Origin: Eledone cirrhosa
Lineage: Eukaryota
Assembly: GCA_964016885.1 (NCBI GenBank)
Contig: OZ024746.1
Location: 3,410,001-3,474,000, forward strand
Reading direction: 5' to 3'
Length of the DNA stretch: 64,000 nucleotides
The translations under genes were made by a program, and so were the position numbers. Under the pieces are notes generated by a model, which was not told the DNA's origin, did not search any database, and saw nothing but the letters and a program-made list of their open reading frames with translations. Positions 1-64,000 of this stretch are shown in pieces; within the stretch, counting starts at the first letter, position 1; each line of letters starts with the position of its first letter.

Positions 1-210
1 GGTAGTACTAAAGTTATATAGTAACAGTCCCTGAAATGGTAGTACTAAAGTTATATAGTAACTGTACATGAAATGGTAGTACTAAAGTTATATAGTATCT
101 GTACATGAAATGGTAGTACTAAAGTTATATAGTAACTGTACATGAAATGGTAGTACTAAAGTTATATAGTAACTGTACATGAAATGGTAGTACTAAAGTT
201 ATATAGTAAC
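1..210. repeat. 37-bp minisatellite (ggtagtactaaagttatatagtaactgtacatgaaat), at least 5.5 copies, in an RTCB intron
   Basis: Unit starts at 1, 38, 75...; the array ends about 8 nt from the exon 8 donor. Confidence 0.95.
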
Positions 211-219
211 ATTTCTTAC

Positions 220-395
220 CTGTCTGGTAAGGAATGTCATACTTGTCCGATTGACCCATGCATAGTTTGCTGCAGCAGCCATACTTTTTAGGTAGTCTTG
301 ACCTTCTTGAGAGTTGATATGTGCACAGGCAAGTTGACGGTCATTTACTTCAATCTTGTCTCGCTTCATTGCTTTCTCCATGGCAACTAAAGCAT
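220..395 (-). CDS. RTCB: RTCB coding exon 8 ([13 protein letters not shown]...SMTFLTRQ); gene continues beyond the left edge
   Basis: 176 nt, donor GTAAGA at 219. The C-terminal exons, including the guanylated His, are outside the window. Confidence 0.96.
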
Positions 396-504
396 CTACG
401 AAAGAGAAAAAATACATACATTAGTTTCTTTACATTATTACTTCACCCTAAGCTGGTGGATTGGCAGCATCGTGATGAAAGAGTGGTGATGATGATGTAC
501 TCAC

Positions 505-664
505 CTGTGGCAACTTGGTGGCCCATTCCACGACTACCACTATGAATCATAACACACACCTGTCCTGTGTGATCAATCCCCATCTTTCTGGCAGCATAGT
601 CATCAAATATTTCATCAACAACCTGAACTTCAGCATAATGATTGCCTGCACCAAGGGTTCCTAA
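505..664 (-). CDS. RTCB: RTCB coding exon 7 ([14 protein letters not shown]...[15 protein letters not shown])
   Basis: 160 nt; GNHY and HSGSRG active-site motifs. Confidence 0.97.
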
Positions 665-1461
665 CTGGAAATATGAAGAAAAAGACCTTTTGTTTTGTAA
701 GAGTGTTTGGAGATTGACAGAATTGTCAGGGTATCAGAGAACATTCTAAACAGTCTTGATAACCAACAGTTCATTTATTGAATAAATGAAGTATTTAATA
801 ATTTATTGCAGTTTAAACTATTTATATTTATAAGCTAAAATATACTTTTTTTAATACAGGTTTTTACTTTGTACATGATGTGCAATACAAGTGAAATAGT
901 CTACAAATCACTGCTGTAGAGAATTGAACTTAAATGCCTTAAATTATTTACTTGTAGTTGTTTAGAACCTAAGTATTCCAAATATGACCATCCCATCTTT
1001 TTTTCAGGCAAATAACTTCATGACAGATTTTGAATATTACAAATATTACCAAAGAATGAAGAATCTGAAGATTCTGATAGACTGTAGAAGAGTTATAGAG
1101 AAACCTTAGAATGTTGACAGCCTGAAGATGGAGGTGGTGGCAGATGAGAACATGAAACTGAGACAGAAAAATATGAAGAGAAGAAAAGTTTAAAACTGTA
1201 AACATGTTTGGTGCTAGGAAGAGCATCCAGCTGTAAAAAAAACCCAGTCAAAATGCAGTTCTGTTTGAGCAAGGTATGGCACGACCAACTGGCCAGACTT
1301 GTATCACAATGTGGACGACTCATCTAACCCATGGAAAAATAGACGTTAAATGATGATGATGATATAGAGAAGATAAACAAATGAAGTGGTAGAAGTAATA
1401 GTTTGCTTGTTGTACTAAGACACTAATAGTACTTTTGTAGCTTATTTCAGAGATTCTTTAC

Positions 1462-1568
1462 CTGGGGAAGTCCTCTTTTTTTGGCTCGGCTACTAACTTT
1501 AGAAGGATCAGCCTGTAACATGCGCCCATATTCTTCACAATGCTCTTTGTCTTCAGCCCAAGAGTAAC
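1462..1568 (-). CDS. RTCB: RTCB coding exon 6 ([35 protein letters not shown])
   Basis: 107 nt, AG/GT bounded; near-identical to the vertebrate RTCB sequence as I recall it. Confidence 0.96.
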
Positions 1569-1661
1569 CTAAGGAGAATAAATACATACTAACAATCATT
1601 CCAGATTACATGCAAGTTCTATATTAAAAGTTGTTGATAATAATTACAATTTGTGGTAGCA

Positions 1662-2021
1662 GATGCAGGTGTGAATGGCCTGACCTGCAACTGCCACCAC
1701 TGAGAAAAACATCTTGTTCACCAGATGGTGATGGATGCAGGTGTGAATGGCCTGACTTGCAACTGCCACCACTGAGAAAAACATCTTGTTCACCAGATGG
1801 TGATGGATGCAGGTGTGAATGGCCTGACCTGCAACTGCCACCACTGAGAAAAACATCTTGTTCACCAGATGGTGATGGATGCAGGTGTGAATGGCCTGAC
1901 CTGCAACTGCCACCACTGAGAAAAACATCTTGTTCACCAGATGGTGATGGATGCAGGTGTGAATGGCCTGACCTGCAACTGCCACCACTGAGAAAAACAT
2001 CTTGTTCACCAGATGGTGATG
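1662..2021 (+). repeat. 72-bp tandem repeat x5 derived from mariner transposase sequence
   Basis: Units start at 1662, 1734, 1806, 1878, 1950; each encodes PATATTEKNI..VHQMVM-like sequence that continues into the mariner remnant. Confidence 0.93.
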
Positions 2022-2400
2022 GATGAAAGGCGATTGACTATAAATCAAATAGCCAATGCTATTAGCATATCCTGTGAGAGTTGAGAATATTCTGCACAAT
2101 GAACTTGGCATGATGAAAATTTCTGCTTGGTGGCTGCCATGTCTTCTGACAAAAAGCACACCAGGCTGATCACATCAAGGGAAAAATCTGACATTGTTTG
2201 AAGCAGATCCAGCTGGTTTCTTTGAATTTTTCCTAACACAGGGTGTGTTGGGTTCATCACTTTGAGCCAAAGACAAAGTGACAATCCATGCAGCAAAGGG
2301 ATGCAAAAGGCATTGTGTTTATTGACTTTTTCAAAAGGGCCACACCTGATCCAGTTGGGTTAAAGCAAAAAGTACATGGCTGCAAAGTGATGTTAACAAC
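1680..2400 (+). mobile_element. Degenerate mariner transposase fragment
   Basis: Frameshifted translation gives MDERRLTINQIANAISIS, ENILHNELGM.KISA.W.P.LL (WVPxxL motif), LTLFEADPAGF, WVHHFEP.TK.QSMQ, AKGIVFIDF.QKGHT. Confidence 0.85.
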
Positions 2401-2411
2401 AGCTGGCCATT

Positions 2412-2680
2412 TTAACCATTTTGATATCAATACACACTAAACAACCTCTGGTTCTATGAACAAAATCACCTATTTTAAAGAGTTTCAATTTGAATTAAAA
2501 CCTTCTCATAATTTTAATAAATCCTTCAAAATCCTTCATCAATTCCAACAGAGTGTATTTAATTTGAAATATAGTCACAAAAGAAAAAAAAATCACATAT
2601 TTTTTTTTTAAATCCAGACAAAATCAAAATATTCTAAGTATAAAGAAAAACATGTAAAACCACAGCAAAGAAAGGGTTAA
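2412..2680. mobile_element. piggyBac-like MITE, family B (also ~47697-47926, ~59500-59841, partial ~40800-41037)
   Basis: Ends resemble TTAA|CCCTTT ... AAAGGG|TTAA; the AT-rich body is shared between copies. Confidence 0.6.
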
Positions 2681-2719
2681 AATCTAGGTACACACATGAA
2701 GAAATGTAAAATAACTTAC

Positions 2720-2769
2720 CCTCTCTCAGTGACCAATCCATACCCATTTCTAAAGCTTCTTCCAAAGCT
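2720..2769 (-). CDS. RTCB: RTCB coding exon 5 (ALEEALEMGMDWSLRE-G)
   Basis: 50 nt, AG/GT bounded, frame consistent with exons 4 and 6. Confidence 0.95.
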
Positions 2770-3197
2770 CTAAAATTAAACAAAACACAAAAATAAAACC
2801 AATATCATCTGAAAACATTTCATGAAAATAACAATCACCATGTTGACACATCATATAGAGCTTTCCCGAACTTATATTTAACAGGAAGGTCCTTTAACTT
2901 ACATACCACCTCCATCTAGATTTTCCTGCACTTCTTGTTCTGTTTTGCACTTATTCTGATGTCAGTAATAATTAACTTATGTTGGGTGGTGCATTTTTCT
3001 CTGGAGAGGGACTTAATATTCATAATCATTTATTTATGTCTGCACTGATATATAAAATCACATAATACCTCTACACAATCTTTTCAATTACAATTTCAAT
3101 GTCTTATTCAAAGTATTTATGACAATCATCTGAAACACATCCACATTTCTAACATGAATAAAAATATTGTGTTTAAATAGTTTTTAAATAAACTTAC

Positions 3198-3405
3198 TGA
3201 GCATTCATTGGGATGATTCCCTTTGAACCAACACCAACTGGAATATGGTTAAACATACACTGACATAGCTGTTCCTTGATAGGAGTGACATCTTTTTCAT
3301 CCAAATTGGTTCGCAACAAACGCACACCACAGTTTATATCAAAGCCCACCCCACCAGGGGATACTACAGCTTTTGGGTTACTCATGTCAAACGCAGCCAT
3401 ATTTC
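3198..3405 (-). CDS. RTCB: RTCB coding exon 4 (NMAAFD...[13 protein letters not shown]...IPMNA)
   Basis: 208 nt, phases fit both neighbours; contains the metal-binding DINCG motif. Confidence 0.97.
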
Positions 3406-4198
3406 CTGAAGTTAAGAACAAAATATTATTTCTGATTTAGGCACAAAGGCAGCACGTTCGGAGGAAGAGCAAAATTGATTAAATCAACCCCAGTACTTGA
3501 CTGGTACTTTATTTTATGGTCCACGGACAGAAGGACAAAAAGCAAAACTCAACTCGAAAAATATTTAAAAAATAGAAGAAATCCCCTGTCAGAACATCTT
3601 ATAATTTTCAGTAAAGAATACTGTTTTTATTAATTGAATATTAAGGCATACATCATATTTACATAGTAATCACCATTCCATGGCAACAAATATATATTTG
3701 TGTTTGTGAGAAAGGGAATGTTTCTGGATACATATCCAGGAATATATTACATCATGTGATCTAATGCCAGGCTACCAAAATGTGAGAAACCATTGTAAAA
3801 TCAAGATTTCATATAAGAAAATATAAAATGGCATTCATAACATTATTTTTATCTAATAACTAGTGTTCATCATGTATAATAATTTCCTTCAAAACTTATG
3901 GAGTCTCAGTTGATTGAAGTCTTTATGGCTGGATGTCCTTCCTGGTGCCAACCCCTTTACAGAGTGTACTGGGTGTATTTTATTGTGGCACTAGCACTAG
4001 GGAGCTCGTTATGTTCTCAGTAAAGGTGAGTTAACTCTGCAAAGAATTAACATCTCATCAAAGAAGGAGTATTGTACACTTAGTCACTGTCTCATAATTT
4101 CTGGCCTGATGAGTTGCTAAGCTTGAGAAACACACCAACTTTCACTGTGTCTATTAAAAGACAAGATATAATTAAAAGAAAAAAATATATAAACTTAC

Positions 4199-4247
4199 CT
4201 ATAGCAAACCCATAGCCTGAATGAACGTCTGGTAATCCAATAGATTT
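4199..4247 (-). CDS. RTCB: RTCB coding exon 3 (KSIGLPDVHSGYGFAI-G)
   Basis: 49 nt, AG/GT bounded; conserved PDxHxGYGFxIG motif. Not in the ORF track. Confidence 0.96.
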
Positions 4248-5008
4248 CTGGAATTAAGAAAACCATTCTAAGTTCAGATCATTTAAATCATCCTCCAAAA
4301 TATATTTGCTGGGAGCTTCTAAGTGGATACTCGACCAGCAAGAAATAGTAGCCAAATCTCTCTCAAATCAGATCCTACCATCTAGCAAAAAAGGATATGT
4401 TGGATAATGTGGTCCTGAGTTTCTTGCAAATAGGAAAGAGATGGGATGGTCATGGTTGAGATGTCTTTGATTATATGTCTACTAGATAAAGGCTGATCTG
4501 GGACTAAACAAACCTATTTATACCTGAACAGAACTGTTGCCACTCTAAGGAATGGTATGTCGTACTGAAACTACTACATATAAATAATACTGACACAAAC
4601 CAACAAGGATCCTCTATGATGTCACTTGACCTGTTAAAAATAGCAACCGAATCTTTCCCAAAATATACCCTTATCTTAAAAAAAAAGACAAAGACACATT
4701 GGATAATGTGCTCTAGGGATCCTGCTCACAGGAGAAAAGTAAGACGGTCACAGCTGGAAAGTCCTTGATGACAAGGTTGCCTTAACATCATGGAAGAGTC
4801 ATTTATACGGCCAGAATTCTCTCACCTCATTCTGTTCAAACCAGCCATAACTGGTTGCTCATACCAACGTTAAGGTATTGTTCTCAAAATAAATGATAAC
4901 ATCATCAAAATCTCATAGATTAGAGATTATGTGAGATAAAGTCTTTGCTGTGAATATACAATAGTAAATATAGAGTAATGTAAATGGTAAAGGGTTAAAT
5001 CGCATCAT

Positions 5009-5132
5009 GGTCAACTTTGTCTTTCATCCTTCTGGGGTCGATTGAATAAATTAACAGTCAAGTATTGGGGTTCATTTAATCAACTTGGCCTTTCCCTAAA
5101 TTTTCTTGCTTTGTGCCTAAATTAGAAATCAA
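5009..5132 (+). mobile_element. tRNA-derived SINE, 5'-truncated, diverged
   Basis: Carries the ggtcaactttgtctttcatccttctggggtcgat core shared with the full copy at 12843. Confidence 0.75.
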
Positions 5133-5137
5133 TATAA

Positions 5138-5592
5138 TAATTGTTTCTACTTTTGGCACAAGGCAAGCAATTACCCCAGTACGTTACTGGTACTTTATTT
5201 TATCGACCCCCGTAAGGATGAAAGGCAAAGTTAACCTCGGCAGGATTTGAACTCAGACCATAACTCTATACTGCAAAGCATGGCGTCCGAACCTCTACCG
5301 ATACTGCCAATCCACTGCCCTTCAATATAATAATAATAATGACTTTTGATTTAGGCAGAAGGCCAACCATTTTGGTGGGAGAGGAAGGTTGATTAAATCA
5401 ACACCAGTACATTACTGGTACTTTATTTTATTGAGCCCGCAAGGATGAAAGAGATTTCAACTCAGAACATAGGTGTTTGAAGCTCTACCGATTCTGTCAA
5501 TCTACTGTCCTTATGATAATAATAATTCTTTCTACTTTTGACACAAGGCCAGCAATTACCCCAGTGTATTACTGGTACTTTATTTTATCGAC
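5138..5592 (-). mobile_element. Cluster of 2-3 tRNA-derived SINE copies (5138-5322, 5340-5510, 5520-5592)
   Basis: Reverse complements of the 12843-13021 SINE. Confidence 0.85.
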
Positions 5593-5622
5593 TAATAATA
5601 AAAATGAAGTGATATTGTTTAC

Positions 5623-5769
5623 CTGTATAATTCCAGGAAGTGCAGCAACATTACCAATTTGTTTAACTGCAGGTAAAAAGCCACCAAAACCACGATTATT
5701 ACAAGACTGTTTCAATTCATCAAACATTAGTTTCTCCAAGTGATCATTCACATAAAATAATCCCTCCAC
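5623..5769 (-). CDS. RTCB: RTCB coding exon 2 (VEGLFYVND...[10 protein letters not shown])
   Basis: 147 nt, AG/GT bounded, phase 0-0; [17 protein letters not shown] motif of RTCB. Confidence 0.96.
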
Positions 5770-6820
5770 CTGCAAGTGTAGAACATTTAAGAAAATTTAA
5801 TGGTTTATTATAAAGTGTAAAATTAACATCATCGTTTTATGTCTATTTTCCATACTTGCACGGACAAGAAAGGTTGTCACATCCTGAGGCTCGTCATGTC
5901 AGCTGACTGTCTCTTACTCTATGTTCCATTTTGGTATGGTTTCTACAGCTGTATGCCTTTCCTAATGCCAACCACTTCATGCTGTGTACCAGGTTTGTTT
6001 TCTTGTGGCACCATCACTACTACCTATCAGGGTGGACTAGGTGCTTTTTGCATGGCTCCAGTATTATCACCTAACAAAGTGGGTTGGGTGCATTTTATTT
6101 TATCACCAGCACTACCATACATAGATAAACCTATTATATTTTTGCCAGTTGTTTCAAAGAGGGGAGAAAAGGAAGAAAAAATGCAAATGAGAATTATAAT
6201 TCCTTCTTTAAAATGGGTGGTTTTATTTCATAGAAGCAGAGTTGGTTTTGGCTGGGTTGGTAACTAAAGGGTTAAATAAGGTATTGAGTTTCACATCAAA
6301 TTTGCAGGACATATGTTGAAGCAGTGTCATTGCAAAACAAAGATGTGAAACAGATAGACATGTATATAGTTCCCATCTACCATTCACAAGGCATTGGTGA
6401 GCCAGAGGCTAAAGTAAAAGATACTTGCCCAAGGTGCCACATGGTTGGATAAAACTTGAAACCACAAGGTTACAAAGCTAACTTTTTAACCACACAGCCA
6501 CATCTGAACCTCTTATTTAAATTAAATAAACAAATATTTGAAAGTTAGCTGCTGTATGTAGTAATTAATCTCCATTAATACGCAAGTAGCTGAGCCTTCC
6601 ACAAACATGTACTCTTAGTGTAGTTCTCAGGGAGATTCAGTATGATATAGGGTGTGACGAGGCTGGCCTTTTCAATTACAGATACAATTAATTATTGCTG
6701 AGTGAAATAAAGTATCTTGCTGAAGGACATAACATACTGCCAGGAATTGAATTTATTACTCTGATTGTGAACCAAACACCCTAACCACTAAGTCATATAA
6801 CTTCACACTTATATACTCAC

Positions 6821-6910
6821 ATTCATATTAGCAACAAAACCTTTCTTGATTTTCCAGCTGCGTTGTGTAACCTTCTCCAGATATTTGAGTTCTTCATTGT
6901 AGGTCCTCAT
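6821..6910 (-). CDS. RTCB: RTCB coding exon 1 (MRTYNEELKYLEKVTQRSWKIKKGFVANMN)
   Basis: Manual translation matches the metazoan RTCB N-terminus. ATG at 6910 in accATG context, donor GTGAGT at 6820. An acceptor (tctttctacag) at 6930 implies an upstream non-coding exon. Confidence 0.95.
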
Positions 6911-6999
6911 GGTTGTAAGTAGTGAGAAACTGTAGAAAGAGAAAACATCATTAAATTGTTCACAATTTATGTAGGTTTTATGTTATTGGCTTCATTTAT

Positions 7000-7213
7000 T
7001 TAACCTTTTAGCATTTAAACTGGCCATATCCGGCCAGAATTCTCACAACTCTTTCTGTTAAAACTGGCTGTAACCAGCTGCTCATACTGATGTTAAGGTA
7101 TTGTTCTCAAATTAAATAATATCAAAATATCAAAAATTCAATATTATGTGAGATAATTACATGAGATAAAGCCTTTACTGTGAAAATATAATATAATGTA
7201 AATGGTAAAGGGG
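7000..7213. mobile_element. piggyBac-like MITE, family A (also ~4805-4998 and, inverted, ~23442-23668)
   Basis: ttaacc(c)tttagcatttaaac ... gtaaatggtaaaggg(ttaa) terminal inverted repeats with TTAA ends; three clearly alignable copies. Confidence 0.75.
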
Positions 7214-7614
7214 AATAAAAATTCATACAAGGTGTGTAAAACTTTGTATGGTTTTTAAAGGTTGTTTTATGTTCTTTAATTTCATAATCAGCCAGAGCAC
7301 AAAACACAAACAGCTAGAAACATCAATAAAGTTTAGGACCAAGGAAGTATCACTAGATCCTCTTGCATGACAACATTGACCACACAACCAGTGCTCCAGA
7401 AGTGGAACAAATTGGGCTACAAAACTCTGCTTCATCCAACATGCTGTATCTTTCACCAACAGACTATCACTTTTTTAAGCATTTTCACAAGGAAAAGTTT
7501 ATATGAGTATGAAAGATTTGGTCATTACTTTAATTCTTCTTACATTCTTAAGATATGGTCAACATTGGGCCTTGAAACCTTAGGTAGCGCTTGTGTTCCG
7601 TGTATGAACATAAA

Positions 7615-10600
7615 TAATCATCATCGTTTAACATCTATCATCCTTGCTAGCATGGGTTTAGATGGGAATTGTCCCACTTGAGGCAAGATTGGTTGTCTTG
7701 CTCGTATAGGACTGCCTGGCAGGTTTTCTACGGCTGGATGCCCTTCCTAACACCAACCACGTTTACAGTGTGGACTGGGAGGTTTTTACCGTGTTACCTA
7801 CATGGCCACATTACAGCGTGGACTGTGTGTTTTTTTTGTCGTGACACCTACACAACCTCATTTGTTTCGGACTGGATGTTGTGGTACCAACATAACTTCA
7901 CATTGAAGGGGGTGGTAGTGGGACAGGGGTGTATTTTTGTTAGAGGTACCTACTGACTGTAGGTTTTTTCGCTTTGTACTTAGGCAAGCGGGTCTTCTGT
8001 ATTACTGTGTAGCGCCAAAGATCTCGGTCCAGTAACATTGTCTTGGAGAGGTGTAAGTGTATGAGGTCGGAATTTATCAAGTCGTCCCAAGTTTTTCTGG
8101 GTCTGCCAACTCCGTGGCTACCGTCTATTTTTATCGCCCTGCACTTTTTTATACAGCTGTTGTCTTTCATGCGCATCATGTGACCGTACCAACGTAGTCT
8201 TCTCTCGAGTAAACAACATCTGATCCCTCTTATTCCTAATTTCTCCCTTAGTTTATGTTTTGCCGTTCACGTATATTACTATTACACATCCAACGGAGCA
8301 TGCAACCTTCGTTCCTCTCCAGTCTGCGTATATCCTCTGCACACAATGCCCAGGTCTCACTGCCATGTAACATTGCTGTTCGTATGCAGGCATCATACAG
8401 CCTGCCTTTCATTTTTAGAGAGAACCCTTTAGTGGCCAATAGTGGTATAAGCTCTCTGAACTTTTTCCATCCCGTTCTGACTCTAGCTACTGTACTTTCA
8501 GAGCACCCTCCCCCACTGCTGATTTTGTCACCCAAGTAACGGAAGGTGTCCACTATTTCTATAGAACCATCTGTGCAATGGAATGAGCTAGTATTCTGTG
8601 GGCACTTGCTGCTACTTATTACACCAGAGCACTGGCCACATATAAAATCTATATTCTTAGTTAGCTTACCTGTGATCCCACTACATCTTTTATGCACTCA
8701 TACTTTGCATTTGGGACATAAAATGGAGTTTCTGCCTACTCCTTTCCTACACACTGAGCATGGCCATTACCCAGATGGGACCGGTGCCCTATTTTCCTTC
8801 CTACAAACTAGAACTTTAGTCTTAGACAAGTTAACTTTAAGGCCTTTTGATTCTAGGCCATGCTTCCATGTTTCGAATTTCTTCTCTAGTTCAGCCATTG
8901 ATTCACTTATGAGCGTTAGATCATCTGCATATAGGAGTTCCCATGGGCAGCCGGTCTTGAACTCCTCTGTTATAGCCTGAACGGCAATAATAAATAGAAA
9001 GGGGCTAAGAACGGAGCCCTGATGAACACCAACTTTTACGCTAAACTCTTCACTATATTCGTTGTTAATTCTAACCTTGCTGACTGTTTCTTTATACATG
9101 GCTTGTATAGCCCTCACAAGCCATTCATCAACACCTAGTTTTCTAAGGGCCCACCAGATAATGGAGTGGGGGACTTTGTCAAAGGCTTTCTCCAAGTCAA
9201 CAAAAGCTAAGTATAGGAGTTTACTTTTAGCTAGGTACTTCTCCTGTAGTTGTTGTACAATGAAAAGAGCGTCTGTGGTACTTTTACCCGACACAAACCC
9301 GAACTGCATTTCATCTAGATCAATTCTCTCTCTGATTAGTTGCACTATTACCTTTTCTGTGACCTTCATGACCTGGTCGATTAATTTAATGCCTCTATAG
9401 TTACCCCTATCTAGGGCATCTCCTTTACCCTTGTAGCAGTTAATGATGATGCTGCTATGCCAGTCCTTCGGAACAACCCCATTCTGTATGACTTGGTTTA
9501 CTATCCGGGTGACCATAGTGTGTCCCACCATTCCAGATGCTTTCAGCATTTCAGCAACTATTTCCGAAGGCCCAGCCGCCTTACCCGTCTTCATATCTTT
9601 GATTGCCTTACTTATTATACTACCTTCAACTAGCACTGCTGGTCCCTCTATTGGATCGATGTGGGGGAGACTGTCTTTCTCCTCATTTAGTAGCCTTTCG
9701 TAGTGACACTTCCAAGCTACCTTCTTATCAGCGTCAGTGATGGCAAGTACACCATCATCATTAAGGACACACTTCTCCCCGACAATATCACGGTTTTCCT
9801 TGACACATTGCCTAGCAATCCTGAACACCTCACGTTGTAGAACATGCTTGAACTTTCTTTCCTCTGCTTCCCTTCTTGTGAAGTACACTTGTCTCCTAGC
9901 TTCCCTCCTGGCCACTTGATAATCTTCTCTACTTCCTCCATCCTGCCATACTTTCCAAGCCTGCTATTTGGCCTTAATTGACTCCTCCACCACCACGTTA
10001 CTCTCCTCCTGCCTATAGGCCTGCTCCAGCCACAGACTTCATCTGCTGCCATCAGCAGGTTAGCTTTCAGGAATTCCCACTGTTCCTCTATATTGTATGA
10101 CTCTAATTGCTCTTCCTTACTGTCGAAAGCATCAAGTAATATGCTTTTAAATTTATTACTGGCTGTGGGGTCCTTTAACTTCCATATTTTTCTCCTGAGG
10201 ATAGTCCTCCTCTGTTGTCGAGTACGTCTTGTCCTGACTATGAGTCTATGTTGGGAGGTGCATTCTTCATGGGGGAGGGATTTAGTGTTTAGAACAGACA
10301 CTCTATCACGTCTTCTGGTAAGGATATAATCTATCTGACTGGTGTGTTCCCCTGATCTATAGGTGATCAAATGATTGTCTCATTTTTTGAAGTTAGTGTT
10401 ACAGATAGTTAGGTTATTTGCGTCACAGAATTCCAGGATTCTGGAGCCTTCCTCATTTTTAGTACCAAACCCATAGCCTCCATGGATTCCGTCATAGCCG
10501 TCACAATGTTGTCCAACAGTAATTTAGGTCGCCAGCAGTAATTATGTAGTCACTGTCGGTTATTTGGGAGGTAGCGAGCATCAATGTCTCATAGAATCTG

Positions 10601-11190
10601 TCTTTTATAGTGCCGGGCAGTCCGGATTGGGGTGCATACGCAGATATTACTGTCACAGTAGTTCTATTTAAGACAAGTCTTATTTTAATTATTCTGTCGT
10701 TCACTCTATTTACGTCTATTATCTTATCTACCCATTTTTCTGCTAACATGATTCCTACCCCACCCAGAAAAGCTTATAGCATCGTTTTTTACCCACAATG
10801 ACTCTAGCAGACCCACCCCTCCACCTGGATACAGCAAACATCAACCTCCTTACATTCAAGCATTTCTACAACCTAGTTAGAGCGACTTTTTAAGGTGCCT
10901 ACATTCATGGTACCAACTCTGAAGTTTTGGATTGCGTTTGGTGGGTGGGAACGGTGGGGCGCGGGGAGGGGTGAGGGGGATGGGGTTGGGGTTATGTTGG
11001 CCATCCGTGGCTGAAACAAAGAGGGGGAGTCCTTGTCTTTTCGTCCGGCAGCATGAGGTGAATTTGTCCTTATCTTTGGCATTATCACTGAGTGTCCAGA
11101 TTTTTCAGACTCTCCAGAATTCCTTAGTCCATCCATCATATCGAAAAGCAACCAGAAGTGATAGCATAGGGCGCTGATTTATGATTGGTC
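7615..11190 (-). mobile_element. Near full-length RTE-clade LINE (AP endonuclease + reverse transcriptase) with a disrupted ORF
   Basis: APE motifs GTMNVGTL, VISAYAPQ, AGDLN, SQIDYIL; RT motifs NYRGIKL, QFGF, AFVDLEKAFD, GVHQGSVLSP, LLYADDL; C-terminal WYGHMMRM and GRPRKTW; 3'UTR ends in (GAT)n. Stop at 8767 and several frameshifts. Confidence 0.95.
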
Positions 11191-11197
11191 CTAATAA

Positions 11198-11382
11198 TAA
11201 TTGTTTCTACTTTTTGGCACAAGGCCAGCAATTATCCCAGTACATTACTGGTACTTTATTTTATCGACCCCGTAAGGATGAAAGGCAAAGTTAACCTCGG
11301 CGGGATTTTAACTCAGAATGGCAAGGGCCGTAACTCTATGCGTCAAAGCATGGCGTCCGACCCTCTACCGATACTGCCAATT
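11198..11382 (-). mobile_element. tRNA-derived SINE
   Basis: Nearly identical to 14412-14592 and to the reverse complement of 12843-13021. Confidence 0.9.
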
Positions 11383-12079
11383 CCTAATAATAATGGTGGA
11401 GAGTGGGGGCGGGTGGGAGGGGTATGGGGTAGTTAGCAAGAGGGTTTGAATAAAATCTTCGAATTTTGGGCATAATTGGACAAGTCTATAACAGTAATAA
11501 GCGAATAATGGGATTTTAAAATACAAGAAGATTATTAGAACAACCAGGCATAATTATAGAATAGCATTGAGAGAGAGCAAAAGATTGGATTCTGGGCGAT
11601 GATACGGATATATGAATGAATGGACCGAGAGGCTGGAGAGACAAGAAAAAAATGGTATTTTACATTACATTTCGCAGAGGTGGGGGGTGGAGGCAGCAGG
11701 TCTGACCATTAATAAGCGTTGACAAATTCTGAGATTCGTACCTCGTAACAAGTTTATTTATATTTGGTGAGAGAAGGGAGTGATTGAAAGGGTGAACTAG
11801 CGGGCGCGTATACGATATAGGGGGGGGGGGTAGTAAAGATTAAGAGGGACAAGGAGGCCATTTTATAAATCCTAGAATTTTCGGCCAAAATTAAACAAAA
11901 CGAGATTGTTATTTTAGAAAAACAAATGGGGCATTTTACGAGAGGGTTTAAATAAAATCTTCGAATTTTGGGCATAATTGGACAAGCATATAACAGTAAT
12001 TAAATAGCTCTGTACTATATATAGAGCACTCTTTTTTCCTTTACCTTTTCTACGGAAATACTTCACATATATATATACT

Positions 12080-12471
12080 CAGAAAACCCGCCTTGCCTAA
12101 GTACAAAGCGAAACCTAGTCAGTAGGCACCTCTTAATCAAATATACACCACCATCCCCACCCCCATCAACACCACCCCTTTCTCTGTAAAGTTATGTTGG
12201 TACTACAACATCCAGTCCTAAATAAATGAGGTCGTGTAGGTGTCACGACAAAAAAACACACAGTCCACGCTGTAATGTGGCCGTGAAGGTAGCATGGTAA
12301 AAACCTCCCAGTTCACACTGTAAACGTGGTTGGTGTTAGGAAGGGCATCTAGCCGTAGAAAACCTGCCAGGCAGTCCTATACGAGCGAGACGACCAATCT
12401 TACCTCAAGTGGGACAATTCCAGTCTAAACCCATGCTAGCGTGGAAGATAGACATTAAACGATGATGATGA
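12080..12471 (+). mobile_element. 5'-truncated RTE copy (3'UTR plus (GAT)n tail)
   Basis: Reverse complement of 7615-8000. Confidence 0.9.
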
Positions 12472-12842
12472 TACTCTCCCTTCACTATATAAACACCCTA
12501 CTGGCTACCCTTTAACCACACACTGCCAGCCCCTGTCACACACAACTATATCACCTGCTGTCAATCTTTTATGACTTGAAAACCAAATGTTATTCACCAA
12601 CACTACAGCACAAGCATGACACACCTCACAACTGATTGGAGGACTAATACAGGTATTTACAAACAATTTAAGACAAATCACCTGCACCAGAATATACATC
12701 TAACAATAATTCCTTACTTTGTGCTGGCCTTATATAGCGCCTATGAGTAATGTTGGTGTGTACATCTTGCTTTCATTTACTGTGCTATCTAAATGTAGGG
12801 AGTTCCTAGTGTGTTGTATATAAAGTACAAATGCATGTGAAT

Positions 12843-13021
12843 TGGCAGTATCGGTAGAGGGTCGGACGCCATGCTTTCTAGCATAGTTACGTCCCTTTAC
12901 GGTCTGAGTTCAAATCCCGCCGAGGTTGACTTTGCCTTTCATCCTTACGGGGTCGATAAAATAAAGTACCAGTAATACACTGGGATAATTGCTGGCCTTG
13001 TGCCAAAAGTAGAAACAATTA
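12843..13021 (+). mobile_element. Full-length tRNA-derived SINE with Pol III A and B boxes
   Basis: A box TGGCAGTATCGG, B box GAGTTCAAATCC, core ccgaggttgactttgcctttcatcc. Further copies at ~3425, 23740, 43703, 49550. Confidence 0.9.
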
Positions 13022-13299
13022 TTAGAATGCACATAACCTATCTACCCCCCACCCGCCTGAAGCGCACGAAAAAACAAAAACAACAACCATATAGTCTGTA
13101 AATAAACATACTTTCATTTTGTAGTATTTTATAGGAAGTGTCCCAAAGACATTGGAAGGATATCTCTTCTAAAACTATAACAATCTCTCTGAATTAGCTG
13201 ATTCTTACAACTTAACCCTTCCCAGTAATCTTTCTAGAATATTCTTCAAACCCACGTCCTCTCCTCAACATTAAATACTAACTTATCACAGATAAAATT

Positions 13300-13705
13300 T
13301 AATATTTAATAAAAACAAAATACACTACTAAGGGAAGAAAAGTGAAAAAGAAAGAAGGATCAAGCGGCGAAAGAAAGGGAAAGGGACAGTCACTACACTC
13401 CAGTCTGAGCGGTGCCTCAGTCACACCCTGCGGACAAAACGGCAAAAGCTTTACCGCGGAGAACGGCCAGAGACACCCACTGCAACCGCCACCCCACCTC
13501 ACAGGGTTCCCTCTTATAGCGGGCCGCTGTCTTTCTGACTTTACGGAGGAAATCAGCAGTGCAGGATCCAATGAGGCCAAAGAAAGAAGCGCTCGGCCAG
13601 GCCCCGGTATTTGACTATCTTCCTCTCTTCCGCATTGCAGGCAGTGGGGCCCGGGTTTATGGTCGAAGTGACAAGGTTGGAGGCGGAGGAAGAGTCGCTG
13701 CATGT
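13300..13705 (-). other. GC-rich element, copy 1 (homologous to 22700-22965); possibly the 3' end of a non-LTR retroelement
   Basis: ~120-nt core aligns with 22825-22930; CLQC...SSVKSERQRP peptide; pyrimidine-rich tail. Confidence 0.45.
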
Positions 13706-14140
13706 CTAACTACAATCTCACCCTAATCATCCATCCTTCCTTGACGAGATTTAACAGACTTCAAGTTGTTCCTCTTCCTGGCATTATCCACATACTGGGG
13801 AGCGTTTACGGTCGTTGGATCTGACTGAAATAGCAGCCAAATATCATTCAAAGCACACCCTAATGCCATGAAAAGGGACACAATCGATAATGTAGTACTA
13901 GATATGCAATGCCAGAGAAAAACACGAGATGGTCATATCTGGACCGCCTTTAATCACAAGTTAACCCCGTGTCAGCATACTTTTAAGGCTAATCAAAAAG
14001 ATATACTCACACAAAATATATTTAAAAGAAAATTTCTGGCTTATTTGGGGGCAATTTCAGTTTATAACATAACCATTTTATTTTTTAATGTTGCAAACGA
14101 TTTGTAATGTTATTTATGAAATAAATATGTACCTTGTAGA

Positions 14141-14184
<44 letters not shown>

Positions 14185-14302
14185 GTAGAAGTTCTATTTA
14201 AATTATTGGAATACAACAAGCAAATATTTTTATAACTGATATAAAGCACTCAACAAATTATTGGAGTAAAAATACGATATATTAACAAATGGAAACTATA
14301 TT

Positions 14303-14367
14303 TATTTCATTATACATATTTCAAGGACACCAAGTCAAATTATGGTGCGCTTTCATCAGATAAAATA
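14303..14367 (-). ncRNA. Minimal type-I hammerhead ribozyme, copy 1
   Basis: uauuuuau CUGAUGA aagcgcacca-uaauuugacu-ugguguccuu GAAA uaugua UA augaaaua: 8-bp stem I, ~9-bp stem II with one mismatch, 2-bp near-palindromic stem III, AUA site. Confidence 0.82.
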
Positions 14368-14411
14368 TAATATAGATCAGTTTTATAAATAAATATTGAC
14401 ATACCCTTAAA

Positions 14412-14600
14412 TAATTGTTTCTACTTTTGGCACAAGGCCAGCAATTTCCCAGTGTATTACTGGTACTTTATTTTATCGACCCCGTAAGGATGAAAGGCAA
14501 AGTTAACCTCGGTGGGATTTGAACTCAGAATGGCAAGGGCCGTAACTCTATGCGTCAAAGCATGGCGTCCGACCCTCTACCGATACTGCAAATTCACTAA
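14412..14600 (-). mobile_element. tRNA-derived SINE with a 17-bp target-site duplication
   Basis: acatacccttaaataat occurs at 14399-14415 and 14601-14617. Confidence 0.92.
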
Positions 14601-14990
14601 ACATACCCTTAAATAATGCGACCATTTCTGTTGGAAGCTCCCGGATAGTGGGGTTATTAAATTTATTTAGTCTATTATGCAAATTAGTGTCGGATATGTT
14701 TAAATCACAGTAGATTTAAAATAAGCCGTTGGGGTATGGAGAAAGAGAAAGCCCTAAGTGATAGGTTGTTGTATTTGCGTAAATTTTAAGATGAAGTGAA
14801 AAAATAAATATTTATTGGATGAGTTAGGAAGAGTAAATAAGCGTAAATAGAAAATAAATAAATAATAATAACTGGAGAATTTTATCCAATGTTTAAATAT
14901 GGTTAAATGTTTAGTTTATCAATTAAATTATTGAGATCTATTAAAAGAATATATTCATATATATATATATACACACACACATATATACGT

Positions 14991-15222
14991 GTATGTCAAT
15001 ATTTATTTATAAAACTGATCTATATTATATTTTATCTGATGAAAACCACCATAATTTGACTTGGTGTCCTTGAAATATGTATAATGAAATAAATATGGTT
15101 TTATAAATATAGTTTCCATTTGTTAATATATCGTATTTTTACTCAATAATTTGTTGAGTGCTTTATATCAGTTATAAAAATATTTGCTTGTTGTATCCCA
15201 ACAATTTAAATAGAACTTCTAC
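14991..15222 (+). mobile_element. Penelope-like/retrozyme-like repeat copy 2, inverted relative to copy 1
   Basis: Reverse complement of 14185-14404 with a few indels; flanked by TA/CA microsatellite. Confidence 0.75.
15028..15091 (+). ncRNA. Minimal type-I hammerhead ribozyme, copy 2 (weakened stem II)
   Basis: uauuuuau CUGAUGA aaaccacca...ugguguccuu GAAA uaugua UA augaaaua; core intact, base of stem II disrupted. Confidence 0.7.
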
Positions 15223-15911
15223 ACACATATATATATATTTTTTTATATATACAATGTCCACGAGACACGTTTGTAATAGATCGAAATTATGTAAAAACGA
15301 GTTTTGACAATAACTACTGAAATCTGATTACAAATCACTTATCAAATCTAGGGAATCATTACAGCGTGTTTTTACATATGGTTTGTCTATTACAAACCTG
15401 TTATATATATATATTACATGCAAATATCCCATACAGTATTTGCATGCCAACGTCCATTCATATTCGCTATAAGATCATTGTGTAAGACTTCCACAGAAAT
15501 ACAATGTATTGCTAACATTTATAACTAACCATGTTTTCATCGGGGTTCTTTAAGCAAATTAAAACCGTAGAGTATATATGTAGGTAATACCCCCACGAGG
15601 AATAAATTTGAAAATTAGCTTATTATACATAGAGATATCTAAATTATCTATTTTATAGATAGATATATTTAAACAGTGCATTAAGATGAAAAATGATATT
15701 TTAAAACCAAATCCAAATGAATTTTATAATATTTAATGACTGATATATTTATTACTGCTCATATTCTGTTTCATGAAAATTCAATCAAGTTACCCTAAGG
15801 GTAGAATTTGTAATATAGACCTACATATACATCTTATACCAAGAGTTCAGTATACTTCGGATATGCAGACAATGTACTTAATAAAAAAGACACTTAAACA
15901 TTCTATTATAT

Positions 15912-15948
<37 letters not shown>

Positions 15949-18900
15949 ACTCGGAATAGTGATAACGTATAATTTCAGTGACGGTGTGTTACAATAAAAA
16001 AAAATCGGAATCTATAATAAAAGCCGTTGATTAAATTTACTTTAGTCAGTTACCTTTGTTCAATTTAAATGAAAATAATAAAAAAATAATGCATTTATTA
16101 AAATATATTTACCGGTTTTGTTAGAGACAGCAAACCGAAAGAATAAGACCTCCGACCGGTTCCACGTTTCTGTCAATTCAATTGCAAGGAGCTTAAAGAC
16201 ACGCAACTCTACGAGGAAAAAAATGAACAAAGATACCCCCAAATTTTTTAAATAGAACATTTATTCAACAACGACGTTTTAAATATTTACTATTTTTATT
16301 AGATATTCCTTTTTGCAAAGAAAAAATAAAATCAACTTTGAAATATAAAATAAATATTATTTGCAAAAGTTCTTTGTAAATGATGTAAGCGGCTAGTGTA
16401 AATGGTGAAAGTAATATATGTTTTCTTTTATTATCTGTTTTTATAATATTTTTAGTGTTTTATATCAGGAAGACTTGCGTGTGAAATATAAAGCAATGTC
16501 TTAAAGTATATGTGTTTATAATTAAATTTACGATATTTTTTGTCTTAGTCTGGCCTGATGAATATTCATATAATACATTATGTATTATTCTAATTATACC
16601 TACTAAGCGGCCTTTCTGTAGTTTCGAACATTAGCTAAATCCGGCCTCATTTACTTGATGGTATCAATTTATCTCCATTCATTTGGTAAGTTCTTAACTG
16701 ATTTACACTAAACATATCATGCATTTTTTTTCTTATTAATATACATCTCTTTATTTCTTATGTTGATGCTGCAATTATTATTTAAGAGCCTCCATTTTCA
16801 CGATCAAATTCAACCCTTAACTGTCCTGGTACCCGCCTTTCACTTGACCATTGCTTAATGTCTGCTTACCGCTCTCTCTCTCTCTCTCCCCTTTATAAAT
16901 AAATAAATATATCTATGTATGATATTGACGATGTTTTCTTTCTTTCTCATTCTTTAAAAACAAAACAAAACATTATTTAATCCACCCACAACCAATAAAT
17001 AATCATTGCTGTATTTTGAAAATGTTATTTAGCTAAGAATTTCACCCTAGGAAGCTGCTGAAAATACTGAACTCTATACATAACTGAAGTTTCCTACATT
17101 CACTTACGAACCACAAGTATGGTGGATCGAATTTTGCAGTATGGCCTCTTGCCACAAACACTTTTCTTTTTCTCCCTCTATTCTTATTTTCTTCTCGTTC
17201 CTTTTAAACCAAATCTATTTCTAGAATAAATACATATAGGTGGAATTATTATTTATTCCGACTTCTTTTGTTTTTAACTACGACAATAATTTTGAAAGTT
17301 TCCCTGAATATTATATTTAAAATACGTAAATAGAAAGGGAAATGTGATAACCTTTCTAGTTGTAGTAGTAATATTGATTGCAACTGTAATATTTATTGGA
17401 GTTTGGTATGAAAATTGGAGGGATAGCAAATTGATGAGGACAATCGATAATAGTGATCATATTGACATATCGTATATGACCCCAGGATGTCAATAAGTCC
17501 AGGTCAGTTCGCCTTCCTAATTTACTGCTTTATTTCTCTCTAGTCCCCCCTCCTCTCTCTCATATATATATATATATTTATATGTATATATATATATTTA
17601 TATATATTATATATATATATATATATAGGGATAGAGAAATGAAGAGAGAATAGCCAAAAGCAATTACCAGAAGCTTAATGTTTATTCCCATCTTGCGCCG
17701 TAGAACTAGAGGTAAGCTCTTATTGAGTTAGCTCTGGAATTCGGTTTCAAATCATAGTTGTAACTATTTCACTTTCATTTCCTTGGTTAATACTGCTTCT
17801 GGGAGGAGTATATAAACACCATGTTGTCTCATTTCCCCCACCCGTGTTTACATGAGAAAGAAATACACTTATTGTTTGTGTTTTATAACATTTGTTATTG
17901 GTCTTATAGCAAGTGCAATAGAAATGGCGTGGGTAGTTAAAAGTTGACTCGATATTGTATTATCCAGTGCTGTTGTAGTTGGACTGCTTTTGTGTTCATA
18001 TCCCTCTTGTGTTACCTCAATGGGGTCAATAGCCTGACGTCTTTACAATCTGCTTTCCGTCATGTCTAAAGTCATTATTGTAATAATTGCACACATATCA
18101 TTGTTGCCATTAAACTCTATTACTGGTTATTTCCTGTTTATATTTGAAATAACATACACATGTAACAACACCCCAACACATTCACAACATACACACCCAC
18201 ATAAACACTCATAACTGTAGACAATACTTATCTAAATTCAGCCGGGGACTTTTATATATTTACTACATTTCTTTTCTGGGTTTAGTTTTAATTTAACTTG
18301 CAGATTATTCGTACACTTATTACTATACAATATATCATCTATATATATATAAACGAAAATGTCTGTATGCAGGCGATGCATTTCCACAGTTTCCATCCGA
18401 TTTTGTTCACATTTGATACATAGGTTATTTTGCTCCTGGAGCATGTCAACGTACAGTTTAAATTTTGCTCTTCTCTAAAATAGCAGAGTTCTGGGGCTAT
18501 TTAAAGACGGCCCTGTTGATGAGAGAGGGGTCTTTATTTACAGTGGCGAAAGGTTAGCTCCCGGTAAATCGAGTTTACACCTGTGTTTCAGTTTCGGATA
18601 GTAGCTAGAGTGTTTCTATGTCTATAGTCATTAAGTTTAATCGATCACCTATTGATGTATAATCAGGAAAATAGAAAAGACGTACACGTCTATATTTATC
18701 ACAACAACGTTGCATGGTATAATAAACACACATATTCCTACTACGGTTCCCTAATTACAACACTTTTGGCAATATGTTCCATTCCTCTAAGAAGATTACC
18801 ATTATATCTTTATCAATATCCCCTCCTCTTTCTCGTCATGTTTTGGGAATTTTCTAAAATATGAACTAAGTTTATTTACTTTATATTAACTTCTCGGATA

Positions 18901-19404
18901 CCAAAGGAAGAGTGAACGAGATGGTGCAACGCTAATGTTTAGACAGATTAGCTCTTTGATCAGTCTAATGATCTAAGACATTCCAACCGTGACCATACTG
19001 CATTGATTTCAAATGAAGTGTATTTAGTGGTTACATTAACCAGTGTGATTTAAGGGAGATTTGGCTGCTATTTCTAGTAGGTCGAGCGCCAACGTAGATG
19101 TTTCTTTTTTCGACGAACGAGATCTGAAATCATTGTAAACCGAGTTTTGTCCTGGGCTTTTGTAAATATTACTGATTTGTCAAAAATGGTGGAGCACCTG
19201 GTTAAGTACCTTCAAGTATTTGCTTTTGGTTATCGACATCTTTTTGTGCAAATGCCACCCAAGTAAAAAGTATTTTTTTTTTCTTCAAGTGGTGATGGAA
19301 ATACGCACCAGTAAATACAACTGGATTCAATTAATTCAACTCGCGCCTCGTCTACAAAAATTGGTCATATAAAAACAAAAAACAAAAAAAAAATCAATAT
19401 TATT

Positions 19405-19565
19405 GTTTTAGCTTCTGGTCAGCCCTAACTGAGCAATTCCAGCCATGACCATCATCTCTGAGATTGTCGTAGGACTACATTAATCCAACGCGTCTCCCTC
19501 TTTTCAAGATGATAGATTCAGCTGCTACTTTTAGCAGGTCATACAGAGAGCCTGTCTCGTTGTCT
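19405..19565 (+). mobile_element. Abundant ~200-bp interspersed repeat, unclassified (also ~4330, 4620, 13790, 18960, 20200, 50560, 57998, 59250, 60660)
   Basis: Shared motifs ttccagccatgaccatc, ggactacattatccaa and gatttggctgctatttctagcaggtc in both orientations. Confidence 0.65.
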
Positions 19566-19776
19566 CGATATTAATTTGTAAAAGGTGGTGGAAGGTAGTA
19601 GAACACCTTATATGATTCTGTTTCGTACTCCGTTCAGCTAAAAGAAATCTTTAATTTCTAAATGATGTTTATTTTATTTTCACCCTTGTTTAGTTTCTTG
19701 ACACTGCAAACATTTTTCTTTTTAAATTCCAACGGGAAAATTTAAATCTTGCATTATAGATGTTTCTGCTACAGAG

Positions 19777-19837
<61 letters not shown>

Positions 19838-19842
<5 letters not shown>

Positions 19843-20112
19843 GAGGTTTATATTTAATTTGTTGGGATTCAACAAGCTTAAACATTTTATAACTGATATA
19901 AAGCACTCAATAGATTAGTGGAGTAAATACACAATATATTAATAAATGGAAACTATATTTATAAAACCATATTTATTTTATTATGCATATTTCAAGGGCA
20001 ACCAAGGCAAATTACGGTGCGCTTTCATCAGATAAAATACAGATTTGTTTTATAAATAAATATTGACATACCCGGAGAAAAAGACAACCTTAACGGTTGG
20101 AGCTTCCTGGAT
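19838..20112 (-). mobile_element. Penelope-like/retrozyme-like repeat copy 3, between (TA)n and (CT)n tracts
   Basis: Aligns with 14185-14650 once the SINE is removed. Confidence 0.75.
19974..20039 (-). ncRNA. Minimal type-I hammerhead ribozyme, copy 3
   Basis: uauuuuau CUGAUGA aagcgcaccg-uaauuugccu-ugguugcccuu GAAA uaugca UA auaaaaua: perfect 8-bp stem I, AUGCAU palindrome in stem III. Confidence 0.82.
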
Positions 20113-20113
20113 A

Positions 20114-20114
20114 G

Positions 20115-20195
<81 letters not shown>
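20114..20195. repeat. (CT)n microsatellite; (TA)n tracts at 19783-19839, 21531-21575, 21678-21737 and elsewhere
   Basis: Direct inspection. Confidence 0.97.
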
Positions 20196-20196
<1 letters not shown>

Positions 20197-21528
20197 GGAT
20201 TACATTATTTAATTTGTCCTCCCTTCCTTAAAACGCTAGGACGGGATTTAAGAGGCACGTGTCTGCTATTTCTAGCAGCCGAAGTATCCCGAAGAGGCTT
20301 CCTTGTCGGATGATTCAGTGTGGTTAGGCACCGAGCAATTCTAGATTCTTTGAAAAAGTAGTTTGATTATTGAAAGATAAACCCGTCTGGTATTTTCTTG
20401 GAAATCTGAAAGTGTTGACATGGACTGGTGGCGTTCTATGGAGCTAGACACTTATTTTAAATTTAGCGTGAAATTTCCTTTGTCGGAATAATGGACACAG
20501 CGATTGTGTGGAATCTTCCGCCTTCCATTAAATATTTATTTGGCTCTATTGCTACTTCTACAACTATTTCTGTTAGTAGTTGTTGAGTGGCTTACTTAGC
20601 CTTGCTAGGAAATTAAATTATTTTCTGGGATTATTAGCACAGACTAAAAGCAGAACGAATGTAAGATCAATAATGTTTTTAAAGAAAGTTATCAAAAATA
20701 CTATTGGAGGTGTGAAAGTAACAAGGGTTTATTTTTCCTCCTAAAAGCTAAGTTTAAAGTAGACATTTCTTACTTTCATATTTAATTGATATTTTGATAT
20801 CTTTTAGTAAAGTGGTAAATGAAACTGATAAGAGATTGAAAGGTACATTTTGGGCGTGTAAAATGTAACCGAGTGATAGTTGTTTATTTCAATATGGGCT
20901 CTAATTGACCAGCCTATGGTTAAATGCATCCTAACCATCACCACCCAGAGGTTTGTTTTAGGTATAGTGTACCTGGTACTACACAAATGCTCGTGTGTTG
21001 CGGACTATATATATATATAAGCCAAAGTCCTCAATTGAGGGACTATACAAGTAAAACTGACTTATTTTAGTCTGTTTAGCTTATATCCACTCCACTCCCG
21101 AATCGGGAATTTGGCTTAAGTTTAATGTTTCATTACTTCTCTGAGTTGATACTTTATTAATATATCTTATCATTTCATTGAGATGAATAAGTATTAAAGA
21201 CGATAACTTTTAAAATTGATATATATATACACATTTAAAACTTTCACAGGTAACTTGTTGCCCACAACACTAGCATTCTACTAAAAGGACATAGTGGGGC
21301 GGCGTTAAACTAAAAATATTCTGTTTGCACCTTCAGTCTTGTTTTCCTGTTGTATATATATATATATTCTTGTATGTATGTATGTATATATATATATATA
21401 TATATATAGGAAACGGCTTGAGCTCTGCCGTCGGGATCATACTTTTTCCTATTACCCACTCTATTACCCTAAGTATTGAGTACTCTGGTGCGTTATGGTC
21501 CATCTGGTTCCTTACCACACTTCCTTCG

Positions 21529-21579
<51 letters not shown>

Positions 21580-21674
21580 TATTCCGGATTCAATCGGGTG
21601 TAACCACAGTAGGTAAGGTACTCAATACATAACAGAGTATAATATATATATATATATACGTGTGTGTGTGTACT

Positions 21675-21739
<65 letters not shown>

Positions 21740-22699
21740 TAATGTTGAGCAGAATATTTACTTTCATTGTCCAAACAAGTCCGAAATAGTTTTATGCATT
21801 GCGTCCCTTTAACAACTTCTGTTGGCTGTTTTGAATCATGTGAAATCTCCCTATGATTTTAGGACCCTTATTCTATTGGTATTTATTACTTTTATGTTAC
21901 CGTGGATGCTGCATGACCGAATTGTTAAGGAATTCGCTTCATTAAGCCCTTGTTTTTATACCCACTCCGTAACATTTTGGACAGGTGTCATTTACCATAA
22001 CCACAGATTCGACCTATACCTTGTGAGTGAAATTGTGTAGACAAGAAACATTTCTGACTGCACCTCTAAATCAAAGGGTCCAGACATTTCACTCGTTGTG
22101 TCATGTTGAATTTACCTGAAATTACGTTAAGAGTGTACCTATGTATTTTCACAACCTGTTTTTTTTTTAGTTCAGCGTCTCTTTAATTTTGGGGTCGGGT
22201 CTTTGATAGAGGTGTCGGAAAATGTCGAAATATCAACTGACTGACTATTAACTTTTTTCAGCGCTCTTCCGTTACAGTTGCAACTTTTCCTGTTCTAAGC
22301 CAACTTAGGATTAAATCATTATCTTTCCTTTTAGGTTATATTGAATTCCATTCCTAGATATGAACAACTACAGTTTAGTACCTCCACCCTCATTTCCTTT
22401 CCTCATTATCTTTATTAATAATGCACTTTTCCACGGTATACAATACGATTATGTTGATGCTTTTTAAAACGAAAGTTTTTTTTAAATTTTACAATTCAAA
22501 TGATGTAGAAATGACATTACGTTCCTGTAGAAAATCTATGACTTATTCTTATTGGTGTAATCCGTTATCAAATGTCATGTCAACTATATTTTACAAAAAG
22601 AAGTTATACAATGAAGGAAATATGAGAAGAAAAAAGATAAAAACAAAATTAAGTAATGAAAAAAAAGAGGGATGGGGTAAAGAAGAGCAGATCTGACTG

Positions 22700-22965
22700 T
22701 GGAGGAAAGGACTATAAATGCTATGAAAAGGAAAGAAAGAGCAAGGATTATTAGGCCATGGAAGAAAGAGAGGGGAAGGGTGACATGCTCTATGCCTAGG
22801 GTGGGGCAGTGTTTTGGCTGTGCTCCGCAGACAATGCCAGCGACACCTGTTGCAACAGCCACCCCACCTCGCGCGGGCTCCTTCCTCAGACGGGTTGCTG
22901 ACGTTCGGATTTTACAGAGGAGCTCAGTGGAGGGCATAATAAAAAATTTCTGCGTTGGCGTCTAG
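22700..22965 (-). other. GC-rich element, copy 2 (homologous to 13300-13705)
   Basis: Shares gaggtggggtggcNgttgcaNNNggtgtcNctggc and the SSVKSERQ reading frame with copy 1. Confidence 0.45.
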
Positions 22966-25189
22966 TCCACTACAAACACAAATCAAAAGTATTAATAATA
23001 AAGTTAAGATGAAACAAATCGTAGTGGTGGTGGGGCTGGGTGGGTACATTGTTCTTATGGTGTCATGAGATGGGTGAATGAATAAAGGTACTTGTGTCAT
23101 GGGTTTATCTTCTGTGTTGTATGCACTTGACACTACCTCCCTTCAGTTCACTGTTAACAACAGATTGCACATTTAGGAATCTATGCTATTCTATCAGTTT
23201 ATCTATGAAGTCCAGCATTCTGAAATCTTAGCTCATCACTTAATATCTCTTACTGAATATCAGGAGATTGTAAAGATATAAGCTAACTTAGAATTTATTA
23301 TCTAATGATGGCAATATGTTAATGACACTGGACTAAAGACACAAATATATTTATGGGGAAGGATTAATTTGATTTTTTATTAATTATGGTAAAATGGAAG
23401 GCAAAGTTGATCATGGTGACTGTTTCTGCTACACCACTGACTTAACACATTAGCATTTACATTACTCTATATATACTTTTATATTTTCACAGTAAAGGCT
23501 TTATCTCACATAACTATCTCATAATATTGAATCTATGAGATTTTGATATTATTTATTTTGAAAACAATACCTTAACGTAAGTATAAGCAGGTGGTTACAG
23601 CCGGTTTGAACAGAAAGAGGTGTGAGAATACTGGCCGGATATGGCCAGTTTAAATGTTAAAGGGTTAATAGAAAGGAGCCTGTAACTCTTGATAGTCATT
23701 TTAAACCGGGCACTGCTTATCCTCAATATTTTTTCCAAAGTGAGAGAGTTAATTGACCCCTGTGTGGAACTAGTACGTTATCAACCACAAAAGGATGAAA
23801 GACAAAGTTAACCTTGGGATTTGAATTCAGAATGCAGTAAGCTGGGGCAACTACATAGGCACCCTAACAAATCTGCTAATTTTCCACTCTACTTGGTAAG
23901 ATTGTATAATAAATCTGTTATTATATAAGTAGAAATTCCAAATTTTGTAGACCTATAGGATTATTTTAATAATTTTGTATCCATTCAGTATCTCCAGAGT
24001 TGGTTCTTCCTTTCTCTGTCACTATATTTTCTCTGGAAGAATCATCATTGTTCTGACCTGGAGAGGGATAGTCTCCACCAGGTTTAAAATACTGAAGACA
24101 TGTGTCAGAATGGTACCCCTTCAGATCCCTCAGGAATTTAGGGCTCTTTGTGCTGATTGTGTATCTATTAGATTTCACTGTATGTTTAACAGGTTTGTCT
24201 GTTTACATAGTAGACTGGTGGTCTGATTGATTGTTCTGTAGGTAGACTCACTGACTCCAGCAGATTGTCTAATTATCCATGTAACAGTTTTTCAAACTGC
24301 TGGCCCCAATCCATTACTGGGTCATAGGTCATACAATGAATAAAATGGGTCTTGGCATTAAGCAAAAATCTACAAAAATGGGTTGATATACAAAATTCAG
24401 CCCTTACAATAGATGACTGACTGAGTGACTTTAGAAGGTGGCTCAACTAACTACTTGGCATGTGTAGAGAGTAAAACCACTGACAGATGGTCGATTTGTC
24501 TGTCTTGCCAGTGAATTGTCTGGCTGGTGGTCTGTCTGTCTGTCTTGCTAGTGGACTGTCTGGCAGGTAATCTGGCTCTCTGGCAGGTGGTTTATGGATT
24601 CTGTGACACTCTGGCAGGTATCTCTCTGTCTGGCTCTCTGGCAGGTGGTCTGTTTATCTAGCTAGCTGTTGAATTTCATATCTATCCATTGGCTGGACTG
24701 AATATCTGACAAATGAAGCTGCCAACTGTCTAAAGTTAGTGGATTGACTTGGTGTTTGTGTAGCAAGTAGATTAGATTAACTGTATGTTAAAATGTTAGC
24801 AGAAGGCTGTGTATTTCCTAGGTGGATTGTCTAGCTTGTTGCATATCTGTTTTACCAGGTGAACTGACCAAATGGCATGTACACTGATTATAATGTGTAA
24901 CAGGTGGACTGATTGTCTCTCTAGCAGGAGGATTTACCATCAGCTTCACTGACATTCTCTATTAGAGGGTGGACTAACAGTTTATCTGTCTATCACGTTG
25001 ACTAGTTGGATGTCTGTCTTGATGGTGGCCTGTCAAAGTGTTGATATATGAGGTAGTTTATTGACTGTCCAGCAGATGGATTGACTGACTAACTGCCCTG
25101 TTGGTCTCCCCAGCAAATCTACCTACTGTTGGTCTGTTTTGTAAATATAATTACTATTGGTCTCTCTAGCATTTGGGATTGACTGACTG

Positions 25190-26942
25190 GATATCTAGCA
25201 TGTGGGCTGGCTGTCATTCAGTCTAGCAGCTAGACTAACTGGCATCCTGTCTAGCATGTGGGCTGGCTGTCATTCAGTCTAGCAGCTAGACTAACTGGCA
25301 TCCTGTCTAGCATGTGGGCTGGCTGTCATTCAGTCTAGCAGCTAGACAAACTGGCATTCTGTCTAGCATGTGGGCTGGCTGTCATTCAGTCTAGCAGCTA
25401 GACAAACTGGCATTCTGTCTAGCATGTGGGCTGGCTGTCATTCAGTCTAGCAGCTAGACTAACTGGCACCCTGTCTAGCATGTGGGCTGGCTGTCATTCA
25501 GTCTAGCAGCTAGACAAACTGGCATCCTGTCTAGCATGTGGGCTGGCTGTCATTCAGTCTAGCAGCTAGACTAACTGGCATTCTGTCTAGCATGTGGGCT
25601 GGCTGTCATTCAGTCTAGCAGCTAGACAAACTGGCATCCTGTCTAGCATGTGGGCTGGCTGTCATTCAGTCTAGCAGCTAGACTAACTGGCATCCTGTCT
25701 AGCATGTGGGCTGGCTGTCATTCAGTCTAGCAGCTAGACAAACTGGCATTCTGTCTAGCATGTGGGCTGGCTGTCATTCAGTCTAGCAGCTAGACAAACT
25801 GGCATTCTGTCTAGCATGTGGGCTGGCTGTCATTCAGTCTAGCAGCTAGACAAACTGGCATTCTGTCTAGCATGTGGGCTGGCTGTCATTCAGTCTAGCA
25901 GCTAGACAAACTGGCATTCTGTCTAGCATGTGGGCTGGCTGTCATTCAGTCTAGCAGCTAGACTAACTGGCACCCTGTCTAGCATGTGGGCTGGCTGTCA
26001 TTCAGTCTAGCAGCTAGACAAACTGGCATCCTGTCTAGCATGTGGGCTGGCTGTCATTCAGTCTGGCATTCTGTCTAGCATGTGGGCTGGCTGTCATTCA
26101 GTCTAGCAGCTAGACAAACTGGCATCCTGTCTAGCATGTGGGCTGGCTGTCATTCAGTCTAGCAGCTAGACTAACTGGCATCCTGTCTAGCATGTGGGCT
26201 GGCTGTCATTCAGTCTAGCAGCTAGACAAACTGGCATTCTGTCTAGCATGTGGGCTGGCTGTCATTCAGTCTAGCAGCTAGACAAACTGGCATTCTGTCT
26301 AGCATGTGGGCTGGCTGTCATTCAGTCTAGCAGCTAGACAAACTGGCATTCTGTCTAGCATGTGGGCTGGCTGTCATTCAGTCTAGCAGCTAGACAAACT
26401 GGCATTCTGTCTAGCATGTGGGCTGGCTGTCATTCAGTCTAGCAGCTAGACTAACTGGCACCCTGTCTAGCATGTGGGCTGGCTGTCATTCAGTCTAGCA
26501 GCTAGACAAACTGGCATCCTGTCTAGCATGTGGGCTGGCTGTCATTCAGTCTAGCAGCTAGACTAACTGGCATTCTGTCTAGCATGTGGGCTGGCTGTCA
26601 TTCAGTCTAGCAGCTAGACAAACTGGCATTCTGTCTAGCATGTGGGCTGGCTGTCATTCAGTCTAGCAGCTAGACTAACTGGCATTCTGTCTAGCATGTG
26701 GGCTGGCTGTCATTCAGTCTAGCAGCTAGACTAACTGGCATTCTGTCTAGCATGTGGGCTGGCTGTCATTCAGTCTAGCAGCTAGACTAACTGGCATTCT
26801 GTCTAGCATGTGGGCTGGCTGTCATTCAGTCTAGCAGCTAGACTAACTGGCATCCTGTCTAGCATGTGGGCTGGCTGTCATTCAGTCTAGCAGCTAGACA
26901 AACTGGCATCCTGTCTAGCATGTGGGCTGGCTGTCATTCAAT
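25190..26942. repeat. 56-bp tandem array, ~31 copies
   Basis: Unit tgtgggctggctgtcattcagtctagcagctagac(t/a)aactggcat(c/t)ctgtctagca, period 56; one shortened unit near 26060. Confidence 0.97.
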
Positions 26943-27219
26943 CTATTATTATTTTTTTTTTGCAAATATTTTGCTGTGAAGTCATATTTGAGATCTCATA
27001 ACTGTGTACAGTTAGACATTGGACTGAAGACAGGTTATGACATTTAATTGTTTATTTAACTTTGTCAAATTTCAGTCACTAATAAACCTTTGTCAAAAAT
27101 ATTATTTTAAAAAGAAGTGTTTTGTCATAGTGAAAGATTTACGAAGCTCTTGTCTAACATTCTGACTGATTAATATTGTGTAACAGAAGGATTGACTGTC
27201 TCTCTACCAAGTATGTGGT

Positions 27220-30200
27220 AGTTTAGCAAGAGAAGTAATTGACTGTCTGACAGTTTAGCAAGAGAAGTAATTGACTGTCTGACAGTTTAGCAAGAGAAGT
27301 AATTGTCTGACTGACAGTTTAGCAAGAGAAGTAATTGACTGTCTGACAATTTAGCAAGAGAAGTAATTGACTGTCTGATAGTTTAGCAAGAGAAGTAATT
27401 GACTGTCTGACAGTTTAGCAAGTGAAGTAATTGACTGTATGATAGTTTAGCAAGAGAAGTAATTGACTGTCTGACAATTTAGCAAGAGAAGTAATTGACT
27501 GTATGATAGTTTATCAAGATAAGTAATTGACTGTCTGACAGTTTAGCAAGAGAAGTAATTGACTGTCTGACAATTTAGCAAGAGAAGTAATTGACTGTCT
27601 GATAGTTTATCAAGAGAAGTAATTGACTGTCTGATAGTTTATCAAGAGAAGTAATTGACTGCCTGACAGTTTAGCAAGAGAAGTAATTGACTGTCTGATA
27701 GTTTATCAAGAGAAGTAATTGACTGTCTGACAGTTTAGCAAGAGAAGTAATTGACTGTCTGACAGTTTAGCAAGAGAAGTAATTGACTGTCTGACAGTTT
27801 AGCAAGAGAAGTAATTGACTGTATGATAGTTTAGCAAGAGAAGTAATTGACTGTCTGACAATTTAGCAAGAGAAGTAATTGACTGTCTGATAGTTTATCA
27901 AGAGAAGTAATTGACTGTCTGATAGTTTATCAAGAGAAGTAATTGACTGTCTGACAGTTTAGCAAGAGAAGTAATTGACTGTCTGATAGTTTAGCAAGAG
28001 AAGTAATTCACTGTCTGACAGTTTAGCAAGAGAAGTAATTGACTGTCTGACAGTTTAGCAAGAGAAGTAATTGACTGTCTGACAGTTTAGCAAGAAAAGT
28101 AATTGACTGTCTGATAGTTTAGCAAGAGAAGTAATTGACTGTCTGACAGTTTAGCAAGAAAAGTAATTGACTGTCTGATAGTTTAGCAAGAGAAGTAATT
28201 GACTGTCTGACAGTTTAGCAAGAGAAGTAATTGACTGTCTGACAGTTTAGCAAGAGAAGTAATTGACTGTCTGACAGTTTAGCAAGAGAAGTAATTGTCT
28301 GACTGACAGTTTAGCAAGAGAAGTAATTGACTGTCTGACAATTTAGCAAGAGAAGTAATTGACTGTCTGATAGTTTAGCAAGAGAAGTAATTGACTGTCT
28401 GATAGTTTAGCAAGTGAAGTAATTGACTGTATGATAGTTTAGCAAAAGAAGTAATTGACTGTCTGACAATTTAGCAAGAGAAGTAATTGACTGTCTGATA
28501 GTTTAGCAAGAGAAGTAATTGACTGTCTGACAGTTTAGCAAGAGAAGTAATTGACTGTCTGACAGTTTAGCAAGAGAAGTAATTGACTGTATGATAGTTT
28601 AGCAAGAGAAGTAATTGACTGTCTGACAGTTTAGCAAGAGAAGTAATTGACTGTCTGATAGTTTAGCAAGAGAAGTAATTGACTGTCTGATAGTTTATCA
28701 AGAGAAGTAATTGACTGTCTGATAGTTTATCAAGAGAAGTAATTGACTGTCTGACAGTTTAGCAAGAGAAGTAATTGACTGTCTGATAGTTTATCAAGAG
28801 AAGTAATTGACTGTCTGACAGTTTAGCAAGAGAAGTAATTGACTGTCTGACAGTTTAGCAAGAGAAGTAATTGACTGTCTGACAGTTTAGCAAGAGAAGT
28901 AATTGACTGTATGATAGTTTAGCAAGAGAAGTAATTGACTGTCTGACAATTTAGCAAGAGAAGTAATTGACTGTCTGATAGTTTATCAAGAGAAGTAATT
29001 GACTGTCTGATAGTTTATCAAGAGAAGTAATTGACTGTCTGACAGTTTAGCAAGAGAAGTAATTGACTGTCTGATAGTTTAGCAAGAGAAGTAATTCACT
29101 GTCTGACAGTTTAGCAAGAGAAGTAATTGACTGTCTGACAGTTTAGCAAGAGAAGTAATTGACTGTCTGACAGTTTAGCAAGAAAGGTAATTGACTGTCT
29201 GATAGTTTAGCAAGAGAAGTAATTGACTGTCTGACAGTTTAGCAAGAGAAGTAATTGACTGTCTGACAGTTTAGCAAGAGAAGTAATTGACTGTCTGACA
29301 GTTTAGCAAGAGAAGTAATTGTCTGACTGACAGTTTAGCAAGAGAAGTAATTGACTGTCTGACAATTTAGCAAGAGAAGTAATTGACTGTCTGATAGTTT
29401 AGCAAGAGAAGTAATTGACTGTCTGACAGTTTAGCAAGTGAAGTAATTGACTGTATGATAGTTTAGCAAGAGAAGTAATTGACTGTCTGACAATTTAGCA
29501 AGAGAAGTAATTGACTGTCTGATAGTTTAGCAAGAGAAGTAATTGACTGTCTGACAGTTTAGCAAGAGAAGTAATTGACTGTCTGACAATTTAGCAAGAG
29601 AAGTAATTGACTGTATGATAGTTTATCAAGATAAGTAATTGACTGTCTGACAGTTTAGCAAGAGAAGTAATTGACTGTCTGACAATTTAGCAAGAGAAGT
29701 AATTGACTGTCTGATAGTTTATCAAGAGAAGTAATTGACTGTCTGATAGTTTATCAAGAGAAGTAATTGACTGTCTGACAGTTTAGCAAGAGAAGTAATT
29801 GACTGTCTGATAGTTTATCAAGAGAAGTAATTGACTGTCTGACAGTTTAGCAAGAGAAGTAATTGACTGTCTGACAGTTTAGCAAGAGAAGTAATTGACT
29901 GTCTGACAGTTTAGCAAGAGAAGTAATTGACTGTCTGACAGTTTAGCAAGAAAAGTAATTGACTGTCTGATAGTTTAGCAAGAGAAGTAATTGACTGTCT
30001 GACAGTTTAGCAAGAAAAGTAATTGACTGTCTGATAGTTTAGCAAGAGAAGTAATTGACTGTCTGACAGTTTAGCAAGAGAAGTAATTGACTGTCTGACA
30101 GTTTAGCAAGAGAAGTAATTGACTGTCTGACAGTTTAGCAAGAGAAGTAATTGACTAAACTGATAGTTTAGCAAGAGAAGTAATTGACTGTATGATAGTT

Positions 30201-33200
30201 TAGCAAGAGAAGTAATTGACTGTCTGACAGTTTAGCAAGAGAAGTAATTGACTGTCTGATAGTTTAGCAAGAGAAGTAATTGACTGTCTGATAGTTTAGC
30301 AAGAGAAGTAATTGACTGTCTGATAGTTTAGCAAGAGAAGTAATTGACTGTCTGATAGTTTAGCAAGAGAAGTAATTGACTGTCTGACAGTTTAGAAAGA
30401 GAAGTAATTGACTGTCTGACAGTTTAGCAAGAGAAGTAATTGACTGTCTGACAGTTTAGCAAGAGAAGTAATTGACTGTATGATAGTTTATCAAGAGAAG
30501 TAATTGACTGTATGATAGTTTAGCAAGAGAAGTAATTGACTGTCTGACAGTTTAGCAAGAGAAGTAATTGACTGTCTGATAGTTTAGCAAGAGAAGTAAT
30601 TGACTGGCTGATAGTTTAGCAAGAGAAGTAATTGACTGTCTGATAGTTTAGCAAGAGAAGTAATTGACTGTCTGATAGTTTAGCAAGAGAAGTAATTGAC
30701 TGTCTGACAGTTTAGCAAGAGAAGTAATTGACTGTCTGATAGTTTAGCAAGAGAAGTAATTGACTGTATGATAGTTTAGCAAGAGAAGTAATTGACTGTC
30801 TGACAGTTTAGCAAGAGAAGTAATTGACTGTCTGACAGTTTAGCAAGAGAAGTAATTGACTGTCTGACAGTTTAGCAAGAGAAGTAATTGACTGTCTGAC
30901 AGTTTAGCAAGAGAAGTAATTGACTGTCTGACAGTTTAGCAAGAGAAGTATTTGACTGTCTGACAGTTTAGCAAGAGAAGTAATTGACTGTATGATAGTT
31001 TAGCAAGAGAAGTAATTGACTGTCTGAGAGTTTAGCAAGAGAAGTAATTGACCGTCTGACAGTTTAGCAAGAGAAGTAATTGACTGTATGATAGTTTAGC
31101 AAGAGAAGTAATTGACTGTCTGACAGTTTAGCAAGAGAAGTAATTGACTGTATGATAGTTTAGCAAGAGAAGTAATTGACTGTCTGACAGTTTAGCAAGA
31201 GAAGTAATTGACTGTCTGACAGTTTAGCAAGAGAAGTAATTGACTGTCTGACAGTTTAGCAAGAGAAGTAATTGACTGTATGATAGTTTAGCAAGAGAAG
31301 TAATTGACTGTATGATAGTTTAGCAAGAGAAGTAATTGACTGTCTGATAGTTTAGCAAGAGAAGTAATTGACTGTCTGACAATTTAGCAAGAGAAGTAAT
31401 TGACTGTCTGATAGTTTAGCAAGAGAAGTAATTGACTGTCTGATAGTTTAGCAAGAGAAGTAATTGACTGTCTGACAGTTTAGCAAGAGAAGTAATTGAC
31501 TGTATGATAGTTTAGCAAGAGAAGTAATTGACTGTCTGATAGTTTAGCAAGAGAAGTAATTGACTGTCTGACAATTTAGCAAGAGAAGTAATTGACTGTC
31601 TGATAGTTTAGCAAGAGAAGTAATTGACTGTCTGATAGTTTAGCAAGAGAAGTAATTGACTGTCTGACAGTTTAGCAAGAGAAGTAATTGACTGTCTGAC
31701 AATTTAGCAAGAGAAGTAATTGACTGTCTGATAGTTTAGCAAGAGAAGTAATTGACTGTCTGATAGTTTAGCAAGAGAAGTAATTGACTGTCTGACAATT
31801 TAGCAAGAGAAGTAATTGACTGTCTGATAGTTTAGCAAGAGAAGTAATTGACTGTCTGATAGTTTAGCAAGAGAAGTAATTGACTGTATGATAGTTTAGC
31901 AAGAGAAGTAATTGACTGTCTGATAGTTTAGCAAGAGAAGTAATTGACTGTCTGACAGTTTAGCAAGAGAAGTAATTGACTGTCTGACAGTTTAGCAAGA
32001 GAAGTAATTGACTGTCTGACAGTTTAGCAAGTGAAGTAATTGACTGTCTGATAGTTTAGCAAGAGAAGTAATTGACTGTCTCATAGTTTAGCAAGAGAAG
32101 TAATTGACTGTCTGTTAGTTTAGCAAGAGAAGTAATTGACTGTCTCATAGTTTAGCAAGAGAAGTAATTGACTGTCTCATAGTTTAGCAAGAGAAGTAAT
32201 TGACTGTCTCATAGTTTAGCAAGAGAAGTAATTGACTGTCTGATAGTTTAGCAAGAGAAGTAATTGACTGTCTGACAGTTTAGCAAGAGAAGTAATTGAC
32301 TGTCTGACAGTTTAGCAAGAGAAGTAATTGACTGTCTGATAGTTTAGCAAGAGAAGTAATTGACTGTCTGACAGTTTAGCAAGAGAAGTAATTGACTGTC
32401 TGATAGTTTAGCAAGAGAAGTAATTGACTGTCTGATAGTTTAGCAAGAGAAGTAATTGACTGTCTGACAGTTTAGCAAGAGAAGTAATTGACTGTCTGAC
32501 AGTTTAGCAAGAGAAGTAATTGACTGTCTGACAGTTTAGCAAGAGAAGTAATTGACTGTCTGACAGTTTAGCAAGAGAAGTAATTGACTGTCTGACAGTT
32601 TAGCAAGAGAAGTAATTGACTGTCTGACAGTTTAGCAAGAGAAGTAATTGACTGTCTGACAGTTTAGCAAGAGAAGTAATTGACTGTCTGACAGTTTAGC
32701 AAGAGAAGTAATTGACTGTCTGACAGTTTAGCAAGAGAAGTAATTGACTGTCTGACAGTTTAGCAAGAGAAGTAATTGACTGTCTGACAGTTTAGCAAGA
32801 GAAGTAATTGACTGTCTGACAGTTTAGCAAGAGAAGTAATTGACTGTCTGACAGTTTAGCAAGAGAAGTAATTGACTGTCTGATAGTTTAGCAAGAGAAG
32901 TAATTGACTGTCTGATAGTTTAGCAAGAGAAGTAATTGACTGTCTGACAGTTTAGCAAGAGAAGTAATTGACTGTATGATAGTTTAGCAAGAGAAGTAAT
33001 TGACTGTCTGACAGTTTAGCAAGAGAAGTAATTGACTGTCTGACAGTTTAGCAAGAGAAGTAATTGACTATCTGACAGTTTAGCAAGAGAAGTTATTGAC
33101 TGTCTGATATTTTAGCAATGAGAAGTAATTGACTGTCTGACAGTTTAGCAAGAGAAGTAATTGACTGTCTGATAGTTTAGCAAGAGAAGTAATTGACTGT

Positions 33201-36200
33201 CTGACAGTTTAGAAAGAGAAGTAATTGACTGTCTGACAGTTTAGCAAGAGAAGTAATTGACTGTCTGACAGTTTAGCAAGAGAAGTAATTGACTGTATGA
33301 TAGTTTATCAAGAGAAGTAATTGACTGTATGATAGTTTAGCAAGAGAAGTAATTGACTGTCTGACAGTTTAGCAAGAGAAGTAATTGACTGTCTGATAGT
33401 TTAGCAAGAGAAGTAATTGACTGGCTGATAGTTTAGCAAGAGAAGTAATTGACTGTCTGATAGTTTAGCAAGAGAAGTAATTGACTGTCTGATAGTTTAG
33501 CAAGAGAAGTAATTGACTGTCTGACAGTTTAGCAAGAGAAGTAATTGACTGTCTGATAGTTTAGCAAGAGAAGTAATTGACTGTATGATAGTTTAGCAAG
33601 AGAAGTAATTGACTGTCTGACAGTTTAGCAAGAGAAGTAATTGACTGTCTGACAGTTTAGCAAGAGAAGTAATTGACTGTCTGACAGTTTAGCAAGAGAA
33701 GTAATTGACTGTCTGACAGTTTAGCAAGAGAAGTAATTGACTGTCTGACAGTTTAGCAAGAGAAGTATTTGACTGTCTGACAGTTTAGCAAGAGAAGTAA
33801 TTGACTGTATGATAGTTTAGCAAGAGAAGTAATTGACTGTCTGAGAGTTTAGCAAGAGAAGTAATTGACCGTCTGACAGTTTAGCAAGAGAAGTAATTGA
33901 CTGTATGATAGTTTAGCAAGAGAAGTAATTGACTGTCTGACAGTTTAGCAAGAGAAGTAATTGACTGTATGATAGTTTAGCAAGAGAAGTAATTGACTGT
34001 CTGACAGTTTAGCAAGAGAAGTAATTGACTGTCTGACAGTTTAGCAAGAGAAGTAATTGACTGTCTGACAGTTTAGCAAGAGAAGTAATTGACTGTATGA
34101 TAGTTTAGCAAGAGAAGTAATTGACTGTATGATAGTTTAGCAAGAGAAGTAATTGACTGTCTGATAGTTTAGCAAGAGAAGTAATTGACTGTCTGACAAT
34201 TTAGCAAGAGAAGTAATTGACTGTCTGATAGTTTAGCAAGAGAAGTAATTGACTGTCTGATAGTTTAGCAAGAGAAGTAATTGACTGTCTGACAGTTTAG
34301 CAAGAGAAGTAATTGACTGTATGATAGTTTAGCAAGAGAAGTAATTGACTGTCTGATAGTTTAGCAAGAGAAGTAATTGACTGTCTGACAATTTAGCAAG
34401 AGAAGTAATTGACTGTCTGATAGTTTAGCAAGAGAAGTAATTGACTGTCTGATAGTTTAGCAAGAGAAGTAATTGACTGTCTGACAGTTTAGCAAGAGAA
34501 GTAATTGACTGTCTGACAATTTAGCAAGAGAAGTAATTGACTGTCTGATAGTTTAGCAAGAGAAGTAATTGACTGTCTGATAGTTTAGCAAGAGAAGTAA
34601 TTGACTGTCTGACAATTTAGCAAGAGAAGTAATTGACTGTCTGATAGTTTAGCAAGAGAAGTAATTGACTGTCTGATAGTTTAGCAAGAGAAGTAATTGA
34701 CTGTATGATAGTTTAGCAAGAGAAGTAATTGACTGTCTGATAGTTTAGCAAGAGAAGTAATTGACTGTCTGACAGTTTAGCAAGAGAAGTAATTGACTGT
34801 CTGACAGTTTAGCAAGAGAAGTAATTGACTGTCTGACAGTTTAGCAAGTGAAGTAATTGACTGTCTGATAGTTTAGCAAGAGAAGTAATTGACTGTCTCA
34901 TAGTTTAGCAAGAGAAGTAATTGACTGTCTGTTAGTTTAGCAAGAGAAGTAATTGACTGTCTCATAGTTTAGCAAGAGAAGTAATTGACTGTCTCATAGT
35001 TTAGCAAGAGAAGTAATTGACTGTCTCATAGTTTAGCAAGAGAAGTAATTGACTGTCTGATAGTTTAGCAAGAGAAGTAATTGACTGTCTGACAGTTTAG
35101 CAAGAGAAGTAATTGACTGTCTGACAGTTTAGCAAGAGAAGTAATTGACTGTCTGATAGTTTAGCAAGAGAAGTAATTGACTGTCTGACAGTTTAGCAAG
35201 AGAAGTAATTGACTGTCTGATAGTTTAGCAAGAGAAGTAATTGACTGTCTGATAGTTTAGCAAGAGAAGTAATTGACTGTCTGACAGTTTAGCAAGAGAA
35301 GTAATTGACTGTCTGACAGTTTAGCAAGAGAAGTAATTGACTGTCTGACAGTTTAGCAAGAGAAGTAATTGACTGTCTGACAGTTTAGCAAGAGAAGTAA
35401 TTGACTGTCTGACAGTTTAGCAAGAGAAGTAATTGACTGTCTGACAGTTTAGCAAGAGAAGTAATTGACTGTCTGACAGTTTAGCAAGAGAAGTAATTGA
35501 CTGTCTGACAGTTTAGCAAGAGAAGTAATTGACTGTCTGACAGTTTAGCAAGAGAAGTAATTGACTGTCTGACAGTTTAGCAAGAGAAGTAATTGACTGT
35601 CTGACAGTTTAGCAAGAGAAGTAATTGACTGTCTGACAGTTTAGCAAGAGAAGTAATTGACTGTCTGACAGTTTAGCAAGAGAAGTAATTGACTGTCTGA
35701 CAGTTTAGCAAGAGAAGTAATTGACTGTCTGATAGTTTAGCAAGAGAAGTAATTGACTGTTTGATAGTTTAGCAAGAGAAGTAATTGACTGTCTGACAGT
35801 TTAGCAAGAGAAGTAATTGACTGTATGATAGTTTAGCAAGAGAAGTAATTGACTGTCTGACAGTTTAGCAAGAGAAGTAATTGACTGTCTGACAGTTTAG
35901 CAAGAGAAGTAATTGACTATCTGACAGTTTAGCAAGAGAAGTTATTGACTGTCTGATATTTTAGCAATGAGAAGTAATTGACTGTCTGACAGTTTAGCAA
36001 GAGAAGTAATTGACTGTCTGACAGTTTAGCAAGAGAAGTAATTGACTGTCTGACAGTTTAGCAAGAGAAGTAATTGACTGTCTGATAGTTTAGCAAGAGA
36101 AGTAATTGACTGTCTGACAGTTTAGCAAGAGAAGTAATTGACTGTCTGATAGTTTAGCAAGAGAAGTAATTGACTGTCTGACAGTTTAGCAAGAGAAGTA

Positions 36201-39200
36201 ATTGACTGTCTGATAGTTTAGCAAGAGAAGTAATTGACTGTATGATAGTTTAGCAAGAGAAGTAATTGACTGTCTGATAGTTTAGCAAGAGAAGTAATTG
36301 ACTGTCTGACAGTTTAGCAAGAGAAGTAATTGACTGTCTGATAGTTTAGCAAGAGAAGTAATTGACTGTATGATAGTTTAGCAAGAGAAGTAATTGACTG
36401 TCTGATAGTTTAGCAAGAGAAGTAATTGACTGTATGATAGTTTAGCAAGAGAAGTAATTGACTGTATGATAGTTTAGCAAGAGAAGTAATTGACTGTCTG
36501 ATAGTTTAGCAAGAGAAGTAATTGACTGTCTGACAGTTTAGCAAGAGAAGTAATTGACTGTCTGATAGTTTAGCAAGAGAAGTAATTGACTGTATGATAG
36601 TTTAGCAAGAGAAGTAATTGACTGTCTGATAGTTTAGCAAGAGAAGTAATTGACTGTATGATAGTTTAGCAAGAGAAGTAATTGACTGTCTGACGGTTTA
36701 GCAAGAGAAGTAATTGACTGTATGATAGTTTAGCAAGAGAAGTAATTGACTGTCTGACAGTTTAGCAAGAGAAGTAATTGACTGTCTGACAGTTTAGCAA
36801 GAGAAGTAATTGACTATCTGACAGTTTAGCAAGAGAAGTTATTGACTGTCTGATATTTTAGCAAGAGAAGTAATTGACTGTCTGACAGTTTAGCAAGAGA
36901 AGTAATTGACTGTCTGACAGTTTAGCAAGAGAAGTAATTGACTGTCTGACAGTTTAGCAAGAGAAGTAATTGACTGTCTGATAGTTTAGCAAGAGAAGTA
37001 ATTGACTGTCTGACAGTTTAGCAAGAGAAGTAATTGACTGTCTGATAGTTTAGCAAGAGAAGTAATTGACTGTCTGACAGTTTAGCAAGAGAAGTAATTG
37101 ACTGTCTGATAGTTTAGCAAGAGAAGTAATTGACTGTATGATAGTTTAGCAAGAGAAGTAATTGACTGTCTGATAGTTTAGCAAGAGAAGTAATTGACTG
37201 TATGATAGTTTAGCAAGAGAAGTAATTGACTGTATGATAGTTTAGCAAGAGAAGTAATTGACTGTCTGATAGTTTAGCAAGAGAAGTAATTGACTGTCTG
37301 ACAGTTTAGCAAGAGAAGTAATTGACTGTCTGATAGTTTAGCAAGAGAAGTAATTGACTGTATGATAGTTTAGCAAGAGAAGTAATTGACTGTCTGATAG
37401 TTTAGCAAGAGAAGTAATTGACTGTATGATAGTTTAGCAAGAGAAGTAATTGACTGTCTGACGGTTTAGCAAGAGAAGTAATTGACTGTATGATAGTTTA
37501 GCAAGAGAAGTAATTGACTGTCTGACAGTTTAGCAAGAGAAGTAATTGACTGTCTGACAGTTTAGCAAGAGAAGTAATTGACTGTATGATAGTTTAGCAA
37601 GAGAAGTAATTGACTGTCTGATAGTTTAGCAAGTGAAGTAATTGACTGTCTGATAGTTTAGCAAGAGAAGTAATTGACTGTCTGACAGTTTAGCAAGAGA
37701 AGTAATTGACTGTATGATAGTTTAGCAAGAGAAGTAATTGACTGTCTGACAGTTTAGCAAGAGAAGTAATTGACTGTCTGATAGTTTAGCAAGAGAAGTA
37801 ATTGACTGTCTGATAGTTTAGCAAGAGAAGTAATTGACTGTCTGACAGTTTAGCAAGAGAAGTAATTGACTGTCTGACAGTTTAGCAAGAGAAGTAATTG
37901 ACTGTCTGATAGTTTAGCAAGAGAAGTAATTGACTGTCTGACAGTTTAGCAAGAGAAGTAATTGACTGTCTGATAGTTTAGCAAGAGAAGTAATTGACTG
38001 TCTGATAGTTTAGCAAGAGAAGTAATTGACTGTCTGATAGTTTAGCAAGAGAAGTAATTGACTGTCTGATAGTTTAGCAAGAGAAGTAATTGACTGTCTG
38101 ATAGTTTAGCAAGAGAAGTAATTGACTGTCTGACAGTTTAGCAAGAGAAGTAATCGACTGTCTGACAGTTTAGCAAGAGAAGTAATTGACTGTCTGATAG
38201 TTTAGCAAGAGAAGTAATTGACTCTCTGACAGTTTAGCAAGAGAAGTAATTGACTGTCTGACAGTTTAGCAAGAGAAGTAATTGACTGTCTGACAGTTTA
38301 GCAAGAGAAGTAATTGACTGTCTGACAGTTTAGCAAGAGAAGTAATTGACTGTCTGATAGTTTAGCAAGAGAAGTAATTGACCGTCTGATAGTTTAGCAA
38401 GAGAAGTAATTGACTGTCTGACAGTTTAGCAAGAGAAGTAATTGACTGATTGACAGTTTAGCAAGAGAAGTAATTGACTGTCTGATAGTTTAGCAAGAGA
38501 AGTAATTGACTGTCTGATAGTTTAGCAAGAGAAGTAATTGACTGTCTGACAGTTTAGAAAGAGAAGTAATTGACTGTCTGACAGTTTAGCAAGAGAAGTA
38601 ATTGACTGTCTGATAGTTTAGCAAGAGAAGTAATTGACTGTCTGACAGTTTAGCAAGAGAAGTAATTGACTGTCTGACAGTTTAGCAAGAGAAGTAATTG
38701 ACTGTCTGACAGTTTAGCAAGAGAAGTAATTGACTGTCTGATAGTTTAGCAAGAGAAGTAATTGACTGTCTGATAGTTTAGCAAGAGAAGTAATTGACTG
38801 TCTGATAGTTTAGCAAGAGAAGTAATTGACTGTCTGATAGTTTAGCAAGAGAAGTAATTGACTGTCTGACAGTTTAGCAAGAGAAGTAATTGACTGTCTG
38901 ACAGTTTAGCAAGAGAAGTAATTGTCTGACTGACAGTTTAGCAAGAGAAGTAATTGACTGTCTGACAATTTAGCAAGAGAAGTAATTGACTGTCTGATAG
39001 TTTAGCAAGAGAAGTAATTGACTGTCTGACAGTTTAGCAAGTGAAGTAATTGACTGTATGATAGTTTAGCAAGAGAAGTAATTGACTGTCTGACAATTTA
39101 GCAAGAGAAGTAATTGACTGTCTGATAGTTTAGCAAGAGAAGTAATTGACTGTCTGACAGTTTAGCAAGAGAAGTAATTGACTGTCTGACAATTTAGCAA

Positions 39201-40320
39201 GAGAAGTAATTGACTGTATGATAGTTTATCAAGATAAGTAATTGACTGTCTGACAGTTTAGCAAGAGAAGTAATTGACTGTCTGACAATTTAGCAAGAGA
39301 AGTAATTGACTGTCTGATAGTTTATCAAGAGAAGTAATTGACTGTCTGATAGTTTATCAAGAGAAGTAATTGACTGTCTGACAGTTTAGCAAGAGAAGTA
39401 ATTGACTGTCTGATAGTTTATCAAGAGAAGTAATTGACTGTCTGACAGTTTAGCAAGAGAAGTAATTGACTGTCTGACAGTTTAGCAAGAGAAGTAATTG
39501 ACTGTCTGACAGTTTAGCAAGAGAAGTAATTGACTGTATGATAGTTTAGCAAGAGAAGTAATTGACTGTCTGACAGTTTAGCAAGAGAAGTAATTGACTG
39601 TCTGATAGTTTAGCAAGAGAAGTAATTGACTGTCTGATAGTTTAGCAAGAGAAGTAATTGACTGTCTGACAGTTTAGCAAGAGAAGTAATTGACTGTCTG
39701 ATAGTTTAGCAAGAGAAGTAATTGACTGTCTGACAGTTTAGCAAGAGAAGTAATTGACTGTCTGACAGTTTAGCAAGAGAAGTAATTGACTGTCTGACAG
39801 TTTAGCAAGAAAAGTAATTGACTGTCTGATAGTTTAGCAAGAGAAGTAATTGACTGTCTGACAGTTTAGCAAGAAAAGTAATTGACTGTCTGATAGTTTA
39901 GCAAGAGAAGTAATTGACTGTCTGACAGTTTAGCAAGAGAAGTAATTGACTGTCTGACAGTTTAGCAAGAGAAGTAATTGACTGTCTGACAGTTTAGCAA
40001 GAGAAGTAATTGACTAAACTGATAGTTTAGCAAGAGAAGTAATTGACTGTATGATAGTTTAGCAAGAGAAGTAATTGACTGTCTGACAGTTTAGCAAGAG
40101 AAGTAATTGACTGTCTGATAGTTTAGCAAGAGAAGTAATTGACTGTCTGATAGTTTAGCAAGAGAAGTAATTGACTGTCTGATAGTTTAGCAAGAGAAGT
40201 AATTGACTGTCTGACAGTTTAGCAAGAGAAGTAATTGACTGTCTGACAGTTTAGCAAGAGAAGTAATTGACTGTCTGATAGTTTAGCAAGAGAAGTAATT
40301 GACTGTCTGATAGAAGTACT
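27220..40320. repeat. 32-bp satellite array, ~13.1 kb, ~410 copies, with higher-order blocks
   Basis: Unit agtttagcaagagaagtaattgactgtctga(c/t); no ORFs in the track across it. Confidence 0.98.
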
Positions 40321-40332
40321 TGACTGACTTTC

Positions 40333-40750
40333 AGTCTAGGAAGGGGACTGTATGTCTGGCAGGTGTACTGACAGCCTAGGAAGGGTACTATATGTCTGGC
40401 AGGTGTACTGACAGTCTAGGAAGAGGACTGTATGTTTGACAGGTATACTGACAATCTAGGAAGGGGACTGTATGTCTGGCAGGTGTACTGACAGTCTAGG
40501 AAGGGGACTGTATGTCTGGCAGATGTACTGACAGTCTAGGAAGGTGACTGTATGTCTGGCAGATGTACTGACAGTCTAGGAAGGGGACTGTATGTCTGGC
40601 AGAGGGACTGACAGTCTAGGAATGGGACTGTATGTCTGGCAGATGTACTGACAGTCTAGGGAGGAGACTGTATGTCTGCTAGAGGGACTGACAGTCTAGT
40701 AAGGGGACTGTATTTCTGGTAGAGGGACTGACAGTCTAGGAAGGGACTGC
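40333..40750. repeat. 40-bp tandem array, ~10 copies
   Basis: Unit agtctaggaaggggactgtatgtctggcagatgtactgac, e.g. at 40493 and 40533. Confidence 0.95.
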
Positions 40751-41464
40751 ATCTCTATCTAATTTTGATCCTCATATTTTCTCTAATTTTGAATGTGTTA
40801 ATAAATCTACCTCTCTTTAAGCATAAAAAAAACTAGGAATGAAATACACTGTCCATGATTTTATGTATTTGGAAGGATTAAGTAAAATAACTCTCTTATT
40901 ATATAAGCTGGTGTTTTGAACATAACTTGAGGTTCTTACATAAAACTATGATGGAATATTTTAAAATAAATATATACACATAAAAATAAAGAAATTTGTA
41001 TTGTAGAACGAGGAGCTGTTTGGTATGAAAGGGTTAATGATAAAATAGATTTGTAGTATTTGAATGTGAATGATGCATGGCTTTAGCCTAACACAGCAGC
41101 ACTGAGTATGATTAAATCACACTATTATTTATTTGACTCAATATTTACACATGTATTCAAATACTTGCTTTGTGTTTTATTTATTATCAATATATTCTTA
41201 TTAATAATTTTCTGTTGTATTTCTCAAATTTTGTTTGAGAATCAGAAGAGTAAAACATTCAGAAAATTTGAAGGTTTCATCTTTAATAAATATTTTTTAC
41301 CCTCTTCTTTCAGTATTGAGTACTCTTTTTCATTCTTGTTTACACTGAAGCATTTCCATTCAAATGTTCACATACACACATATAATATATATACACACAC
41401 ATACAAAACAAATTATATATATATATATATATACACACACATACAAAATGAATTATATATGAGT

Positions 41465-42006
41465 AGGTAGACCCAGAAAAACCTGGGACGATCTAATAAC
41501 TTCCGACCTTACACACTTGCACCTCTCTAAGACAATGTCACTGGACCGAGATCTTTGGAGCTACGCAGTAATACAGAAGACCCGCCTTGCCTATGTACAA
41601 AGCAAAACCTACAGTCAGTAGGCACCTCTTAACCAAATGTACACCCCAATCCACTACCCCTACCCTATCCTCCCACTTCCACCAACACCACTCTCTCTCT
41701 GTAAAGTTGGTACCACAACATCCAGGCCAAATAAATGAGATAATGAGATCGAGATTGTGTAGGTGTCACGACAAAAAACACACAATCCACGCTGTAATGT
41801 GGCCGTGTAGGTAACACGGTAAAAAGTTCCCAGTTCCACACTGTAAATGTGATTGGGGTTAGGAAGGGCATCCAGCCGTAGAAAACCTGCCAGATAGTCC
41901 TATATGAGCGAGACACGGTCACCCAACCAACCTTGACTCAAATTGGGATAACTCCCGTCTAACCCATGCTAGCGTGGAAAATGGACGTTAAACGATGATG
42001 ATGATG
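41465..42006 (+). mobile_element. 5'-truncated RTE LINE (ORF end GRPRKTW plus 3'UTR and (GAT)n)
   Basis: Reverse complement of 7615-8108. Confidence 0.92.
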
Positions 42007-42269
42007 ATATACACGTACAAAACAAATTATATATATATATACACATACAAAACTAATTATTTATATCATCATCATCATATATATATCACATACAAAACAT
42101 TATTTATATATATATATCTCTCTCTATATATATACACACACATGCATACAAAACGAATTATATATATTTATTTATTGTTATAATAAAATGTAGTTTGCTT
42201 GAAGCATTCTATATAATATATAATTTGGAAAGTGATATATGTAAGAAGGCTAAACAATGCAAAATAGAT

Positions 42270-42512
42270 GGTAAGATGAAGGCAACAAAAAAGATAGTTA
42301 CCTGGTAAGATGAAGGCAACAAAAAAGATAGTTACCTGGTAAGATGAAGGCAACAAAAAAGATAGTTACCTGGTAAGATGAAGGCAACAAAAAAGGTAGT
42401 TACCTGGTAAGATGAAGGTAACAAAAAAGGTAGTTACCTGGTAAGATGAAGGCAACAAAAAAGGTAGTTACCTGGTAAGATAAAGGTAACAAAACAGTTA
42501 GTTACCTGGTAA
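42270..42512. repeat. 34-bp tandem repeat x7
   Basis: Unit ggtaagatgaaggcaacaaaaaa(g)atagttacct, starting at 42270, 42304... Confidence 0.95.
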
Positions 42513-43986
42513 TGTTTGTTTTTTTGTTGTTTCTTTCATCCTAATATTTTGGAACTTAAAATTCCCTTTATCAGAGTATCAGGAACTCTGAGAAAAACGT
42601 TCATCTATTCACTTTGAAGTTAGATTTAAATTTAAAATTTATAAATTACTTTCAACACGACTATCCCCAAATATAACTGTATCAGTTTCAACACATGATT
42701 TCATATCAAGAATCTTGCAAAACAAATATATGTATGTGTGTGTGTCATCATCATCATCATCATCATCATCATAATTTTACATCTGCTTTTCCCTGCTTGC
42801 AAGGGTGGGATGGGTCCTATTCAGCACAGCATCTCTTCACTTGTCATGGTCTTTCGTCAGTATTGTAATGTGTGTATGTGTATATACGCACACACACACA
42901 TATAAGAATGAATTTAGAAAAGGCCTAATGAAGTTATTTAATGAAGTATGCATATTATAGTTAATTTTTAAGATACTACCTTGAACCTTAATACGAATAG
43001 CTCTAGATAAATACATTTAATTATTACAATGCAGCTCTTATGAACAACAAATTCTCTGGGACAATACATTAGATGCTGGAATTTGATATCCCAAAGCATA
43101 GGAGCAGAAAACACAGAATATTTTTGTATAATCCTGAATTCAAGCAAAAGAATTACATAATTTAATTTTGACTCATTTCCCTGTGTGCCACAGGCCCCGT
43201 AAAATCTTCAATAGGAATGTTGTAATATCGTTAAAGTTAGCTGTTCTGCATGTAAAATATTGGCAAATTCCATGGCTTACCAGGACAACCAATTGCAATT
43301 CAAATCCCAATAATTCTCTAGCTGATAATTGACCACTTGCTAGTAGTTGCTTGGTGAAATTTGTAGTATACAGTGTTAACACTACCTGGAAGTCTTACAT
43401 TGGGCTGAATGAACATAATTTTAAGATACAAAGTTTTCAGCACACACATTCCTTTGTCAATCCTGTTGTATGTTTTGTATCTGTTTTGTCAAGATATATT
43501 TGGTTTCTTTGAGAGATGATCCAACATACATATCACACACAACAGTAGCTTCATGGTAGGTGTCAGTCTAGGCTCTGTTGCCACTTGTGCCTAACTGAAA
43601 AGATGCATATCTTGTATCAAGATTCTCATTGTTTGAATTTAAGATTGCAATTTTTCATGTCATGCAAACAAGCTCCTAAATATCTTTTTGTTCATTATAA
43701 GCCACCTCGGTTAACTTTGCCTTTCATCCTTACTGGGTCGATAAAATAAAGTACCAGTAATGTACTGGATAATTGCTGGCCTTGTGCCTAAAGTAGAAAC
43801 AATTATAAGCCACCTTAATGTATAATACCTATTTTAATTCTGATTGAACATTGCAACTGTGAGGCTTTACATCCACTTTTGTTATTTTCTTTCTTTTATT
43901 TTTATGAAGAACTCCGGTTGTATTAGCGTAGATTATGTAACATAAAGTAGCCAGAAGTAAACTTCCAGAAACTTAAAGGATTACAT

Positions 43987-45140
43987 AATGGAGTTGTGAA
44001 ACAAAACTATATTCTAAACGACACTTAAAACATTTTAAACATCAAAATATTAAAACTTCATTAATATATTTTATACTCATGAGAATTTCAAAACCACGTC
44101 GTCTAAACAATGTGTTGATTAGCTTCTTTGACTTAGAAAGAGGGTTTGGAGTTTTGCCCATTTCTCAGACATCGAATAGATGGTTGACTTATATTTGAAT
44201 ATATATGGTAACCATAACCTTAAAATCTGAACCCTAACCATAAACTCAACAGTAAAATCAATCGATAAAGCTTAAATCATAACCCGAAACCCTATATGCT
44301 GCCATGGAGTTGCGGCTCCTTGTATTCAGACATGAATAGGATAAATTATAGAAATACCATCTGAAACCTACCACATTTACTTTTTTAGAAGCTGAGAAAT
44401 ATGTGACAAAAAAAAAAAAATCAATGGCCAAATGGGGTGTCAGCTTATATTTGAGGTCAATATGTTGCTGATTTTCACCAACTTCAAATTCTATATAAGG
44501 TGCTAAAATATCTGGAGTGATTATTTTACAATGAAACAATGTTTTTTTTTTTTTAGATTTTTTACATTTACTATATCGTCGTTGGTGTTATTTATACATT
44601 CCCCTGAAATATTTCCTACAATTTTTTATAATTTGAACTTTTTAATACATAAATATCCCCTACACATACATAATGGTGTACTGACTGTTTTCCTCTGTGA
44701 CTTATACGTTTTCTTTCAATCTTACTTCTGTCTTGTACTTTATTGTTGATTCTCTGTCACTTTCTCTTGTTCTCTCCTCTCTCACCCTCTCCTCCTACTC
44801 TCAATTCTTATACAATGTTCTCTTGATCTCTTTCTTTCCGCTATTCATTATATCCCCTTACACATAGTTTTGATCTCTCCGTGTAGCCGGAATTAAACAA
44901 AAATTCTTGTTGAAGCTTTATAAACAGATAAAAAATCAATATGTAATGGAGTTGTGAAACAAAAACTATAAACTAAATGTCACTTAAAACAATTTAAATA
45001 ACAAAATTTTAAAACTTTATAAATATATTTTATACTCATGAGAATTTCAAAACCATGCAACCACGCCATCTAAACATAATGTATTGATTAGCTGCCTTGA
45101 CTTTTAAACAGGGTTTGAATTTTTGCCCATTTCTCAAACA
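43987..45140 (+). repeat. Diverged ~185-bp direct duplication (43987-44170 and 44945-45140)
   Basis: taatggagttgtgaaacaaaa...ctcatgagaatttcaaaacca...tttgcccatttctca occurs twice. Confidence 0.85.
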
Positions 45141-46311
45141 AAATCTGAGTGGGGAGATTATATTTGGATTGGCTTATATTAGAGTATATATTGTGTATTG
45201 TTCAATACAGGCGCAAGCATAGTTCTGTAGTTATGAAGGATATTTCACAGCTACGGGGTTTTAGATTTGTTACAGTGTCTTCTACTGTAGCCTATGGTTG
45301 ATCAATAACTTGTAAGTAAAATTTTGAATATAGTGTGCGTGTGTATGTTTGTAAATATGGTACCAGGAAAAAAATTAGTAAAAACTAGGTAGGATGAGGT
45401 GGACAGAAGAAGAATTTATTGTGTAATCTATGTTTAACATATGTTTCTGCACAATTACGTAACAGTCTACATCTGCTGACTACATTATATAATGTTCATT
45501 CATATGCATTATATATCTGGAATTGCACTTCATCAGAAAGAGAATTATCAGGGAAAAAGTTGGTTATATTCTTATTTGTGAGTTCCACATCCCCCCTCTC
45601 TCTCTACATATATATCCTCATTTAACATCCATTTTTCCTGCTAACAAGGGTTGAACATCTCATAATAGACCCAAGCAGAGTCTCTGATCTCCAGGTAGGC
45701 CAAGGGTCTAACATACGATCCTGTACTCTACCAATTGCATTTTATCATGGCATCACCACTAGGGAAGTTGTCATCTCTTTGACACAGCTGTAGTATTTCC
45801 AATCTCTTCTTGGCAGGCTTATTATGACTAGATGCCCTTCCTATAACCAACCACTTTACAAAGTATACTGGATGTGTTTATGATCTAGATCACCAGCGCT
45901 AAAGTGGTTGTCATGTGTTTGTGAGTGTGTGTATGCTTGTGTGTACTTGTTTTTGTCCCTTTACATAGTGGTTCATCCAATAGAGATCAATAAAATAAGT
46001 ACCAGATTGATATTGGTATATGTATTGGGATTGATATGATCGATGAAATTCTTATAAACTCCCAACAGACTGCAAACCAGTTGAATGATGGAAACCATGA
46101 AAAGATTGGAACCGCTTTTTATTGTTACTGCTCTTTGTTCATGAATGAAATGAAAATTGACAATAAATTGATAGTAATCTAAAACAAAAATATATAAAAT
46201 ATCATTCTGTGTGGGTGTATGTGTCAGTGTTTTTGTTGGTTTTTTGTGATCATGTTCATTCTCCATTAATAGTTGCTAATGGCATTCCTTTTTATTGAGT
46301 AATAAATAGAC

Positions 46312-46630
46312 TGACAGACAGATGAATAGTTAGTGGTATACTGATAGACAGACAGATGAATAGTTAGTGGTATACTGATAGACAGACAGATGAATAGTTA
46401 GTGGTATACTGATAGACAGACAGATGAATAGTTAGTGGTATACTGATAGACAGACAGATGAATAGTTAGTGGTATACTGATAGACAGACAGATGAATAGT
46501 TAGTGGTATACTGATAGACAGACAGATGAATAGTTAGTGGTATACTGATAGACAGACAGATGAATAGTTAGTGGTATACTGATAGACAGACAGATGAATA
46601 GTTAGTGGTATACTGATAGACAGACAGATG
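46312..46630. repeat. 34-bp tandem repeat, ~9.5 near-perfect copies
   Basis: Unit gatgaatagttagtggtatactgatagacagaca. Confidence 0.96.
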
Positions 46631-46907
46631 GTCATACAAACATGTATATGTTGTTCACCCAGATTTAGAACTGGATTCAGTTATCTTTGTGCATGTGTTG
46701 CCAGAAACTAAGCAAGGCTTACATTCTTTTAAATATCATATACATTATATATATATATATATAATGAATACAAAGACCAACTTCCAAAGAGACCTCGATA
46801 AAGGTTGTATATAAATATATATAAACCTGTAGAGCAAATATTTCAGATGATCCCGCTTAGGGTGAAAGTAGAAATTCTTTGCTTAAACTTTTAATCTGTA
46901 CTAATAA

Positions 46908-46952
<45 letters not shown>

Positions 46953-47479
46953 ATATTATCACCATTATTGTCACTGTTGTATGTCTATTTTTTTATGCAT
47001 GGCTGGCTCAGACAGTTTGTCACATTCTGTGACTAGACAGGTCAGATGACTGTTTTGCTCATATGTTCCATTTTAGCATGGTTTCTATGGCTGGATGCCC
47101 TTCTTTACACTAATCACTTCATAGTGTCTACCAGGTTTGTTTTCTCATGGCAGCACCACTACCATCTGACAGGATGGACTGGGTGCTTTTTTTTCATGAT
47201 ACCTGCAATGCCACTTTACAATATAAATCAAATGTAATGAAACACGTGGGAATTGAGTGGTGGGTTAAAGGGGAGTGTCAGTGAAAGGAAAGTTGTATGC
47301 TACATGTGTGAGAAGTGTCATGATATATGGGAGTTTGAGAGATATGGGTGATGAATGTAGAGCAGCAAAGGAGGCTGGAAAGAATGGAAATGAGAATGGT
47401 CCAGTTGAGTAGAGTATCACTGAGAGAGAAAGGAAGGTAATGAATGAGAGAGGATGATGAAAATAGAACCAGTGGTGTA

Positions 47480-47690
47480 TAGTATGAAGAGAAATGGAAT
47501 GAGATGTTTAGGTCACGTGTTGAAGGATGAAAGTGATTGAGAGGAGTAATGGAAATGAATATGGAAAGGAGTCGAAGAAGGGGAAGACCAAGAAAAACAT
47601 GGCTAAAGATGATGGAGGAGAAACTGAAAGCTAGGAGCTTGATGAGTTGGGTGCAGATGATAAGGATGATAACCTGCTTTCACAGAGAAG
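47480..47690 (+). mobile_element. Old RTE LINE C-terminal fragment
   Basis: MRCLGHVLK...RRRGRPRKTW remnant. Confidence 0.7.
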
Positions 47691-50600
47691 ATAGCTTTAA
47701 CTCTTTCATCACCATATTTCTAATGAAATACTTTATTTTAATTAATTAATAAAGAATTTTGAGGGATTTACTAAAATTATTATTTCATTACTTAGTAACT
47801 TAATGGAAGCTTCTTAGATAGATTTATGTTGGAAGATTTTAATTTAAATTGGAAACTTTTAAAATCAGTGGTTTTATTTTATAGTACCAGAGCTAGTTAT
47901 GGCTGGATTAGTAAATAAAGGGTTAAAACATTTGTGTTACAACTGAACAGAACAACATTAGACCCTGTATAAGCTGATCTATCATTTTCTCAAACCTTTT
48001 GGTCATTTAAAAATCATTAGCAGCATCATCATCATCATCATGATCCTATCTTCATGATTATTGCAATCCTTTTCTCTGTTACAACTACATCAATGTGTTG
48101 TTGTTTAAACCCCCCCCCCCCCCATATCAGATCAGCCATACACATCATTTAAAAGCATTGACTTTTTCTATATTTAGGACAACTATATTGTCGAACATGT
48201 TCATCCTATTTCAATATGGTAAGGTACAACATGAGGGAGATGTTGTTCCTGTTTTTAGCAGGTTTAACAGCTACATTGAGGTTTCCTTGATGGCCTGCAA
48301 CTTCATACCTAAAACACCTGCAGGCAAGAAGTCTTTTTTTCTTCTAACATGATTTTCTTTTACATTACTACTGAAGCTATCAGGACCAAATTTATTGTCT
48401 TAACAAATGTTAAATGATGATGATAGTGATGAACTTGGATTAAAATGTTTACATTTGGCAAATATATAGTTAAATACAGGCTACATATGATTTACAGACA
48501 GAAAAACATATATATGGTGGCTGACAGATGTTTTCTTTTGTCAGCATTGTCTATCAAAGGTGTGAGGGTGACATGTTCTTTACTAAGTACTTTCATCTTC
48601 CTCAACACACTTTTAATATTGACTGCAGATAAGTCATCTATCTTACCTACCCCCCCCCCCCTCTCTGTATATATATCATCATCATTGTTTTTACATCCAC
48701 TTTTCATGCTTGCATGTATATCTATCTATCTATATATACATACAAACACACACATATCTATACTATAATTGATCTGCTCATCTGCCTCTCCATTGGCTTA
48801 TTTACCTATATATCAGCTTACCTGTCTGTCGATATATATGTGTGAAGTGATGTTTTATTTGTGTAATGTGGCTAAGGGACATTATTTTGTAAACATACAT
48901 ATGCATGCATTGCCACTTCCAGAAATTCTTTAACTGACCTACACTGGATGCTGTGTATGTGAATCTCCCCATTCCTTTCCTTTCTCCCTTGCTGTTTCTT
49001 GTCTTTACAGCTTGCATGTCTTTGTGGCATATCAAGCCGATGTTTGGTAAATTGCATGAGAAAAAAATGTCTATTGAAGCCTGATGTAATGTGGTCATTC
49101 TGGATGACAGACTTTTTAATTAAGGGTTCTGGGTAGTAGGTTTGTGTCAAACAAATCTTTTCCCTCACAGTAGACATCCAGGGAATAGCATCTGTATACA
49201 TTACAGTGTAATGTATAATTTATAATTGGTGATAGGTATACTGTTGCTGAGCTATAACAATTTGAAGCTAGAGGAAAGATATTTTTTTCCAATGAAATAT
49301 CTCCTAAACTAGCTTGATATGAGATCCTGTTTCATCACTGGCCAATGTCATGCCTGGAACAGAACGCCAGGCAATTCTACATCTTTGATCTCTATTACTC
49401 TATTGTGTGTTCCAGTTGACAGGCTAAGGCCATGATGGGGCACTGACACTTTGGATCAACTGAGGCAGTATAGAATAAAAATTCCTTAGAAACTCAACAA
49501 AAAACCCAAATTGTATTTGAATTCTGGGTCCATAGGCAAGTAGTTAATAATGGTGTTTATTTTAGGCAGAGGGCCATCAATTTTGAGGGGAATGGAAAGT
49601 CAATTATATTGTACTTGACCAGTATTTTATCGAACCTGGAAGGATGAAATGCAAAGTTTACCTTGGTGGGTGGAAGGGATTTGAACTCAGAGCGCAAAGT
49701 ACTGGAATGAATACTTTCAAGTATTAAATCTGACGATCTAACTACTCTGCCAATCTAACTACTCTGCCAATCTACTACCCTGAAGCAGGTACACTTGGGT
49801 CACGAATAACAGCCCCCCCCCCCACACACACACACACCACCACCCGGTTTATTAATTTTTGCTAATCTAACTCCGTCAAAATTTTATTTTAAGTGGTAGC
49901 ATTCCTGCGACAATTAATTTTCTTCAGACATTAAAAAACATACATGACAAAAAAAGTACATTATTAGAAATCCCATATGTTATAAAATAAATAGGATGGG
50001 TTGGGGGTCTCAATATGTAAACTAAACGACTAATTCTGTTTTTTTTTTTTTTTTAAATCAATGTAAATAACCTAGAAAAATTACCAAAGTCTACCCTTCA
50101 CTATTCACTTCCTCTGTTTTCATTATTTCATTTGTCTCTTTCCTCTTGTTTATTATGTGAAATATTTATGTAAATAAATTCTATTGATGTTTAAAAGACT
50201 CCCTACATTCAACAATCTTCAGTTATAGTTTAACAACCCAGATTACAAATTTACAGTGACTTTTTTTAAAAAATTAGTTAGCCTGTTGAGTGGAATGAGG
50301 TCCATAGACAGTAGGAAAATGGAATAATTGGGCAAGGTTGTTGTTGTAAAATTCAGAATGTGAGGGAAAAGATATTGTTTCCCAAACCAGTCCTGGTCAA
50401 GCTGGCTTATGGTAAAATCATTTCCTGTTATGACCATCTTATCATTTTTGATCATCTTGTTAGATTATCAACACCTCTTCAAATTAAGCTGTATTTTTTC
50501 TCCTTCCATCATCTGTATTAATTTCCAATGTAAAGTATAATATTCACTGATCTAGGACTATACCATCCAATGTGTTCCTCCATTTTAAAGATAATAACAT

Positions 50601-51304
50601 GTGATTTGAGGAAGATTTTCAAACAGGTCAAGTAACCCTATTGATTCATTTCCCTAATTGAGTCAAATGTATGTGATTAGTATTTATTTTGAATCTCTGC
50701 AAATTTGTGGTTGGAAAAAAGATATTTCAGAAAAATGTAATTTTGTCAAGAGTTTGTGTTTAGTATGGTGTGGTGGCTAAGACAGGGTTGACAGAAGACT
50801 GCCAGATAGTTATTGAAGTTGATAATGGTTATTATATTTTATTTGTTCAATTTCTTTCTCTGATATCTTGCAGTCTTACATCTTGAGTATCACCTGTGCA
50901 ACAAATAACATCTATTTGCAGATTTAGATAATAAAACTTTGTTGGAAACACAAATAAAATAGGATTAGACTAGAAGAAAAAATAGAGCTAACTCTACAAA
51001 TTTATAAACATTTTAGAAAACTATTTACAGATTTAACTATTTAAGAAAAATATGTTACACAAATAGAAATGAAAAATATACAAATTATCTCATAAGACCC
51101 ACATAAATATTTCAAGTTATAAAATGTATAAAGCTGCTAACTTTTGATTCACTTTAGAACTGGTAGTGTTTTTGTTTAATTTCATTATCCTTTTTCATTT
51201 TTCATTGATCATTTGTCACTACTTTCTTTACTTTTGTGACTGTCTTCTTTTTGATGTAAATCTCTCCATAAATTTCTCGCTATTTTCCAGTGTATTCTAA
51301 TAAA

Positions 51305-51326
51305 ATTTTGCTTCCTCATTTTCTAG
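51305..51326 (+). promoter_or_regulatory. 3' splice acceptor of a 5'UTR intron, 9 nt upstream of the GTF3C1 ATG
   Basis: ttttgcttcctcattttctag|gtttccaacATG, with a possible branch site ttctaat at 51295. Confidence 0.8.
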
Positions 51327-51335
51327 GTTTCCAAC

Positions 51336-54300
51336 ATGGCTGCTGACTTTGTTGGGGATCTCTTGGATGAAGTGGCTTTAGAAGGGTTAGATGGGACAAC
51401 ACTTAACACATTATGGATACGACTTAAAGACCGCCCAAACTTTGCTTTCAAAATAGATGAACAGTCTAAAGAATTTATCTGGAATTCTTTAGTTATTCAA
51501 GATCAGCTTCAATTCTATGAACTCCCAACTGACCGCCTCCCACTTGTTACCATCAACCATTTTGATTACCAAGACCCTTCTACAGGTCAATGGATTGAAG
51601 CTGCCAAGATTGTTGACTGCTATCCTATTGAAGTAGTCAAAGATAACCCCTGTGTTCAAGGTTCATGCTCCACTTATTCAACTCGGTTAAATATCACAAA
51701 TCAAATACGTTCAGATGATTATCAAAAGCTTTGTAGCCTAGAAGAAGCCGAAGCATTATGGGGCGAAAGAATGGTTATTGTTGCTTCCCAGAATTTACGC
51801 AGTATGTCTCTGTTTGGACCGGACAGAGACCCAAATATGAGGCTATTGGATTTACCGTATTGCATCTTAGAAAGAATTGGCCGGTCTCGTTACATTGGAG
51901 AACTCACCCGAGGACACAACAGCTTAGCTGTTTTTAGTGATTCACCAAAGCTTATGTTTCATTATTTTAAGTTACTGATACGTTTATCACTTGTCCGTAA
52001 GCAAGTATTTGCTATGACCAATGTTGTAAATAAACAGGTCCACACCAGATTATTACATCTACCTCGATTTTACTCTGAAAAGAAATCTCGGTACATGGTT
52101 CTACTAGAACGCCTCACCAGCTACTTGAAGACCAAATACAGCCATCAAGAAGAGGTTGCTATTTGTAAAGAAGATATCGGAATTGATGATCAGTCCTTCA
52201 AGAAGCTGTGTCGGGCTTCTACTAGATATGTGCGGATATTTAATATGAATTACAGAGATATGTATCCAGACTCAGAAATCATTGAGAATGTGAAAAACAA
52301 AAAATATAAGGAGAAAACAGTTCGTGTCATTCAGATGATGAGGGAGTATGGAGTCGAGGAAGATGAAGATGAAGAAGAAATAGAAAGTGATGAAGAAGGA
52401 GAAGATACTGCAACAGTGACTAAAGATGATAAAAGCAAATCAGAACCAATAAAATTATTATGGGAAAGGCCATTTATCCAACAAGCAAATGATTTACTTG
52501 AATGTGCTGGTCCTGGGGGCATGTCTCTTAAAGATATGATGAAATGTATGAACATTTCAACTTTTGAAAGCCGCAGTGTCCTGAAGTATTTGACAAGGAC
52601 CAAAGCATCTCACTCAGTTATGTTAGATGTTGGCAGACAGCGCAAAGCCATGTATATCTCTTATAAATTTGCCAACACTAGTAAGTTGCATATGGATTTA
52701 GAAAAAGAAAGGAACAAAATGCAACAGTTGATAAAGTCAACTCCTAAACTCCCCTTTAAATCTACGCCCCAGCAGAAGGAGTTGACGTCTGAACAAAATA
52801 ATAAAGATTCAGCCCCACGCACTAATTCAAGTGAAAGCAATCAACAAGATGCTAACATTGAGTCTGTAATGAATATGCAGGAAGAGGACGATACTAAGAA
52901 ACCACGCCTCACTTCAAAGGTCCTACAACGGACCAACTGGATCATTGAAGCTGTCCAAGAAGCTAAACTAGTTGACAAAACATTTGCTTTAAAGAATATG
53001 ATTTTAAACAAAGAAAAGGCCATGGGTGAATCAACACAAATTGACAAGAAATCTGTCGACCGTATCCTGCGACGTCTGCAAAAGAATGGACAGATCCGGT
53101 TAATAAAAACCATAATTAAAACTGATAATAAACAAAAAGAATTAACTTTCATTTGTGATCCCAGTATTACACCCGATCATCAAATAGTGAAGAGTGCTAT
53201 AGAACAAGCCAAACTGAAATATTTTGGGGTTTGCAAAGAGCATTTACGTGAATCTGAGCGTATGAAGATGAACAGCCGTTTGCTTATGAAAGATATGCCT
53301 CCTAGTGTCCAAGATAGTGTGCGCAAACTGCATGACCACCGAAGTAAGATGAAAGCATGTGATATGCGTTACGATCCGTCATACATGAGAAAATATGGTG
53401 TCTTACCAAAGTTTCGCAAAGCTGAAACTGTCCATAAGTTATTATGGTATTTAATATATGCTAATCGAAACAAGACACCCATACCGAATGACCAAATTCG
53501 TAAAGATCCTGCTTTGGAGGTGAAAGCTGACCCTGATAGTGACATCACTACTACCACAACTTATGATTCTCCTCAGGCCCTTATACCTGAGACGGATGTT
53601 GATGGTAATGTGGAGTGGAACATAAAATCAACTGAAAGTGTCCCTCCTGTTTATGTTGATGACAATTCATGGCGGCGTTATCTTGCACCTTTGCCTCTAC
53701 ATTCTGGATTCCAGGTCGGCTGGTGTCTTATCAGTGACGTTTTGCTTTTGTTACCCCTACAGTTATTTTGTCAAATAGTCTCTCTTCCATATAAAATTAA
53801 TGGTCTGAAAGAATTTCTTGCAGATCCTGTGAAACGCTACTATCCTATAACTTACCTGCCTTTTAAACTTACCCAGCAACTCCTCTATGCTCGTCGTTAC
53901 ATATTTACGTTTTATGAAGTTTGTACATTACTCTGTCAAATGGGGTTACTCTCATTTGGAGATCAAGTCCTCAAAGAGAAAGACCAAGTGTTTATTTACC
54001 TTCACAAAAATGCTAAACTGGTTGATACGAAAAGTTCTGTTGTTGGCTACTGTCAGGTTCGACCACCTGAAGGACAAACATTTCCAATTGAATCCTTTCA
54101 TTTAGATAGCTGGGAAGTTCTTGAAAATTATTGGTTCTGTTTTAGAGTCACTGCACTGAATACTCCCTTAGGAAGATATCACAAAGTGGTCGATGAAGTA
54201 AAATGGGAAGAAGAACATGGTGTAGCCCCAGTCTCTTATAGCTTGTCTGATGCTCAATCTGCAAAGACACCTGATACAATTTTTGACAATGGTGCCATCC

Positions 54301-57300
54301 CTGGTGATGGATTAGGCGCTGCCGGCTTCGACTCTTCTCTATTTTGCCATATCTCTCGGAATTGGTTTTGGTATGCTGAGACCAGTCAATGGAAGAATAT
54401 TGTTAAAGAAAAAAGAGTAGATAAAAAATCTAGTGATGTAATATCGCCCTTACATCCAACTATCTTTGAAGAGAATTCTCTTAGCCAGAGACTTCCTCGA
54501 CTTTTTGGACCAAAAAGGAGACTGGCGCTTGATAAAAATAATGAGACTGCTGAAACTTCTGGGAAAAAAAATGAAAATACAAATGAGAAAGGAACAAAAT
54601 CGAAATTTCCTTTGACAAAAATTCCCAAACCCAAAAAACGGAAATTATTTGGTTATTTGAACAAAGGATTGAAAAAGAAAGCTCGGAAACGAACCGAGAT
54701 TTATGATGAACGAGATAAATTAGCTTTAAAACGAAAAACAAAAGAAAGGGTTGTTTGGTCACAGCAGGAAGACAGCTTTCTACTTCTGTGCAAAGTTACC
54801 AATCTTTTTATGGAAAATAGAAGGCCTAATGTACTTAGCCGAATGATTGTTTCCTGGACCAAAATTCGAGATTTACTGATGGATAAATACCCAGAATATG
54901 CTAAAGATAAAACCTCAAAAGCATGCCAGCGAAGAGTGTCGTTCGTTCTGAAGAATCCTCAAACAGTCCTCAATGTTTCTGCATTTCTCCAAGAAGCATT
55001 GCATGACTCCAAACTTATGGAAGATTTTGGTTACAAGAGATTCAAATACGTACAGGATGATGAAACTGATAAAATATTTGAGGATCTTGTAAATCGACTT
55101 ATTGAGAAATTTTCTTCAGATAAATACACACAAAGATGTGATCTTCCTAATTCTCTGAATCAGCTTAACAATAACTACAATTTGACCCAAATTGGTAAAT
55201 GGAAGAAAGTTTCTGAACCTAAAGATATTACTCGGGTGGATGATATCTATGCTACAGTATTGCATAATATTATACACAGTTACTTATCACTGAATGATAA
55301 ACAAGGTAGAGCCCATGAAATGTTCCGTTTATTTAACCAGTATCCAGAGAGCTTAATGAACGAAGTATTTGCACAAATGCAGTCAGACCGTATGATTACC
55401 CGAGTTAAGAAGAAGGCAATTAAAAATAAACAGAAAGAGGCAGATCTTTCTTCCTTAAATACTCATCAACTGAGTCAAAAATACAATTATTATTTTATTA
55501 GTAGGTTTCCTGCTAATTTATTCTCTGACATCTTTGAGATGGTTGATTTGGTGGAATCAGCCTCAACTGAAGGTTACAATGTGTCTGATGTACCAAAGGG
55601 AGGGTATGCAGCTTTTATAGTTTCCATAGTTGGCCTTCAGTTAGCTAAGTTTGAAGTAACAATACCTGATAAAATTATTGTCCTTGATCCTGAGGGAATG
55701 AAATCAAATCCTATTGGTCGAGGTAAAATTCCTAAAGCAAATGAACCTGAAGATGCTTCTGTTGCTGATGAAGATCTCCAGGGACCTGACACTTTCCCAA
55801 AGTCTCCTGCAAATGAGTCTTCTACAGAATGTGAAAGCTTTTCCCAGGAAATTCAACCGAGTGGACGGAAGAGGCCACGCGAAGACAGTACAAACAAGGA
55901 AGCTTTAACAGATGATGATTCTGTACCTAGTGCACCAAAAAACAAGCCATTCACTTCCAATGCATCAAAACCGTTGGTAATCAGGCCTCATCATTTACCC
56001 AGGAAAACAAATGCGAGAGTTTCTCGAGTAACTTTGTCGCTTGCTCGATCTGAAAATATCACAGGTTTGAACCTGCGTGAATTAAACCCGCAAGATAACT
56101 TTGTAATTAACAGTTGTGTTGTTAAAATAAGTCTTCTTAGTTCTTTGTTGCCTAAATTTCATGGGAATACGGAGAAAGATGTTCTACTTGTGGAGTCTGC
56201 ATCCTCATCAGGAGACATTTTATGGATCACTGAAAAAGTGTTTAAGAACATTATAAGAAAACAATATCAATTAGTACCCCAGCCAGAAGAAGTGTCTACA
56301 ATCTGGGAGAATCTTCGAAAGCAGAGCAATGTGTCAGCTCGTGATATTGGTCTTCTACAACAGATATTGAGTGTTATTGAAAGAGAACAGATGATGGGAA
56401 TCCGCAAATATGATCTACAGAGTCATTTCCAAAATCGGTGGTTACAAGTTAAAAAGTGTGTAAATGTCCTTGAAAAACATCAACTGATTCTAAAAGTTGG
56501 TGTCACAGTAGAACGATATGTTTCGATTAAATATTCACGTCCATGGATTATACACGCTTTTAAAAACACCCGTGGTCGATCAGATCAAAACAACATAGAT
56601 GATTGTTTCTCTGATTTACTCTCTAGCCCAGAAGAGGAATACACCAAATCTTTCACATCTCTTGATGAATCAAATATTGCAGATTCTGGTGCATCAGCTT
56701 GCGATGCTGCTTTAAATGCACTGAAACAACTTGAAGCTGAATGTAACTCCAATTGCACACTTAACCTTAGCTATCAGTCAACACCATCATGTAGTTCAAA
56801 TAGCAGCACATTTGGGTTGGCTAGTAGCAACCGGATGACAACTAGTACCTCTCAACCTCCAGAACAGGAATTCGACAACAGAGAAGATGATGATGTTATA
56901 TTACTTGAAGAAGGTCCAAGCACAGCAGCTAATTTTTCAATGAGTAAGCGAGTTAGGAAGAAGCCTGCCAGACTAGCGTTGAATGAAGATACTTCTTGTA
57001 CAGCACCTTCATTGAGTACATACAAAAAAGTGCGTGTACTGTGCCGTCCATGGAGAAAGCCTGAAGGTTTGCTCAATAGAAATGTGTTAAAAATGATGCT
57101 TGAATCGCTTATGTTTTTCATCATGTCCAAGCCTGGCGTGTCCGAAGAAACAATTTTTGCCAAGTACAATCCTGTTTTGCAGCCAGTACCCATTAAAGAA
57201 CTGTTGGGACTTTTGGAAGATATTGGTTGTGTCTCAAAGACAATATTGAGGAAACCAAGGTGGATCTCAGTGTTTAGCAAAACAAATTCCATTGAGGAAG

Positions 57301-57410
57301 TTGAAGAAGACCACGAAGGGGATGCTATTATGTATGATGTAACTTTGGAAGGGACTTTACGAATGGGACAATTCCTCAGTCATTTGATGTCATCCAAAGT
57401 GTCACATTGA
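51336..57410 (+). CDS. GTF3C1: General transcription factor IIIC subunit 1 (TFIIIC220, B-box-binding subunit), 2024 aa, single coding exon
   Basis: N-terminal LLDEVALEGLDGTTL..LW.RL; B-block domain YCILERIGRSRY.GEL; IDKKSVDRIL; YARRYIF; PGDGLGAAGFDSSLF.H..RNW; WSQQEDSFLLLC; C-terminal RPW....G.LN...IMSKPG. Start in aacATGG context. Confidence 0.95.
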   Translation: MAADFVGDLLDEVALEGLDGTTLNTLWIRLKDRPNFAFKIDEQSKEFIWNSLVIQDQLQFYELPTDRLPLVTINHFDYQDPSTGQWIEAAKIVDCYPIEVVKDNPCVQGSCSTYSTRLNITNQIRSDDYQKLCSLEEAEALWGERMVIVASQNLRSMSLFGPDRDPNMRLLDLPYCILERIGRSRYIGELTRGHNSLAVFSDSPKLMFHYFKLLIRLSLVRKQVFAMTNVVNKQVHTRLLHLPRFYSEKKSRYMVLLERLTSYLKTKYSHQEEVAICKEDIGIDDQSFKKLCRASTRYVRIFNMNYRDMYPDSEIIENVKNKKYKEKTVRVIQMMREYGVEEDEDEEEIESDEEGEDTATVTKDDKSKSEPIKLLWERPFIQQANDLLECAGPGGMSLKDMMKCMNISTFESRSVLKYLTRTKASHSVMLDVGRQRKAMYISYKFANTSKLHMDLEKERNKMQQLIKSTPKLPFKSTPQQKELTSEQNNKDSAPRTNSSESNQQDANIESVMNMQEEDDTKKPRLTSKVLQRTNWIIEAVQEAKLVDKTFALKNMILNKEKAMGESTQIDKKSVDRILRRLQKNGQIRLIKTIIKTDNKQKELTFICDPSITPDHQIVKSAIEQAKLKYFGVCKEHLRESERMKMNSRLLMKDMPPSVQDSVRKLHDHRSKMKACDMRYDPSYMRKYGVLPKFRKAETVHKLLWYLIYANRNKTPIPNDQIRKDPALEVKADPDSDITTTTTYDSPQALIPETDVDGNVEWNIKSTESVPPVYVDDNSWRRYLAPLPLHSGFQVGWCLISDVLLLLPLQLFCQIVSLPYKINGLKEFLADPVKRYYPITYLPFKLTQQLLYARRYIFTFYEVCTLLCQMGLLSFGDQVLKEKDQVFIYLHKNAKLVDTKSSVVGYCQVRPPEGQTFPIESFHLDSWEVLENYWFCFRVTALNTPLGRYHKVVDEVKWEEEHGVAPVSYSLSDAQSAKTPDTIFDNGAIPGDGLGAAGFDSSLFCHISRNWFWYAETSQWKNIVKEKRVDKKSSDVISPLHPTIFEENSLSQRLPRLFGPKRRLALDKNNETAETSGKKNENTNEKGTKSKFPLTKIPKPKKRKLFGYLNKGLKKKARKRTEIYDERDKLALKRKTKERVVWSQQEDSFLLLCKVTNLFMENRRPNVLSRMIVSWTKIRDLLMDKYPEYAKDKTSKACQRRVSFVLKNPQTVLNVSAFLQEALHDSKLMEDFGYKRFKYVQDDETDKIFEDLVNRLIEKFSSDKYTQRCDLPNSLNQLNNNYNLTQIGKWKKVSEPKDITRVDDIYATVLHNIIHSYLSLNDKQGRAHEMFRLFNQYPESLMNEVFAQMQSDRMITRVKKKAIKNKQKEADLSSLNTHQLSQKYNYYFISRFPANLFSDIFEMVDLVESASTEGYNVSDVPKGGYAAFIVSIVGLQLAKFEVTIPDKIIVLDPEGMKSNPIGRGKIPKANEPEDASVADEDLQGPDTFPKSPANESSTECESFSQEIQPSGRKRPREDSTNKEALTDDDSVPSAPKNKPFTSNASKPLVIRPHHLPRKTNARVSRVTLSLARSENITGLNLRELNPQDNFVINSCVVKISLLSSLLPKFHGNTEKDVLLVESASSSGDILWITEKVFKNIIRKQYQLVPQPEEVSTIWENLRKQSNVSARDIGLLQQILSVIEREQMMGIRKYDLQSHFQNRWLQVKKCVNVLEKHQLILKVGVTVERYVSIKYSRPWIIHAFKNTRGRSDQNNIDDCFSDLLSSPEEEYTKSFTSLDESNIADSGASACDAALNALKQLEAECNSNCTLNLSYQSTPSCSSNSSTFGLASSNRMTTSTSQPPEQEFDNREDDDVILLEEGPSTAANFSMSKRVRKKPARLALNEDTSCTAPSLSTYKKVRVLCRPWRKPEGLLNRNVLKMMLESLMFFIMSKPGVSEETIFAKYNPVLQPVPIKELLGLLEDIGCVSKTILRKPRWISVFSKTNSIEEVEEDHEGDAIMYDVTLEGTLRMGQFLSHLMSSKVSH

Positions 57411-57790
57411 TCTGTTACATAATTGATGACAGATTTCTATTTTTACCTCAATTCCATATGGTCCAAAACAACTCCATCCCCCCTTCAAAAAAAAAAATTA
57501 AATGAAAAAATAAGAAAAAAAGAGACACTCATTTGCTGCATTACTCCAATTTTTGGATTTACACAAAAAAGAAAAAAATGTAATCTTCACTTGTTTTTGT
57601 TCATTATTTCATAAAAAAAAAAGAACCCTGTAGTTTTTAGGACCTGGTTTCTATGTATGCATGGCCTGACATATGTGGAAACAATACACCACTGTGGAAA
57701 TACACAAACTTTTCCTCAATTTCAAATCATTTCATTAACTTGTGACTCATCTGTGTATCAATATATAATTATTTAGATCATAAAACAGTA

Positions 57791-57796
57791 AATAAA
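57791..57796 (+). terminator. Candidate polyadenylation signal for GTF3C1
   Basis: AATAAA ~380 nt after the stop codon, followed by T-rich sequence. Confidence 0.55.
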
Positions 57797-60700
57797 GGCA
57801 CTTGTTTCATTTTTTAATTACTCAAAACCAATTATTTCACTTTTCTCTCAATATTTAATGCTTTCTTGCACATTGAAGTCCAGTATGTGTGGCTCATGTC
57901 ATTGAGGTAATGATTCTACAATATATTCATTGGAATAGTTGTCTTCTACAAACATTCTTACACACAACTCTCATAAATTATACAGTATTCCTTTATTGTT
58001 GTTAGCCCCCAGGTCAACCTTGATTGACCATAATTATGACAAAGGGAGTTCCATTTAGTTTTTTTTCGTGTATTAAGGACTACATTTTCCTTTAAGGTGG
58101 TAGGATGATTTTTGAGGGTGTTATTTGTTGCTATTACAGGCATGTGAGCAGCCATGCTCTTCAACCTTCTTTGCTTGCAGTGGTGAGCTGTGCTTCTGAT
58201 TAGTACCAAATCCAAGCTAGCTGTATTGTATTAGCAAGAGTGCCTCATTAATGCCTCAGAACAGTGCCAGTGAAGGAATATAATTCAGTCTTTAGTTTTT
58301 ACATTGGCCTTTCAGCCATTTCTTCTGCTAATTTATGTTAGATTTGTTTCTATGTGGTTAGACTTTTTAAAACATCTGGAACTTCATTTCTGAAATCTGT
58401 TAATCATCATCATCATCATCATCATCATTTCTCCAGTAGTGGCCCAGTGCCATCAATAATAACAGCAATAGCGTTGAATGTATTTAAATTATGGAGTCCA
58501 GGATTAGTATGTTATATATCAGGATTACTGGGAAATTTGTGTTTTGATAAATTTCTGGTTTGCATATGTTGATTACTGTCATGTGGAAGTTATCAATGAT
58601 AAAAATGATATTTTAATAATTTATTTCTAGGATATAATTACACAAATGTTCAGCATGTATATACACATTTTATACTGGATTAAATGTATGAGTAATAACT
58701 ATTTACAGGGACAAATGTAGGGTTATAACCCAGGACCTAGTGATTGGAAAGTGAATTTATTGTAGCAACATGACTGAGATAGGAAATGTCATGTGTGTGG
58801 GTGTAAATTTTAAAGAGTTATAGATGGAAACATAGAAATACAAACACATGTGACATTATTATAGATGTTAACGTGAATAGGTCCACATATTTTTTATGCA
58901 TTTTGATCTAACATTAACTTGTTTGGGAGTCTTATTTAGCACTGTCAATATTTTCTAATCAAATTTTCCTTAGATCTTGCTGATACATCAACTTAGTCAT
59001 TTTTCATGTAAACATCACTCAATGCTTTTGATGTCCATTTTGTTTTAACGTACAGGCTTTTAAGCTTTCCCCTAAGTAACCCTTTTAATACGAAATCATC
59101 TGGAACCACCTATTCTAATGTGTTCATATTTAAATGTCAATTAAAAGCATACTATAACATGAAATGATATTGTGAGATTTCAGTTTGTCAACACCAGCAT
59201 AATATACTAATATATAAATTAACCTTTTAGAAGTCTCTAAACATTTGCTTGACTTGCTAGAAATATCAGTCAAATCCCCTCAAAATGCACTCTACAGTCT
59301 TAAAAAAGGAAAGACATTTCCCAAAGTTGTCCTGGGGCTTACTACAACAATAACAATCCACACACACAGACAGACAGAGTAAACAGAAACATTGCATCAT
59401 AATCTCATGAAAAAAACCTTTTGTTATATTTATATTCCAAACAATTTATTAATATATAAAAGTTATTTTTTTCTGAAATCCATTCAAATTCTTGAATATT
59501 TAACCCTTTTGATATCAAACTGCTTGAAATTGTTTCTGGTTTTATGACACAAAACTGTATTAAAATGTTTGTATTTATCTAAAATCCTTTCATCATTATG
59601 TAAGAACCTTTTAAGTAATGTTTTAAACACCAAAGTCTTGTTACTAAATTCTCCAAATTCCCTCCAAATACTTGATTATTTTCAAAATTATTTGAAAACT
59701 ATGAGCATTTATTAGAAATATGGCAAGAAAAATGTTCTTATTTGCCCACTTATTCCTGAGAGGGCCATGGGAGGAGAGTCCTCAAACACTCCTACCAGCA
59801 GGTCCTGTCGGAAGCAAGTCTCCAACTAGGAAAAGGGTTAAAAGATTAATTTAAAAACTTTCAGGAGAAATTTTGTCATAAAATGGTTTAAGATGGATTG
59901 TGTTGTTACTTCCATTACATCACACTTTAGAGCCAGACTTGGATGAAAGGGTATACATGTCCGTGGAATATGCAGCCATTTACGAATTGAATGAACATAC
60001 AGTTCAGTTGATAAAACTACTGAATAATAATTGTTGAAAGTGATGGAGATCCATTTACTAACTTATAGTGCTAGGCTGTGCTGTGTGTGTGTGTGTATTG
60101 GACCTGAAAATGAGTACCAGTAATAACTGGGGTTAACCCTGTGATGGTCCCAATGAAGACCATTCAAGTTTTTTGAGCAACAAAATAACATGCTCAACAA
60201 ATTAACTTATAAGTGGCTGAATATTCCAGAGATACATCCTTAATATAATTCTCAGATAAATTCAACATAACACACTGTGTGACATGGCTAACCTTTTGAC
60301 TTAGCTGTGAGTGCCTTGAGCCAGGACTCAACACATCACCTTGAATCAAGCTCATGACCTTATGAACATAAGCCAAGAAACACTATGTTCATTCAATTAG
60401 TTAGTGGCTGTGTATTCCACAGACATGTGGGCATATGTTCAAATTCTACCTCAAACAATGTTTGAGGTAGAATTTGAACATATGCTAATAATTGAACTTA
60501 CTAATAAAATAGAAATGATGTTTGCCTAGATGTTCATAATATTTACATATTTACATGCCACCCATTCTTATTTGTACAGCATTAATACTAAACTCATATG
60601 ATCTTTCACAAGTCATCAACTGTTCCTAAACTTTAATATCTCATAAGTTGGCCTGCAGAGAAGTCAACAAGAAAGCCACTGTGGTTGTTGAACTTGCTAA

Positions 60701-60959
60701 AGGGAACCAGTCAAATCTCTTTAAAAAAATGGAAGGACACATTAGATATGATTATATATTTGAGAAAAGATGGAATGGTTTCAGGGGAAAGACTTGATCA
60801 TAGTAAATCGGACTGCTGAATTGGAATCTGCACGAGACTAAAAACAACAGATGAGATTTTGTTAATTATGATAGCATGGCATCAGATATGTCTGCCAAAG
60901 TGGCATGATCTATGTCTATATATAAATGTGGTAGCATTAGCTATACTAGACAATGCAAC

Positions 60960-63900
60960 ATGTATATGTCTACATATATTAATCTAGTATTAGATAAATC
61001 AGTCAAGGTGAGATGATATATATGTCTACATGTGATAGCATTAGATATACCAGTCAAGGTGACATGATATATATATCTACATGTGATAGCATTAGATATA
61101 CCAGCCAAGGTGACATGATATATATATCTACATGTGATAGCATTAGATATACCGGCCAAGGTGACACGATATATATATCTACATGTGGTAGCATTAGATA
61201 TACCAGCCAAGGTGACATGATATATATATCTACATGTGGTAGCATTAGATATACCAGCCAAGGTGAGACGATATATATATCTACATGTGATAGCATTAGA
61301 TATACCAGCCAAGGTGACATGATATATATATCTACATGTGGTAGTATTAGATATACCAGCCAAGGTGACACGATATATACATCTACATGTGGTAGCATTA
61401 GATATACCAGCCAAGGTGACATGATATATACATCTACATGTGGTAGCATTAGATATACCAGCCAAGGTGACATGATATATACATCTACATGTGGTAGCAT
61501 TAGATATACCAGCCAAGGTGACACAATATATATATCTACATGTGATAGCATTAGATATACCAGCTAAGGTGACACGATATATATATCTACATGTGGTAGC
61601 ATTAGATATACCAGCCAAGGTGACATATATATATATCTACATGTGATAGCATTAGATATACCAGTCAAGGTGACATGATATATATATCTACATGTGATAG
61701 TATTAGATATACCAGCCAAGGTGACATGATATATATATCTACATGTGGTAGCATTAGATATACCAGCCAAGGTGACATATCTACATGTGGTAGCATTAGA
61801 TATACCAGCCAAGGTGACACGATATATATATCTACATGTGATAGCATTAGATATACCAGCCAAGGTGACACGATATATATATCTACATGTGATAGCATTA
61901 GATATACCAGCCAAGGTGACACGATATATATATCTACATGTGATAGCATTAGATATACCAGCCAAGGTGACACGATATATATATCTACATGTGATAGCAT
62001 TAGATATACCAGCCAAGGTGACACGATATATATATCTACATGTGATAGCATTAGATATACCAGCCAAGGTGACATGATATATATATCTACATGTGGTAGC
62101 ATTAGATATACCAGCCAAGGTGACATATCTACATGTGGTAGCATTAGATATACCAGCCAAGGTGACATGATATATATATCTACATGTGGTAGCATTAGAT
62201 ATACCAGCCAAGGTGACATGATATATATATCTACATGTGATAGCATTAGATATACCAGCCAAGGTGACATGATATATATATCTACATGTGATAGCATTAG
62301 ATATACCAGCCAAGGTGACATGATATATATATCTACATGTGGTAGCATTAGATATACCAGCCAAGGTGACATGATATATATATCTACATGTGGTAGCATT
62401 AGATATACCAGCCAAGGTGACACGATATATATATCTACATGTGATAGCATTAGATATACCAGCCAAGGTGACATGATATATATATCTACATGTGATAGCA
62501 TTAGATATACCAGCCAAGGTGACATGATATATATATCTACATGTGGTAGTATTAGATATACCAGCCAAGGTGACATGATATATATATCTACATGTGATAG
62601 CATTAGATATACCAGCCAAGGTGACATGATATATATATCTACATGTGATAGCATTAGATATACCAGCCAAGGTGACACGATATATCTACATGTGATAGCA
62701 TTAGATATACCAGCCAAGGTGACACGATATATATATCTACATGTGGTAGTATTAGATATACCAGCCAAGGTGACATGATATATATATCTACATGTGGTAG
62801 CATTAGATATACCAGTCAAGGTGACATGATATATATATATATCTACATGTGATAGCATGAGATATACCAGCCAAGGTGACACGATATATATATCTACATG
62901 TGGTAGCATTAGATATACCAGCCAAGGTGACATGATATATATATCTACATGTGGTAGCATTAGATATACCAGTCAAGGTGACATGATATATATATATATC
63001 TACATGTGATAGCATGAGATATACCAGCCAAGGTGACATGATATATATATCTACATGTGATAGCATTAGATATACCAGCCAAGGTGACATGATATATATA
63101 TCTACATGTGATAGCATTAGATATACCAGCCAAGGTGACGTGATATATATATCTACATGTGGTAGCATTAGATATACCAGCCAAGGTGACATGATATATA
63201 TATCTACATGTGATAGCATTAGATATACCGGCCAAGGTGACACGATATATATATCTACATGTGGTAGTATTAGATATACCAGCCAAGGTGACATGATATA
63301 TACATCTACATGTGATAGCATTAGATATACCAGCCAAGGTGACATGATATATATATCTACATGTGGTAGCATTAGATATACCAGCCAAGGTGACATGATA
63401 TATACATCTACATGTGGTAGCATTAGATATACCAGCCAAGGTGACATGATATATACATCTACATGTGGTAGCATTAGATATACCAGCCAAGGTGACACAA
63501 TATATATATCTACATGTGATAGCATTAGATATACCAGCTAAGGTGACACGATATATATATCTACATGTGGTAGCATTAGATATACCAGCCAAGGTGACAT
63601 ATATATATATCTACATGTGATAGCATTAGATATACCAGCCAAGGTGACACGATATATATATCTACATGTGATAGCATTAGATATACCAGCTAAGGTGACA
63701 CAATATATATATCTACATGTGATAGCATTAGATATACCAGCCAAGGTGACATGATATATATATCTACATGTGATAGCATTAGATATACCAGCCAAGGTGA
63801 CATGATATATATATCTACATGTGATAGCATTAGATATACCCGCCAAGGTGACACAATATATATATCTACATGTGATAGTATTAGATATACCAGCCAAGAT

Positions 63901-64000
63901 GACACGATATATATATCTACATGTGGTAGCATTAGATATACCAGCCAAGGTGACATGATATATATATCTACATGTGGTAGCATTAGATATACCAGCCAAG
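60960..64000. repeat. 51-bp tandem array, ~60 copies, runs off the right edge
   Basis: Unit ccagccaaggtgaca(t/c)gatatatatatctacatgtg(a/g)tagcattagatata with variable internal (TA)n. Confidence 0.97.

What the first reader, a model, noticed from the sequence alone, without database searches (positions are those of the whole stretch)
14303..20039. Repeat family carrying intact minimal hammerhead ribozymes (3 copies) upstream of RTCB
Seen: three copies (14303-14367 -, 15028-15091 +, 19974-20039 -) contain stem I / CUGAUGA / stem II / GAAA / short stem III / UA / stem I'. All core nucleotides are unchanged although the copies differ elsewhere. Differences between copies 1 and 3 keep the pairing: G-U vs A-U in stem I, A-U vs G-U at the tip of stem II, and AUGUAU vs the perfect palindrome AUGCAU in stem III. 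Known: minimal type-I hammerheads with a 1-2 bp palindromic stem III are typical of Penelope-like element terminal repeats and metazoan retrozymes, and cleave as dimers. Inference: this is a non-autonomous ribozyme-bearing retroelement family that inserts in (TA)n. I cannot tell whether the family has been described.
Basis: partly seen in the sequence, partly recalled or inferred. Interest (0 to 1): 0.8.

Follow-up and report, generated by a model that had tools for sequence, protein, structure and literature searches.

The report
Ribozyme-tipped stubs of a Penelope-like retrotransposon
The three hammerhead motifs are the cut-down ends of a protein-coding Penelope-like retrotransposon, likely of the Hydra clade, with an estimated 50,000 copies in this genome; the ribozyme likely works only as a pair in full-length elements, and its closeness to RTCB is likely chance.

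Summary
The three motifs are real and at the stated coordinates. They are not a stand-alone non-autonomous family. [quoted passage not shown] Sister subfamilies keep intact ORFs and identical pLTRs. A random 600 kb holds 10 copies (about 50,000 per genome), so 2-3 in 64 kb is ordinary and the RTCB link unsupported. Stems covary across subfamilies, including an in-register self-complementary stem III that fits dimer cleavage. Within subfamilies the core decays like the flanks. Copy 2 (stem II) and copy 3 (stem III) carry private damage; the 'perfect palindrome' is off-register. New details: an 86-nt tail; 5' ends that pile up at an initiator-like motif (predicted start site) and not at the cut site; about 100,000 hammerhead motifs in the genome. 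Cleavage was not tested. Verdict: new family of a known kind.

The parts
14185..14988 (-). Copy 1: 5'-truncated 3' end of the PLE (part of 3' UTR, pLTR, tail), subfamily A, interrupted by a SINE; 14-bp deletion just after stem I'
   Evidence: Collinear with the 3' end of full unit L104 at 82-96%; 5' end in the element's own microsatellite
14303..14367 (-). Hammerhead motif 1; matches natural subfamily-A copy L016 throughout; predicted cut after 14311
14416..14600 (-). tRNA-derived SINE (label by eye, from a B-box-like motif) inserted later into copy 1; 17-bp target duplication at 14399-14415 and 14601-14617
14991..15222 (+). Copy 2: pLTR end plus tail, subfamily A, head to head with copy 1
   Evidence: 97-99% to the best genomic copies; 97% to both pLTRs of ORF-bearing L104 and L207
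15028..15091 (+). Hammerhead motif 2; core unchanged, base of stem II damaged; predicted cut after 15083
15137..15222 (+). 86-nt tail between the two preferred 3' ends; in full units it continues about 45 nt to the ATG
   Evidence: 3' ends at query 146 (36 copies) and 231-232 (58) of 110; junctions
19840..20115 (-). Copy 3: subfamily C, 276-nt unit from the initiator-like motif (predicted start site) to the tail end
   Evidence: 95-97% to the 39 other best copies; tail runs into the ORF in L134 and L114; 5' end class
19974..20039 (-). Hammerhead motif 3; private U>C in stem III breaks the dimer register; predicted cut after 19982
19777..19839 (.). (TA)n target flanking the tail of copy 3; shorter TA runs flank copies 1 (14172-14184) and 2 (15223-15238)
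6800..6910 (-). RTCB first coding exon, approximate (neighbour, not part of the element): ATG at 6910, 7.4 kb from the nearest motif, preceded by a splice-acceptor-like sequence, so the start site is unknown

Best explanation
The three repeats are 5'-truncated ends of a Penelope-like retrotransposon family, likely of the Hydra clade, whose full units encode their own predicted reverse transcriptase and endonuclease; the hammerhead likely cleaves weakly as a dimer in full-length RNA, and the window's copies are likely inert passengers. Shown: unit layout is pLTR(hammerhead) - tail - ATG - 737-742 aa ORF - 1.5-1.9 kb 3' UTR - pLTR(hammerhead), often with an inverted truncated copy at the 5' side, flanked by (TA)n. 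Inferred from related PLEs: RNA starts inside the upstream pLTR, likely at the (T/C)CACT motif about 275 nt before the tail end; the endonuclease nicks (TA)n; reverse transcription starts internally at either of two sites 86 nt apart and usually stops early or flips, leaving solo and inverted stubs. The two hammerheads 3.8-4.2 kb apart would swap strands to form an 8-bp stem III and release unit-length RNA (about 0.65). Inserted copies span the cut site, so the templates were likely uncleaved.
For: pLTR-ORF-pLTR units with pLTRs 97% to copy 2: L104, L106, L205, L207. Copy-3 subfamily runs into its ATG. Unbroken 737-745 aa ORFs in sister subfamilies: L098, L099, L197-L202, L204; L199's two pLTRs are identical over 231 of 231 nt. 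Model pLDDT 87.7; best fold matches are telomerase RTs (Foldseek 3du5, E 3e-9; Z 15.9, rmsd 4.0, 285 aligned); residues 618-720 match I-TevI GIY-YIG (Z 9.7, rmsd 2.1, 88 of 92). Motifs RWR, DKT, YRDD, CxCx5C, CxxC, CxH present, GxKF absent, as defined for Hydra. Head-to-head pairs: 52 of 64 have one tailed and one short end, the pattern described for PLEs. Across 16 motifs 97.6% of cells pair and 9 of 21 pairs change on both sides; stem III is AUAUGUAU (97), AUAUAUAU (33) or AUGCGCAU (15) of 179, all self-complementary in register. Within subfamilies the core changes at 17/1740 against 137/11382 in flanks, p = 0.47.
Against: No cleavage or RNA evidence. No intact ORF was found in the window's own subfamilies: 4 of 4 subfamily-A units opened are broken, and none of the 13 of 132 hits at 90% or more has an open frame above 651 aa. 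No tree with reference PLEs was built. Pfam finds no RT or GIY-YIG in the ORF itself (1 and 2 of 57 relatives). Position 10.1-11.1 is A-U, not the usual G-C, and AUA was the slowest of four triplets in one viroid hammerhead (PMC1636495, abstract). Monomer folds are no better than shuffles (z -1.4, -0.2, +0.2). Base-matched, the core shows 17 changes against 25.4 expected (P = 0.052), so weak constraint on copies is not excluded. The covariation rows are related and the structure came from these sequences.
Confidence: 0.9

Rival explanations
1. The roughly 275-nt start-to-tail units are a self-propagating non-autonomous sub-element: each holds promoter, ribozyme and RT start site and is re-copied in trans by the PLE protein.
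For: 5' ends pile up 268-282 nt from the tail end in A (12 of 25), C (9 of 37) and a young subfamily (3 of 23); no intact ORF found in subfamilies A or C.
Against: The other 5' ends range from 86 to over 1,600 nt. Short and long copies share the same minor variants; 3 of 15 columns reach p of about 0.04, none fixed.
Confidence: 0.07
2. A metazoan retrozyme: short head-to-tail repeats cut into monomers and circularised by RtcB.
For: Type I hammerhead in a mollusc-like genome; RtcB circularises retrozyme monomers in vitro (PMC7229834).
Against: No array with the motif in the window. 15 direct neighbours within 600 nt among 257 motifs; the 8 loci listed were other subfamilies, nested inverted pairs, or copies split by microsatellite. 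The repeat is contiguous with an RT ORF.
Confidence: 0.02
3. The local copies are co-opted and regulate RTCB, for instance by cutting a 5' UTR intron (copies 1 and 3 are on the RTCB strand).
For: Same strand; RTCB probably has an upstream non-coding exon; RtcB ligates hammerhead-type ends.
Against: Density is at genome average; two of three copies carry private damage; CpG is retained from 11.5 to 23 kb but near zero at 6-7.5 kb and beyond 23 kb, which suggests (inference) that the copies lie outside both gene bodies.
Confidence: 0.02

Closest known systems
Hydra-clade PLEs, including Hydra-1_Obim from Octopus bimaculoides (Craig et al. 2021, PMC8557442)
   Same: C-terminal GIY-YIG, DKT, CxCx5C linker, CxxC/CxH, sense hammerhead near the 3' end, (TA)n targets; RT blocks such as FDxTMGS and GxYRDD match the Hydra rows and not the Penelope/Poseidon, Neptune or Nematis rows of Fig. 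S7 (by eye).
   Different: Not the same family as Hydra-1_Obim: protein start and hammerhead differ by eye. Unit is 3.8-4.2 kb against 'generally <3 kb', through a long 3' UTR. Tail is 86 nt against 30-40. Triplet is AUA with a U15.2-A16.2 pair, where the listed Hydra hammerheads have GUH; RWR for RWK; clear pLTRs.
Poseidon PAc of Anolis (Frangieh et al. 2024, PMC11167929)
   Same: Two preferred ends defining a tail; AT-rich targets; no sign of ends at the hammerhead cut.
   Different: In PAc the ribozyme and RT start sites overlap the ORF start; here both lie upstream of the ATG. Different clade.
PLE minimal hammerheads (Cervera and de la Pena 2014, PMC4209133)
   Same: Type I core, long helix II, palindromic helix III, mostly solo copies from truncated PLEs, some inverted pairs 100-700 bp apart.
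   Different: A-U at 10.1-11.1, a conserved mismatch at stem II position 4, an 8-nt stem III; estimated count is above the 2,000-9,000 per genome reported there.
Non-LTR retrozymes (PMC7229834; bioRxiv 10.64898/2026.07.22.740005)
   Same: Type I hammerhead, proposed PLE origin, high copy number.
   Different: Those are short head-to-tail non-coding repeats; these are dispersed or inverted stubs of a coding element.

Membership tests
Penelope-like elements | Single ORF with telomerase-like RT and GIY-YIG endonuclease | tested here: met
Penelope-like elements | Pseudo-LTR partial tandems, inverted 5'-truncated copy, tail at one end, strong 5' truncation | tested here: met
   L099, L104, L197, L207 layouts; two 3' end classes; 52 of 64 pairs tail+short
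Hydra clade | Endonuclease C-terminal to RT | tested here: met
   GIY-YIG fold at 618-720 of 742
Hydra clade | RWK motif present, GxKF/Y absent, DKG changed to DKT | tested here: met
   RIRWR at 35 (R for K), DKT at 118, no GxKF (definition)
Hydra clade | CxCx5C linker; CxxC and CxH near the end; CCHH absent | tested here: met
   CNCRNKSNC 601, CDLC 699, CRH 726; CCHH absence judged by eye
Hydra clade | Sense hammerhead near the 3' end and insertion into (TA)n | tested here: met
Hydra clade | Placement in the Hydra clade of an RT phylogeny; no IFD | not tested
   Reference proteins were seen only in the paper's supplement; compared by eye
Type I hammerhead ribozyme | Conserved core and three stems with covariation | tested here: met
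   copy 2 fails at stem II and copy 3 at dimeric stem III
Type I hammerhead ribozyme | Match to an Rfam hammerhead model | tested here: inconclusive
   No match at these motifs; a miss does not exclude a variant
Type I hammerhead ribozyme | Site-specific self-cleavage | not testable with these tools
   Needs a bench assay
Non-LTR retrozyme | Non-coding head-to-tail repeats of 150-450 bp, each with a hammerhead | tested here: not met
   contiguous with an ORF

The most novel reading that the evidence does not exclude
The pile of stub ends maps the element's RNA in vivo: the mRNA starts at a conserved initiator about 275 nt before the tail end, the hammerhead sits in its 5' UTR, and the RT starts 45 or 130 nt upstream of the ATG and copies that 5' leader back to the cap, mass-producing ribozyme stubs. 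The dimeric ribozyme would then be a switch that removes the cap and takes RNA out of the template pool. This leaves an octopod-like genome with about 100,000 hammerheads, about as many as the far larger axolotl genome.
Probability: 0.35. Interest if true: 0.55.

Novelty: new member of a known kind. Interest (0 to 1): 0.3.

Why it matters
Mostly an annotation result: it turns an apparent orphan ribozyme repeat into the debris of a large Hydra-type PLE radiation that Pfam and Rfam both miss. Its use is as a test system. The role of PLE hammerheads is open; here young intact subfamilies, thousands of junctions and natural compensatory changes in the dimer helix make the dimer and 5' UTR models directly testable.

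Tried and rejected
Rfam: no hammerhead at these motifs. Pfam, NCBIfam and PDB sequence searches of the ORF: nothing meaningful. Single-sequence fold of the endonuclease: pLDDT 42.5, not used. Sequencing runs: no RNA holder listed; laid contigs cannot show ends or expression, so one search is not used as evidence. A tail-only search for subfamily A returned nothing because the words are too common. Cleavage footprint: 5' ends within 7 nt of the cut site in 2 of 36 C copies (1.7 expected) and 0 of 15 young copies (0.7 expected), so no enrichment. The subfamily-B rows were wrong (reference with a mutated core) and were redone. In one search, two C values (L227, L228) come because one search failed on them; 3 of 28 A loci gave no tail match and were dropped; four A ends at 349 reflect divergence of the reference; the uniform null there is crude. 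No earlier scan findings. Lunse et al. on dimer cleavage was not held; only its title was seen.

Full report
Observation. Copy 1 equals a natural subfamily-A copy across the motif. Copy 2 has a private G>A and a 1-nt deletion at the base of stem II. Copy 3 has private changes at the stem II tip and in stem III. The helix that must form pairs A15.1 with U16.1; in that register AUAUGUAU pairs fully with a second copy, while AUAUGCAU has two mismatches and was seen once in 179 motifs.

Host. The genome is 3.0 Gb in 1,796 contigs. The closest named protein relative of the element's ORF is from Argonauta hians, 39% identical. An octopod host is my inference.

What the repeat is. The best genomic copies are 96-99% identical to copy 2. 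They end at one of two fixed 3' points 86 nt apart, abut (TA)n, have variable 5' ends, and often carry an inverted partner; 52 of 64 head-to-head pairs have one tailed and one short end, 7 have two tailed ends. Walking upstream led to an ORF. In L104, L106, L205 and L207 two direct copies of the repeat, 97% identical to copy 2, flank that ORF region 3.7-4.2 kb apart. The tail runs about 45 nt into the ATG in subfamilies A, B and C. All four A units opened are broken, and none of the 13 closest N-terminal hits (of 132) has a full open frame. Sister subfamilies at 78-86% protein identity to A keep unbroken ORFs of 737-745 aa; in L199 the two pLTRs are identical, which points to recent activity.

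The protein. Pfam does not name it. An AlphaFold model from a 57-row alignment (pLDDT 87.7) matches telomerase RTs best, and residues 618-720 match the I-TevI GIY-YIG domain (Z 9.7, rmsd 2.1 over 88 residues). It has RWR, DKT, YRDD, CxCx5C, CxxC and CxH and lacks GxKF, the diagnostics that Craig et al. give for the Hydra clade (PMC8557442 section 11). Their supplement lists one octopus member, Hydra-1_Obim; its protein and hammerhead differ clearly by eye, so this is another family. No tree was built.

The ribozyme. Across 16 motifs from six related subfamilies or families, 97.6% of cells pair and 9 of 21 pairs change on both sides; sliding the partners drops pairing to 34-53% (the rows are related and the structure came from them). 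Stem III is AUAUGUAU, AUAUAUAU or AUGCGCAU in 145 of 179 motifs, each self-complementary in register. That fits selection for a dimer. Within subfamilies the 12 core positions change at 0.98% against 1.20% in flanks (p = 0.47; base-matched 17 against 25.4, P = 0.052), as expected if selection acts mainly on source elements. These copies were top search hits, so absolute rates are low. Against strong activity: A-U at 10.1-11.1, the AUA triplet (PMC1636495, abstract), and weak monomer folds. Published PLE hammerheads cleave poorly and only as dimers (PMC4209133) or need the element's protein and are dispensable for insertion in vitro (PMC11167929).

A likely start site. 5' ends pile up 268-282 nt from the tail end in A (12 of 25), C (9 of 37, chosen on the tail alone) and the young subfamily (3 of 23). 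Four subfamilies keep (T/C)CACT there while the neighbouring sequence differs; its likeness to the metazoan initiator is recalled. Penelope RNA starts inside the pLTR (PMC2377424), and PAc primes internally at two sites that bound the tail. I infer that such stubs, copy 3 among them, are complete copies of the RNA's 5' leader. Ends are not enriched at the cut site. Short and long copies share variants, so the stubs are not shown to be their own lineage.

Copy number and RTCB. Sixty random 10-kb stretches, drawn from 23 large contigs with some lengths underestimated, hold 10 hammerhead-spanning copies of this group, 7 of which pass the descriptor: about 50,000 per genome (24,000-92,000), 1.07 per 64 kb. 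All descriptor hits give about 145,000 (97,000-208,000), 3.1 per 64 kb. The axolotl count is 126,247 (PMC7229834). The window is therefore average. The RTCB ATG is at 6910 on the minus strand, beyond a LINE fragment; its start site is unknown.

Literature seen. PMC8557442: passages, section 11, supplement parts 2 and 58 and search passages. PMC11167929 and PMC4209133: parts 1-2 of 4. bioRxiv 10.64898/2026.07.22.740005: part 1 of 5; its species table is in a supplement I could not see. PMC7229834: passages and section 15. PMC6765202, PMC2377424, PMC13282606, PMC6962438: passages. PMC1636495: abstract. Searches showed no description of this family or its hammerhead. An Octopus vulgaris annotation reports 31 recently active Penelope-like families without mentioning hammerheads; I did not see its library, and the family may be there unnamed. 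A giant squid genome paper reports 235 Rfam hammerheads.

Verdict. Real motifs, known kind of element, apparently undescribed family. Membership in PLEs is well supported, Hydra clade by motifs only, ribozyme activity predicted. Interest 0.3.

Noticed in passing
window 51336-57407 (+): One uninterrupted 2,024-aa reading frame with three TFIIIC/GTF3C1 Pfam domains; an intronless largest subunit may be a retrocopy or a giant exon.
   Followed up: partly
window 27220-40310; also 25194-26945 and 60985-64000: A 13-kb array of a 32-bp unit (409 copies, 96% matches) and 56-bp and 51-bp minisatellites.
   Followed up: no
window 6001-27000: CpG observed/expected is near zero at 6-7.5 kb and beyond 23 kb but 0.44-1.5 from 11.5 to 23 kb, suggesting methylated gene bodies around an unmethylated gap.
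   Followed up: partly
window about 7900-11200 (-): Broken LINE with an RVT_1 domain; RTE-like by recall.
   Followed up: no
window 5134-5316, 5517-5592, 11194-11387, 12837-13024, 14416-14600, 43702-43809: Six copies of one SINE.
   Followed up: no
L146, L149, L154, L162, L164, L172, L176, L184, L188, L196: Several unrelated hammerhead families in random stretches, e.g. stem III ACUAGU or ACCACUGGU with GUH triplets like published Hydra hammerheads.
   Followed up: partly
L242:548-1829; L239:1496-2407: Stacks of inverted stub pairs separated by (TA)n, including different subfamilies side by side; such pairs would form long RNA hairpins if transcribed.
   Followed up: partly
L062:1-681; L064:96-575: Fragments of other RT-like ORFs next to insertions of this family, probably other PLE families.
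   Followed up: no
G000:C6:26.53-26.80 Mb (L243-L247): Four young copies with the same 5' junction within 270 kb, plus a fifth identical tail: likely segmental duplication.
   Followed up: no
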